64,000 bases of DNA from Epithemia pelagica (GCA_946965045.2 OX337230.1:4305364-4369363), one strand, 5' to 3'; shown: positions 1-64,000, numbered from the stretch's first letter. Program-made: numbers and translations. The notes: generated from the sequence alone by a model not told the origin.

Positions 1-2863
1 GACCGACTGGTTCTCCACCTCGGCCTTGCCCACGACAAACTGAAAGTTGTACTGCGCAATTTGGGCGTTGCGAACCTTTTTTTGCATGGTGTTTTTGGAG
101 AGATCGACATCGGCGTAATAGCCGGCATCGTGCAGTTGTTGCTGGACCTTTTGACAAAAGTCTCCAAAGTCGGCATGGACGGGAATCAACATGACTTGTC
201 GGGGACTCAACCACAAGGGCCATTTGCCACCAAAGTGTTCGCACAAGACGGCAAACATGCGTTCGACACTGCCCAGCATGGCACGATGGACCATGACGGG
301 TCGAGCAAACTGCTGTCCATTTTCCTTCCCATCTGTCGTGTATTGGAGATCGAATCGGATCGGCAATTGGAAATCCAGTTGGATGGTGGCACATTGATGC
401 ACACGTTCCATGGCATCCATGACCTTGATATCAATCTTGGGTCCATAAAAGGCACCATCTCCGGGATTGACTCTCCAACTCCCCTTGCCCGAGAAATCGT
501 CCATGGCATTGGCCAAGGCCTTTTCGGCCCGTTGCCAGAGTTCCAATTCTCCCAGGGCCTTGGCGGGACGAGTGGACAACTCCAACTTGTACGTCATACC
601 AAAGGTGGTGTAGACGGATTTCATAAAGTTGAGGGCACCCAGCACTTCGGCTTCAATTTGATCTTCGCGACAAAAAATATGGCCATCGTCTTGTTGAAAG
701 CGACGGACCCGTGTCAAACCGGTCAAGGCCCCCGAAAGTTCATTGCGATGCAAGACGCCAAAATCGGCGTACCGAATGGGCAAATCGCGGTAGGACCGGA
801 TCGCACTGGCAAACATGAGGCAATGACCGGGACAATTCATGGGTTTCATGGCCCATTCCTGGCCCTCGACTTCAAAGCTAAACATGGCATCCTTATAATG
901 CAAGGCGTGGCCGGACTTGTGCCAAAGATCGAGATTGAAAATGTTGGGTGTAATGATTTCATCGTAGCCGCGTTTCCAATAATGGGACCGGATGAATTCG
1001 ACCAGTTTATTGTAAATCCGAGCTCCATGCGGAAGCCAAAAGGCACTGCCGGCCGACAATTCGTGAAAGAAAATCAAATCTTGTTTGGCCGCAATCCGAC
1101 GATGGTCGCGTTCTTTAGCCTGTCCCGCACACACAGTCCAGAGAAAGCAAACAAGAGAAAGAGAATCAAGGAAAAGAAAGAGACAATCCGGTGAGAGGAG
1201 AGATACACCATCCGTAACCGAAATTCTGCGCGCAAGGGTCTACAATCGCACAACACACAAACACAAGAGTGTGGAAAACTCAGAAGAATCAGCGGAAATG
1301 GATAAGTGTGTATCAATCATGACCAAGCATGTTGGTTCTGAGAATGAGATTCGATACAGTTTGTTTCCTCATTGCTTCCCCCACGACATGCACGGTGCCT
1401 CGATTGGTAATGGTCCTTGTTCTGATTGTTCGTGGTCGTCGTACCTTTTCTTGGTTTTCTTTCCACACGGTCAAGAGTTTTTTATCGGGAAAGCTAATGC
1501 CATACATGCGTTGGAGAGAGTCATTGTTGGTATCGCCCAACCAATTGGTGGCGGAATGTCGAATGGCGGCAAAGGCCTTGACCTTACCGGAATGCGGCAA
1601 ATGCGGACCGCGGCACAAGTCAATCAAATCGCCACAGCGATAGACCGTGGTACGAGAGCCGTCGGGCACCTTGGTTTTCAATAGGGAAACCTTGAAGGGA
1701 TTGTCGGCAAACAATTCGAGGCCTTCTTCTTTGGTAATGACGAGACGCTCAAACTTTTGTTTTTGCTTGACAATCTTGGTCACTTCCTTTTGGACAATCT
1801 CGTCTATATTAGAGGAATCGGTAGTATTGATATCAAAAAGTAGAAAAAGACAAGCAACAATAGAAACAAACCAACAAACAAGTCAAGCGTGTGAGTCCGT
1901 GCGGTTCGGAACTAGAAAGAGAAGTGGTGGCAATTGGTTTGTCTGCTTCGTTCCAGTATACCTACAATCGTCTTCCCGAAGGGCATCGGATCCCATGAAA
2001 GAATCGTAATAAAAGCCACCGTCAAGCGGTGGTCCAATGGTGAGTTTGGATCCATAGGAATGTTCCAAGGCTTCGCCCATGATATGTGAGGAGGAATGCC
2101 AAAAGACGGTCGTGGCATCCTTGTCTTGACCAAACTTGAGAAATTCCATCTTGGCCACCGGTCCCACCAACGGACGGGTCATGTCCCACAACAACGTCTT
2201 TTGTGGAGAACCATTGGCGGCCGTGTCCGATTCTTGGTCTTGTGCTGGTTCGGCTTGTTCTTCGGTTTCGCCCATGGCATCGAGCATCATATCGACTCCT
2301 TCCATCCCATCTTCCCAAATGGAATAATCGGGCACAAAGGACGAGTAGGTGACACGTGCCACAACGGCACTGTCGGCCAATCCTTGACTAATGGATTGGG
2401 CGACATCGACGGGGGACGTTTTCCACGCCAAAAAGGGTTCCTGCGTCTTGCTGTGTTGCGTCAAGACGGTACCATCGGGTAGGGTAATGGCAATGGGAAT
2501 GGCTTGTTTCGTCTCGAGTTCGACTTGACGACGTTGGGCAATCGTCTCGTAGACCGCCAGGCGGTCTTTTAACCAGTCGGGATTTTGGGTACGACCCGGA
2601 AAGGAATCTCCCCCAATATGAGTTTGTTGCGAGGCATCCATTTTGGGACCACTGCCCGCCTTGGCACGACGGCCTTGTTGGCCACCAGCAGCCGAAGCAG
2701 CCGCAGTACTTTTTTGCTGGTTGTTGTTGTTGTTCGAGACATTGGGCTCATCCTTTTCGAATGTCGGTTGAGTGACACCGGGATAGTCCAAGACGGCAAA
2801 TTTGCGCGTGGCATTCATGGAAATATCCTCCTGTTTCTTGGCACCATTTTTGGGTTTGCCCAT
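1..2863 (-). CDS. TARS: Threonyl-tRNA synthetase, cytosolic type; 3 exons visible, 3' end outside the window
   Basis: ATG at 2863 (MGKPKNG). TGS-like ITLPDG, editing-domain [12 protein letters not shown] and DLCRGPH, core [35 protein letters not shown] introns at 1804-1965 and 1120-1444 join the frames (DDY/EIVQKE; QEK/AKERDH). Confidence 0.95.
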
Positions 2864-3341
2864 GGTGACAGTGTATGAGAGAGAGAAAGAGAGAGAGAGA
2901 CTGTTTGTAAATAGATTGCAATCGAGCGAGATTGGGAGAGTGCCGTGCCGTGCGACGACCAGAATCGATCCAACCAGCAGCACACTATAAAGAGAGAGAA
3001 AGAGAGATTGGCAGCAGAGTCCAGTGTCCAATAGAACAGAGAGAGAGCCTCGAAACACGCGGCCACAATGGGATAAAGTCTCCAACACACAAACGTGCAA
3101 GAGAACACACGGCTGATCCGATGAATGGATGCGAGAGATCGAAAGAAGCGCGGGTCTGCAACTTCCGGTAATGGACTCAAAACGTACGAAATCTTTCTAC
3201 TTCTCGGAGTATCGTCACGATAAAACAACCGTTTTCATATAGCGTTATCACACACCAATATATCTGATATGATCATATTAGACACAGATTCTTTCGATAT
3301 GAGGCATGCATCCCGAGTCACGGATGTCGGGGGACATTGTA

Positions 3342-3614
3342 GATGTCTTTTGATGTCGTTTGATGTCTTTTGATGTCGTTTGATGTCGTTTGTGTTTATA
3401 TCGCCAAGAGAAGCTCTACTCTCCAGCAGTTGGTATTCTTCAACAGAAAACACACCACTGATTGACGGTAGGCCCATCGCTGAATCAACTGAATGCGCAC
3501 CGCTTGATTTTGACTCAAACCATGTTTCCGCGCGAGCCCGAAACGACATTAAACGACATCAAACAACATCAAACGACATCCCTCACGACATCAAACGACA
3601 TCCCTCACGACATT
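3342..3614. repeat. Two inverted arrays of a 10-bp unit (foldback-like)
   Basis: 5 x GATGTC(G/T)TTT at 3342-3391. The reverse complement AAAC(G/A)ACAT(C/T) is repeated at 3541-3614, interspersed with CCTCACGACAT. Spacer ~149 bp. Confidence 0.85.
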
Positions 3615-3932
3615 CCCGTTTGTTCCATACTAGTGAGATTGTGAAACCATACTCTATGGCTTCATTATACGTATTTTGTATTAATATCCATCCTTTGTCG
3701 AAGAAGTTCTTGGTCTTGTACTCTGGGTATTGCTTGCGGATATGGGACTCACGGGTAGTTACCGGAAGTTGCTGAATCTTTTGTGGGGCGAGAAAATGGC
3801 CTCTTTGGCCCAAGCCAGTTTGCAATTTGAAAGTTCAAACATGGTTTTGAAAAATCGACGCTGGTGTCGTAGGCATGTCGCATGCTGCGTCGCCATTGCG
3901 TTCTTCAAGTCATTATTTTTGGTTCTGACATC

Positions 3933-6900
3933 ATGTCCACGACCCGGCAAGAAAGTTCATTTCTCGCATACTTTGTCATGCCATTTTTTGGGAACCACAA
4001 CGAGAGATATCATCATCCATCGGCGATCTCTCTCTCGAACAAAGATGAGAACGAAAAACGACATTGGATCCAAGACGACGACGACGAACAAAGATACATT
4101 ACTGATTGGAAGGATAGGCTACTACTTGTACAGATACTCATGATTCGAGGGAGACGACCACCAAGCAGCAGCAATATCGACAACCACGACACCACATCCA
4201 ACACCACCACGACGGCGACTACAAGTTTGGAGGAACTGAATGGACCTCACAACAACCATCACCCCAAAACAATGATTGTGCTGAGGCCACAACCTCCGCC
4301 ACCAGAATCATCATCACCCGAAGCAACAAACACAAGGACGACCACCATCACTGCCAGCACCAATACGAACGAACCATCGCAGTCTTTGTCCTCCTTCTCG
4401 TCTTTGTCGTTTCTCCAGGCGGTGCAACCGTTGCCACAGACACTCCGTCGCAGTACAAGTAGTGGCGATAGATCCTCGTTTCAACAAGCACAACCACAAT
4501 TGTATTATCGTCCCAAGAGTTCGCGCTTGTCGCGAGAGTCTCTGCGCCACTTGAATGTGGCCCAAATTCGATTGGATCATTATGCCTCCTTTACTTCGAG
4601 CAGCAGTACTCACCGTAATCATCCTCATCCTCCTGGCACTACTACGACAAGTCCTCATACTACAAAAGAACAAGAAGGAGGAGACACTTCTTCTTCTTCC
4701 TGGATCACCGCCACCCATTTATCGCCAGATGACGACCCAGTTCTACCGTTGCTGCATGGCCGAGAGTCCGAACTCCAAACCGTCATGGACTTTTTGTCGC
4801 AAGCATCCAACAAGAATGACAACGACAACAACAAGAGCCCAACCAACAAGTCGAAACCACCCTCGTCGTCGTCGTCGTCGTCGCGTCTGTTGTGGATTTC
4901 GGGAGAATCGGGAGTCGGCAAAACCTCCCTGGTACAAACCGCATTGCTGCACTATCGTCAGCAACAAGAACAATCACAACAACCACAATCACAACAATCG
5001 CAATCACCACGGCTGCTTGCCGTCTGGGGCAAGTTTGCCTTGGATTTTAGCCAGCAACCCACACGGCCCTATCAAGGCATTACGCAGGCCTGTCGACACG
5101 TTTGTCAGGTTTTGCTGCTCCACGACCAGGACAAGGACGATTCACCGACACAGCGACGACAACAACAAGAAGCACGACGAGACGAATTGCGACGCGCCCT
5201 TGGTAGCTCCCTCTCCACCTTGGCTACCGTCTTGCCCGAGTTGATGGACTTTTTGAACCCAAACGAGGACGAGGACGAGGAGCAAGGCACACCACCGCAA
5301 CCAGCAGTACCACCACCACCAACTACGATTCGGACCCAAGAAGCCCAAAATCGCTTGCGCCATGCCTTTGGTCGCTTTGTGGGGACCGTGACTCACTGGT
5401 TCCCAGTTGTTTTGGTCTTGGATGATTTGCAATGGGCCGATGTCGAATCCATTCGCTTGCTCGAATCCCTCCTCCTTGTCGTGGGTGTCAACAGCACGCC
5501 GGGCAGCACCACTCGGAATCCCAATCACCACAATCACCACCCATTGATGATTGTGGGCTGTTCTCGAAGCCATATTGAAACGGGTGGTCCCTTGTGGGAA
5601 CTCCTTCAAAAATGCAATGTCCCTGCCACATCCACCACAAATACATCGTCGCCATTGTCGTCCACTTTGACCAGCCATGTCCAGCATATCGACCTTGGCA
5701 ATTTGACAGTCGAGGCGACGAACGAGATTGTGGCCCATGTGCTCAACATGCCCGACGAGGAATGGACGACTTTGGAATTGGCTCAGGTGGTGCATCAAAA
5801 AACCTATGGCAATCCCTTTTTTGTCATTGCCTACCTTCAATCCTTGTACGACACCAAATTGTTGGACTTTGATTGGTTCGTCTTGCACAAGTGGACCTGG
5901 AACCTACCGGCCATTCAGGGACAATCCCAAGTCACACCCAATGTCGTACAATTGTTACGGGACAAGATGCAACGCCTGCCCGAGACCGTCTTGGTTCGAT
6001 TGCCGTTGGCGGCCTGTTTGGGAAGTACCTTTTGCCAGGACAAGTTCGCCGTCGTGTGGGAGCACATGGGGATGGACGAAATGAGCAAGGTGGTGTTGGT
6101 GGCGGCGGTAAGGAGTGGTTCTGGTGAACCACCACAAGACAAAGAAGCAGCAGCAGCAGCAGCAGCAGCACGAACGCAACGACACAGGGAAACGGAACAG
6201 GACAAGCTACTGCCGCTGCAAGTACCAGAACAAGCACAAGCCAACGACGATACCAACGACAAGGCGACAAGAGTAGTATTGTGCTGGATGAAGAATGCAC
6301 CGGGATGGATGCTTCTCGATGGTTGGAACTGTGTGTTCAGGCCGGCTTTCTCGTCGAGGTGGACCATTCCGCAGGCATGTACAGTTGGGTGCATGACAAA
6401 ATACAAGAAGCGGCCTTGGCCTTGGTACCGGTCCAGGAAATGGAGCTCATTCAATTCCGTGTGGGACAAGTCTTGTTGGACCATTTGAGTCGAGCCCAAG
6501 TTGCCGACAATATCTTTATTGTCGCCAATTTGTTGCTCAAGGGTCATGCCACCAACTTGTCGGTGGAACGACGGTTGGAAATTTGTCACTTGTGTCTCCA
6601 AGCCGGTCGTGCCGCTATTGTCGCGGCCTCCTTTGCTCCCGCCGCGCTGTACCTACGGGGTGGCATTGGCTTTCTTCCCGACCAGCATTGGACGACGGAA
6701 TACCACTTGAGCCTCGAGTTGTTTTCGGCAGCGGCCGAGGCGGAACATTGTATTGGAGAGCTGGATTCGATGCAAGAGCATTGCAATGCTGTCATTTAAC
6801 AACAAAAATACCACAATCGACCCATTACCGAAACCTTTCGTGTATGGAATGTCTTGACATCCTACATGAGTTGGACCAAAAACGACTACAAGACGGCTTC

Positions 6901-8511
6901 CGAAATGGCTCTCCAAGTTTTGGATCAGCTCGACTGTCGTTTGCCCAAACGAGGCAAGCTCTTTCATGTCCTGCGCGGTATTTTGCAAATGAAGGCGGAC
7001 ATGAGAAAGCTGGGTCCCAATGCCATTTTGTCGCCGGACCAAATGTTGGATACCAAAAAGATTCAAGCCATGATCATGTTGTACAAGCTTTCCACGTCGG
7101 CCTATGTGGAACGGTCTCTCTATTTGCCCTTGTCCATTTTAAAAAGTTACCAGTGGAGTGTCCAATATGGCATGTCGGAATACTCACCCGCCAACTTTGC
7201 TCTGGTCGGCCTCATTCTCATGTCGACCCTCAAGGTACGTGGGGATGGTGTGTGGTTTGTGTTTTTGTTGTTGTTGTCATGGATAGATATGTTTGTGTTG
7301 TCATGGATGGCTTGTATACACAAATGTACGTGTGTGCGTTTGACTTGACGGTGCGACAAACTTACACAATGGCACTCTTTCTTCCAGGATTATGACAAGG
7401 CTCGGATTTATGGCGAGTTTGCGGTTTCCTTGGTGGACTTGAAACAAGAATTCGAAGTGGCCAAATCTCGTACCATGTTCATTGCCCATGAATTCATTCT
7501 TCATGCGTCCAGGGCATACCAAACATGTCTCAAGCGATTTTTGGAGGGCTACGAGAGCGGTTTAACAACCGGTGATGTGGAGATGGCGTCGTGGAATATT
7601 GTCATGTATCTTGAAATGTCCTTCTTGATTGGTAAGAGCTTGCCGTCTCTAAACGAAGACTGGGACTTTTATACCAAGCAAATGAAATCGGTGAGGCAAA
7701 TGCAACAGTACAATATTGCCACCAACAAGTGACAAGTGGTCTTGAATCTCATGGGTCACTCGGCGGACGCCAACGTGTTGAAAGGTACAGTCTTTGACAT
7801 GGATGCCTTTACCGAAGAATGGGCCACGAAAAAGGCTCCTCCACCAGTCGTTATTTCGACATTTTATGCGAGAATTCACCAGGCGTACTTTTTGTGCAAC
7901 GACGTGGAGGGTGCCGAAGCCGTACTAGCCCTGCATCGACAATATGCCGACGAGGATATGAATCCGGTACGTGAAAAAACCAAAACACCTGAGAGTGGAA
8001 AAGTGGCGATTGCTGCTGTTTGTTGTTCCAACACGTAATGGTTCACTCTGCTTTCTAGGGGGCCTTTGTGGACGATGGTCGCCGTGCTCATTCGGCCGTA
8101 CTGTGTTACTCCGCCGCACGGAGAACCAATAAGAGGAAATATCTCTCGCAAGGTCGGAAATCGCACCGTCATATACGGGTGATTGGTCAAAAGGGCAATC
8201 CCAATTACGCGCATCTCGAAAAGCTTTTGGATGCCGAATACGCTGCTCTTCGAGGACGAAAGCTGATTGCCAAGAAATGCTACCAAGATGCTGTGACATT
8301 GGCGGCCAGGAGCGGGATTGTACACGAACAAGCGGTGATTAATGAACGATTTGGAGATGGTTGTGGAGATTCAAGCGAGGCGCAATACCGCTTCAAATGT
8401 GCCATTGATCTGTACAAGGAGTGGGGTGCCTTGGTCAAGGTCGACTTGGTGGAGCAAAAGCTTTCTTCCTGTATGGATCAAACAGAAATGGGTCCTCGTA
8501 TCGGTGGATGA
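3933..8511 (+). pseudogene. STAND/AAA ATPase with helical TPR-like C-terminus (COG3899-like 'multi-sensor kinase' ATPase family), disrupted
   Basis: Walker A GESGVGKT, Walker B VLVLDDLQWAD, KTYGNPFF, YSWVHDKIQEAA. Introns 7235-7387 and 7967-8058 restore the frame. In-frame stops at 6797 (TAA) and 7730 (TGA, in NK*QVVLNLMG). Frame change between ~6108 and 6280 (intron or indel). Start codon uncertain (3933 or 4140). Confidence 0.75.
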
Positions 8512-8774
8512 TGGATTTTCAGATGGCAGCATTGAGATCGAAAACAAGATGGTCAAACGGCATTCAGAGTATCTCGGGGATGATCGATCAACAATCAACG
8601 AGGGTTAAAGCAGCTATATTTTCGAAGAATTAGCTGTTGGTGCGAAAAATGAAACCAAGGAACGATCCTACAGTTTGAAACGTTCATGACTGTGGCAGAT
8701 TACTCAACCTCTCTTAAATCATGATTATATCTCGCTGCTCTTTGAAAACGCGATCGGTGGATCTCGAGATGCTA

Positions 8775-11364
8775 CTACCCAAATGTTTCTTGATGAAAGT
8801 CAAATCGAACTTTGCGATCCGAAAGCTCAATGCATGCCTTGCGACATAGATACGTGATTCTCTTGGGTCCACAAGCACAAACTGCTACGCGCTTTTCGCC
8901 TTGTTCAATGGCCTCTTGTCGCATTTGAGCAAACAAGGCAGCAATGTCTGGTCGACCAAATTTAAGACCGGGTAAATTGTGCGGAGTTAGCGCGTCCCTG
9001 GACTTGGTGAGATAAATATCGATATCCACCAAATCGCCTATGTTTGCACTATTCGGTAGCTTTGATCCTGCTTCATCTTTGAGATCCATTTCTGCTTCCA
9101 CGGCTTGTAAATCTTCATCTCGTTTTCGCGGTTCGCTCATGTGAGAGATACTTTCCGAGTGTTCAAGGTCCACCGTGACTTCATCAGGCGAGTTGGGGCT
9201 GTTTCCATTTGTATCCTCTCCCTCGTCTACCAGAGGACCGACGTGAAAGGTCTCGTTACTCGTCGATGGTGAATCTGTGACCATTTCACCTGAACTCTTG
9301 TCATCATTTTCAGACTTGCTTCCTGGTAAGACTGAACCTACCATTTCAAGAAAACCAACCACGTTTTCCAACAAGTTATCGAAAGGATTACCATGCATCT
9401 GCTCAACAGCTTCCTTATCGACATCACTGTTCCGCTTCGATCCTTGACTGCTCGCATTGTTATTCTCCTTCCCCTCCTCATCGGACGTACGAATCGTATC
9501 CTTGACCACCAATATGGTACTGCTTTCGTACAAGGAATCAAGTTGTTCATCGGTTTCTTGACTGGGAGGGATCGTGGCAAGAATTAGAGAAGCCAATGAG
9601 GCAGCACGATCCAAGCCAAAACGATCCAAGCCTACAACACTTCTGCTCTCGTTCATGTCCTCCTCGACTGTCAGATGCTTGCTTCCATGGAGATCGCTGG
9701 ACAAATCCGCAATTTTTGATTGAACCATGAGCTCTGGATCTCGTTGTATCCAAACAAACTTAAGTTTCTTCAATTGTCGGTCGCCCTCCGTTTGTTCGTG
9801 AAGCAAATGAGACAGCAAGGACTGCATGGGCGTTACTGAAAAGTCAAGGGTATCCCCAAATAAAGGTTAGAAAAAGACTTCGCCAGCAAAGATGAATACC
9901 AAAAGAGCTATGCCTTTATGGGCATGCCATGAAACTTACGCCCGATACCCCCACTAACGAGCAAAAATACTGCCAAGGAAAATGAGTGAACAACTCGCCC
10001 GTGAGACTCTTTTGTTTTCATGTTATATCCATTATGACGATGCGTACCCTTGTAATGTTCTGGACTGGTCACGTCAATGGCAAAGTTCCCGTATGGTCCT
10101 TCGATCAACATGTCCACTTGGGTCTTTTTCATGGCGAGCTTGTGCAAGGCCATGGTCCAATCTCCCGCCACTCGGACATGAATGGTGACAACCGGCTCAT
10201 GTGGGGCACTACTCAAGGAAAAAGGGTGCCACTCCCAGGCCGACAATTCCGGAATGGCCAAATATACTGTAGAATCACGATAAAACAAGAGAGCAGCCGA
10301 GAAACGAATCAGCGCTTTGTTGCAGTTTCTATATACGATACCAACAAACACAAGTCGTACGTACCGTATTGTCCTGGATTAAAGTCAAATCCCGATACCT
10401 TGGGGAATTCCAATTGAACCACCGAATCACTTACAATGCGCAAGGTGACTTGTCGGGGTTATCGGTATCGGGCCATGAAGAGTTTTCGCAGGAGCATATC
10501 CATACCAAATGTACAAAAGACAAATAAGGGAACCACGTAACCGGTATAGAACAGACTGCCAACCACAATACCCACGAGCATGAGCAAATGAAGGAGATAA
10601 AAGACTTGAAAGACCACTTTGCGAATCCAGGGCAAGGAGGTTACCATGAGGCCCACCACAAAGACCAACATCATGGTGCCGGATGTGTTCATGCTATTGG
10701 ACCCGAACAGTTCCTTTAGAAACGGTTGTTTTGTTGTGGTTGACGAATCGGAAGATATCTGAACCTCAAAATAGGCCACAGCATGAAGCAGACCTGTGAT
10801 CACGGTGAGATAACCCGCCAGTTTGTGATACAGGAGGGCTCGATCAAAGGGCAAGCCCAAGAGGAGCGTCAGGTACGAGTTTTTTTGCTCCAACAACAAG
10901 GCGGCGAACATACTAGCTCTGGAGACTTGCCCTGTAACAGAGACATTCGGTTTCCACCACGTATAACAGAGTGCGGCAGCCATTATGGCACCAAAGGGTA
11001 TCAAGAAGAGGATCTCACCATAAGTGACGTAGATGCGAAAATGATCCAAGAGTAGATTGCCTCGAATGCGCTTTTGCAATGGATACGAGAGAGTCCACCG
11101 CCACGCATACAAAGTTTGGATCCATGACGAAGTTCCCAGGCGAATAGTCTCAGGGAAACAATCGCGTAAGAGGAAGTACAGTGGAGGAAACTCCAAACTT
11201 GGATGTGGATTGTTCGGAATGCTGGTGGTTATTGAATCATTGCTAGGAGGTTGGGTATCCTCGACCTTCTCCGAACCATGGTGGTCGTCGATGTCAACTG
11301 GCGTCGCTGCCTCCTCACTCCTCTCCTGTTTGGTTCCTCTTTTTGGTGGTTGACCGGTCGTCAT
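8775..11364 (-). pseudogene. Ferric reductase/NADPH oxidase-like flavocytochrome, copy 1, nonsense-disrupted
   Basis: YHKLAGY..LLH, HPFSLSSAP, EGPYG, SGGIG, CGPK, FDFHQETFG. TAA at 10459-10461 where paralogs have TAT (ARYR*PRQ vs ARYRYPRQ). Fourth putative heme-ligand His replaced by Tyr (GSLFY vs ASLFH). Multi-exon. Confidence 0.8.
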
Positions 11365-12089
11365 GATGCAGAGGGTTTCACATAGAATGACAAAAATGCA
11401 CTGATGAGCCGTTGTAGGTTGTTTTTCGATCGCGGTCCAACCAACGCTTGTACCTACCGTAGTGTTGTTTCTTTTCTTTGCCACGCAGTCTTCACCGATC
11501 CGACTTCTTACAAAGACTGTCATCTTCCCTGATGGAAACAGAATCAGGATTCTTGTATGCCAAAATCAAGGCATGCCCATGATGGGATATATAGTGCGAA
11601 GAGTGCGGAGGGTAAGTTGGGTCGCATGTCGCATTTGCTTCTTTGATGGATCACTCTCAATCGTACCCCCAGGGGGAAGATTTCGGTCGCGCGTAACTTG
11701 AGTTTGTGTAGTGACTGTTGATCTTCCATGTCTAATGAGAATGATGTATTCACTGTGATCCTATGATAGAACGGTTTCTATTTTGGACACAATAACATGC
11801 TACAAACAAATAGGACCCAATGTCGCATCACGTTCATTGCCAGGAATCCTTCCTATATGCATCAGACAAATCTCAAGAAATGAATGGCTGATTATGAAAA
11901 CGGTTCCTTTTCTATGAATCACACTAGCTTCAAGATAGCGATTGTGTCAGGATCTCAAAAACGAAACGGCGGTCAGTCTGGGAGCAATCATGTTCCAATC
12001 GATCGATCCGCAATCAACGACAATTGAGTTGAGCTTATTGCCGCGGATATTCAAGATAGAGCCGGTCGTCGTCGCAGTCACACAAAGCA

Positions 12090-14585
12090 CTACCCAAATG
12101 ATTCTTGATGAAAGTCAAATCGAACTTTGCGATCCGAAAGCTCAATACATGCCTTGCGACATAGGTACATGATTCTCTTGGGTCCACAAACACAAACCGC
12201 AACTCGCTTTTCGCCTTGTTCAATGGCCTCTTGTCTCATTTGCGCAAACAAGGCCGCAATGTCGGGTCGGCCAAACTTGAGACCTGATATATTGTGCAGA
12301 GTTGGCGCGTCCCTGGACTTGGTGAGATAGATATCAATATCGACCACATCGCCTGCTCTGGTCAGGTTTGGTTCTTGAGTTGACCCTGCTTCCTTTTCTA
12401 GATCGACCTCTTTGGTCAGCGCTTCCATGTGTTCATCTTGGTCTTGTTGGTTACTCATGTCAGAGACACTGTCATCCGTTGCAACTCCATCCTGCAACTC
12501 TTGCTTCCTCCTGGTTGCATCGTCTCGATCCTCTTCTACAAATGGACCAGATCGAGAAGAATCAGTTCCAGTGCTCAGTGCGTCGGAACCCGGGTCAACC
12601 GTTCCGTCACTCTCCGATGGACTGGTAGTACTGGACAAGATAGAACTCAACATTCCAAGGAAGTGAAACATGCTTTCAAAACTGTCTTGTGCTGCTTCTT
12701 GTTTGGGGGGTTCTGGTACTGGAACCACGTTGTCCTCGTCATCGTTCTCCTCGGACCGGAGCAATGTCTCCTTGAACAGTAATATATCGCTGCTGTCGTA
12801 CAAGCCGTCGAGTTCCTCATCGGTTTCTTGACTGGGAGGGATCGTGGCCAGAATTCGAGAAGCCAACGAGGGGGCACACTCCAAGTCCTCCATACCAGTA
12901 GCACTGCCCGCCTTTTCCTCCCTCATTCTGTCCTCGTCGTCTTCGATGGTCATCATGCGCTTGCTTCCATGAAGACTGGCTGACAAGTCGGCCACTTGCG
13001 ACTGTACCATGAGTTCGGGATCTCGTTGAATCCACACAAACCTGAGCTTTTTCAATTGTCGGCGACCCTCCGTTTGTTCGTGAAGCAAATGAGACAGCAA
13101 GGATTGCAGTGGTGTTACTAAACGATCCAGGACACGGCAAAAGGGTTAGACAATCGGCGGGAATGGACAAAAATGACAACAGAGACGGTCTTGCAACGAC
13201 ACTTACGTCCGATCCCACCACTAAGAAGCATAAAGACTGCACAAAAGCCAGAGAAGAACTTGTTAGTTGTACAACTGTGCCGATCTTGGGCATGTTGCAT
13301 TCGGACAAACAAACGTACCCTTGTATCGTTCGGGACTCGTCACGTCAATGGCAAAGTTTCCATAGGGACCTTCCAGCAACATGTCCACGTGCGTCTTTTT
13401 CATGGCGAGTTGGTGCAAGGCCATGGTCCAATCCCCTGCGACTCGGACATGAATGGTAACGACCGATTCGTGTGGGGCACTGCTCAGAGAAAAGGGATGC
13501 CATTCCCAGGCCGACAATTCCGGAATGGCCAAATACACTATAGGTATCGCAGAGTATCCAAGAGATTCAATACAGATATGAGCTTTTTCGCTGTGGTAGT
13601 ATAGGAGGACACCACCAAGCAACCAACAACTACACGTGTCGTACGTACCGTATTGTCCTGGATTAAAGTCAAATCCGGCAACCTTGGGGAATTCCAATTG
13701 AACGACGGAATCACTCACAATGCGCAAGGTGACTTGTCGTGGATAACGGTATCGGGCCATGAATACTTTGCACAACAGTACATCCATTCCAAAGGTTCCC
13801 AAAACAAAGAGAGGAACCAGGTAGCCGGTATGAAACATGCTGGCCCCAAAAATTCCCACGAGCATGAGCAAATGAAGGAGATAAAAGACTTGAAAGACCA
13901 CTTTGCGAATCCAGGGCAAGGAGGTTACCATGAGGCCCACCACAAAGACCAACATCATGGTTCCGGATGTATTCATGGAATTGGATTGGAGCAATTCGTG
14001 TATAATGGAGGACGAGGATGAATGCTGTGGTGAGTGGTAGTTGACTTGAAAGTGGGCCCAGGTATGAAGGAGCCCGGTAAGGACGGCAAGATAGCCCGCC
14101 AGTTTGTGATAGGGCATGGCTCGATCAAAGGGCAAACCAAGGAGGAGGGTCAGGTACGAGTTTTTTTGGGCCAACAACAAGGCGGCAAAGACAAAGGCGC
14201 GCGAAATTTGACCGGTAATGGACACACTGGGATTCCACCAGGTATAGTAGACTGCCATGGCCAGGAGGACCGCAAAGGGAAGGGCCAAGAGGACTTGGCC
14301 ATAGGTCAAGTAGATGCGAAAATAATACAAGAGGGGATTGTGCCGAATGCGTTTGAGCAAGGGATAGGAAAGAGTCCATCGCCAGCTATACCACTTGTGA
14401 ATCAAACCGTCGGCATTCGTCAGACAAGAAGGGAAACAATCGCGCAAGACAAAGTAGAGAGGAAGAAACTCCAGAGCAGGATGCGAATCGTTTGGATGTG
14501 GGTCGATGACTTGCTGTCTTGGTGTTGTTTCTTCCACCGCTTCCGTAACAAGATCGTTGTTTGGCAAATACGGCATGTCTGGCAT
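12090..14585 (-). CDS. Ferric reductase/NADPH oxidase-like flavocytochrome, copy 2 (multi-exon)
   Basis: Two His pairs (YHKLAGYLAVLTGLLH; LHLLMLVGIFGASMFH), FAD motif HPFSLSSAP, GPYG, SGGIG, VCGPK, C-terminal HQESFG. GTACGT/GTAAGT introns. Exon boundaries approximate. Confidence 0.85.
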
Positions 14586-15420
14586 TTTCGAATCCGATTC
14601 GTTGAGTGTGTGTGTCAATCGCAATACAACAAGGAGATTTAGTTTGGCTTGCTGTCAATGTTGTGAGCAGAGTGAAATTGTGTCCAGAGTAGTCGCGGTC
14701 CCTTTTTCTTCACGAAAGCCTTAACGACTCTTTGCAAGTGTTCCCATTATGCTCACCTGATATGTTCGTCGTCGTTCAGTGATTGGTAGTTGCACCACCA
14801 GCAGCATCCATCCATGCTCCTGGAATGCGCACCAAAAGAGCGAAGTAGCCAGTGAGGATGGACAAGGAAAGGTGGGTTTGGGTGTTTGGGTGGGTCTTGC
14901 TGGATAGTTTCTTGAAACGTCTCCGTCTGCTCTTGCGTAGAGGTGCGAGGCACAACAAACTTTGTGAGGAATCTGACGTGTATCCACATCTTGTTTTTCA
15001 AAGAGGAGGGGCACAAGAAGTCTCGATTCCTTTGTCTTTCGCTCTATTGCCTCATTTCTCATTTCGGATGCAATGTCCCAAACAAGTACACAAGACGCAA
15101 AAAGTGTTTGGTCGGAGAGTCATTCGAGCGAGGCACCTTCAGCCTTTCTTCAAGTTGTCGACGCAAGACGAAAACGCGAGACGCCAAAAGACCCTGGCAA
15201 AACTTTTGTGCCAGTGTCACTCTCCGCCATTTCGTGAGAGCTTTTGGACAGTCTCGCCTCGCGCGCATAGGGTCGCGTTTCAACAGAGGATTACATTCGG
15301 GTTTGAATCAGTCGTGGTTGTTGCCGTCACCATGGACCATGGAGATACACAAACAATATAGAACACTGATCCATACCTTACGATTGACCACATTCTTCTC
15401 GGCGCTACAGCTACAACATC

Positions 15421-16896
15421 ATGCCCAAAGCAGAAAAGGGCTCCGTGAAGGACATTGCAAAACGCATCAAGGCTAAGGGCTTGCAAAAGCTCAAGTTTTA
15501 TTGTCAAATTTGCGAAAAGCAGTGTCGCGATGCCAACGGCTTCAAATGCCACATTCAATCCGACTCTCATTTGCGTCAAATGAAACTCTTTTCGGAAAAT
15601 GCGTCCGGTCGGATGGATCAATATTCTCGAGAATTTGAAAAAGTCTTTTTGGATACACTCCGCATGTTGCATGGGACGGCGCAGGTCAATGCCAATCAAG
15701 TCTACCAACAAGTCATTCGCGACAAGCAACACATTCACATGAATGCCACCATTTGGGCGACACTCAAGGATTTTTGTCAATATTTGGGCAAGACGGGCAA
15801 ATGTCGTGTCGAAGAAACGGAACGAGGATGGTACATTACCTACATTAATCGCAATGTCGAATCGCTGTTGCGACAACAACAAGCGCAAGAACGACAGGAG
15901 GCCGCCTTGCAAGCCGAAGCGCAGTATCAAAAACAATTGGACGAACGCAAACGTCAAGAAGCGTCCATGGCACTGGAAAAGGCGGGTGTTTTGCAACAAC
16001 AACCAACCACCAACATGGCCGAACGAGCGCACCATGAAACGATTCACATTCACAAGGACAAGATAGTATTAGCAGGAGCACAATCCAATAAGAAAGCAAC
16101 GACGAAACCGGCCGTGATCCAAAATGTGTTGGATACGGGAAGTGACGATGACGACGAGGAAGAACGTGCCATGGAGAAGGAGGAGGAGCTGGAGTATGCA
16201 GCTGAGGCCAAGGATTTGTCGACAAACAAAAGGCTCCTGACACCAAAGGAGACGGCGACGACAACGACGAGTAGTAGCAGTCGAAAACGGCCACGACACA
16301 GCAGTGCAACAGCACCAGAGAAAGGCTTCGAGCCGAAGGATCAACCAGCACAACGTGAGACACACCACCAACACGAACCACAACAAGAACCATCGGCACG
16401 ACGACAAAGGGGTCCATCGGTCTGGTTGTATCGAGACATTGTGGTACGCATCATTGACCAAACCTACCGTGGTGGACGCTACTTTCGGCGCAAAGCCTAT
16501 GTCGATCGTGTCATTTTACCAGACGACAACAACAACAAGGACTCTTCCGAGTATCATCAGCAGCAGCAACCACTCGCTGAACTCACACTTCTGCGCGATT
16601 CCAATCATGACGATGATGAGAAGGATGACGCAATCGTGTTGCGGCTGGCCCAGGATTGTTTGGAAACGGTCGTTCCCAAACAGGCCGACACACTGACGAC
16701 GACCAGCAGCAATAGCAGCAGCAAGAACAAGCACAAACAAAGCAAGAGTCGGGTTCGAATCTTGGTCGGACCCTACCGTGGCAAAAAGGCTGTGGTGGTG
16801 GCCTTGAACAAACCAAACTATCAAGGACGACTGCAATTGGACAATGGCACTATATTGGAGTCAATGCCCTTTGAACATTTTGCCTTGCTGGCTTAA
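15421..16896 (+). CDS. KIN17: KIN17 DNA/RNA-binding protein, copy A
   Basis: N-terminus MPKAEKGSVKDIAKRIKAKGLQKLKFYCQICEKQCRDANGFKCH, HMNATIWATL winged-helix segment, C-terminal LETVVP and GPYRGKKA KOW/SH3-like segments. Confidence 0.93.
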   Translation: MPKAEKGSVKDIAKRIKAKGLQKLKFYCQICEKQCRDANGFKCHIQSDSHLRQMKLFSENASGRMDQYSREFEKVFLDTLRMLHGTAQVNANQVYQQVIRDKQHIHMNATIWATLKDFCQYLGKTGKCRVEETERGWYITYINRNVESLLRQQQAQERQEAALQAEAQYQKQLDERKRQEASMALEKAGVLQQQPTTNMAERAHHETIHIHKDKIVLAGAQSNKKATTKPAVIQNVLDTGSDDDDEEERAMEKEEELEYAAEAKDLSTNKRLLTPKETATTTTSSSSRKRPRHSSATAPEKGFEPKDQPAQRETHHQHEPQQEPSARRQRGPSVWLYRDIVVRIIDQTYRGGRYFRRKAYVDRVILPDDNNNKDSSEYHQQQQPLAELTLLRDSNHDDDEKDDAIVLRLAQDCLETVVPKQADTLTTTSSNSSSKNKHKQSKSRVRILVGPYRGKKAVVVALNKPNYQGRLQLDNGTILESMPFEHFALLA

Positions 16897-17212
16897 TAAG
16901 GAGCTATCCTACCGTATTGCTACTACCGAATCCCTTTCTCGGTGCATCTGTAATACAGGAGAACCGCATTTGACGGGGACTAACAGGCGCTCAATGCCAG
17001 CAGCACCTCGTGACTCCTGAATGCCCCCTTGCTGCTGGGCGCTCCATGATCCAGAGACACGCTTCGTAGACAAATAGGCATGCTGTGAGATATTCTTCCG
17101 CAATCATCATCATTACTAATGAACTTCTTGAAGGATATAAGGACATTATGTACATTCACCACAAGACTCGGTAACACAGGTAGAGTCTCCATTGCTCATT
17201 TCTAGGGCTCTA

Positions 17213-17942
17213 TTATTTGGCACTGGCAGCCAGTGTTCTCCAGCGGTGTACCTGTAGTGGTTGGCCCACGGCATTGGATTCCACAATTCGTCCGGTACGA
17301 CCGTCTAAGACGACCAGCCGTGGAATGCCCGTGACACGAATGGCTCAGCCGTGGAATGCCCGTGACACGAATGGCTCCCATGAGTCCTCTTCGGGCATCT
17401 TCTTCATAGTCGACAGCCAACCAGGGCATGGATGAAGTGTAATACTGTCGAAACCCAGCCTCATTGTGATCGGCCGATAAAGAGACAATTTCGACAGCCG
17501 ACCAATTGTCTTGATTGGACGACGATGATGATACGAGCGACTTGTACCATTGGGCCAATTGCGGGGTAAAATTGCGACAGGGACCACACCAACTGGCACT
17601 AGCATACAAGAGGACAAATTCTTTACCACCCAAGGCATCTTCCAAGGATATCGTCGTCGTCTGGTCTGTTCCTTGTTCTCCCCGTTTCAACAAGCTTTGG
17701 TGTTCCAGAGACTGAAACCACCGTTTCATTCCATCTGACAGCCCAAACGGGACAATGATTTGGGATGGAGGAGAAAAAAAGTGTCTGGAGGAATTGGTGC
17801 TTTCATCATCCTTGTTGTTGTCACTGGTGGAGGCCGGTCGGACACGAAATTGATAGCCAGTGGACGAAGTGAGGTTCTTTTTGCGCACTTGCCGACCGGC
17901 AAAGGAGGAAGCCACGGTTTTCCATTCACTGCCACCGACATT
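17213..17942 (-). pseudogene. 5'-truncated copy of the FN3-nucleoredoxin gene
   Basis: Matches the 3' part of 38425-39558 and is cut at the duplication junction (17940). A 31-bp tandem duplication (17315-17345/17346-17376) frameshifts the C-terminus. Confidence 0.88.
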
Positions 17943-18073
17943 GTGTCAGGATCTCAAAAACGAAACGGCGGTCAGTCTGGGAGCAATCATGTTCCAATCG
18001 ATCGATCCGCAATCAACGACAATGTAGCGTATTGTCGCGGATATTCAAGATAGAGCCGGTCGTCGTCGCAGTC

Positions 18074-18410
18074 AAAAAAAAATTAAACCATAATAATTTT
18101 TGTTCATTGTGCAAAATTGATTTTATTTGAATAAAAATGAAATAAAAATAATAAACAAAATTCCAAAAAAAGAAAAATGATACTACCCAAATGATTCTTG
18201 ATGAAAGTCAAATCGAACTTTGCGATCCGAAAGCTCAATACATGCCTTGCGACATAGGAACATGATTCTCTTGGGTAAAAAATAATAAACAAAATTCCAA
18301 AAAAAGAAAAATGATACTACCCAAATGATTCTTGATGAAAGTCAAATCGAACTTTGCGATCCGAAAGCTCAATACATGCCTTGCGACATAGGAACATGAT
18401 TCTCTTGGGT
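18074..18410. repeat. Very AT-rich ~105-bp insertion plus 134-bp tandem duplication at the FRE3 stop codon
   Basis: 18074-18180 is absent from the unit A counterpart (12081-12090). 18144-18276 is repeated at 18278-18410, offset 134. Confidence 0.85.
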
Positions 18411-20823
18411 CCACAAACACAAACCGCAACTCGCTTTTCGCCTTGTTCGATGGCCTCTTGTCTCATTTGCGCAAACAAGGCCGCAATGTCGGGTCGGCCA
18501 AACTTGAGACCTGATATATTGTGCAGAGTTGGCGCGTCTCTGGACTCGGTGAGATAGATATCAATATCGACCACATCGCCTGCTCTGGTCAGGTTTGGTT
18601 CTTGAGTTGACCCTGCTTCCTTTTCTAGATCCACCTCTTTGGTCAGCGCTTCCATGTGTTCATCTTGGTCTTGCTGGTTACTCATGTCAGAGACACTGTC
18701 ATCCGTTGCAACTCCATCCTGCAACTCTTGGCTCCTCGTGTTTGCATCGTCACGCTCCTCGTCTACAAATGGACCAGCTCGAGAGGCATCATCTCCAGTG
18801 CTCAGTGCGTCGGAAGCCGGGCCAACCGTTCCGTCACTCCCCGACGTACTAGCAGTACTGGACAAGATAGAACTCAACATTCCAGGGAAGTGAAACATGC
18901 TTTCGATACTATCTTGTGCTGCTGCATCTTGTTTGGGGGAGTAGGATTCTGGTACTGGAACAACATTGTCCTCCTCCTCGTTCTCCTCGGACCGGAGCAA
19001 GGTCTTTTTGAACATTAAGATATCGCTGCTCTCGTACAAGCCGTCCAGTTCCTCGTCGGTTTCTTGACTGGGAGGAACTGTGGCCAGAATTCGAGAAGCC
19101 AACGAGGGGGCACACTCGGAGTCCTCCATACTAGCAGTACTGCACGCCTCCTCGTCCATCATTCGCTCCTCGTCGTCTTCGATGGTCATCATGCGCTTGC
19201 TTCCATGAAGATTGGCCGACAAGTCGGCCACTTGCGACTGGACCATGAGTTCGGGATCTCGTTGAATCCATACAAACTTGAGCTTTTTCAATTGTCGGCG
19301 ACCCTCTGTTTGTTCGTGAAGCAAATGAGACAGCAAGGATTGCAGTGGTGTTACTAAACGATCCACAGGACACGGCAAAAGGGTTAGACAATCGGCGGGA
19401 ATGGACAAGAATGACAACAAAGATGGTCTTGCAATGACACTTACGTCCGATCCCACCACTAAGAAGCATAAAGACTGCACAAAAGCCAGAGAAGAACTTG
19501 TGAGTTGTACAACTGTGCCGATCTTGGGCATGTTGCATTCGGACAAACAAACGTACCCTTGTATCGTTCGGGACTCGTCACGTCAATGGCAAAGTTTCCA
19601 TAGGGTCCTTCCAGCAACATGTCAACTTGCGTCTTTTTCATGGCGAGCTTGTGCAAGGCCATGGTCCAATCCCCTGCGACTCGGACATGAATGGTAACGA
19701 CCGATTCGTGTGGGGCACTGCTCAGAGAAAAGGGATGCCATTCCCAGGCCGACAATTCCGGAATGGCCAAATACACTATAGGTATCGCAGAGCATTCAAG
19801 AGATTCAATACAAATGAGCTTTCTGGCTGTGGTATAGGAGGACACCAACAAACAAGCAACCAACACACAGGTATCGTACGTACCGTATTGTCCTGGATTA
19901 AAGTCAAATCCGGCAACCTTGGGGAATTCCAATTGGACCACCGAATCACTCACAATGCGCAAGGTGACTTGTCGTGGATAACGGTATCGGGCCATGAAGA
20001 GTTTTCGCAGGAGCATATCCATACCAAATGTACAAAAGACAAATAAGGGAACCACATAACCGGTATGGAACAGACTGGCAACCACAATACCCACGAGCAT
20101 GAGCAAATGAAGGAGATAAAAGACTTGAAAGACCACTTTGCGAATCCAGGGCAAGGAGGTGACCATGAGGCCCACCACAACGACCAACATCATGGTGCCG
20201 GATGTATTCATGGAATTGGATTGGAGCAATTCGTGTATAATGGAGGAGGAGGAAGATGAATGCTGTGGTGAGTGGTAGTTGACTTGAAAGTGGGCCCAGG
20301 TATGAAGGAGACCGGTAAGGACGGCGAGATAACCCGCCAGTTTGTGATAGGGGATGGCTCGATAAAAGGGCAAACCAAGGAGGAGGGTCAGGTACGAGTT
20401 TTTTTGGGCCAACAACAAGGCGGCAAAGACAAAGGCGCGCGAAATTTGACCGGTAATGGACACACTGGGATTCCACCAGGTATAGTAGACTGCCATTGCC
20501 AGGAGGACCGCAAAGGGGAGGGCCAATAGGACTTGGCCATAGGTCAAGTAGATGCGAAAATAATACAAGAGGGGATTGTGTCGAATGCGTTTGAGCAAGG
20601 GATAGGAAAGAGTCCATCGCCAGCTATACCACTTGTGAATCCAACCGTCGGCATTCGTCAGACAAGAAGGGAAACAATCGTGCAAGACAAAGTAGAGAGG
20701 AAGAAACTCCAAAGCAGGATGGGAATCGTTTGGATGTGGGTCGATGACTTGCTGTCTTGGTGTTGTTTCTTCCACCGTTTCCGTAACAGGATCGTTGGTT
20801 GGCAAGCACGGCATGGCTGGCAT
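18317..20823 (-). CDS. Ferric reductase/NADPH oxidase-like flavocytochrome, copy 3 (multi-exon)
   Basis: Same motifs and intron positions as copy 2; all four putative heme His retained; ends FDFHQESFG. Confidence 0.85.
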
Positions 20824-20848
20824 TTTCGAATCCGATTCGTTGAATGTG

Positions 20849-21206
20849 TGTTTCTGTTAAATCCAGCGTCGTCTCCGTATGGATGGGCTAAAAGAGCTAA
20901 ATAAAAGGAGAAAAGAGTATTATAACGCTACGCTGACGGTGTCCCTTGACCCTTGACGATGAGTTGGTGAGTTGGTAGGGTACGTGGTCAGGCGGAAAGT
21001 GCCCTTTGATGACGTGTGCCTCCGGAGAATGTCCCCGAAGCACCGGGTGACCCAATATCTTCACATATTATAGCGTTACGTTGACGGTGTTCCTTGACGA
21101 TGAGTTGGTGAGTTGGTAGGGTACGTGGTCAGGCGGAATGTGTTCTTTGATGACGTGTGCGTCCGGGGAATGTCCCCGAAGCACCGGGTGACCCAATATC
21201 TTCACA
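20849..21206 (-). repeat. 3' LTR of the outer Copia with an internal ~140-bp tandem duplication
   Basis: TATTATA(A/G)CG...CCCAATATCTTCACA occurs twice (~20919-21066 and 21067-21206). Left boundary ambiguous (20849 or 20855). Confidence 0.8.
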
Positions 21207-21243
21207 CTCCCTCTCACTTTTCGTCCCTGGTGCTCTTTGCTGA

Positions 21244-24200
21244 TCACCAACCGAGGACCCGTTTGCGTAGCCGCCTTAGCACATCCACTGCAAGTGGTTT
21301 GGTGAGATAGTCCGCCAATTGGTTTGTTGTGTCTACCGCATGTATGGATATCTTCCCTTCTTCCACGTAGGATCGGAAGTGGTGCAACTTGACATTGAGA
21401 TGTTTGGTGCGTGGTCTGAATTTGTATACTCGCGCCATCTCCAATGCCCCGCTGTTGTCTTCGAATACCTTGCAATGCACTTCCGCCTTGGTGGTGTGGA
21501 TTTGGATTTGTTGCTCCTTCATTTCTTCTAGGAGTCGCATGAGTGGTATTGCGGCTCTGAGGGCGTACGATAGCCCCGTGTACTCGCTCTCCGTCGAACT
21601 CAGTGCGATTTCTGTCTGGAGTTGTGATTTCCATATGACGGGGCAGCCCATATAACGGATTATGTAGCCGTGTCGCGAGCGCGCTGTGTCCCTATCTGTG
21701 CTCGCCGTCTCCTTGTTCCAGTTGCCCGCGAAGTCAGCGTCGACGTACACTTCCAGTCCCAGTGCTGGGTTGGGGTGGAATGTCATTCCCTGCTCTCGAG
21801 TCCCTTTCAGGTATCTCGCTATCCATCGTACTGCCTCGCCGTGTGGTTTGCGTGGGTTTGACGCAAAGTGAGCACATTGATGTGTCGCGTATGAGATATC
21901 GCTCCTGGCACCTGCTTCCAGATAGTTCAACATCCCCACTATTGAGCGGTAACTGAATGACTCGTCGAAAGCCGGCTCGTCGAGGTGGCGATGCAAGATC
22001 TTTGACGACGCCATGGGATTGTCTTTCGTGGTTGTGTTGTCCTTGAAGTGAAGGGCCTGCAGTATCTCTTGGATAAGATGCGGCTGTGCGAATGTGATTC
22101 GTCCATCAGCATGTTTGGTGGTGTTTACGCCGAGGAAATCCTTTATGTTGCCTTCCACAGTGATGTTGAGCTTTGCCGCTTTGAGGTCGGCGATTACTTG
22201 GTCAATGTCCTGTTGGTTCGGCCCACAGAGGATGCTGTCGTCGTTGTACAGTACGTACACCACTGAACCACGGTAGAAAAAACATTCGTATATGGATGAC
22301 TTGGTGAAGCCCACATCCTGTACCAATCTCCTCGATAGGTGTTGGTACCATACTCTCCCGGCCTGTTTTTGGCCATACAAGTTGGCGTGGAGCTGTAGGG
22401 CGTAGTCCGTTTTGGATTTGCCTCCTTCCAGTTCATAGCCCCGGGGAATCTCCATATAGACCTCCCGTTCTACTGGCGCCTGTGGATATGCCAGTACGTA
22501 GTCTATTTGCGTCGTGTGCCAGTTGAAGGCCGACACCAGCGCTAGCACGAGGCGAATTGATGCCCAGTTGGCCACGGGTGCATACGTTTGGTCGTAATCA
22601 CGCCCTTTCTCCATACGTGAGCCGTCGAAGTTCAGCCTTGCCTTGTGTGCTTTTATGTCTCGTGTGATGATGTCGCGTTTTCGTTTCATCTGCCACACTG
22701 CTTTGAAGATTTTGGTCCCTTTGGGGATCTTGCTTTGGTGCACAATCGAGAAGTTCCCATCCTCCATCTGTCGGTCCATTTCCTTTTGCATCCCCTGCAC
22801 GAACTGGGCGCTATCTTCCTGCGCCATCGCCTCGTGATGATACATCGTATCGGGGTCGGAAATTGCCGCTTTGAAGGCTATCGGGTTCAGCTTTGATTGT
22901 TGCTTGGTGGCTTTCTTTCGTTTCTTGCTCTCTTTTGCTCGCTTTTTCGCGGCCTCGTGCTTGATCATGGTCTTGTAGGCCAGTAGCCCGTCCTCGGCCA
23001 CCATGTCATCTTGAGGGCAGAGGGTGACGTAGGTGAATATTTCGCCTGGGATTGTTTCCTTGTCCTCTGTTTCAGCGCTCATCACCTCGATGAGTCGTTG
23101 TGTGGGCTTCCTGATCCTTCCGGATCGGGTGCGAATGGTTGGTGTCTGGGGAGGAGCACTCGCCTGTTCCCTCTGACTTTGCACTTCTCTCCTTTCCTGG
23201 CTAGTCGCTGGAGTCTGTTGTGCATTTTCAAGTTGTTCCATGGTTAGGTCTCCCTCTTGCGGCAGCGTCCCGTCCTGCAATTGGGTCATAATCCTTTCGT
23301 TGTGTTGTTGAGTGTTTGTTTCGCCCGTTCCCAGTTCCATTCCAGGTGCGGCTCCCTCTTGCCGCCGGCTTCTTTTTGCCGTTTTCCTTGGTTTGGGTTG
23401 CTGGTCCTTTTTCCCATTCGCCTTCCTGTCGCCGTCTTGAAAAACGTGCTGACTTGCCAGTTTGCTTCGACCTTTTCTTGTTTCATCGTATCGAAGCCCT
23501 TGTCGAACCGTACGTGAAACTGTGGGCTCACGTGTCCTGTGTGGCGATGCAACACTAGGGCCACGTTTGGGTTGTGGATTGGGGATTGGCCTAGGTAGAT
23601 GCCAATTCGTGCTCTCTCCTTCCATTTGTGGTGCGGTTTTCCGGACTGCAGCGCCTCACTCAACACGTACACTGGACAGCCGAATGGTTTCCAGTGTTTT
23701 CGATTGATGTTGACGGGCGTCTGTGCGAAAAGTTGGATTGGTGCTTGCTTCGATGAGTGCTGCATGTTCGGTGAGTTGTTGATGCAGAGGTTCGCTTGGC
23801 GCAGTGCGTACGGCCAAAGATGTGCCGAGATTGCCTCTGGCCAGCGCTTGTGTGCGTGCATCAGCATCGTCCGTGCCATTTCTTGTAGCTCCCGAATCCG
23901 CCGTTCCGCCTTTCCGTTGGCGTGGTGTGCTCCAACCGCTGCGAAGGTGAGTTCTTGTCCGTCCCTCTCGCAGCATTGGACCCATGCTTTCGCCTTGAAA
24001 ATTCCATTGTCTGCGTGGTACGCCTTGATCTTGACTCCACGGTTGAGTGCGTACCTCTCAAATGCCTTCTTGCCCTGGATCGTTTCGGCTGCTGTCGCTG
24101 TACGTTGCAGGTACACGAATTCGAGGGACGTTGCTTGGTCCACATAGACCGTTGCGTAGTTATACCTCTGTTTTGTGAGGAAGCCCGTCATTTGGGCGAT

Positions 24201-25631
24201 CAGTCCAGGAGTAGGTGACACGAGTTGGTCCACCGATACCACTTGGCCTGGCCTGATTGGTTTTACCTCGGCCTCCCTGTCTCGGACTGTCTTCGATCGC
24301 CATGGCCTCTTGGTTGCCTTGGCGTATCCACATGCTGAGCATACTGGAACGTGACACTTCGCCAGCCGTCTTGGCAGCTGTCCGTCCTTGGCCATCTGTT
24401 GGAGCTTTGGAAAAGGTAGGTGTCCAAAGTCGTAGTGGCACCTCAGTAGCTCGGCTTCTGCTGATGGGACCCGTTCCTCCTCATCTGGGATGATGTCGGG
24501 TGTCTCCTCGAGTGTTGCTGCGTCCTTGGCGTTGATGTCGAATGTCCTGGGTGCCGGCGCTTCTCCATCCGCCGTAGTTGGCTCCGATTCATTTGGTTGT
24601 ATGGCGCTGTGCCAGACTGGTGGCGGCGCTTCATTTTCGGGTTCGATATCGTCGTTCTCCGATCCATCCTCGTCGTCCGAGATTATGGATGGTTTTACTT
24701 CGACGTCGTTTTCCGTCAGTGGGTTGTTGTCGTACTCGGGGTCGTCTGTTCCGGCACACTTGCAGTACTGGTGGTACTTGTCGTATCCGCTCGCGAGACT
24801 GAACGTTGCCACGTTGTTACCATATGACTCGATCGGGATCGTTCGGCGTGACTTCCTGTTGTTCCAAAAGAGGACGACTTCGGTTCCTGTGGTCGTCTCG
24901 CCTGCTCCTCCCCGTCTGTCGACGTTGTTGCGTGTTTGTGCCCAGTGCTACGGGCTCAGCAGTCGCACTCCTCCTTCTGGCACGTAATACAAATTTGGTA
25001 TGATCATGTGGTGGACTTCACCTTGATTGTCCTCCCATTTCCAATGAATTGTGCATTGCCACACGTTGAAAGTTCTCGTTCCACCGAAGCCTTTGATTGC
25101 TCTTTTGCATGGGGTGAGTGATCCTGGTATGTCTTCTCGCTTGTGCGTAATACATCCGGAACATCGATTGTCTATGCCGACCATGCGCGAGTCTGAGTCA
25201 AAGGGTGCGCATTGTCTTGCGCTGCATTTGGCTGCCATGGCAAATATGGCTGCCATGCACAGTCGTTTTCGGTTGGAGCTTTTCATTCGCGTGTGTTTTC
25301 GGTGGTGTGCTTTTGCTTTGGTGTGGATCCTGTTGTCCAGCCATTCTGCTGCTGTTTCGGTTCCTCTCCCGATGTAGTGGAGTATTTTTGACATCCATGC
25401 TTGTGCTGCCATGGTATTTTCGCTGTCCTCATCCTCGTTCCGTTCGACGATGGTTACTGCTGCGAGTATCATGTATTGGAGCAGTAGCTGGAGTGTCGTT
25501 AGGATGGTGCTTGCTGCTCTCGCTATGAGGATCGTGGCCACGATGTCTACGGTGGCGATGAAGGAGAGGGTGGAGTAGATGTTAACATAGATGGTTAATA
25601 CATTTACTTTGGCCCACTCTCTCCATAACCG
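21244..25631 (-). pseudogene. pol of the outer Copia (protease-integrase-RT-RNase H), disrupted
   Basis: In-frame TAG at 24948 in LLSP*HWAQ (expected Q). Frameshift near 23430-23460 between the integrase and RT frames. Confidence 0.88.
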
Positions 25632-26649
25632 TCATTCGTAGTCCGAGTCTTCTTGTTCTTCGATGAGCGTCTATGGCGCCGCTGCCAGCTTGAGTGCCCC
25701 ATCCTTGGTCTTCTTTTCCTTCTGTCCTTCCTTCTTGGAGGAGTCCTTCTTTGCCGCGTATCCTCGGCATTCGGACGGCTTGTGGGTCCTCCAGCGTCCG
25801 TCACACTTGCCCTTGGTCTCACTGGAGCACCAATACCATTTGGTGCCATTCCATGTCCGGAACTTGTGCATTTTGTCCGCCTTCGGTTTCTCGTTCTTTT
25901 TGAGCCACGCTGGTTTCTCCGGTTTCGTCGGGGCTCCATGTTTGTCGTTGCTCGATTTCTTTGCTGGGCCTTCCTTCTTGCTTTCGAATTTTGTGCCCTT
26001 TGACGGTGCTCGTTTCTTCAGCGATTGCACCTCCGCTTGGAGGGCTAGCACTTCCTTCTGGTGCTGCGTGGGTTGCTCCCACTCGTCCCTCATGACTTGT
26101 TTCTTGTAAAAGTTCACTGCCTTGATCATTAAATCGCGTGCCGCGGTGATGGTTGCTGTCCCATCCTCGTGTCCGTCTTCCACTTGTTGGATGTACGCTG
26201 CGAATCGTTCGTCGTTGACGGCCTTGTATCCCTTGAAGAGATTGACGATCAGGTCTGACGATGCTTGTCCGCGCAATGATAGGCCGTCCACTTGACTCTG
26301 GACATACGCATTGAATGCGATAATGTCACTGCCGTTAGTTTCGATGTACTTGTCAAGACTGGACAAGTTGAGTCGCAGTGTCGAGACTGTGGCGTGGGAG
26401 TCGAGGTAGCTCTCTCGTACCACTACCTTGAATAGGCAACCTCCCGCGTCCAGGCCATTCACTTGAGTCTGCTGCTTCCAGATTTGGATTCGCTGAATTC
26501 CTGTTGGTGACAGAGAATTCATGATCAAGTCATAGAGCATCTTAGAGTCTTTGCTTTTTCGACTGTTCCCTGCGATGAAGGATTGCTCCCATGCCGTTAC
26601 ATGGGCCAGAGTCACCCGCCCATAGTCGTTGATGAGGTCGACTTGGTTT

Positions 26650-27432
26650 TGTTACAATTCTTTCTGAATCGTAGGGACATTGATGCTCGGTAGAGCAGAC
26701 AATCAGGTAGGTCACCAACCGATACAAGCTTCTCAGGGTCAGAGAAGCAAGCAAGTCGAAGTCTATCAGAAGGATAGTCGGGACACAAAAGAGGATGTGA
26801 TAAATGGTGATATTGTTAGATTGTGTGTTGATTACTACGATAGGTCTACGTGAAATGTTCGGTCCTGCCAAGGGTCATGTGTCATAGGTTCTTGGCGGCA
26901 ACAGGTTTGGAATAGTTGGAGTTGATTCATGTGATGTATATGACATGTATATGTGGGCGGATAACATATACAGGGTCAACAGCTCTTGCTTTGGGTTGGC
27001 ATAGTTGTTTTCATGGCGCGCAGCTTGTTGACAATTTGGAGATTGTGGGAATGGAAATATGGTCTCGCGTGATCGTGTGTCGTGCTTGGGATACTTAGAC
27101 CGTTGGATCGGATAGATGCCGATAGCGCTCGGATGTCGCTTGGGCGCGCTCGATGATTTCGGGCGCGTACGCTTAGGGCGTTAGTATAATGTCCGAGCAA
27201 CGGCCAAATTTATGTCCGTTGTAATACCGCACGACCCAGTTTAGTCTTGAGAGTGAGTTCGTCAATCTATTCTCACTTTTCATGATTTGCGAAGAAATAT
27301 AGGTCGATATAGCGCGAAGCTAGGAAACATAGCTCGAAGCTAGAGGGCATGATGTGATAGCACGAGGCTATGTGACATGGGGAATCGATGAGATGTAGAA
27401 TCTAACCACCATAGACGGTGAGAATTCTAACA
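26650..27432 (-). repeat. 3' LTR of the inner Copia
   Basis: TGTTACAATT...AATTCTAACA, direct repeat of 34251-35033 (offset 7601). Confidence 0.97.
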
Positions 27433-30400
27433 CTCCCCACAACTCGTCGTTTCAGCCTTGTCATCATTGGATTTGTTGAGATCTTGAACTTCTCCTTTCC
27501 AAAACAACAATGGCTTGAGCATGGGCCAAATAGATACGAAATCCCAATGTTTGCTAAGGATATCGGCAGGGTTGGTCTTTCCATCTTTCCAGTAGAATGC
27601 AACATACTTTGCTGCGATGGCTTCACGAACTCGGTGGTATGACAGAAGATGGTGTCTCTTGGATAGTATGGAGTGAGGAACGGTTGCATTGAGCACAACA
27701 GATCTGTTATCTCCGTACAAGTAACTTCGCTCTCGGATAGGTACTCCAAGGTAGCGGAGAGAATGTCGTAATTCTGTAATCTGATCTATTGCTGTCCTTG
27801 CAGCCACAAACTCGGATCCATAGGTAGCAGTTTCCACCGTGCTCTGTCTCTTGCTGTACCAGTCAATAGGTGTTCCGTTCAACAAATGTAGAACAGCAGT
27901 GACGGATTTACCAGTGACTATGTCATGCATGAGATTGGCATCAACATAATGAGTTGTGGTAACATAGCGGCCAAGAGGTGTTGGGCAGTCTTCAGGAATA
28001 CGTTCACTTGCATTCGAATAGACAGTGCGAGTCCAATCAAATTCTTGGGTAGGAAGACTTGAATAATCAGGCTCTCCAATCCTAAATCTGATTGCGCCTT
28101 CTGGGAGATGTGCAAGGTATCCATAGATACGCTTGGCTCTATCAAGATGTCCTTTCCTCGGAGCAGCACGAAAGCGTGATAGCGTCATTGTAGCGGTGAA
28201 GACGTCGAAACGACCAATAGTGATCACCCATTGGAGTTGTCCAATCAGAGTTTGGAAATGGCTAGTACCTTCTTCATCAAGGAGCTCAGAATCATCCAAT
28301 TCAGGATGGTCTCCACCAATAAGAGGTGTTTTGGCTTTCTTGGGTTTCTCCTTGAAGATTCGTTCGAAAGTGTCCATCATCTTACCAATGTAGCGTCTTG
28401 GATCTGCTACGAATGTTCCATCAGAATCCTTGGTGTAACAACATCCCAAATGGAAATCAATAGGTCCATCTCCTTTGAGTTTGAAGTTGTATTTCTCCTT
28501 CAGGATCTTGCAGATATTCCCAGGATCAGTAGAAATAATGGCTAAGTCATCAACGTATACGGCAATGTATTCGTAACAGTCTTCTCCAGGTGCTTTCCTC
28601 ATCCAGATATCCGGATCTGCTTTGCTTGGTGAAAATCCCATGTCTGTCAAAACATCGAATAAGACATCATGCCAGCGTGCGCCTGATGACTTCAATCCAT
28701 AAAGTGCCTTGTATATAATCAGGATGTGACCTTCTAATTCCTTGAATTCAGGTCCTGCGACAATGAAAATTTTCTCCCCTGTCAAGGCTTCCAGATATGC
28801 ATTTCCAATATCTGCTCCCCATATTTCCAAGTCATTCAAAGTACCCAGGAATAAGGCAATGCGGAGGTTGCGAATGGAAACAACACCTGAATAGATTGTC
28901 TCAACAGGTTCTTTTGTGAGATGTCCATCTGCGACAAGTCTTGCTTTATGTCGTCCATCATGTTTTACGTCAAAGACAAGATGCACACGTATCTTATGAT
29001 ATCCTTCAGGTGCATTGGATACTTTCCCTTTAATGAAGATGGCTTTCCCAAAATCCTTGAATGTCTTGTAGGACTGGATCTGTGACAATTCTAATTCTGT
29101 TGCATCCTGCCACTTTGTGTTGCCATGTTGTTTATCAAGAGCAACAGCTTCCTCATAATTGCGTGGTACTTGAAATCCAAACTTATACTTGACGGAATGG
29201 TGAACTTGTTTAATCCTTGACTGTTTGGCTGCTCGAATGAGACGTTTGCTTGTTTTGACATAACGTTTCAAATGCTTCCATCCAGGTTCGTTGAGTAAAC
29301 CATGTTTCTTTCCATAAATTGCTACAGTGATCGGATCATCATTGGCGATGAGTGATAAAGGTTCATAGGTAGTCTCCCCAGTTTCCCAATCAACAAGCAA
29401 ATTATATTTGCTCCCCTTGTAATCTGGATCAGTTGTGTTCAGTGGGCCTTGATGGGCAATGACATCCCTGAACCTGAAAAGATTATCTCCAGAGGTTTGA
29501 GCTTGGTTATCTCGTTCGATATACTCCATGAGTTGATTATAAGATATCATCTCATCAACATCAGAATTTGTCTTTCGGTAAATGTACTTGACACGTTCTT
29601 CCTGTTTCGTTGCTTCTTCATTAAGATCAATGACTCGTTTGATGACACGTGCACGGTGTCGCTCCCCATTTTCTTCTGTGTCGCATAGGAATGTGCGTCC
29701 TATCATGTCGTCAAAATCGATCGTGGGCATTGGTTTGGATGGATCTTCACTATCACTGCGAATGAAGACAGTGTCAGCTTGCTTATCATTGTCATCCTTC
29801 TCAGACGAATCCTCCCCTGAAGGTCGATCCACACGTAGGTTAGGTGTAGTGGATTCAACACGGCGAACGGCAGAACGATAGATTATCTGGTTATCCTGGG
29901 TGAGAATTTTCCAAGTAAAAGAATCACCAACGTTGTGAGCAAAACCAACCCAGTGGCCAAGTTTCTCATCAGAAGAAGATGGATATGAACCGGAATTGGG
30001 TTCAGCGGGGTCGACACGGTAGTAAACCTCATCCCAGAAAGGAAAGAACAAGAGATGAGTAATGTCGGGTGGGCGACCGGAGAGAGCCTCAAGAGGAGTG
30101 CGACCGGAGTGGGTGGGTGATGACGTATGGTTCAATAAGTCACAGACATACTCAAGGCAAAGAAGCCAGGTGTTGGCAGGGCAACCAGTGGCATTCATGA
30201 GAGCGTTGGTCATACGTTTAACGGTCTGATAACGGTTTTCAGCCTTATTCTGGTGTTGATGATAAGGTTCAGATCGATACTCCCCAATAAGCAAAGTGCG
30301 AAGAATGTCTTTGACCTTTTGAGAGATGAGAGATGAACCACCATCACTGATAAGGGTCTCCATGGCACCACGAAACCGGATGTTATCCTGGAGAGTATTG

Positions 30401-33114
30401 ACAAACTGTTTGGTCGACTTGATCCCATAGATATCAGTAACCAGAGTATCTCGACCAACAAAGATTTGTGCGACTTTACCGCCATGGTCAACAGCAGGGG
30501 TGTCGGAGAAAACCGAGTCAGTAGCAACGGGTTCATGACGTCGAGGTATATTAAGGACCGGATTGCGAGCCTTGAAATGTTTCTTGAGGGTGTCGTGGTC
30601 AAAAGTAATGCTACCATTACGTGTAGTGTGCTTGAACGTATCGGCAATAACATCTTCAGATTGCCAACCAAAGAATGGACGGAACTTCTTCCAGTCATAC
30701 GCTTCCTGGTAACGACGGTGGACAGAGGCATGAAGTGTAGGATCATTACCTTCTGCGTCAGCATAGATAGAAAAGAAGGGTGCGTCGTCAGGTCCATGAT
30801 CATATGGGAGATCCAAAAGGAGATTGAGGTTACAAACAACACGATCAGTGTACTCCCCATAGTTGTCATATGGATGGTTCGACATACTACCATCAGTCTT
30901 GACGTGTTTCCAATCAGGATCATTGTCAGAGGGTGTGGGAGAATACGAATGGTCCAGAACACCAGGATCCCATGTGTCGGGTGACGTGAAGATGATCTGA
31001 GGTAAGGTATCCATGTCATCGTCGCTGGGGATACCCAAGGAGTGGATGTAGGCTAACCCATCCTTGATGTGAAGGGGTATGGCACGACCATCAAGTGTAG
31101 TGATGCGTTGTTTACCATCAACTTTAACAGATCGTTCATCAACAGCAAGTCCGAAATGCTCGAATTGACCAGGAGCATGGATAGATAAGCCCTTCCCATA
31201 ATAAGCATATTCATTGAAGATGCCGACAATAGGTCCGTCATTGGTCTCAAACTTTGCGGCACATGTGACGACAGGAAGCCCAGTAAGTTCATGGTTATCA
31301 ATACCCACAATAGTGATATGACGGCCAGTCTTAGAAAGGATGCGCATGTCAGAACCAGCAAGTCCTCCATTAGCACCACGGTCAATCAATTGATTCCCTG
31401 GTAAAGTAGATTTCCTGGAAAACAGATAGCGTGGGACATGTCCTGCTTGTTTATGCATGTTGGCTTCGAAAGTAACCTTCTTGCTTGTCTTGGACTTGGC
31501 GTTAGAAAGAACACTAGTCAGGTCAGTTGCCGGGTGATTGATATCAGTCGTCATGGCTTGGTTGATAAATTGTGTAACCGGATCTGAATCATCTGAATGC
31601 TCAGGGACTACGCCAGGTGAGTCGTCATCAGATGCAACTTGGTTGGGGTCAGGATCAGGTTCCGGATCAATGTCGAGGGCATGTGTTTGCACTGTCCTCG
31701 GTGTTGTTGATGAAGGTGCTTGAATCATCTTGTTATACTCAATGATCAACTTGCGATCTTCTTCAGAAAGTTTGAACCATAGGTCACGCGGTAGACTAAC
31801 CTTGGACGAAGAGGATGGAGATTCAGATGTCGCTTTGGTGTTGTGGACATGATACTCCATATCATCTTGTGAGGTTATGTCAGCATCTGTATCTTGGCCA
31901 TATAGTGATTCATGTTGTTTGACATGTCGACGGCGACTATGAACAGATGACTGGGTTGCTTGATCATGGTCATAAGCTGCGTCTAGAAGGAGACGGAAGT
32001 ATGATTGATAGCAAAGGGATTTTGCACCGGATTTGGTGTTCACCACATTATCCAAGATCTTGACTCGGCGGAGATCAGGTACCTTTTCTACAGCTTGCAT
32101 GAGGAAGGTCATCCTGGTATGATCAGGGATGCGATCAGACAATGTCACTAAATTGTCTAGCAAACGTAGCTGCTCTTGAAAGTGTAGAAGAAATTGACGT
32201 GTTGTTCCGCGCCATGTGTCGTCAAGACGTAGATTGGAAATGTAGTTGGTTAAGCGGAGGACTTCTCGCTTTGCTAGGTCGGATTCGGTATGCAAAGAGT
32301 GTAACTTCTGCAATACGGCACGCGCATCTTCATCATGTTCATGTTCACGTACATAGGCTCGACCTTGGTCAGTCTGAATGATACGGACAAGAACGGAGTA
32401 AAGAAATACTTGTTGCTCTTGAAAAAGTTCTTCGGCATACTCATCATCATGGGGTGGTGTGTATTTGAAATTCAGGACGTTGGATAGGCCTTGAGCCTTA
32501 GCTGTAGTCTTGAATACACGCCAGAATGAATCGTAGTATCGTTCATCCTTGAATACCTCGTATGCAGTTGCGTCGCGCTTAGTTCCCTTTCTGAATGCTG
32601 TAAGGTCTTGTTGAGATTGGGATGCGGCAGTAACTGTGCTGACAGATTTCACAGATGACGGTGACTTCATTGGCGAGACTGGGACTTGACTAGGTGGTCC
32701 CTTAGAGAAATCTGTGTTGATCCTCCAAGTGTTGAACTCTTTCCTCGTTAGGTTCATCCAGTCGCTATTGGATAGCTCGTCTTGAATTTCATTGGTCTTG
32801 TATGTGGCCCAATAAGCCAAGAGCTTGATCTGCTGTCTTGTGGGGCCTTGTAGATCATGTGTCTGTTTGTTGACCTTGTATTGTGTCAGTTCCTTCATGG
32901 ATTCCTCGGTATTAGTTTGCATATACGAGATAACATGGGTAATGTTCTCAAAACCATGGTATTTCATCCACTTCATTAAGTAGTCGGCCCTTTCTTTGGT
33001 GAAGAATTGGCAGACAGTAAATATGATGTGGTCGAATAGGTCTGTGTCCGAGACATTGTCTTGGTTATCTTCTCCCTTAGGAGTCGTAGGTGTCTTGGGT
33101 GATTGAGGATCCAT
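27427..33114 (-). CDS. Gag-Pol polyprotein of the inner Copia (1895 aa)
   Basis: Protease LIDRGANGG, integrase VATDSVFSDTP / LISDGGS / QNKAENRYQ, chromodomain-like segment, RT YKALYGLKSSG and YVDD, RNase H NPADILSK. Confidence 0.95.
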   Translation of the reverse strand: MDPQSPKTPTTPKGEDNQDNVSDTDLFDHIIFTVCQFFTKERADYLMKWMKYHGFENITHVISYMQTNTEESMKELTQYKVNKQTHDLQGPTRQQIKLLAYWATYKTNEIQDELSNSDWMNLTRKEFNTWRINTDFSKGPPSQVPVSPMKSPSSVKSVSTVTAASQSQQDLTAFRKGTKRDATAYEVFKDERYYDSFWRVFKTTAKAQGLSNVLNFKYTPPHDDEYAEELFQEQQVFLYSVLVRIIQTDQGRAYVREHEHDEDARAVLQKLHSLHTESDLAKREVLRLTNYISNLRLDDTWRGTTRQFLLHFQEQLRLLDNLVTLSDRIPDHTRMTFLMQAVEKVPDLRRVKILDNVVNTKSGAKSLCYQSYFRLLLDAAYDHDQATQSSVHSRRRHVKQHESLYGQDTDADITSQDDMEYHVHNTKATSESPSSSSKVSLPRDLWFKLSEEDRKLIIEYNKMIQAPSSTTPRTVQTHALDIDPEPDPDPNQVASDDDSPGVVPEHSDDSDPVTQFINQAMTTDINHPATDLTSVLSNAKSKTSKKVTFEANMHKQAGHVPRYLFSRKSTLPGNQLIDRGANGGLAGSDMRILSKTGRHITIVGIDNHELTGLPVVTCAAKFETNDGPIVGIFNEYAYYGKGLSIHAPGQFEHFGLAVDERSVKVDGKQRITTLDGRAIPLHIKDGLAYIHSLGIPSDDDMDTLPQIIFTSPDTWDPGVLDHSYSPTPSDNDPDWKHVKTDGSMSNHPYDNYGEYTDRVVCNLNLLLDLPYDHGPDDAPFFSIYADAEGNDPTLHASVHRRYQEAYDWKKFRPFFGWQSEDVIADTFKHTTRNGSITFDHDTLKKHFKARNPVLNIPRRHEPVATDSVFSDTPAVDHGGKVAQIFVGRDTLVTDIYGIKSTKQFVNTLQDNIRFRGAMETLISDGGSSLISQKVKDILRTLLIGEYRSEPYHQHQNKAENRYQTVKRMTNALMNATGCPANTWLLCLEYVCDLLNHTSSPTHSGRTPLEALSGRPPDITHLLFFPFWDEVYYRVDPAEPNSGSYPSSSDEKLGHWVGFAHNVGDSFTWKILTQDNQIIYRSAVRRVESTTPNLRVDRPSGEDSSEKDDNDKQADTVFIRSDSEDPSKPMPTIDFDDMIGRTFLCDTEENGERHRARVIKRVIDLNEEATKQEERVKYIYRKTNSDVDEMISYNQLMEYIERDNQAQTSGDNLFRFRDVIAHQGPLNTTDPDYKGSKYNLLVDWETGETTYEPLSLIANDDPITVAIYGKKHGLLNEPGWKHLKRYVKTSKRLIRAAKQSRIKQVHHSVKYKFGFQVPRNYEEAVALDKQHGNTKWQDATELELSQIQSYKTFKDFGKAIFIKGKVSNAPEGYHKIRVHLVFDVKHDGRHKARLVADGHLTKEPVETIYSGVVSIRNLRIALFLGTLNDLEIWGADIGNAYLEALTGEKIFIVAGPEFKELEGHILIIYKALYGLKSSGARWHDVLFDVLTDMGFSPSKADPDIWMRKAPGEDCYEYIAVYVDDLAIISTDPGNICKILKEKYNFKLKGDGPIDFHLGCCYTKDSDGTFVADPRRYIGKMMDTFERIFKEKPKKAKTPLIGGDHPELDDSELLDEEGTSHFQTLIGQLQWVITIGRFDVFTATMTLSRFRAAPRKGHLDRAKRIYGYLAHLPEGAIRFRIGEPDYSSLPTQEFDWTRTVYSNASERIPEDCPTPLGRYVTTTHYVDANLMHDIVTGKSVTAVLHLLNGTPIDWYSKRQSTVETATYGSEFVAARTAIDQITELRHSLRYLGVPIRERSYLYGDNRSVVLNATVPHSILSKRHHLLSYHRVREAIAAKYVAFYWKDGKTNPADILSKHWDFVSIWPMLKPLLFWKGEVQDLNKSNDDKAETTSCGEC

Positions 33115-33434
33115 GGTGTTATTTGGTTGGTTCGATGTTTATTTAATGTGCGGTGTGATGTGGTTTATTTAATGTGTGATGTGATGTGAACCCGGATGTA
33201 CCACGTGTGCCACGTATGTACCACGTATGTGATACCCGGATGTGTGTTGTGATGTGCGACTCCTGGAAATTTCCGTTGATTTCGACAAATTTTCGCCGAG
33301 TTTCAACAAATTTTCGCCGAATTTTCGCGATTTGACGGGAATGTGTGGCGTGTTGTGCGACCAAGGGTACCCGGATGTGCGTTGAGTTTAAGTCTTGGAA
33401 AGGTTTTGAGAGGACGGGAGTTAACTATGAGTAA

Positions 33435-34214
33435 TTAAGCTTCGGTCTCCGAATCCTCACCCTCTTCCGAATGATCAGAGTCGCTTCCAGGCTCAGATGG
33501 GGCAGCACAAGCAACAGAAGAAGGGGAATCACCTTCAGCCAGGTGGTTCTCGACCTCGGCACGCAAAGGGTAGATAGTTGCACGATGGTCCTCGATGGTA
33601 TGGACCTCGTGGATGTAGGCAACGTAGTTATCTAGGCGTACAACGTTAGGAGGCAGAGGGCAAGTCGTCGCGTTCACGACGTGGATGGTATTGTAGTATC
33701 CAGTTGGGCGCTCGAAGGTTAGGAAGCGGAGGTGGACAGTACGGATGGGGTTGCCCGAGAGGGCGGCAAAGATGAGGCGACGCCTCGGAGAACGATGAAG
33801 TTGGTCGTTCAGACGGTCAATGTCTTCTTGGTCGACGATGTGGGTCACCGATTGGAACTGGCGTTCGATCTGGGTCTCCCCACGGATGATCTCGGGATCG
33901 AAGGTCGAACAAGTTGGTTGGCGGAAGTACTTGATATGATCAGCAATCAACCGGGTGGTACGACGGGATCGAGAAGGGACGAGCCGACGAGGCGGACTCG
34001 GGGGCCGAAGCAACGGCGCAGGGATTGGAGCGTGAGGCTGGGTTGGAGTCTCGAATGGGTTGCTGTTGGAACTGTCGACGGAGATGTTGACCGATGTGTT
34101 GGCTGCCTTCGGCGTCGGCACCAGTTCCTGCTGCACCAGGGTATCGGGCTGCCCGGGATGCAGGTTGGCTCGATAGATCTGTCGTACAGGAGTGATAATC
34201 TCGTTAGTATCCAT
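33435..34214 (-). CDS. Additional sense-strand ORF (259 aa) between the 5' LTR/PBS and gag-pol of the inner Copia; unknown function
   Basis: ATG 36 nt after the LTR, open for 780 nt; Pro/Arg/Ser-rich N-half and a more complex C-half. No recognised domain. Confidence 0.5.
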   Translation of the reverse strand: MDTNEIITPVRQIYRANLHPGQPDTLVQQELVPTPKAANTSVNISVDSSNSNPFETPTQPHAPIPAPLLRPPSPPRRLVPSRSRRTTRLIADHIKYFRQPTCSTFDPEIIRGETQIERQFQSVTHIVDQEDIDRLNDQLHRSPRRRLIFAALSGNPIRTVHLRFLTFERPTGYYNTIHVVNATTCPLPPNVVRLDNYVAYIHEVHTIEDHRATIYPLRAEVENHLAEGDSPSSVACAAPSEPGSDSDHSEEGEDSETEA

Positions 34215-34230
34215 GAAACCACAAGGAAAT

Positions 34231-34250
34231 AAGCTTTGAGACTGTTAATC
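34231..34250 (-). promoter_or_regulatory. Putative primer-binding site complementary to a tRNA-Asn(GTT) anticodon arm
   Basis: The plus strand reads GAGACTGTTAATC directly before the LTR, i.e. an anticodon stem-loop with CT-GTT-AA. Confidence 0.6.
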
Positions 34251-35033
34251 TGTTACAATTCTTTCTGAATCGTAGGGACATTGATGCTCGGTAGAGCAGA
34301 CAATCAGGTAGGTCACCAACCGATACAAGCTTCTCAGGGTCAGAGAAGCAAGCAAGTCGAAGTCTATCAGAAGGATAGTCGGGACACAAAAGAGGATGTG
34401 ATAAATGGTGATATTGTTAGATTGTGTGTTGATTACTACGATAGGTCTACGTGAAATGTTCGGTCCTGCCAAGGGTCATGTGTCATAGGTTCTTGGCGGC
34501 AACAGGTTTGGAATAGTTGGAGTTGATTCATGTGATGTATATGACATGTATATGTGGGCGGATAACATATACAGGGTCAACAGCTCTTGCTTTGGGTTGG
34601 CATAGTTGTTTTCATGGCGCGCAGCTTGTTGACAATTTGGAGATTGTGGGAATGGAAATATGGTCTCGCGTGATCGTGTGTCGTGCTTGGGATACTTAGA
34701 CCGTTGGATCGGATAGATGCCGATAGCGCTCGGATGTCGCTTGGGCGCGCTCGATGATTTCGGGCGCGTACGCTTAGGGCGTTAGTATAATGTCCGAGCA
34801 ACGGCCAAATTTATGTCCGTTGTAATACCGCACGACCCAGTTTAGTCTTGAGAGTGAGTTCGTCAATCTATTCTCACTTTTCATGATTTGCGAAGAAATA
34901 TAGGTCGATATAGCGCGAAGCTAGGAAACATAGCTCGAAGCTAGAGGGCATGATGTGATAGCACGAGGCTATGTGACATGGGGAATCGATGAGATGTAGA
35001 ATCTAACCACCATAGACGGTGAGAATTCTAACA
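34251..35033 (-). repeat. 5' LTR of the inner Copia
   Basis: Direct repeat of 26650-27432. Confidence 0.97.
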
Positions 35034-35580
35034 GGTTTGCTCCTGGTGTTGCGAGGTCCAGTGGGATCTTTGCGTTTGATCCATCCTCCAACATGCCCAA
35101 ATCTCGTGCCCGAGTATTCAGCAGGTTGATGAATAGTTGGAACCGACTCGGTTCTACATCGAACTTTTCGTAGGTACTAAACAAGGAGCGAGTGGCTTGC
35201 TCATAGTATTTTCGGCCTTATTTGGTACTGAAATCCAATTGCTGCCCGATTCCGGCTCGGAGTGGGGTCCTTAGGAATGGTCCTGGTCCTCCTCCTCCTG
35301 GTGCTCTGTCTCCTGCGCCCCCTGCTGCTACAGCAGCGGCAGCTGCATTCGCGGCGGCGTTCGCAATAGCTTGCTGGATTGCTTGCGTGGCTGCTCCCAA
35401 TGCTCCCACGATTGCAGCTGCTTCGGCTCCTAGCGGTGCTGGTCCTCCGCCTCCGCCTCCGCCTACTGGTGGTGCTCCATCACCACCGCCACCTCCTGGT
35501 GCAGGAGCGCCGTCTCCGCCGTCCATTCTTGCTTGCCTGCGAGTCCGTATCTTGTAATACCCTTCAAATCCTGGTTTCGT

Positions 35581-35596
35581 TAGCGCAGAGGAAGCG
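35581..35596 (-). promoter_or_regulatory. Putative primer-binding site complementary to the D-arm of initiator tRNA-Met
   Basis: The plus strand reads TAGCGCAGAGGAAGCG(TGTTG), resembling the conserved eukaryotic tRNAiMet segment TGGCGCAGNGGAAGCG; it abuts the outer 5' LTR. Confidence 0.55.
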
Positions 35597-35808
35597 TGTT
35601 GAAATCCAACTGTTGTCTCCGTAAAGCTGGATGGGCTAAAAGAGATGAAATTTAAAGGGGAAAAGAGTATTATAACGTTACGTTGACGGTGTCCCTTGAC
35701 GATGAGTTGGTGAGTGATTGGTAGGGTACGTCAGGCGGAAAGTGCCCTTTGATGACGTGTGCGTCCGGGGGATGTCCCCGAAGCACCGGGTGACCCAATA
35801 TCTTCACA
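35597..35808 (-). repeat. 5' LTR of the outer Copia (212 bp)
   Basis: TGTTGAAATCC...CAATATCTTCACA, homologous to but visibly diverged from 20849-21206. Confidence 0.85.
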
Positions 35809-36619
35809 TGTGTCAATCGCAATACAACGGGGAGATTCAGTTTGGCTTGCTGTCAATGTTGTGAGCTGTGTGAAATTGTGTCCGGAGTAGGCGGTCCCTT
35901 TTTCTTCACGAAAGCCTTAACGACTCTTTGCAAGTGTTCCCATTATGCTCTTTGGATTGGTTCGTCGTAGTTATGAGATTTGGTAGTTGCCACCAGCACC
36001 AGCATCCATCCATGTTCCTGGAGTGCGCACCAAAAGAGCGAAGTAGCCAGTGAGGATGGACAAGGAAAGGTGGGTTTGGGTGTTTGGATGGGTCTTGCTG
36101 GATAGTTTCTTGAAACGTCTCCGTCTGCTCTTGCGTAGAGGTGCGAGGCACAACAAACTTTGTGAGGAATCTGACGTGTATCCACATCTTGTTTTTCAAA
36201 GAGGAGGGGCACAAGAAGTCTCGATTCCTTTGTCTTTCGCTCTATTGCCTCATTTCTCATTTCGGATGCAATGTCCCAAACAAGTACACAAGACGCAAAA
36301 AGTGTTTGGTCGGAGAGTCATTCGAGCGAGGCACCTTCAGCCTTTCTTCAAGTACGCAAGACGGAAACGCGAGACACCAAAAGACCCTGGCAACTTTTGT
36401 GCCAGTGTCACTCTCCGCCATTTCGTGAGAGCTTTTGGACAGTCTCGCCTCGCGCGTACGGGGTCGCGTTGCAATAGCGGATTGGATTCGGGTTTCAATC
36501 AGTCGTGGTTGTTGCCGTCACCATGGACCATGGAGATCACACAAACAATGTAGAACACAATCCACTGATCCACACCGTACGATTGACCGCATTCTTCTTG
36601 GCGCTACAGCTACAACATC

Positions 36620-38083
36620 ATGCCCAAAGCAGAAAAGGGCTCCGTGAAGGACATTGCAAAACGCATCAAGGCTAAGGGCTTGCAAAAGCTCAAGTTTTAT
36701 TGTCAAATTTGCGAAAAGCAGTGTCGCGATGCCAACGGCTTCAAATGCCACATTCAATCCGACTCTCATTTGCGTCAAATGAAACTCTTTTCGGAAAATG
36801 CGTCCGGTCGGATGGATCAATATTCTCGCGAATTTGAAAAAGTCTTTTTGGATACACTCCGCATGTTGCATGGGACGGCGCAGGTGAATGCCAATCAAGT
36901 CTACCAACAAGTCATTCGCGACAAGCAACACATTCACATGAATGCCACCATTTGGGCGACACTCAAGGATTTTTGTCAATATTTGGGCAAGACGGGCAAA
37001 TGTCGTGTCGAAGAAACGGAACGAGGATGGTACATTACCTACATTAATCGCAATGTCGAATCGCTGTTGCGACAACAACAAGCGCAAGAACGACAGGAGG
37101 CCGCCTTGCAAGCCGAAGCGCAGTATCAAAAACAATTGGACGAACGCAAACGTCAAGAAGCGTCCATGGCACTGGAAAAGGCGGGTGTTTTGCAACAACA
37201 ACCAACCACCAACATGGCTGAACGGGCACACCATGAAACGATTCACATTCAAAAGGACAAGCTAGTATTAGCAGGAGCACAATCCAATAAGAAGGCAACG
37301 ACGAAACGGGCCGTGATCCACAATGTGTTGGATACGGGAAGTGACGACGACGACGACGAGGAACATGACATGGAGAAGGAGGAGCTGGAGAATGCTGCTG
37401 TGGCCAAGGATTTGTCGACAAACAAAAGGCTCCTGACACCAAAGGACACGACGACGACAACGACGAGTAGTAGCAGTCGAAAACGACCACGACACAGCAG
37501 TGCAACAGCACCAGAGAAAGGTTTCGATCAACCAGCACAGCGTGAGCCAAACCAACAACAAGAACCACAACCACAACCATCGGCACAACGACAAAGGGAT
37601 CCATCGGTCTGGTTGTATCGAGACATTGTGGTACGCATCATTGACCAAACCTATCGCGGTGGACGCTACTTTCGGCGCAAAGCCTATGTCGATCGTGTCA
37701 TTTTACCAGACAACGACAACGACAACAAGGACTCTTCCAAGCAGCAGCAATCACAACCACTCGCTGAACTCACACTCTTGCGCGATTCCAATCAGGACGA
37801 TGATGAAAAGGACGACGTGATCGTGTTGCGGCTGGCCCAGGATTGTTTGGAAACGGTCGTTCCCAAACAGGCCGACACACTAATGACAACCAGCAGCAAT
37901 AGCAGCAGCAAGAACAAGCACAAACAAAGCAAGAGTCGGGTTCGAATCTTGGTGGGACCCTACCGTGGCAAAAAGGCTGTGGTGGTGGCCTTGAACAAAC
38001 CAAACTATCAAGGACGACTGCAATTGGACAATGGCACTATATTGGAGTCAATGCCCTTTGAACATTTTGCCTTGCTGGCTTAA
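36620..38083 (+). CDS. KIN17: KIN17 DNA/RNA-binding protein, copy B
   Basis: Intact paralog of 15421-16896; differences are concentrated in the low-complexity linker. Confidence 0.93.
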   Translation: MPKAEKGSVKDIAKRIKAKGLQKLKFYCQICEKQCRDANGFKCHIQSDSHLRQMKLFSENASGRMDQYSREFEKVFLDTLRMLHGTAQVNANQVYQQVIRDKQHIHMNATIWATLKDFCQYLGKTGKCRVEETERGWYITYINRNVESLLRQQQAQERQEAALQAEAQYQKQLDERKRQEASMALEKAGVLQQQPTTNMAERAHHETIHIQKDKLVLAGAQSNKKATTKRAVIHNVLDTGSDDDDDEEHDMEKEELENAAVAKDLSTNKRLLTPKDTTTTTTSSSSRKRPRHSSATAPEKGFDQPAQREPNQQQEPQPQPSAQRQRDPSVWLYRDIVVRIIDQTYRGGRYFRRKAYVDRVILPDNDNDNKDSSKQQQSQPLAELTLLRDSNQDDDEKDDVIVLRLAQDCLETVVPKQADTLMTTSSNSSSKNKHKQSKSRVRILVGPYRGKKAVVVALNKPNYQGRLQLDNGTILESMPFEHFALLA

Positions 38084-38424
38084 TAAGGAGCTATCCTACC
38101 GTATTGCTACTACCGAATCCCTTTCTCGGTGCATCTGTAATACAGGAGAACCGCATTTGACGGGGACTAACAGGCGCTCAATGCCAGCAGCAACTCGTGA
38201 CTCCTGAATGCCCCCTTGCTGCTGGGCGCTCCATGATCCAGAGACACGCTTCGTCTATTCTAGCGTCCTACCTAGGTAGACAAATAGGCATGCTGTGAGA
38301 TAATCTTCCGCAATCATCATCATTACTAATAGGACTGCTTGAAGGATATAAGGACATTATGTACATTCACCACAAGTCTACAGTAACACAGGTAGAGTCT
38401 TCATTGCTCATTTCTAGGGCTCTA

Positions 38425-39558
38425 TCATTTGGCACTGGCAGCCAGTGTTCTCCAGCGGTGTACCTGTAGTGGTTGGCCCACGGCATTGGATTCCACAATT
38501 CGTCCGGTACGACCGTCCAAGACGACCAGTCGTGGAATGCCCGTGACACGAATGGCTCCCATGAGTTCTTCTCGGGCATCTTCTTCATAGTCGACAGCCA
38601 GCCAGGGCATGGACGAAGTGTAATACTGTCGAAACCCAGCCTCATTGTGATCGGCGGACAAAAAGACAATTTCGACAGCCGACCAATTGTCTTGGTTGGA
38701 CGATGATGATGATGATACGAGCGACTTGTACCATTGGGCCAATTGCGGAGTAAAATTGCGACAGGGACCACACCAACTGGCACTGGCATACAAGAGGACA
38801 AATTCTTTGCCACCCAAGGCATCTTCCAAGGATATCGTCGTCGTCGTCGTGTCCGTTCCTTCTGTTCCCCGTTTCAACAAGGTTTGGTGTTCCAGAGACT
38901 GAAACCACCGTTTCATTCCGTCCGACAGTCCAAACGGGACAATGATTTGGGATGGAGGAGAAAAGAAGTCTCTGGAAGAATTGCTGCTTTCATCATCCTT
39001 GTTGTCACTCGTGGAGGCCGGTCGGACACGAAATTGATAGCCGTTGGAGGAGATGAGGTTCTTTTTGCGCACTTGCCGACCGGCAAAAGATGAAGCCACG
39101 GTTTTCCATTCACTGCCACCGACATTTTCTCGCAATTGAATCTCATATGCAGAACATGACACAGCCTCTTTCCAGGAAACCAAAGCCGAATTCTTGCTTC
39201 CACCCAGGGACACGCTAGGAGCCTCCATGCGGTTTCCCGCTTGTTCTTTGGACAATAACTGAAAGGGCTCTGAGTGACTGACCCAATTCGTCACATCTTT
39301 TCCTTCTTCTGTGACAGCACCGACTCGAAAGGTAAATCCCTTGTTGTTGGTTTCATCCACCAGGTTCTTCTTTTTGGCTTGTGTCGTTGTGAGCTTGTCC
39401 GAAAGCGTTTCAAAGGCGGCAGTGTCCACATCCTCTCCGGCTTTTCGAAACTGCAATATATATCGAAGCGATCCTTCGACTGCTGGCCATGAAATGGTCA
39501 AGGCATCCACGTCGGCATCCAACAACACAATCATGCTCTTGTCGTCGACCATTGTCAT
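38425..39558 (-). CDS. Nucleoredoxin/tryparedoxin-like thioredoxin with two N-terminal FN3-like repeats
   Basis: LLYASASWCGPCRNFTPQL, EIVFLSAD, MPWLAV, VTGIPRLVVLD. Two repeats of the pattern xSW...Y.[LI]Q.R...W/F....K.NL.....[FY].FRV. Confidence 0.85.
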   Translation of the reverse strand: MTMVDDKSMIVLLDADVDALTISWPAVEGSLRYILQFRKAGEDVDTAAFETLSDKLTTTQAKKKNLVDETNNKGFTFRVGAVTEEGKDVTNWVSHSEPFQLLSKEQAGNRMEAPSVSLGGSKNSALVSWKEAVSCSAYEIQLRENVGGSEWKTVASSFAGRQVRKKNLISSNGYQFRVRPASTSDNKDDESSNSSRDFFSPPSQIIVPFGLSDGMKRWFQSLEHQTLLKRGTEGTDTTTTTISLEDALGGKEFVLLYASASWCGPCRNFTPQLAQWYKSLVSSSSSSNQDNWSAVEIVFLSADHNEAGFRQYYTSSMPWLAVDYEEDAREELMGAIRVTGIPRLVVLDGRTGRIVESNAVGQPLQVHRWRTLAASAK

Positions 39559-39989
39559 GGCACTGTGTGATGAAGTGTCACAGCAAATTTTGGGTTTTGC
39601 GGTCGCGGAGTTCCATCCGACCCTCCATCGTCCACTCCAGGAGCGGACCGAGACACACGGACGCCAGCCTCACCACTTAAGTAATATTATTACCGTTATT
39701 GCTCGCGTGCAATAGCGAGCCAGCGACACTCTCCCACTCACATTTTGATTCGAGAACAAAAGAGACGAGCGATTCGGGAGGGTGGCAAGAGAAAAGGACC
39801 ATGGAAAAGCAATTGACTTAACCGCGCTATCCAAACAACGCGAGAGATTGAATTGTGTCTGGCACCCTGCAAAAGGTTTGGTGCTGGAAAATCTCCATCC
39901 GTAGCAGTCCATACACTTGAGCTATTCCTCTGGCGTCGCAACCTGCAAAACGTTTGTTGCGTTGCCACAAAATCTCTCGTCCTGCACGG

Positions 39990-40700
39990 ACAAGATGGAA
40001 ATGCTTCATGCGATATGGAGGGAATCAAGGCAAATCCATATCATTCCACGTGAGCGGTTTCTCGCGTTGCGGCAGGCAAATTGTTTGTTGTTTCGCTTCC
40101 TTCTGTTCCAAGCAACAGCAAGGAAAAACTCTTGGGCACGAATAAGAGCTATCAAATGGTGTATGCGACAATAGCATGCAAGCCATTCCTTGCGATGCAA
40201 CAGGCAAAAGTGTTGTTGTTGTGTCGCGGCATTTTGTTCCAAGCGGACAGAAACGGGGAGTGCCCCTATAATTCAACCAAACACAACTGGGTCGCAGTGT
40301 TTGGCAATCTGTTCCTTGCAACAGCAAACAAAAACTCTGGAGCACGAACAAGAGGCTCGATATGGAAGGGAATACAGGAAAAACCATATATTATGCAACA
40401 TGAGCCAATTTTCGCCATGCCACATACACAATGTATGTAGCTTTGCAAGCTGTTCACAGCAACAGCAACGGGGAGTACGCTAAAGGTTCTATGGAACTGA
40501 AACCAAATCTCTGAAACATGGAGGGATAGGCAAATCCATATACGGCATGAGTCATTAATCGCTTTGCAACAGGCATTTGTGTGTTGTTTCGTGGGCTGTT
40601 CTCAGCAACCGCAACGGGGACGCTATATTCATGTTCTAAGGAACTGAAACAAAATCTCTGGAACAGGGACAAGAGAAACGAAATAGCCACTGCGCTTTCG
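39990..40700. repeat. Degenerate dispersed/tandem repeats, possibly a decayed repeat-protein gene
   Basis: Recurring blocks ATGGAGGGA..GGCAAATCCATAT (~40015, ~40518), TGTTC.CAGCAAC.GCAACGGGG and GGAACTGAAAC.AAATCTCTG (~40451-40515, ~40597-40662). Confidence 0.5.
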
Positions 40701-41103
40701 AGGGATAAGACATTATTGCTTCGCAACCTGTTACATCAAGAAAGGATGTGTAACTAGATTTCTTAGCACCAATCTGTTACGCACAATATTCGGTTCCGCC
40801 CAAGCCCAACGACAAAGAGATACTGCTGCCTGAGATCCTATTAGCCAAGTTTGAGTCGTCAAAGGATGCGTATGTCCTGTTATCATATCGATTCAGTGGA
40901 GCAAAGCAAATCGTCCCACAAGCAAGATGACATCAAATCTGGCAATTTCCTGTCCCTGTAGGATTTCTGGTTATGACCATGGTAAACAGGAACAATATGC
41001 TTTGAGGGAGGCGTTCGTGGAGACAAGCACGTAACCCCTTTGTTTTCTTGTTTGACTTCTCATGACTCTGGTTCCTGATCGGTAGGACATCATGGCACTG
41101 AGA

Positions 41104-44100
41104 TTATGATGTTTTCAACCCGGACGTCAATGCAAAGAGTGCTTCTAGTGTGGACACCCGGGCCCGTACATCTGCTCCATCCAGGTCATGACCACCACGA
41201 GGTTCAAAATGCATCAAGACATAAGGGGCTGTATTGACGGATTCTCTGGTTCGTAGTTGTCTCAACTTGTTACCGTAGACAAGTGAATGCCAAAATGGTA
41301 CGGATGCGTCATCCAGAGATGATATTAACAGAATACGGGGAACGTGATGGACAGAATCTGCAAGCGTCAATTCGTCGCTCCTCGGTTTCAAACTTGATAC
41401 GGGACAGAACGAGCGAATCAAATCGGCTGCACCATTATCGTTGTCGAGGAGCGGATTCCCAAACTCGTCCCAATCCTGTTGCGAGAGATGTAGGTCCTTA
41501 TTCTTCAACGTTTCCTCTACGTTCAAAAAGGCATTGGTCAAAATGGCTGCATCAAACAATTCTGGTGGACGATTCAGAGCACTAGCTACGACCATTCCCC
41601 CTGCCGAAAAGCCCTTGGCTGTAATCTGGATCCTCTCGTCTCGATGAAATATTGATCCATGTTTGTCACCACAGTCATTGGTTCGAATGGCTTGAGCACA
41701 GGCAATCAAGTCCTCAATGGCATTGGGTTTGTTCGTTCGACGGCCTTGTTCGTGCCAGGATTGTCCCAATTCGCCACCACCACGAACATGCGCAAAGGCG
41801 AGTACCAAACCCCGATCTAGCAAGGGTTGCCAGGTGGGATTGTAGGTCAGGTCTAGAGACACGCCATAACAACCATAGGCGGTCAACAATACGGGTGTCG
41901 GTGAAGTCGTGCTGGGTGGGTCCTTTGTCCAGTCTCGTTGCTTCCGGATCAAGGTCAAGGGAACAAGAACACCATCGTGACTGGGAACCAGGACACGCTT
42001 TTGCAACATGCACGGATTCTTGTTGTCGGTTTCAGTACGGGGAGTAGTTTGGCCAGATTTGGATCCATGAATCCTTGACTCGTTGTTGGGGGGAGGATAT
42101 TCGTGCACCTGTCGAGAGGGGACGTGGCATTGAAAGATGCGTTTTCTTTGGACTGGACTTTGTACGGCAAACCAAAACGAATCCAAATGACTGCATCGAC
42201 TGTCGCCCACTGGAGAAATGACGCAACACTTCAAAGTCTGGTCGTTGGCCTTGTCGTCCTTGCTCACCCGTAGTAGGCTCGGCAATGGGACCGCCCATTC
42301 GTTCGAGTCGTCCAAATTTGACGACCGGAACAGGGAACGACCCGAAGTTGTGGGTGTCCGTCCACACTGGACTGCTCATACAAGACCACAAAGGTTTGGT
42401 AAATGTCCACTTGGACGAGTACGTACCCCACGGCTGCTGTCAAACAGGGCGCTTTTCGCAAAAACCAATCATGAGACAAGAGCAGTTCGGAGTAATGCGT
42501 GGTCCATACCGCCAACTCCTTGCTACCATCACCATGATTGGGAGCTACTACCCACACAGTGTTTGCGTCGTGGTCATTCTCCAAAGGTTCGACTTCATCA
42601 TAACTTGTGTCATCGTTCTTGTTCTTGTTGGTATTGATACTTGTACTGCGACGACCTACCGACGACGACGACAAAACCTCCACATGGTATCGAACCCATG
42701 CTTGTCGTGGTTGGACCATAATAGGCGGTTCCTCCAGGTCGGTCATCAAGTAGCACTGGTTCGAATCCAAGGTTTCTACCTGGAGTACCACCACTCCAGA
42801 AGCTTTGGTACCATATAGTTCCAGTCTGTGGGACAAGTCATGATCGTGATGAATCAATCGTGGGGGAGACGCCGTTACACTTTCCAGAGCTGGTGTTGTT
42901 GTAGTAGTTTTGGTGGTCCTGGTTGTCGTCACGGTACATCCATATACACCGTAAGGGCGATTGTCTTGGTACGGATTTGTCACAGTCCAGACCAGTTGGT
43001 ATTGTTTTCTACAGGACGAAGAAGCAGTGTCGTCATTGTCGTTTGGATTGCGAATCGGCCCGCAAAATTCCACCTGGCCTATACTGCTTTGTAGTGCGTC
43101 CATGTCCTCGTTCTGGTCCGAAGTGTTGTTCTCTGCAGCATCAACCCGAGGATGGATGATACGATGATAGATATCGCTACCAATAGGATGCACCCATAAT
43201 TCAGTGGTGGTTGTTGTAGCTTGTTGCGGTTCTGAGTCTGACACTTGTACAAGATAGGCCACCATGGTTTCGTCGGCGGACACCACGACACTTTGTGGAA
43301 GTATGACCTGATTGCCATTGGGATGTTGTTGATGTTGATATCGTAGATCCAAGACCGTTTCCATGTTGTCAGGATTGCTTTTGTTGTTCTGATGGTGGCC
43401 GTTCTTGGTGCCCCTTTCGGGTGATTCCAAAGTCTCGGTGTCGGTGGGCCATCGTTGATAGACAGATCCATGCGTTTCGGCGGCTGCTGGTGGATGATTC
43501 TTGTGGCTGATCCATTGGTACCAATACCTTCCACTGGGTCCCAAAAAGGGAGGAGGTGATTGTTGTGTTACAATCGATGTGTGTTGGTGTACGGCGTGTT
43601 GAATTTCGTGCTGAATGGAGGCAAACAGCGGGTGTGTCATCATTACACGAGCCGTTTGTTGCACTTCGTGACGGATCACAGTTTGAATAGAAGTGTCGCA
43701 GGAATCCACAGAGGAGTAGGGACGATGAAATTGTTTTCGATGGCCGGAATTCCAATTCAATTTGTCGAATGGCGAGGAGAAAGAGGTCGTCCTTTGGGTG
43801 GTGAAACTTCGGAGAGACGTAAAATCGTCAAGTCCAGAGATCGTGGTCGTTCGCCTTGCCAGTCTCGAGGCAAATTTCTTGGACCACAACAACAAGTAGT
43901 AGTGCTTTTCACATGATCTCAATACCGACCAGGAACAGCGTCCACCACTGTAGCACAACGACGACGAAAACATTCTGCTCCTGTACACGACGTCCTTGTC
44001 AAAGGGGCTCCACCATGAGCACAGCACCACAATGGCTCCAGACGCTGAGTTAATCTGTAGAAAAACTCTTTCTTTCACAATCAAAAAGTGTGTGGTTCTC

Positions 44101-44150
44101 TGTGGTGAGGATATTCTGTTGGTTGGATCCCCGTCGTCACTTCCTTCCAA
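41104..44150 (-). CDS. Oligopeptidase B-like S9A prolyl oligopeptidase family protein, with an apparent frameshift
   Basis: VPSHDGVLVPLTL, LLTAYGCYG, AFAHVRGGGELG..WHEQG, nucleophile motif GFSAGG, EFGNP, GGH. Two frames overlap at ~42300-42340 with no room for an intron. Start uncertain. Confidence 0.8.
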
Positions 44151-44956
44151 TCATGCAATACGGAAATCTCTTACTTGGTGGGGGGCTGGCATACCTTTCG
44201 AGCGACCGGAAACGCCAATGGCGGCTCCCGACAACCTTGTGGAACAAGTCTCTACTGACGAGTCTCTTCTTGGAGAAGCTTTTGTTTTATGATGGTTCCA
44301 AAGATAACAACATGCGGTTGCGCCGGTTGCCGGGCTCATTGGGTCTGAAATTGATGGACCGCATGATCACTATACTGCAACGCATGAATATAAAAAATGG
44401 CGCATGATCTAGATAATGCGGCGAATTATCATAGAAATGCGCTTGCCCATTTTTCCACAAAATCATGATAATAATCAGAAGCATAATAGAAATACGGCGC
44501 AGGATCATAAACATGCGCTTGCCCTGATTTTCAGGACCAATCCTGAAGATTCGCACTCGCCCTCGCATCTCGCAAGCTCAAAAGTTATTTCGAAATTCGA
44601 ACCAAACAAGCGCAAGCTATGTATGCTACTCCTAAGTACTCCTAGAGTAGGTAGTTAGGAGCTGCCTAGCATAGAGCATAGATCATTCCAAGAAAAGACG
44701 ACGACAAAGCACCACAATCATTCATTCTTTTTGCCTTTGTGTTCGTGGTCTCATGAAGCTCCAAGGATACTGAATGATCACAGCAGAAGTACTTGCCGAA
44801 GTCACAGGATGATCTACCTTTTAAGAAAATGCTACGTATCCGAAAGAGCGATTTCAACGACATGCGAGAGTTGGTCCAGCAAGAAGTGCCTCTAGGAGGT
44901 GAGATTTGGTCCAGCAAGAAGTGCTTCTAGGAGATGATTGTGCACCACGGAAATTC

Positions 44957-47224
44957 TCACGTGGATGTTTCATCCTGTTCGTTCGTTGGTGGAAAGATGG
45001 AAAGAGGCTTGTGTGATGATGAATGTTGCGTTGGATGATGATGCTGCTGCAACCGGCTCGTCAATGTCTCGACTTGATGTTGGAGATCCAACACTTGTTG
45101 TCGCAGTCGAGTGACTTCGTCCGTTGTGGCTGTTGCTTCGTCTTTTGTATCGGGTGTCCCAGCAAGCTCTGCCCTCAGTGACGACATGTCCAACGGAGCG
45201 CCCGAAGAAAGACTGTGGCCCACACCCAAGAATTGCACCGGAGAAGGAATATCGTCGTCGTCCGTCAACGTTACAGACTGTCGCAGGTGTCCTCCATCCA
45301 TGGGATCGCTGGCCTTGAATAGCGGACCAACGTGTTTTTCATAGCGATCAATGCGCATGGATGCCACTTCACGATCGACACCCAAAAAGGAGGTAATCTT
45401 CATGAACATGTGTTTTTCTCGGCCCGTGCTTTTCTCGCCATTCAAGTGGATCAACTCCATTAGGGCAAAGGCAATGACGGCGCGAAAGTCATCGTGAATC
45501 AATCGACCACGTTTCAGTCCTTCCAAATAACGAAACTCCTCCGGATTTGGCCGAATGGCATCCACAACTTGTTCCAGCATCGTGTCGTCCAAGGGAACTT
45601 GATAGACGAGTTCGTATTCGGCCGCAATGGCTTGTCGCATGCGCGTACTCAGGCCTTCCTCGGTCGACAGCGCGACATGAACCATGGCACCGACAAAGAG
45701 TTGACTCAATTCTTGATTCCAGGAATCTCCAATTCGAATGGCCAAGGCATATTGCGACAAGTCACGGCGGAGCTTTTTGGTTCCATTGTTTCGAGGATCA
45801 ATCTTGGCGGCATTATTGCCGGATCGCAGCGGTTCAAAAATGTGGAGTCGATAGGACCGTACCAGTGCCTTGGAAAACTCCAGTCCCCGGACTGAGTTGC
45901 CCTTGTCATTGAGACGCGGCGAAAAGGTGGCATAGCCCAGCACATTGGGAACAATGACCATGAGAGCTCCACTGACCCCGCTCTTGGCCGGCAAGCCCAC
46001 TTCCACGGCAAATCGTCCCGCTTGATCGTACATTCCACACGTCATGGTTTCTGCCAAGACATGTCGGACCACCTCGGGAGGAAAAACGACTTGTCGTGTC
46101 AAGGGACACACACCGCCATTGGCAAAGGTGGCAGCCGCCACAGACAAGGCTTGGACCGTCATTTCAATGGAACAACAGCCCAAATACACATTCAACATTT
46201 TGTGTATATCCACATTGCGAGGAAGCCCCCGGCGACCCTTGAGATTGTAGGCAATGGCAATGTTGTTGTAGGCCGTTTCCCGTTCCGACTCAAAGGTTTC
46301 TTGCGAAAACCCAATTTCACCATCTTGACCACACAATTGATACCACGTAGTTCGAATCTTGTTGACACAGTCCATCCATGTGGTAGTTTCATCCTCCTCC
46401 TCATCGTCATTGCCAAACTGGGAAGTGAACAAGCCCGCCGCCATAATGGCACCCGAGTTGACACTGGCGTTGAAGGGTCGATTGGTTCCGACTTCCAAAT
46501 CTTGTGTATTAAAGGGTCGTCCGGCTGGTTCTGTACTGATCCACTCGTCCACCTCATCTTCACCTTCCTGTTGCAAACACAAGGCATAGGTAACTGGCTT
46601 GCTGACCGATTGAATGGAAAAGGCATGAGTGGCATCGTGGCCATCTCCAAACCAACAGCGCTGACCATCGACCGTACAAAAGGCGGCCGCCCATCGTTCG
46701 GGATTGGCATTCTTCAACACGTCAATATATTGTGCCGTCTGACCGGTTGTAAAGGGTCGTGCCTTTTCAAAATGGTAGGCCATGTCGGCGGTAAAGGACT
46801 TCCAATCTGGAATGACCAATTCTTCACTGAATGCGGCCACCAACAAGAGTGCTTCCGGTGCAATCCATTGCACAAAGTCGTCACTGTTCAAAGGCACTTG
46901 ACGAATCGCCTCTTGTTCCTGGACCGTCGGTAAAGGAGGAGGACAATTCTGTGGCAAGGATGTCGAGGATTCAGTTTCTGGACGAGTAGTAGGCTCTATC
47001 GTCGGCAATCCAGCCATTTGCCAGGCCACTTGTCGAAGGGTTTCGAATCGAGCATCTCTCCAAAAGAACAAGCCTTCTTCTTGCAAGGAATCAATGACAT
47101 GTCCAATTGTCAAGTCATGAATGCTGTGGCAAATGCGTCGTTCATGGACCAAGTGATGATAGACCAGCTTGAGAGGCGACGTCGTCGTTGTATCATTCTC
47201 GGCTGCTGTTTCACGTTGCGCCAT
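44957..47224 (-). CDS. glsA: Glutaminase with an extended C-terminal domain
   Basis: GQTAQYIDVL, FSIQSVSKP (SxxK), EPAGRPFN, PFNASVNSGAI, MYDQAGRFAVEVGLPAKSGVSG, GNSVRG. ~250 extra C-terminal residues ending in a coiled coil. Confidence 0.92.
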   Translation of the reverse strand: MAQRETAAENDTTTTSPLKLVYHHLVHERRICHSIHDLTIGHVIDSLQEEGLFFWRDARFETLRQVAWQMAGLPTIEPTTRPETESSTSLPQNCPPPLPTVQEQEAIRQVPLNSDDFVQWIAPEALLLVAAFSEELVIPDWKSFTADMAYHFEKARPFTTGQTAQYIDVLKNANPERWAAAFCTVDGQRCWFGDGHDATHAFSIQSVSKPVTYALCLQQEGEDEVDEWISTEPAGRPFNTQDLEVGTNRPFNASVNSGAIMAAGLFTSQFGNDDEEEDETTTWMDCVNKIRTTWYQLCGQDGEIGFSQETFESERETAYNNIAIAYNLKGRRGLPRNVDIHKMLNVYLGCCSIEMTVQALSVAAATFANGGVCPLTRQVVFPPEVVRHVLAETMTCGMYDQAGRFAVEVGLPAKSGVSGALMVIVPNVLGYATFSPRLNDKGNSVRGLEFSKALVRSYRLHIFEPLRSGNNAAKIDPRNNGTKKLRRDLSQYALAIRIGDSWNQELSQLFVGAMVHVALSTEEGLSTRMRQAIAAEYELVYQVPLDDTMLEQVVDAIRPNPEEFRYLEGLKRGRLIHDDFRAVIAFALMELIHLNGEKSTGREKHMFMKITSFLGVDREVASMRIDRYEKHVGPLFKASDPMDGGHLRQSVTLTDDDDIPSPVQFLGVGHSLSSGAPLDMSSLRAELAGTPDTKDEATATTDEVTRLRQQVLDLQHQVETLTSRLQQHHHPTQHSSSHKPLSIFPPTNEQDETST

Positions 47225-48370
47225 GGTGGTGACTGCTCAAGCTCCCAACTTGTTTCAACAAGTTACACTCCTGCTTTTGCTTTGTATTGTCGTTGCTAGA
47301 TGTTTGTGTTGCTGGCCCGAACCCTTCCACGAACGACGGCAGGACGCCATGGTCGTCGGTCCAAAGATTTCTTTTTCCCTCCGCGAATCTTTTTTCTCGG
47401 TCGTCGTCGTACGTCTTGAATGACACACGTGACAGCAGGGGTACGCTGGTTGTTCTTTGGTCATTCCAATTCCAACCAACACACGGACACTCGGTAGCTC
47501 CATCCAACACAGAGAACACGTACGCACTCCGTATCACCAACCACCATCGATCAGCCTTCAGAATCCACCAATCATCCGCATCGCTCGCTGCTCAATTCTC
47601 ACACAGACAGTTCGTTCGGCTGGGACAGCGACACGGTAGTGTCTCGAGGGCAGCTTGTGTTTTTGTGTCTTTGAGACCCTGCCATGAAAGGGCTCGTGGT
47701 GTGTTGGTCGGGAAAGGATGCAATGACGCAAGTACCGTGTCACAGGGACGGAATGCCTTCTCGTACATTCGCTTGAAAGGCCCGCCACAGTACCCGAGAC
47801 AGTACCGGGAACGGTACTCAAAGCGTTTTTGCAGACTGGGCTATTCGTGGCATTCTACTGATTCGGTGTAGAGTCCCATCCTCGTCACCATCCCACGTGG
47901 TTGCGTGGAATCCTTGTGTTCTCCCCAGCTGCCTGTGGATTGCGTAGGTTGTCTACCAGTGACGTCATGAGATGTCAGCGATGAGGCCACGTCGTCTCAC
48001 GCTACAATACTACGAGAGAATACCGTTCGAGTTTTTTGGGGAGGATTAGTACGAGATACCAGTACCACCACGTTGTGGTTTCTCATCCTGGTCGTTGCTG
48101 TTCGAAACTCTCGTTGGTGGTTGGTGGTCGTTGGTTTGACAGTTGCTGGGCCGTGTGAGTTACATAGCGAGTGCGTGACAGTCTTTTTCGAAACAACTCG
48201 CACAAAAGACCAAACTTGTGTTGTTGTCGTCATTCTCTCTCATCTGTTTTTTGAGTTTGCCTTGCAGTGTCTTTTCGTTGTTGCGGCCTCGAATCTCTCT
48301 CTCTTCACAATCTTGTTGAATTGTCTCCTGTCGTTTGAATTGGATTGACCTTCCCAAACCGAATCGCACC

Positions 48371-48955
48371 ATGTTCAAGCTTTCTTTGATTGCCATCTTT
48401 TTGCTCAGTTTGATCCACCATGTCGCTTCGTACGGCTTGATGGTGGCCCCTGATATCGACCAAAAGCGTCGTACTCGCGTCCATCCCTACTCGGATGAAT
48501 TCTACCGTTACGGTGGCGGCTACTACGACAACTACGCCTACTCGCCCCGTCGTTTGGGCTGGGGCGACGACTACGGCTACGGCGTCTACAACAATTACTA
48601 CGGCAACAACCGCCGATTGGGATGGAACCGTGACTACTATGGCGGCGGCTATGGTGGATACGGAGGATATGGCGGTTATGGTGGATATGGCGGCGGCTAT
48701 GGTCGTTACGGACGTGGCTACTATGGCAACCGTCGTTTGGGATGGGACCGTGATTACTATGGCGGATACGGAGGATATGGTGGATACGGCGGCTATGGCG
48801 GATACGGATCCAACTACTACTACAATCCCTACACCTACTCCAACAGCGGCTGGGGAAACTCCAAGTACACCTACAATGAGCGAACGGGAACTTTTGGATA
48901 CACTCCCTACTCCACCGACTACCATGAGGGTGGCTACTACGGCAACTACTATTGA
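48371..48955 (+). CDS. Secreted Gly/Tyr-rich repeat protein with three RRLGW motifs
   Basis: Hydrophobic N-terminus MFKLSLIAIFLLSLIHHVAS (signal-peptide-like), (GGY)n arrays, and RRLGWGDDY / RRLGWNRDYY / RRLGWDRDYY. Confidence 0.75.
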   Translation: MFKLSLIAIFLLSLIHHVASYGLMVAPDIDQKRRTRVHPYSDEFYRYGGGYYDNYAYSPRRLGWGDDYGYGVYNNYYGNNRRLGWNRDYYGGGYGGYGGYGGYGGYGGGYGRYGRGYYGNRRLGWDRDYYGGYGGYGGYGGYGGYGSNYYYNPYTYSNSGWGNSKYTYNERTGTFGYTPYSTDYHEGGYYGNYY

Positions 48956-49498
48956 GAACAACAAGAAGATGCTGTGGGGAAACACGATGCGTCGTGATGG
49001 AACAGGAACACCAAGGGTGGACGATCCATATGCTGCTTTACCTCCTCCTCAAGTCCTCAAGATGATCAGATGGATACGACGGGCTGTGCCTACATGTTTT
49101 GGAGCTCTTTCACTTTATTATTATATATAGTACTTTTACCAAGAATAGCAACTGTGATGTATAATCTCCCTTGTCTTCTCTAGTAGAGAACTGCGAACGG
49201 CATAATGGATGGCAAACCCAGCCTCTCGTATCGCCATGGAAGAGAACATCATGGTTGGTCAACGAAAAAGTCGTCGAACATCACACCATGTTCTCATGAT
49301 GGGTTTGAATTCACCACAACGTACGATGGTCAGACACGACAGAACGCGGAACTGCGCCAGGATTGTCGCTGGGGCGTGCGTCACGCGCTTCGCTTGACAC
49401 GTCTCTCGACAGACACAGCGACAGAAGAATCTTGAAGATCTTCTTTTCCTGTCAACACCATGCTACAATGATCACATGGTCCATTCCGATTTGGATGC

Positions 49499-50353
49499 AT
49501 GTATCAGTTCCTGGCAATGACCATTGGTGGCTGTTGGTTGCTTACGGTTACAGCAGCAGGAAGATCAGTGCTTTGTTGTTTTCCGACAAAACCTCTTTCT
49601 TTCACCGCCTGTTCACAGTTTCCTCGAGCACCTTTCCTGTCGCCTGCTGCCAAAAAGAGGACCCGATTCATCACTCGTCAAACATTTGCCATGCCAACGA
49701 CTCGAGCTGCAACGAAGCGAACACCGACCGACCCTTCCTCTCCAGAACCAGAACCACCACAAAAAAAGAACAAGCCAACGACGAATGAAGCGACCGAACC
49801 AACCGATTCGAAAACAGCTTCTGGTTGTTCGACAACAGGAACAACAAACTACTTTTTGCTCAAATCGGAACCAGATGAATTCTCCATTCATCAATTGGCC
49901 GACGCCCAACGGGAGGAATGGGATGGCGTTCGCAATTATGCGGCTCGCAATACTCTGCAATCCATGCGGGTGGGCGATCAGTGTTGGTTTTATCATTCGA
50001 GTTGTCCCACACCGGCCATTGTCGGCAAGTGTCGGATTGTCCGACAAGCCATTCCCGATGTCACGGCCTATCAAGATGTCAACCACAAGAATTATGATTC
50101 CAAATCCACCAAGGACAATTGTCGATGGGTCTCGGTTCTGGTCGAATTCGATTCCATGGCCCAAGTGCCACTGACACTCAAGGAACTCAAGCATCAGGCG
50201 ACACACCACAACAACTCCATTCTGGCCAATATGATGCTGCTGAAACGCAGTCGGCTCAGTGTCATGCCCATTACTCCAGCGGAATGGTCCGAACTGGAAG
50301 ACTTGATGAAACGCAAGGTCAATGGTGAGGACTTGTTGTCGTCGTCGAACTGA
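49499..50353 (+). CDS. EVE-domain (THYN1-like) protein
   Basis: YFLLKSEPDEFSI, WDGVRNYAARN, MRVGDQCWFYHS, SRLSVMPIT..EW. Start may be 49499 or 49691. Confidence 0.9.
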   Translation: MYQFLAMTIGGCWLLTVTAAGRSVLCCFPTKPLSFTACSQFPRAPFLSPAAKKRTRFITRQTFAMPTTRAATKRTPTDPSSPEPEPPQKKNKPTTNEATEPTDSKTASGCSTTGTTNYFLLKSEPDEFSIHQLADAQREEWDGVRNYAARNTLQSMRVGDQCWFYHSSCPTPAIVGKCRIVRQAIPDVTAYQDVNHKNYDSKSTKDNCRWVSVLVEFDSMAQVPLTLKELKHQATHHNNSILANMMLLKRSRLSVMPITPAEWSELEDLMKRKVNGEDLLSSSN

Positions 50354-51445
50354 CCATTTTGCCTGCACAGTACTTGGAATTCTCTACCAGTAATGTCTGC
50401 GAAATCAAAGCGCGCTGTGACACGTGAGGAGTGGCTTCCAGAGCCTTGGGACCATAACGTTCTTCCTTGTCTACTACAAGACCAACAACAACCACAATGG
50501 GTTACCTTGAATGCCTCGCACACCAGCACCATGACAACAGGACGAGCGCATTCGTCAAACTCGTGTGCGATAAAACTGTTTCACGAGACGGTCTGCCAAT
50601 CCGGTACCTGCTACTCCTTCTAGGTACAGACAAGTTGCTATTAGTTGCTGTCCATCAAGTAACAGCAGCTTTCAAATATCTATTTAGCTTGAGCTTTCTT
50701 GGTTCGGACAAGTAACAACAAGTAAAGTAACAGCAAGTATAAAATGATTACACACTTTGGTGGATAGGATTATGCCGGGTCGTTCAAAAGAGCGCTTTGA
50801 TGATGGTTTGTTTCAAAGTCTGAGAGACATTATGTTGCCGCGTGTAGCACTGTTATCTTTTTTCGAAGTTGAATGGGCCTTGGAAATGGTCGTCCGTCAG
50901 GGAGTTCTCGTGTTCCGGAAGAAAGCGCTCGGGTTTCTGAAAATGGAAATTATGCCTCGTGGATTTTTCTCACAATATTCGTTAGAATCTTGACCATATT
51001 TTATGCCCGTCGGGTCAAAGCCCGCAGGTCGGACTTTTAGCTTTGTCGGGCTCGCGGATCATGCGCTTCGAATTTATTCTTCAGTGTACAAGCCCATTCG
51101 TGATTCGTGAATGTGAAAATAGATTTTTCGAGCCTTCCCACCTCCCAAAGTATTTTTTTGTCGACCAGTTTTGTAAAAACGATTTGAACGGGAACAAGAC
51201 GATTTTTGACAATATCCAAACCTTATCGGTACAACAGGATCCACTCGGGTACCGCAAGACACACCCCGACATGACCAGAGACTTTTGGCACGTCGAGCAA
51301 TAATCGCGACGAGAAAGCAACCACACCATGTTACAGCTGGGTCTGCTGTCGGTTCATGTTTTCTTGTTGATGTTGGCCTTTTGTGGAACTCTCGAACAGT
51401 GCCAAAGGAACCCCAACTCTCTCTTGAAGACCATTGATTTTGGAA

Positions 51446-54115
51446 ATGAGTTCGACACCTCCTCCTTCTTCCAATAAGAATAACGAGAACGAATCCAGTG
51501 GCACCTCCTCCTCCTTGCCCTTTTTTGCCGATGCCACATTGGATTTGGACACGGCTCATGATTTGGCCGAAACACCTGATGTCACACAACGATCCATTGT
51601 CCGAATTCCACCGCTCCAGCAGCTAGAACATCCACAGCGACAACCACAACATCAACAAGGGGACACTACGGATTTGGGGCAAGCCAGTGCATCATCTTCC
51701 ACCACCAACCGAGATCCTCCGATCCTTCCAGCCTTGCAGCCGGGAGCTGCTTCGGATTTCAACGCACCTCCACCAGCATGGCGGTCTCCTTCCGCCTCGT
51801 CGAATCGAGAGGGAGGAATAAGTGCTCCAATTGCACGCGAGGAGCAGGACCCGCAAGGACTTGAACCAGCCATATCGGGAAACCCATTATTTTTGGCAGG
51901 TGAAGAGGCTCTCACGATGGAAGGATCCGATCTTCACGAAATGGTGGATGACATGGACGCAGACGATCTAGATGCCGAGCATGCACCGGCACTGGAATTG
52001 AAGCGCATTACGGGTGGCGTTGCTAGGGGTGCAACACAATCCGCCACAACTCCCCATTCGACCCAGCACGGAGATACGACGCTTGCATCGGTCCCCAAAC
52101 AACGTCCTCGGTGGCCTCGTGACTTATCGTGGGCCGTGGCCTTTTGCATGTTTGTTCCGTTGTCGCTCTTGTGGCCAATTTGGATGGAACAAGTTCACTA
52201 TAGCCCCGATTTCTCATCCTCATCATGGGTGGCCTTGGTTCATCCACCCTTGAGTACAGCAACAATGCACGCATTGTGGTGGGGAACGGTCGCTACGTTT
52301 TTCCTGAGTCGTTGGTTCTATCGTACCGCACCAGGACCGGATGGCGAGGAAGCGCGACATGCTCTCACGCAAGTGTTGGTGGGTGCCGCCACTGCTTGTA
52401 CAATGATTTCGCTCGTCTTGGTGATTACGGTGTGGGTGTGGTTACCTCATGCTCGTGTGGCTGTGTTGTTGCCACTTTGGTTTGCCTTGCATCATGTCGT
52501 TTGGTGGATGCGGCATGTTCGGCAATCCTTTCGTGGGCGCTTGTTCATGGGAGAACGACGGGTCCATGCGGCGTCACTGTCGACTGCCGGTGGTGTCACC
52601 GACTCCCACAATGCGGATATGGCTTACTTTCAAGCTTTGGCCAACATGGCCTTGGATTTGCTGAGTCAATCCTTGCGTCGAGCGTCTTTTCTACGAGTTT
52701 TGTCGGCTATCCTCATGGTCCAAACCATGGTCTTGTTTCTTTGGAGATGGGCCTTGCTGGGTGCTTTGGCAACCATTGCCACGACAAATTCATCCCTATG
52801 GTCGTGGCTATGCTTTTTGGCGGCTCTTGTGGGAGGCAAGTGGGCGACAGGGACTGTCACGAGACTTTTAACGCTCGTGGCCAGTGGTGGCGTCTTGCAC
52901 TGGGCTCTGCAACAACCATCGCAATGGCAACCGCGCCTAGCTACAGATCCAGCGCACGAACCATCCAATCGAAGCAACGGGGCAGATGTGGAAAGCAATC
53001 CTTCCTCCAAAAGCAATGTAGACATGCCGGAAGCCTACCGTACAGTTCACGCCGATGTATATCAAAGCGTGATGCTTCATGTGCAGGACTTGGAGGATGA
53101 CGATGAAGAAGATGAGGACGAATATTTCTGGGAGAGCAACAATTCCAGCAGCTCAAATTCCGCCACACAACGACGCAACAACAATACTTTTGCACGGCCA
53201 CCCTATACCTCTGTGCGCTCCTCTCCAGCAACCAATTCTTCGACCCCTACAGCAACAAGTGTCAAGGCCCTCGTCATGTCAGGTTTGACGACAAGTTTTG
53301 GATCCGTGGTCTATTGTGGATTGGTTGGCGGTGTAGCCCAGCTCTTATGGAGTCAACTGCGAAAAATGGATGCCGCCAAAGCCCATTCACAATCGCTGTG
53401 GCGAGCATGGCAGCGACAACGAGAACGCCGACTGCAACAACAAGGACAGCAGAGGTCGCAGGATTCTGCAGAACCAATGAGTTCCACCAGTTCCGAGTCA
53501 ATACATTGGCCAGACTCCTCACGGCAAGGCTTTACATCCATGCCGATAGGAAGTAGTCATACTACGAGTACGGCGACTTCATTGTGGGGACGCTTGAAAA
53601 CCGTTTTGGTCGACTCGATATGGAACGGAGGATTGATTGGGCTTAGTCGATCGTTTGTCCGAGACCATTCGGACTGGGCCATGGCCCACGTTGCAGTTTA
53701 CTACAAACCCTACTGTCGTGCCGCACGAGACGTGGCTGCCCTGGTTCAACAAGCGGGCGTCGAACCTATTTTGGAGCAGCAAGATGTCACGACACATTTG
53801 TGCGCGAGTCTTGGAGGAAGTTTATCGGGTCTCATTGTCTTGGTGGCAGCCTACGTACTGTTACAAGAACAGGGCAGTTCCGAAAACTCGTCGTCCTCTC
53901 CGCACAAAATGTCGGATGCACAAATATTTCAAGATATGGTATTGGCCTTTGTGTTGTGCTACACCTTGATTTTTACAGTGTTGGAACCACTGCGAGCAAG
54001 TATCAAGGCCATTTATGTTTCCTTTGCGCAACACCCAACCAGCTTAGCTCGTGCCTATCCACTGATATATCAACGATTACGACGAATATCACAAGACCAC
54101 AGCACCAACTCATAG
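51446..54115 (+). CDS. Multi-pass membrane protein, choline transporter-like (CTL/PNS1) family
   Basis: About 9-10 hydrophobic segments; TTSFGSVVYCGL, AHVAVYYKPYCRAARD, AIYVSFAQHP..L...YP resemble CTL-family C-terminal motifs. Confidence 0.65.
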   Translation: MSSTPPPSSNKNNENESSGTSSSLPFFADATLDLDTAHDLAETPDVTQRSIVRIPPLQQLEHPQRQPQHQQGDTTDLGQASASSSTTNRDPPILPALQPGAASDFNAPPPAWRSPSASSNREGGISAPIAREEQDPQGLEPAISGNPLFLAGEEALTMEGSDLHEMVDDMDADDLDAEHAPALELKRITGGVARGATQSATTPHSTQHGDTTLASVPKQRPRWPRDLSWAVAFCMFVPLSLLWPIWMEQVHYSPDFSSSSWVALVHPPLSTATMHALWWGTVATFFLSRWFYRTAPGPDGEEARHALTQVLVGAATACTMISLVLVITVWVWLPHARVAVLLPLWFALHHVVWWMRHVRQSFRGRLFMGERRVHAASLSTAGGVTDSHNADMAYFQALANMALDLLSQSLRRASFLRVLSAILMVQTMVLFLWRWALLGALATIATTNSSLWSWLCFLAALVGGKWATGTVTRLLTLVASGGVLHWALQQPSQWQPRLATDPAHEPSNRSNGADVESNPSSKSNVDMPEAYRTVHADVYQSVMLHVQDLEDDDEEDEDEYFWESNNSSSSNSATQRRNNNTFARPPYTSVRSSPATNSSTPTATSVKALVMSGLTTSFGSVVYCGLVGGVAQLLWSQLRKMDAAKAHSQSLWRAWQRQRERRLQQQGQQRSQDSAEPMSSTSSESIHWPDSSRQGFTSMPIGSSHTTSTATSLWGRLKTVLVDSIWNGGLIGLSRSFVRDHSDWAMAHVAVYYKPYCRAARDVAALVQQAGVEPILEQQDVTTHLCASLGGSLSGLIVLVAAYVLLQEQGSSENSSSSPHKMSDAQIFQDMVLAFVLCYTLIFTVLEPLRASIKAIYVSFAQHPTSLARAYPLIYQRLRRISQDHSTNS

Positions 54116-57100
54116 AGTCAGTCTAGAACTAGTCTACTCCTAGTAGTTATGGAATAACACATATAAGGCGACAGTTCGACACGCATACTTGCCCTGCTAT
54201 CGCATGTGGCACTTTTGCATTCATAGGGGTGGAAGAGAAATTTATGATTCCCCGAGAGAACCATCGAGATGAACATCAATCGGTTTTTTGGACAGTTGGC
54301 GGCCATCATGGTGTGACTTCGGGGCTGACTTGAACAACTACGAGAACTTTTTTCGCACTCTCCACCTCTCATCAGTTTCCACGTCTACGTTCCACGGGTC
54401 GCAAAAAAAGCTAGCTGCGAAAGCCTAAAAAGCTTTTCCACGCGCGTTGCTACTCATTACAAATACTGTTGAAACCGATCAGTCTTCGTGCTGTACAGCT
54501 AAAGCAAACAAAATATGGCTACGATAGTGGCCGGAAATTGGGCGATCTAGCTAGCTATCGGCGAGCTCTAGCCCCTCGCCAGTCGCTCGTATCGTTGGCA
54601 GATAAAGTAGTCACTTCTTTGATTTGGACGATTTTTCATCCAGTATCGGTGTCGTTTCTTGGTTTATCAGACCCAAGTCTCTGAGAGTTCACCATGAGTT
54701 GAGGCCTGGGAAGGTCCAAATATCCAGCCTGGGAAGGTCGCGAGAATATCTGGATGAGTCCGCTCGGAGGGTTCATTCGCCCAAGAACTCCTCACTCGTA
54801 ATACTCTTCCTTCAGCGGGGAATTGAGTGGTGAGGAGGAATGTGTGGTCTGCTGTTGCGCACATATTCGGGCAAACGGCGGACGCGCCAAGCCTCTTCCC
54901 GTTGGGAGGTATGCAATATGAAAGAGTGCCCATTGCGGATGCGTTCGGTTATTAATCGACGTACGCCGTTTTTCTACATTGTTGGAGTTCCAAGTTGAAC
55001 GTGCCGCATGTAGATCACTCAACGGACGGTGCTTCATTGTGAGCCCGTTGTTCAACTCGATGATCGGACATACACACCAGAAGTCACAAAGAAAGTTTGG
55101 TGCTGACGAAGGAAGTCGCACACTGCGAAAGTGCAGAAGAGGATGCACTATAGAGGTACAAAATTGGACAGTAAGCAAATGTCTGTCGACGACAGGGGAC
55201 TCTGTGTCTCCTTTCGTAAGTGAGCCCCTTTTGCGGGCTGAGCATGGATGATTTAATCCATGATTGCTTGTGCGGTGCAAGCAGAGAGCGCATTGTGCTT
55301 GTACTGCAATCGATTGTTGAATCTTGAGATCACGCAGTGTTCTGGGTTTGATGGTGCCATGGATGGCGATTCCCATATAATTTGTTTTATCTGTGGATTG
55401 GGTGCATGTATGATGCACTGTCTACGAGATAAACAGACAACAAGAGTTGAAGATAAGATTCTGCTCGTTCGGCAGTTGGTGTGCTGAGTATGAGATCATG
55501 AATTGATCTGTTGTTTTTGTGGCATTGATAATGCCCTTTTCTCATGCCATGGACTTTTGGCATTGTTCCTAAAGGAAAGAAGCAGTCAAGCTTAATATTC
55601 GGCATATCTTATGCCTGTTGCTGAGTACAACAGCCGTCAAATTATGATGGTGGCATGATTGGTCTATTTTGTGCTGGTGGTATCCATGAGGTTTGGTTTA
55701 CCATCGATATTTTGGCGACGTGGTTGTCATGTGTTATGGCAGTCGTTGGGATGAACTTTTGTCATCCATTGTGGAGCAGGGTGAACCCCGAGAGTAACCC
55801 TTCCATTGACTCTGTCCTTGTCTTGGTCAAGAATGATTGCTATGGAACAAATCGGTGACTTGCTCTATGCATGTCTTGTTCTCTTCTCTGTGAGGTCGTG
55901 ATGAGGCCCTGTTGAGTGCTGAGGGAAGTATCAGCATCATGGGGCTGAGTATTGTTGACTGTTTTTTTTCCTATGGGTTACGAATCCTAAGTTGTTCGTT
56001 GAGTCCATATGCTTTGGGCTATCTCTCAAGGATCCTCTGACTTGGATTATCAGAAGTTGGATATGTTGTTGGTCCGAGAACATGCAGTGTTGTTATGCTG
56101 TCAGATGTTAACCACTTATCATTGTCAACGACTGGGTTTGCTTGATTGATGACATGAGAGAGTGACCCGTACCAGACTGGTGGGTGTCGTTTAAGGAAAA
56201 TTATGATTGTTGTGCCTCTGTCTGTTTTGCCCAAATATGGCAGCAGAGGTCAAGCAGTCAAGGTTGTTGGAGTCGGCCTTGTTTGTCATTTAAGTTGCTG
56301 TTCGTACGGCATTTGCTTGGTGCTCTGTTCTATGGAAATTCAAGCAAGAGGATGATGCTTGATGATCAAGCCTTCTGTTGTTAGGTCTCGTTCTGTCTTC
56401 ACAGAACATCCATCGTTGACAGGGGACTCGTCCTATGACCCCTGGGCCATGAGTGAATGGCATGGTAAAAGAGGAAGAAGGAGCATTGCAAGGTTGATTG
56501 TTGTTGTACCCCAGTACAATTCCCATTCAGTCCTTGTCGCATGAGAACTGTGTCTTGTTGGTCGAGATGTTGTGAAGGACCCTTGAAAGGGGACTGATGA
56601 TGTGTTTTATGCATTTGCCTTCTCGCGGTGTGCGGTTGTTGGTATGTCTGTCATGCTATGCTTTGCGTGCCGACATTGCTTCTTGCTATCAGTCGTTGGT
56701 TTCCCACTGTGTTGGCGAAGTCAAATGACTTCCCCTTTGATTACACAAGTCACTGGAGTTTGCCTTGTGGAACTCTGTCTATGGTTGACAGATTCGCCCT
56801 ATGGGTTTGGGCCTAAAGCATCATGGTTTTGCTTGAGCCCGCGTTTTGAAGTTCTAGCTGTTGTTGTGAATGATCGACAAATGGTGGAAGGGTTGTCACG
56901 GCCAAGACTGTTTTGAGGACTATGTTCCTTGCCATCATCGCTATGGCCTATGGTGATTACTCGAGTGTATGTCTCACCCGATTCATGGGAAGACTTGAGA
57001 CTTTACAAGGCTTCTGTTTGGAAGCAAATCTGTTGGGCTTTGGAGAGGCAAGAATGAACGGAACATAACGGAGCTAGGAGACCACGGAAAATTCTACAAG

Positions 57101-57930
57101 CGTTGGCCTATGGAATTTTGTTCAGTTGATTCTTTCTTGCATCTTGATTTTGCTTGCGATGGCCGCAAAATGGAGAATGACAAGTTGCGGGTGTTCGTTG
57201 TGACCCTTGCGTTAATGCAAATCTGCTGGGGCCAGTGATGTTCGATATTTTATCCAACAACGAGGTCGTTTCTTGGTTTACTAGCTCTGTCTCTGTCTAC
57301 GGAATCCACCCTGTGGGTTTGTTTGTTGAGGAATCATATTTGCACAAACAATGGTGTTGTTTCTTTGCAGTGGTTCATTTGGTAATCAAGGCATTGGTTT
57401 ACTCGTATGGATGGTTGTCTCAGTATCGTCAAGGAACTGAGCATTCTGTTCTTGAGTTTGCGCATCAACGCCAGATCCAGGTTCTGCTTGGGCCCGTCTC
57501 TTTGAATTGTTGGCTGTCGGCCAGAATGCGCTCAAGATGTTCCCCTTAACGGCCGTGGTTTCCCGAATGGAGAATGTAAGCTGTTAGTGTCGCCTTGCCA
57601 TGAGTTCTCAGTACTTGGTTTTGCTTCTGTGGTGTTGCTCGCGATTTGATGGTCTTTGATGTCGACCATTGTTGGCTGACGTAAGATGTGGTAACGAGAT
57701 TCAGGGGACTTGGTTGTTTCTCTTGCTCCCAAGCAACAAGTTCGGCAATGGTGGTGGAAATCATGTCACACGTGCATGTCTTGATTTAATCCGATGAATG
57801 CATGAGCGCCCTTTGATCGAGATTTGTCGAGGGTTTAGATTTTCCTGAACCCACAAGTTCGGAACATGGAGTCCAGTCTTGCTCTCGTCAAATGACAAAT
57901 GACATGCTCATAGAGTCAGAAGGTTTTTGT

Positions 57931-58490
57931 GACCCTAATAGTTTTGCTAGGAATTGACCTTTTTCCGGTGCGCACTAAGTTCACTCTGTAGAATCACATG
58001 CGCGACCGGAAAAAGGTCGATTTCAAATCACTGTATTGCTGCGTGCTATATTTAGTGCGACCGGAAAAAGGTCGATTTCGACCGGAAAAAGGTCGATTTC
58101 AGAACCTACATTAACTCTCCATAGTAAACCATATTCCTTCTTGTCGCTCAAAGATTTTGAGGTGAATGATCTCTGGTGTTAGGGCCTTTTCAGTTTTTGA
58201 GGTGAATGACCCTAATAGTTTTGCTAGGAATTGACCTTTTTCCGGTGCGCACTAAGTTCACTCTGTAGAATCACATGCGCGACCGGAAAAAGGTCGATTT
58301 CAAATCACTGTATTGCTGCGTGCTATATTTAGTGCGACCGGAAAAAGGTCGATTTCGACCGGAAAAAGGTCGATTTCAGAACCTACATTAACTCTCCATA
58401 GTAAACCATATTCCTTCTTGTCGCTCAAAGATTTTGAGGTGAATGATCTCTGATGTTAGGGCCTTTTCAGTTTTTGAGGTGAATGACCCT
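57931..58490. repeat. Two tandem 277-bp units containing iterated GACCGGAAAAAGGTCGATTT motifs
   Basis: Units start at 57931 and 58208. Each unit has three forward motif copies (58004, 58059, 58080; +277) and one inverted copy (57952-57969; +277). Confidence 0.95.
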
Positions 58491-58567
58491 CTTTAGGGCC
58501 TCTTTTTTGGCTGCAAAGGGTCATACGTCCCAAACCTATTTTGACCATAGGAACGACAACAGCCACC

Positions 58568-61500
58568 ATGGAGTTTGACGATTACTTGGGGCTTGTGGAC
58601 TTTGCCACACCCTGTGGCTTGGTCTGTAAACTCTGTGGTGTTGGTTTCCGAGCAAACATGAAGTGCCTTGCTCGTCACGCCAAGACTTGCTCTGAGGTTC
58701 ATGCAGTGTCATTTCGGTTCCCTGGAAGACATCTTGGAAAAAAGATACACGACTTGGTGGAGAATGCCAACAACCAACCGTTTGATTGTTTCATACACGA
58801 GTCCAAGGAAACAGATATCAAGTATTTCTGTGGTCACTGTGACAAGATGTTTCACAAGAAGCTTTTGTGCGAGAAGCACACTGCTGGTTGTTGCAACAAT
58901 GCTGAAGTGATTCCGAAGACCTTCCACAAGCTGAAGTGTGGATGCTTCATGCCAAGGCCCCAAAGAGAAACCATGCAGCAAGAAACCAACTGGACCCCAA
59001 TAATTCAAGTTGAGAATTCAACATTTACCATGCCGCTGCCCTGCAGCAGGTTACCCAACGAGTTTGCAAGTTCGATTGAACCATTATTGCATCCAAGCGA
59101 CACTTTGGGAAGGTGGCCCGATGTACTGAGTAATATGATTCCTGGCACGTTGGAGAATGCCCTTGGAGACATTGAACAAGGAATTATGTTTGAAGCCGAG
59201 TATCATAAGAGAGGAAATAACACTGCAATCAACCGACTCTATCAGGTTGGTTGTTACCTTCTGGACAGGATGGCTTCGATCGTAATGGGGATTCCAGCAG
59301 ACATTCGGAGTCGGATTGCTAAGTTTGCATTCCATGATGGTGATGTGGATCACTCATGGAATTTCAGCCATCGACATGATTATGACAAACGAGTGAAACC
59401 TCTACTCCTCTCTCTCTTGTGTTTCCTGCATCAGAGGCAGTGGAAGAGATGGAACTATTTTTGCCGCCAGGTTGAAGGTGATGGATTCTCTGTGGACACT
59501 GCATTCCAAAATTGTGTTCTTGGGTCACTCCTGACAGAGTTGGTACTCGACAGTGAGATTTCTTGTTGGTCCGACTCAGGGGTAGTGTTACTGTTCTCTC
59601 GGCAGAGGTTGTTCACTAAGACGAAGAATGGCTTGAGGTTGAAATCATGTGGAGTTGCCGCTCAAGAACTCGGTGAGTCCCCCTTTCCCCCTATCAATGA
59701 ATATACTTGGTTGTTCAAATCTCATGTCTTCTTTCATCTCTTTCTAGCTGACCTTTTACATCTGCTTCGCTGTGGGGTTGCGGCTGGCTTAAAATACTAC
59801 GATGGGCAGGGCAAGTTGGTCGAGCAGGTCATGGAACGGTACAGACATTGTCCTACAATACACTTTCTCTGTCCTAAGATTTATTCTTTGAGGAAGCAAT
59901 ATCAAGAGAAGCCTCCTAAAAGGGAGGTTGTGGTCGATGAGTTCTTCAATATCATTGTTGATGGACATGCATTCCAAAAAGCACATTGGTCTAAGGTCGT
60001 TCCTACGGTTGTGGAAAAGGCCCACGGTATTTTTGATGCATGCTTTGTCGGAAAGGCATACGAGAAATTCCTCTGCTTAGATGGTGACTTGACTATTGTG
60101 GAGTGGTCCAAGGGTTTGGGATCGCTGCCAGATGGTACCAACACACAAGATTTGGAATGCAAGGAACTGGTGAAAAGTCAGTTCGAACGACTAACTGCCT
60201 TGATGGAATTTGCCATCCATGGTTTTGGCTGTGGTGCAGATCGGTTCTCAGAGGTCCATTGTCTCGATGTGACTCAGCTTCGGTGGAAAAATACAAACTA
60301 CCAAGATTTATATGTTTCTGCACCGAGTCGTAAACAACCCAAACTGCAAGCTTATGATCGACCCCCCGTTGAACACAAGATGCCTCGGATCATAGCAAGG
60401 TGTCTATTTCTCTACAGAGTTGTGGTGCTGAAAGTTTGGAATGGGCCAAATGCAAGGAGATTTTTTCCACAATATGGTAATGACCGGAGGTTTTTCTTTG
60501 AGGATGTTGCCCAAGAGATTTTCAGCTTGGATAGTCGTCCTGGTTCGGTGGTTGTTCGACAGTTCTGGACTTCTCTTGTGAACTTGCTCTTTCCAGACAG
60601 CAACAGTCAGGCATTGGTCTCTTCAACAGCATTGAGTGAGTTGAGTAAGCACTCCCAACAGACTGCAATGTCCAACTACCAGACACGCGTGAGCAACAGT
60701 CATGAGATCTACTATGCCCGATTTCATCGTTACATCGGTACCAAATGTATGATCGTGGACTCGGTATGCCATCAGCTGACAATAACAAGCCGTCAGCATC
60801 GGTTAGAAGCATTACGATTGTTGTTGGGTGATGAAGAAGCAACATTCCGAGGCAATCAAGAAACAGCAATTGATATGTGCACCAATTCACCGGGAAGACA
60901 TAAACTTATGCTTCAACCTTGTGGATCGGGCAAAACCATGAACATCTTGGTGCGTTGTGTGGTGGAATCCATTCGAGGACTGAAGACTTCGACCAACATG
61001 TTTCTTGTGCCCTACAACTTCTTGGCTAGCTATCAAATGGTCAAAGTCAAAGCCTTCTTGGAAAAGGCATCACAAACTTTGGGTTTGCATGATGGTTTAT
61101 GTGTCGAGATGTTGGCAAAGAACGATCTATGTCATGAGAATTGGCCCAACTGGTTTGCACGGGATGACTTGCCCGAAGTCATAGTGATGACAATCGATGG
61201 ATTTGCGACCTTCTTCAAAGACCATCTAACAAAACTTTCTGGATGGTGCTCCAATGGAAAGTTGAATGGGATTTTTGTCGATGAGGCACAAACCATCGTT
61301 ACAGAGGTCGACTTCCGTCCATGCTATTCTTGTCTACGGGAAATATCTGCACTTGGAGTCGCCGTAACACTGATGTCTGGAAGTATTTCGATGAGTTTTG
61401 GTCAGAAATTGATGGACTTCCTCGATTTGAGTGGTTCTGCATATCACGGATTGTCGGATTATCTCTCGGGAGAGAACCCAGTTGGTGATGGATTCGACTT

Positions 61501-62443
61501 ACATGTGAGATATGTACAAAAATCTGTTGGGGCAGATGTCGTTGACATTGTGACTGAGAAGACCATGCGACATGTCCACGTGATTTGTGCAAGCAAGGAT
61601 ATGGTTTTGGAGGTTTATGAAGCACTGTGCTTATCTCATCCTGGCTTGAATGTTGAGAAGTTAACTTCGGAGAGTGAACAACAGGTTAGAGATGGCGTGG
61701 CATCTTCCTGGGCAGACGGTACTACAAATATTCTTGTGGGAACGACCTGTACCTTGGTCGGTAATGAGAATCAAAGATGCAGAACAATCATGATCATTGG
61801 CATGTTGTATGATTGCTCAAATGTTGTACAGTCCATGGGAAGACTAAGGCCGTCACAACGTGGAAATAATTCTTCTGTCCATATTCTAATCCCGTTTCAA
61901 GACTTCAACAATGATGGGGCAATCCGGGTAAAGACTAAGAGACGTTTGGACTATCTGAGAGAAATTGGTTTGCTCACGAATGAGGAAAGCCTTGACTGTG
62001 TTACTGACTGCTTCACAATGCATGGATTGAAGATGTGGTTGACTAAAGAGGGATGTATGAAGACAAACCTCTGTCGTTGTTTCGAATATCATACAGAACA
62101 CCAGTGTGGGCGGTGCACCAACTGCTGGAAAGGAATTCTGTGGATATATGATGGAAATTCAACCAGTGACAATGACGGCATACGAAAAAGACATGCCAAA
62201 GATATTGAGCAAGGTGGCCAAAATGTGATACGAAGAACACCCTTGGAACCAAGTACAATGTCTAAAAAAGCTATTCCATGTGCTACCGGTGCTATACAGC
62301 CACTTGCTAAAAAAGGTCGGGTTCCAAATCCATATGCAACACAACGAAACAAGTTCAATGAAGTGCAAGAACATGGTCTTGTACGACGAGAGAATCAAGT
62401 AAGGGAGAACGTCTGGAAGGAAAAGGCAAACGAAAACCTTTGA
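58568..62443 (+). CDS. Telomere-linked protein: C2H2-like Zn fingers + tyrosine-recombinase-like region + RecQ-like SF2 helicase
   Basis: ATG at 58568 in GCCACCATGG. CKLC..H and CGHC..H fingers. Helicase motifs QPCGSGKT, FVDEAQ, LMSGS, QSMGRLRP, and a RecQ-type Zn region C...LC...CGRCTNC. Likely in-frame 75-nt intron at 59673-59747. Transcribed toward the telomere. Confidence 0.8.
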   Translation: MEFDDYLGLVDFATPCGLVCKLCGVGFRANMKCLARHAKTCSEVHAVSFRFPGRHLGKKIHDLVENANNQPFDCFIHESKETDIKYFCGHCDKMFHKKLLCEKHTAGCCNNAEVIPKTFHKLKCGCFMPRPQRETMQQETNWTPIIQVENSTFTMPLPCSRLPNEFASSIEPLLHPSDTLGRWPDVLSNMIPGTLENALGDIEQGIMFEAEYHKRGNNTAINRLYQVGCYLLDRMASIVMGIPADIRSRIAKFAFHDGDVDHSWNFSHRHDYDKRVKPLLLSLLCFLHQRQWKRWNYFCRQVEGDGFSVDTAFQNCVLGSLLTELVLDSEISCWSDSGVVLLFSRQRLFTKTKNGLRLKSCGVAAQELGESPFPPINEYTWLFKSHVFFHLFLADLLHLLRCGVAAGLKYYDGQGKLVEQVMERYRHCPTIHFLCPKIYSLRKQYQEKPPKREVVVDEFFNIIVDGHAFQKAHWSKVVPTVVEKAHGIFDACFVGKAYEKFLCLDGDLTIVEWSKGLGSLPDGTNTQDLECKELVKSQFERLTALMEFAIHGFGCGADRFSEVHCLDVTQLRWKNTNYQDLYVSAPSRKQPKLQAYDRPPVEHKMPRIIARCLFLYRVVVLKVWNGPNARRFFPQYGNDRRFFFEDVAQEIFSLDSRPGSVVVRQFWTSLVNLLFPDSNSQALVSSTALSELSKHSQQTAMSNYQTRVSNSHEIYYARFHRYIGTKCMIVDSVCHQLTITSRQHRLEALRLLLGDEEATFRGNQETAIDMCTNSPGRHKLMLQPCGSGKTMNILVRCVVESIRGLKTSTNMFLVPYNFLASYQMVKVKAFLEKASQTLGLHDGLCVEMLAKNDLCHENWPNWFARDDLPEVIVMTIDGFATFFKDHLTKLSGWCSNGKLNGIFVDEAQTIVTEVDFRPCYSCLREISALGVAVTLMSGSISMSFGQKLMDFLDLSGSAYHGLSDYLSGENPVGDGFDLHVRYVQKSVGADVVDIVTEKTMRHVHVICASKDMVLEVYEALCLSHPGLNVEKLTSESEQQVRDGVASSWADGTTNILVGTTCTLVGNENQRCRTIMIIGMLYDCSNVVQSMGRLRPSQRGNNSSVHILIPFQDFNNDGAIRVKTKRRLDYLREIGLLTNEESLDCVTDCFTMHGLKMWLTKEGCMKTNLCRCFEYHTEHQCGRCTNCWKGILWIYDGNSTSDNDGIRKRHAKDIEQGGQNVIRRTPLEPSTMSKKAIPCATGAIQPLAKKGRVPNPYATQRNKFNEVQEHGLVRRENQVRENVWKEKANENL

Positions 62444-62833
62444 CAATTGCGAGAAAAGTGTTTCTACTGCCATACCCCAGGGTGTAACGGTGTTGACTGT
62501 CGAAGTGGATCATGCTTTGATTGTGGTGGTATACATGGTCGAGGTGAGATTTGTGTACTTCGAAAACAAAAACAAGGGCATAAGTACGTATATGTGAGTC
62601 CAGAAGGAAAGGAGTTCATGACTTGGGTCGCCACACATCGCAAGGCATGCTTGGGTTGCTTTGATCCAGCTTATAAAGGTGGTGTTTGTGCTCATCCATA
62701 TCGAAAGCGAATCAAGAGATTGATTTCAGAGCATGCTGAAAAAGAAAAGTGTTCCTTCATAGTTGCATTCAAGAAAATCTACCAGTCACAGTCGGAGATA
62801 GTTCAGTTTTTTGGCCACCTATATTCGAAATAA
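62444..62833 (+). other. Cys/His-rich in-frame continuation of the helicase ORF beyond a single TGA
   Basis: ENL*QLREKCFYCHTPGC...CFDCGGIH...C...CLGC...C is in the same frame as 58568-62443. Confidence 0.6.
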
Positions 62834-62859
62834 AAATTGTTCAATTCAGACTACTATTA

Positions 62860-63494
62860 TTTTGAGTGTGAATTTGAGTGCGATGTCGATGTGCGAGATG
62901 ATGCGCAAGTGGTGTGTTTTGAAGGTATTTGAATGGTCTATCTATTGATGTTTTGCGATTTTTGTTCATCAAGTGGGAAGGTGTGTTTCGTGCTATGCGG
63001 ACTTGGTGTATAGTGTTGTGGATTTTGTCGTCTTGTGTTTTGAGTGTGAATTTGAGTGCGATGTCGATGTGCGAGATGATGCGCAAGTGGTGTGTTTTGA
63101 AGGTATTTGAATGGTCTATCTATTGATGTTTTGCGATTTTTGTTCATCAAGTGGGAAGGTGTGTTTCGTGCTATGCGAACTTGGTGTATAGTGTTGTGGA
63201 TTTTGTCGTCTTGTGTTTTGAGTGTGAATTTGAGTGCGATGTCGATGTGCGAGATGATGCGCAAGTGGTGTGTCTTGAAGGTATTTGAATGGTCTATCTA
63301 TTGATGTTTTGCGATTTTTGTTCATCAAGTGGGAAGGTGTGTTTCGTGCTATGCGAACTTGGTGTATAGTGTAGTGGATTTTGTTGTCTTGTGTTTTGAG
63401 TGTGAATTTGAGTGCGATGTCGATGTGCGAAATGATGCGCAAGTGATGTGTCTTGAAGGTATTTGAATGGTCTATCTATTGATGCTTTGCGATT
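62860..63494. repeat. Subtelomeric tandem repeat, 178-bp unit, ~3.6 copies
   Basis: Units start TTTTGAGTGTGAATTTGAGTGCG at 62860, 63038, 63216 and 63394; G/T-rich on the plus strand; last unit truncated. Confidence 0.96.
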
Positions 63495-64000
63495 TTAGGG
63501 TTAGGGTTAGGGTTAGGGTTAGGGTTAGGGTTAGGGTTAGGGTTAGGGTTAGGGTTAGGGTTAGGGTTAGGGTTAGGGTTAGGGTTAGGGTTAGGGTTAG
63601 GGTTAGGGTTAGGGTTAGGGTTAGGGTTAGGGTTAGGGTTAGGGTTAGGGTTAGGGTTAGGGTTAGGGTTAGGGTTAGGGTTAGGGTTAGGGTTAGGGTT
63701 AGGGTTAGGGTTAGGGTTAGGGTTAGGGTTAGGGTTAGGGTTAGGGTTAGGGTTAGGGTTAGGGTTAGGGTTAGGGTTAGGGTTAGGGTTAGGGTTAGGG
63801 TTAGGGTTAGGGTTAGGGTTAGGGTTAGGGTTAGGGTTAGGGTTAGGGTTAGGGTTAGGGTTAGGGTTAGGGTTAGGGTTAGGGTTAGGGTTAGGGTTAG
63901 GGTTAGGGTTAGGGTTAGGGTTAGGGTTAGGGTTAGGGTTAGGGTTAGGGTTAGGGTTAGGGTTAGGGTTAGGGTTAGGGTTAGGGTTAGGGTTAGGGTT
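63495..64000 (+). repeat. Telomere (TTAGGG)n
   Basis: Uninterrupted TTAGGG array to the window end, with the G-rich strand running 5'->3' toward the end. Confidence 0.99.

Follow-up and report, generated by a model that had tools for sequence, protein, structure and literature searches.

Telomere-linked helicases (TLHs) have been described with a common architecture, in which two C2H2 fingers are followed by an unexplained TLH domain and then by a RecQ helicase; the function of the TLH domain is unknown, and some TLHs carry further C-terminal Cys/His motifs. In the literature that we searched, none has been reported outside fungi and one choanoflagellate. Here, we describe a gene from a diatom, Epithemia pelagica, and compare it with S. 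pombe Tlh1 and Tlh2, Magnaporthe TLH1, Ustilago UTASa, the Fusarium and Botrytis TLHs, the Monosiga TLH, and S. cerevisiae Y'-Help1 (YRF1). Like these genes, it adjoins telomere repeats, points outward, and is multi-copy, and its product has two N-terminal Zn fingers and a domain of ~250 to 340 amino acids just upstream of a RecQ-type helicase; C-terminal Cys/His motifs are a further likeness, to some TLHs only. The diatom domain itself is only ~10% to 12% identical to fungal TLH domains in structural alignments, and its kinship with them is shown at the level of the fold only.

The same domain can be compared with tyrosine recombinases (Cre, XerC/D/H/A, Flp, and lambda Int) and type IB topoisomerases (vaccinia and human), with which it shares the catalytic-domain fold, the invariant residues R, K, R, H, and Y, and the order of elements, namely, a helix with Arg, a beta hairpin with Lys, a helix with Arg, and His and Tyr nine residues apart. 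It departs from tyrosine recombinases in lacking the first His, in matching no profile, and in being fused to a helicase, and the target of the diatom element appears to need only CC(C). The second Arg and the His are 31 residues apart in the diatom domain, compared with ~23 in tyrosine recombinases and type IB topoisomerases.

Three further groups of systems bear a partial resemblance. Cryptons are DNA transposons that encode a tyrosine recombinase only, with families from diatoms and oomycetes; like the diatom element, they are eukaryotic DNA elements with a tyrosine recombinase and no reverse transcriptase, found in stramenopiles. To our knowledge, they insert internally, lack a helicase, and are not telomere bound. 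Crypton-derived Pfam families matched neither the diatom protein nor its family, and Crypton membership was rejected, since the recombinase-like domain does not stand alone but shares a protein with a helicase, and the copies were seen at chromosome ends only. Telomere resolvases (TelK, TelA, and ResT) belong to the same superfamily and act at chromosome ends, but they form covalently closed hairpins, whereas the diatom ends are TTAGGG arrays without any hint of hairpins. Finally, Helitron Rep-Hel, the RecQ-Top3 dissolvasome, and reverse gyrase combine strand cutting and rejoining with unwinding in one machine, which is an analogy only, since their cutters (an HUH nuclease or a type IA topoisomerase) are unrelated to the diatom domain.

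Results

The window, by which we mean the whole 64,000-nucleotide stretch analyzed (GCA_946965045.2 OX337230.1:4305364-4369363), ends in a terminal TTAGGG array (63497 to 64000, its first position being approximate), which makes the gene at 58568 to 62833 the last one and directs it at the telomere, as the initial annotation had recognized. All features given here lie on the plus strand unless noted. Gene and telomere are separated by 3.5 copies of a 178-bp satellite (62860 to 63490), which is common to another chromosome end of the same organism, L001, where the array at 19691 to 22386 is 82% to 90% identical. The annotated span proved to be a single frame and a single gene, but not one uninterrupted coding sequence: the intronless open reading frame begins at 58541 or, counted from the ATG (1,291 amino acids), at 58568 and ends at 62440, where a premature TGA (62441 to 62443) private to the window copy severs a Cys/His-rich C-terminal tail (62444 to 62833) from the protein. 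The frame stays open past this TGA, up to 62833. Paralogues carry CGA in its place, and those of families B and C align in frame (tblastn) across 62441 and through the tail; position 62441 is C in all contigs, in three public runs, with joints and gaps absent there. The public sequencing runs used are DNA-like and provide no expression evidence. That the stop codon of the window copy precedes the C-terminal tail remains a caveat in its own right.

The Zn fingers and RecQ-like helicase claimed for this gene were both recovered. A pattern scan placed a Zn-finger pair (58625 to 58894) as two C-x2-C-x12-H-x4-C motifs at 58625 to 58690 and 58829 to 58894 (residues 20 to 41 and 88 to 109), in both of which the final ligand is Cys, not His; residues 85 to 137 weakly resemble a CTCF zinc finger (E 0.019). 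The RecQ-type SF2 helicase with its Cys4 Zn-binding module spans 60800 to 62125 and is matched by Pfam DEAD and Helicase_C, while the family profile searched against the PDB retrieved RECQL5 (6e-25) and E. coli RecQ (5e-19), as well as BLM and WRN, with matches extending across the Zn module. Motifs I (Walker A GSGKT, 60923 to 60937), II (DEAQ, 61280 to 61291), III (SGS), and VI (QSMGRLR, of the form QxxGRxR, 61829 to 61849) were found; of 43 family members, 29 have DExH as motif II and 13 have DExQ. The four Cys of the Zn module (62072 to 62125) are invariant across the family, although the match to Pfam RecQ_Zn_bind is weak (E 0.43). Besides DEAD and Helicase_C, there was no Pfam match to an RQC winged-helix or HRDC domain, both of which are missing from some RecQ helicases.

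Between fingers and helicase lies the domain of chief interest (59720 to 60739, residues 385 to 724), supported by AlphaFold, fold searches, and invariant columns. The motifs and codons in which the initial annotation had seen a tyrosine-recombinase-like signature are all in place: GCGADRFSEV (60227 to 60256; Arg at 60242, R559), LRWKNT (60278 to 60295), SRKQPK (60326 to 60343; Lys at 60332, K589), VVVRQFW (60548 to 60568; Arg at 60557, R664), and SKHSQQTAMSNY (60644 to 60679; His at 60650, H695, and Tyr at 60677, Y704), with the predicted spacing of nine residues between H695 and Y704. We collected ~180 representative homologues of the domain, in which these five residues hardly vary. An alignment of 66 sequences sharing 19% to 32% identity (A1) has just six invariant columns, five of them being the candidate catalytic residues R, K, R, H, and Y, so that the proposed conservation of R/R/H/Y held and extended to K. 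Over ~150 representatives sharing only ~25% identity, the pentad is kept at 97% to 100% (R, 135/138; K, 137/137; R, 122/126; H, 117/117; Y, 113/116), and the rare exceptions are single substitutions (R to H, Q, or W and Y to C or H). The first His of the classical hexad (HxxR box) is absent, and the residue three positions before R664 is L, T, I, V, or R but never His anywhere in the family. Type IB topoisomerases have the pentad R-K-R-H-Y without this first His. The absence of the first His, noted earlier as a ground for doubt about activity, is thus real, family-wide, and in keeping with the topoisomerase IB pentad, and it leads us to file the domain under the superfamily rather than under the phage-integrase family proper.

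Profile methods did not detect this relationship. None of the 66 members matched Phage_integrase or its relatives in Pfam (E up to 10), NCBIfam gave no match to the domain, and a profile search of the PDB with it found none. Comparison with Int/Cre/XerD-type enzymes by hhalign did not reach significance against XerD or Cre, even though the local alignments put R559 over XerD R148 and Cre R173 and K589 over Cre K201; the comparison was borne out by structure prediction and fold searches. An AlphaFold model of residues 385 to 745, built without templates from the 66-sequence alignment, reached a pLDDT of 91.4 and a pTM of 0.84; a single-sequence model was poor (pLDDT 38.6). In a VIA search of 48,161 PDB representatives, which is independent of Foldseek, the best seven matches were all tyrosine recombinases (Z 8.4 to 9.7), followed by topoisomerases IB (Z 7.1 to 7.7). 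Most of the top 50 Foldseek matches in the PDB were Cre, Xer, Flp, TelA, or topoisomerase IB, with weak individual E-values (0.1 to 1); on rescoring, 36 chains had a Z of at least 8, and all rows listed there were tyrosine recombinases. Across both Z-scored searches, the top matches all belong to the superfamily, with Z up to 9.8; in the rescored matches, Cre 132 to 341 aligned to model positions 81 to 321. A shape search of the ESM Atlas likewise points to tyrosine recombinases and returned an Ascomycota cluster (TM 0.52), and language-model neighbors include a ResT/TelK cluster. Ndc10 and QRICH1 were among the weaker structural matches (Z 5.2 to 5.3). The kinship suspected with fungal telomere-linked helicases was upheld at the fold level: among reviewed proteins, the model is closest in structure to eight yeast Y' helicases in the part preceding the helicase (YRF1; E 6.5e-6 to 8e-4), and the pre-helicase region of S. 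pombe tlh1 (610 to 1083) also matches the model (E 0.03). The model thus supports a tyrosine-recombinase/topoisomerase-IB fold, with the qualification that residue equivalence with Cre rests on co-linear ranges only.

The repeated unit opens with a fixed CCCTAA(G), a single telomere unit in inverted orientation. Then come, in order, a leader that carries the iterated palindromic sites, the large gene, the 178-bp satellite, and the telomere. The centromere-side boundary of the window copy is the first leader unit (57931 to 58207, 277 bp), which starts GA-CCCTAATAG and has CCCTAA at 57933 to 57938; homology with L001 (from its position 9640) starts exactly at 57931, and word depth climbs from ~70 to ~3,000 just inside. 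A second leader unit with the 5' untranslated stretch follows up to the ATG (58208 to 58567; CCCTAA at 58210 to 58215) and contains GACCCTCTTTAGGGCC at 58484 to 58499. Tandem Repeats Finder reported a period of 277 in the leader, with 2.0 copies and 99% matches. Two readings of the segment 57931 to 58207 are possible: a 277-bp stump left by a previous unit, or the product of tandem duplication at GACCCT. The 15-mer GACCGGAAAAAGGTC, with inverted arms of 5 to 6 nt and an A-rich spacer, occurs eight times between 57956 and 58371, one inverted and three direct in each unit: 57956 to 57970 (minus strand), 58004 to 58018, 58059 to 58073, and 58080 to 58094 in the first and 58233 to 58247 (minus strand), 58281 to 58295, 58336 to 58350, and 58357 to 58371 in the second. 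All eight matches lie within the leader (0 expected, 100 shuffles), and a sister copy carries an identical GG-to-AC change in all four sites of a unit. These sites are candidates for binding by the element's own protein.

Copies are numerous, stacked at chromosome ends, and frequently missing their telomere-side part. Word depth, which is not true copy number, is ~1,500 to 3,000 at 58066 to 61400 and ~400 in the 3' part, compared with 63 to 78 in the flank. L001 contains seven copies, mostly cut short on the telomere side, and other copies were truncated and then capped directly by TTAGGG, with loose ends at 58582, 60698, and 61825. Fistulifera solaris has two homologues, each the last gene ahead of a TTAGGG tract. 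All copies seen (window, L001, and F. solaris) lie at chromosome ends; the homologues are multi-copy and telomere adjacent, not the internal housekeeping RecQ genes that would have refuted the annotation. All eight unit starts examined have CCCTAA, extended to CCCTAAG in the seven of L001 and to CCCTAAT in the window unit. At each of the seven junctions with an intact reference, the joint with the previous stump falls at a target C-run (CC, CCC, CCCT, CCCC, or CCCTAA), with a microhomology of 2 to 6 nt, and no donor-side deletion was seen in ~11 junctions. An empty site for the left junction of the window copy was not found, and that junction is outside the seven. Reciprocal products and free or circular forms were not observed. 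Neither the CCCTAAG joint nor stacking at C-runs is described in the searchable literature.

Discussion

Our data identify the diatom gene, with high confidence, as part of a TLH-family element that combines a recombinase/topoisomerase-IB-fold domain with a RecQ helicase. Whether the joints are made by the element's own enzyme is more doubtful, and we put this forward as a tentative proposal whose chances are a little short of even. For the whole statement, that a TLH-family element spreads as a cassette among chromosome ends through an enzyme-made joint, we have a slight inclination in favor. Catalytic activity of the domain and mobilization of the element by it are inferred.

We propose the following model. 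The recombinase-like domain would cut a recipient end after CC(C), on the strand running 5' to 3' toward the chromosome end, and hold the cut 3' end as a phosphotyrosine. The donor would be cut at its own CCC|TAAGG, and the held end would be joined to the 5'-OH of the donor's TAAGG... strand. In such a Y704-dependent strand transfer, CCCTAAGG would be the donor-side sequence and the CC(C)-containing end the recipient, which would gain the donor unit plus its telomere and lose the sequence beyond the cut. The fused RecQ helicase may unwind or branch-migrate the donor, with replication completing the single-strand transfer. Two caveats attach to a joint of this kind. Target and donor have just CC(C) in common, and classical tyrosine recombinases require a matched core. 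In addition, a microhomology of 2 to 6 nt is also expected from host microhomology-mediated joining or priming. Further points against the model are the missing first His, the failure of sequence profiles to tie the domain to integrases, the weak single Foldseek E-values, the lack of reciprocal, free, or circular products, and the premature stop in the window copy.

Host pathways could instead account for the spread of the cassette; candidates are gene conversion between subtelomeres, break-induced replication, and end joining or priming at microhomologies. The domain would then be no joint maker but a topoisomerase-IB-type swivel or nicking module that assists RecQ at telomeres, telomerase-independent maintenance being one example, in the manner of RecQ-Top3 pairs and reverse gyrase. 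A pentad without the first His is the topoisomerase IB pattern, and these enzymes come next in Z-score; the variable microhomology resembles microhomology-mediated joining, and the TTAGGG-healed truncated copies indicate that ends erode and undergo ordinary repair. Yet the donor side is constant at the CCCTAAG start and undeleted, which host microhomology pathways need not respect, break-induced replication predicts joints within homology rather than at a fixed unit start, and iterated palindromic sites adjoin the terminus. We therefore consider this explanation unlikely, while keeping it as a serious candidate.

That the domain is a catalytically dead relic retained for DNA binding or oligomerization only, in what is merely a subtelomeric RecQ paralogue, appears very improbable. 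Yeast Ndc10 and Crypton-derived QRICH1 are domesticated recombinase folds, and their presence among the weaker matches is compatible with such a fate, as are the lack of integrase-profile matches and the nonexistence of activity data. However, a binding-only module would not be expected to hold exactly the pentad residues, including the Tyr nucleophile, at such low overall identity, and the exceptions are single substitutions of the kind found in decayed copies. A chance motif match or modeling artifact, which the weak single Foldseek E-values and the poor single-sequence model might have suggested, is hardly credible and was rejected, since the template-free model is confident, the VIA, Foldseek-PDB (including rescored matches), and ESM Atlas searches agree, and the residues picked by eye beforehand are exactly the invariant columns.

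Returning to the TLH-family element with an enzyme-made joint, we assign the long-unexplained TLH domain to the tyrosine-recombinase/topoisomerase-IB fold with an invariant pentad. The accumulation of copies at chromosome ends via one precise joint suggests how such genes spread. If the model is correct, the net outcome would be a selfish, possibly end-repairing, cassette that spreads among chromosome ends.

Results

Based on its predicted structure, we conclude that the middle domain of the telomere-adjacent gene, the stretch of approximately 340 residues between its zinc fingers and its RecQ-type helicase, is a member of the tyrosine-recombinase/topoisomerase IB superfamily, with both catalysis and the three-dimensional clustering of its five conserved residues being inferred. 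AlphaFold2, run without templates and with the family alignment as input, returned a model with a mean pLDDT of 91.4 and a pTM of 0.84; the single-sequence AlphaFold model was poor (pLDDT 38.6). In a Foldseek-independent search of 48,161 PDB representatives, the top seven matches, which comprise XerA, XerH, a staphylococcal integrase, XerD, and Cre, were all tyrosine recombinases (Z of 8.4 to 9.7 over 141 to 201 residues), in line with the tyrosine-recombinase-like signature noted in the initial annotation. Type IB topoisomerases came next (Z of 7.1 to 7.7), and the remaining matches were confined to the N-terminal three-helix bundle. Rescoring of the Foldseek candidates gave 36 chains at Z >= 8, with a tyrosine recombinase in each entry listed there and Cre residues 132 to 341 aligned to model residues 81 to 321. 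Foldseek's own E values were weak (0.1 to 1), yet the superfamily makes up most of its top 50. Furthermore, a shape search of the ESM Atlas returned one Ascomycota cluster along with Phage_integrase clusters, and the language-model neighbors of the domain include integrase and ResT/TelK clusters. The order of secondary-structure elements is that of the recombinase core, namely, helix, Arg, strand, Lys hairpin, strand, helices, Arg helix, His, and Tyr. The candidate DNA partner of the inferred pocket would be a CCCTAAGG duplex.

At the sequence level, searches of Pfam, NCBIfam, and PDB sequences gave no match for residues 378 to 744, a word-indexed homolog search with the middle domain returned a single 98% copy and nothing else, and a profile of the middle domain plus helicase retrieved only three proteins. 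When 1.8 billion representatives were searched exhaustively with HMMER, 180 relatives scored E < 1e-3; they are mostly 1000 to 1600 aa in length and have residues 393 to 729 in common, and the helicase lies C terminal to this region in all six full-length relatives scanned. The alignment of 66 sequences (19 to 32% identity) contains six invariant columns, five of which, R559, K589, R664, H695, and Y704, are precisely the residues that had been singled out as a catalytic R/K/R/H/Y set. Among the representatives spanning each column, these residues are present in 135/138, 137/137, 122/126, 117/117, and 113/116, respectively; judged from the alignment, the rare exceptions are single substitutions of the kind typical of decayed copies. 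The first His of the HxxR motif, already noted as not conserved, is replaced by L, T, I, V, or R and is never His among the representatives. Type IB topoisomerases have a five-residue active site, R130/K167/R223/H265/Y274 in the vaccinia enzyme, and this is the same R-K-R-H-Y pattern as that of the middle domain. Comparisons with XerD and Cre by hhalign were not significant, including those with a shallow XerD-derived profile, for which a XerD search had yielded nothing beyond near-identical XerDs; the nonsignificant local alignments nevertheless pair R559 with XerD R148 as well as Cre R173, and they pair K589 with Cre K201.

Outside the middle domain, Pfam matches in the protein are limited to DEAD and Helicase_C, apart from a weak match to RecQ_Zn_bind, and a pattern scan detected two C-x2-C-x12-H-x4-C motifs at the N terminus. 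A profile of the helicase region, built from 43 family members, matched RECQL5 over its full length, including the zinc module (6e-25), as well as Escherichia coli RecQ (5e-19), BLM, WRN, and RECQ1, with DEAD-box proteins ranking behind all of these; four Cys residues are invariant in the helicase family alignment. Since motif II is DExH in 29/43 members and DExQ in 13/43, the DEAQ of the window copy is a normal variant. In one full-length homolog (P0011, 1607 aa), residues 1431 to 1587, located after the helicase, gave a subthreshold match to a Tet-like 2OG-Fe(II) oxygenase family (PF20515; E of 2.6e-4 and 21.5 bits versus a cutoff of 27).

The best structural matches of the middle domain among reviewed proteins are the prehelicase regions of eight yeast Y' helicases (E of 6.5e-6 to 8e-4), followed by XerS and XerD, and residues 610 to 1083 of Schizosaccharomyces pombe tlh1 match too. 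In the AlphaFold DB clusters, two close entries are followed by numerous proteins bearing helicase or C2H2 names, among them one automatically named "Tyr recombinase domain-containing." Yeasts, plant-pathogenic fungi, and a choanoflagellate have long been known, over decades of work, to carry telomere-linked helicase (TLH) genes; the published accounts consulted leave their function undetermined and the conserved prehelicase domain unexplained. In the published TLH architecture, two C2H2 fingers precede the TLH domain, which is followed by the RecQ helicase; a 2022 preprint gives an identical scheme, and the window gene has exactly this arrangement. Our literature search, which left subscription journals largely outside, turned up no publication on TLHs in diatoms and none in which TLH or Y' helicases are connected with tyrosine recombinases or topoisomerase IB. 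In Fistulifera solaris, the homologs P0088 and P0143 both contain the pentad, and each is encoded by the final gene ahead of a TTAGGG tract and directed toward it. The data establish the domain identities, the conservation of the pentad, and the linkage to telomeres in two diatom genera, with catalysis being inferred.

In the window, this last gene lies on the + strand, with a main open reading frame (ORF) of 1291 aa from the ATG at 58568 to 62440. It is preceded by two copies of a 277-bp unit (57930 to 58490) and separated from the terminal TTAGGG array, which begins at about 63497, by 3.5 copies of a 178-bp satellite (62860 to 63490). While the motifs and codons named in the initial annotation were all located where it had placed them, its gene span of 58568 to 62833 proved right only with respect to the frame and not as a single uninterrupted ORF; in the window copy, a TGA at 62441 to 62443 interrupts the frame, which is open onward to 62833. 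A 60-nt GT..AG intron (62399 to 62458) that would excise the TGA in frame was rejected, as the element-bearing contigs of three public runs have C at 62441 (CGA), with neither joint nor gap. Since two diverged paralogs also align in a single frame across 62441, the gene is intronless, and the CGA-to-TGA change is a nonsense change private to the window copy, removing a Cys/His-rich tail of approximately 130 aa from its protein. An ENA assembly contig (L005) is 100% identical to window positions 41446 to 63342 and hence comes from the same organism, so it provides no independent check on the stop.

The window holds one copy of the element, and no relic copies were found elsewhere in it. In the three public runs, word depth is 63 to 78 in the flank bin (57900 to 58065), approximately 1500 to 3000 over 58066 to 61400, and approximately 400 over 61700 to 62860. 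Word depth does not equal copy number; nevertheless, this pattern fits many copies, most of which lack the telomere-side part. Another chromosome end of the same organism (L001), in line with the earlier proposal of a subtelomeric element, carries seven copies in three families (25 to 50% identical), most without the telomere-side part, followed by the 178-bp satellite and the telomere. All of its units start with CCCTAAG (436, 2348, 6379, 9642, 12745, 14313, and 15074), and the window unit starts with CCCTAATAG at 57933, repeated at 58210. In family C (L001, 6379 to 9639), the gene is on the strand opposite to the CCCTAAG start, so the orientation of the unit is set by the fixed start and not by the gene. 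The N terminus of this family C protein has been lost by telomere-side truncation. In F. solaris, a lone CCCTAA is found at 8214 of one locus (L007), 1.8 kb upstream of a telomere-linked homolog. A second locus (L006) contains neither CCCTAA nor TTAGGG from position 7000 to the terminal tract, and the fixed start may therefore not be general across diatoms.

The satellite is common to different ends, with 82 to 90% identity between window 62860 to 63496 and L001 19691 to 22386, and the TTAGGG array starts at a different phase of the satellite unit at each of the two, a pattern expected from erosion of the ends into the satellite followed by healing by telomerase. Copies truncated at 58582, 60698, and 61825 have TTAGGG repeats directly after the cut, indicating ordinary healing. 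At 61626, a loose end in two of the runs (X1 and X2), the truncated copy continues into a very short telomere-like tract, TAAAGTTAGGGTTAGGGTTA, beyond which the DNA is unrelated; this resembles an interstitial telomere seed that a later addition has buried.

In the leader 15-mer, GACCGGAAAAAGGTC, short inverted arms flank an A-rich spacer; the window has eight occurrences of this 15-mer, always in the leader, against an expectation of zero. The window copy (58208 to 59167) and its L001 sister (9640 to 10600) are 96.6% identical, and their differences are clustered. All four sites of a unit show GG-to-AC changes, and 52/75 coding differences fall within the first 200 codons, the zinc finger region, where synonymous and nonsynonymous changes are both raised. 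Such clustering would fit either a site-and-reader module whose parts covary or a mosaic origin from two subfamilies. Shortly before the ATG, GACCCTCTTTAGGGCC is flanked by an 18-nt imperfect inverted repeat (58473 to 58534) whose arms are 78% complementary and separated by 26 nt. The GACCCT within it is the duplication point of the 277-bp unit, and a different family is joined there in at least one other copy, as shown by the loose end at 58215.

Discussion

How copies reach new ends can be read from seven junctions at which an intact relative reveals the receiving sequence (three in L001, one between L001 and the window, and three contig loose ends). In all seven, the target is joined at CC, CCC, CCCT, CCCC, or CCCTAA, and the donor side is unshortened. 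The copies are many, commonly cut to stumps on their telomere side, and attached by a fixed donor start to target C-runs. The main rival explanation is that host pathways, either microhomology-mediated joining or break-induced replication, assemble these junctions, with the middle domain working alongside the helicase as a topoisomerase. Such pathways account for the variable junction microhomology but leave the invariant donor nucleotide unexplained. We propose instead that the element acts on its own behalf. In this model, the recombinase-like domain would cut after CC(C) on the receiving end and join this end to a donor unit opened between CCC and TAAGG. The receiving end would in this way gain the unit and its telomere, and the helicase may then aid the completion of this one-strand transfer through replication.

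In its broadest form, our hypothesis states that the TLH domain of all TLHs, including yeast Y'-Help1 and fission yeast Tlh1/2, has strand transferase activity of the tyrosine-recombinase/topoisomerase IB type and that the cassettes constitute a class of mobile element. Taken as a whole, we regard this reading as tentative and somewhat more apt to fail than to hold. If it is true, TLH cassettes would be a distinct and widespread class of eukaryotic mobile element that copies itself, complete with a telomere, to C-run sites at other chromosome ends or at eroded ones, amounting to an enzyme-driven, telomerase-independent rebuilding of chromosome ends. As an enzyme, a recombinase joined to a RecQ helicase would also have a new architecture, one possibly useful for directed DNA end joining.

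In conclusion, our analysis extends the TLH family to diatoms, and the assignment of the middle domain to a cutting-and-rejoining enzyme fold with a conserved pentad offers a concrete, testable mechanism for the multiplication of TLH cassettes and their movement between ends. It also suggests that, besides host recombination, an enzyme encoded by the element may contribute to Y' amplification in telomerase-deficient yeast.
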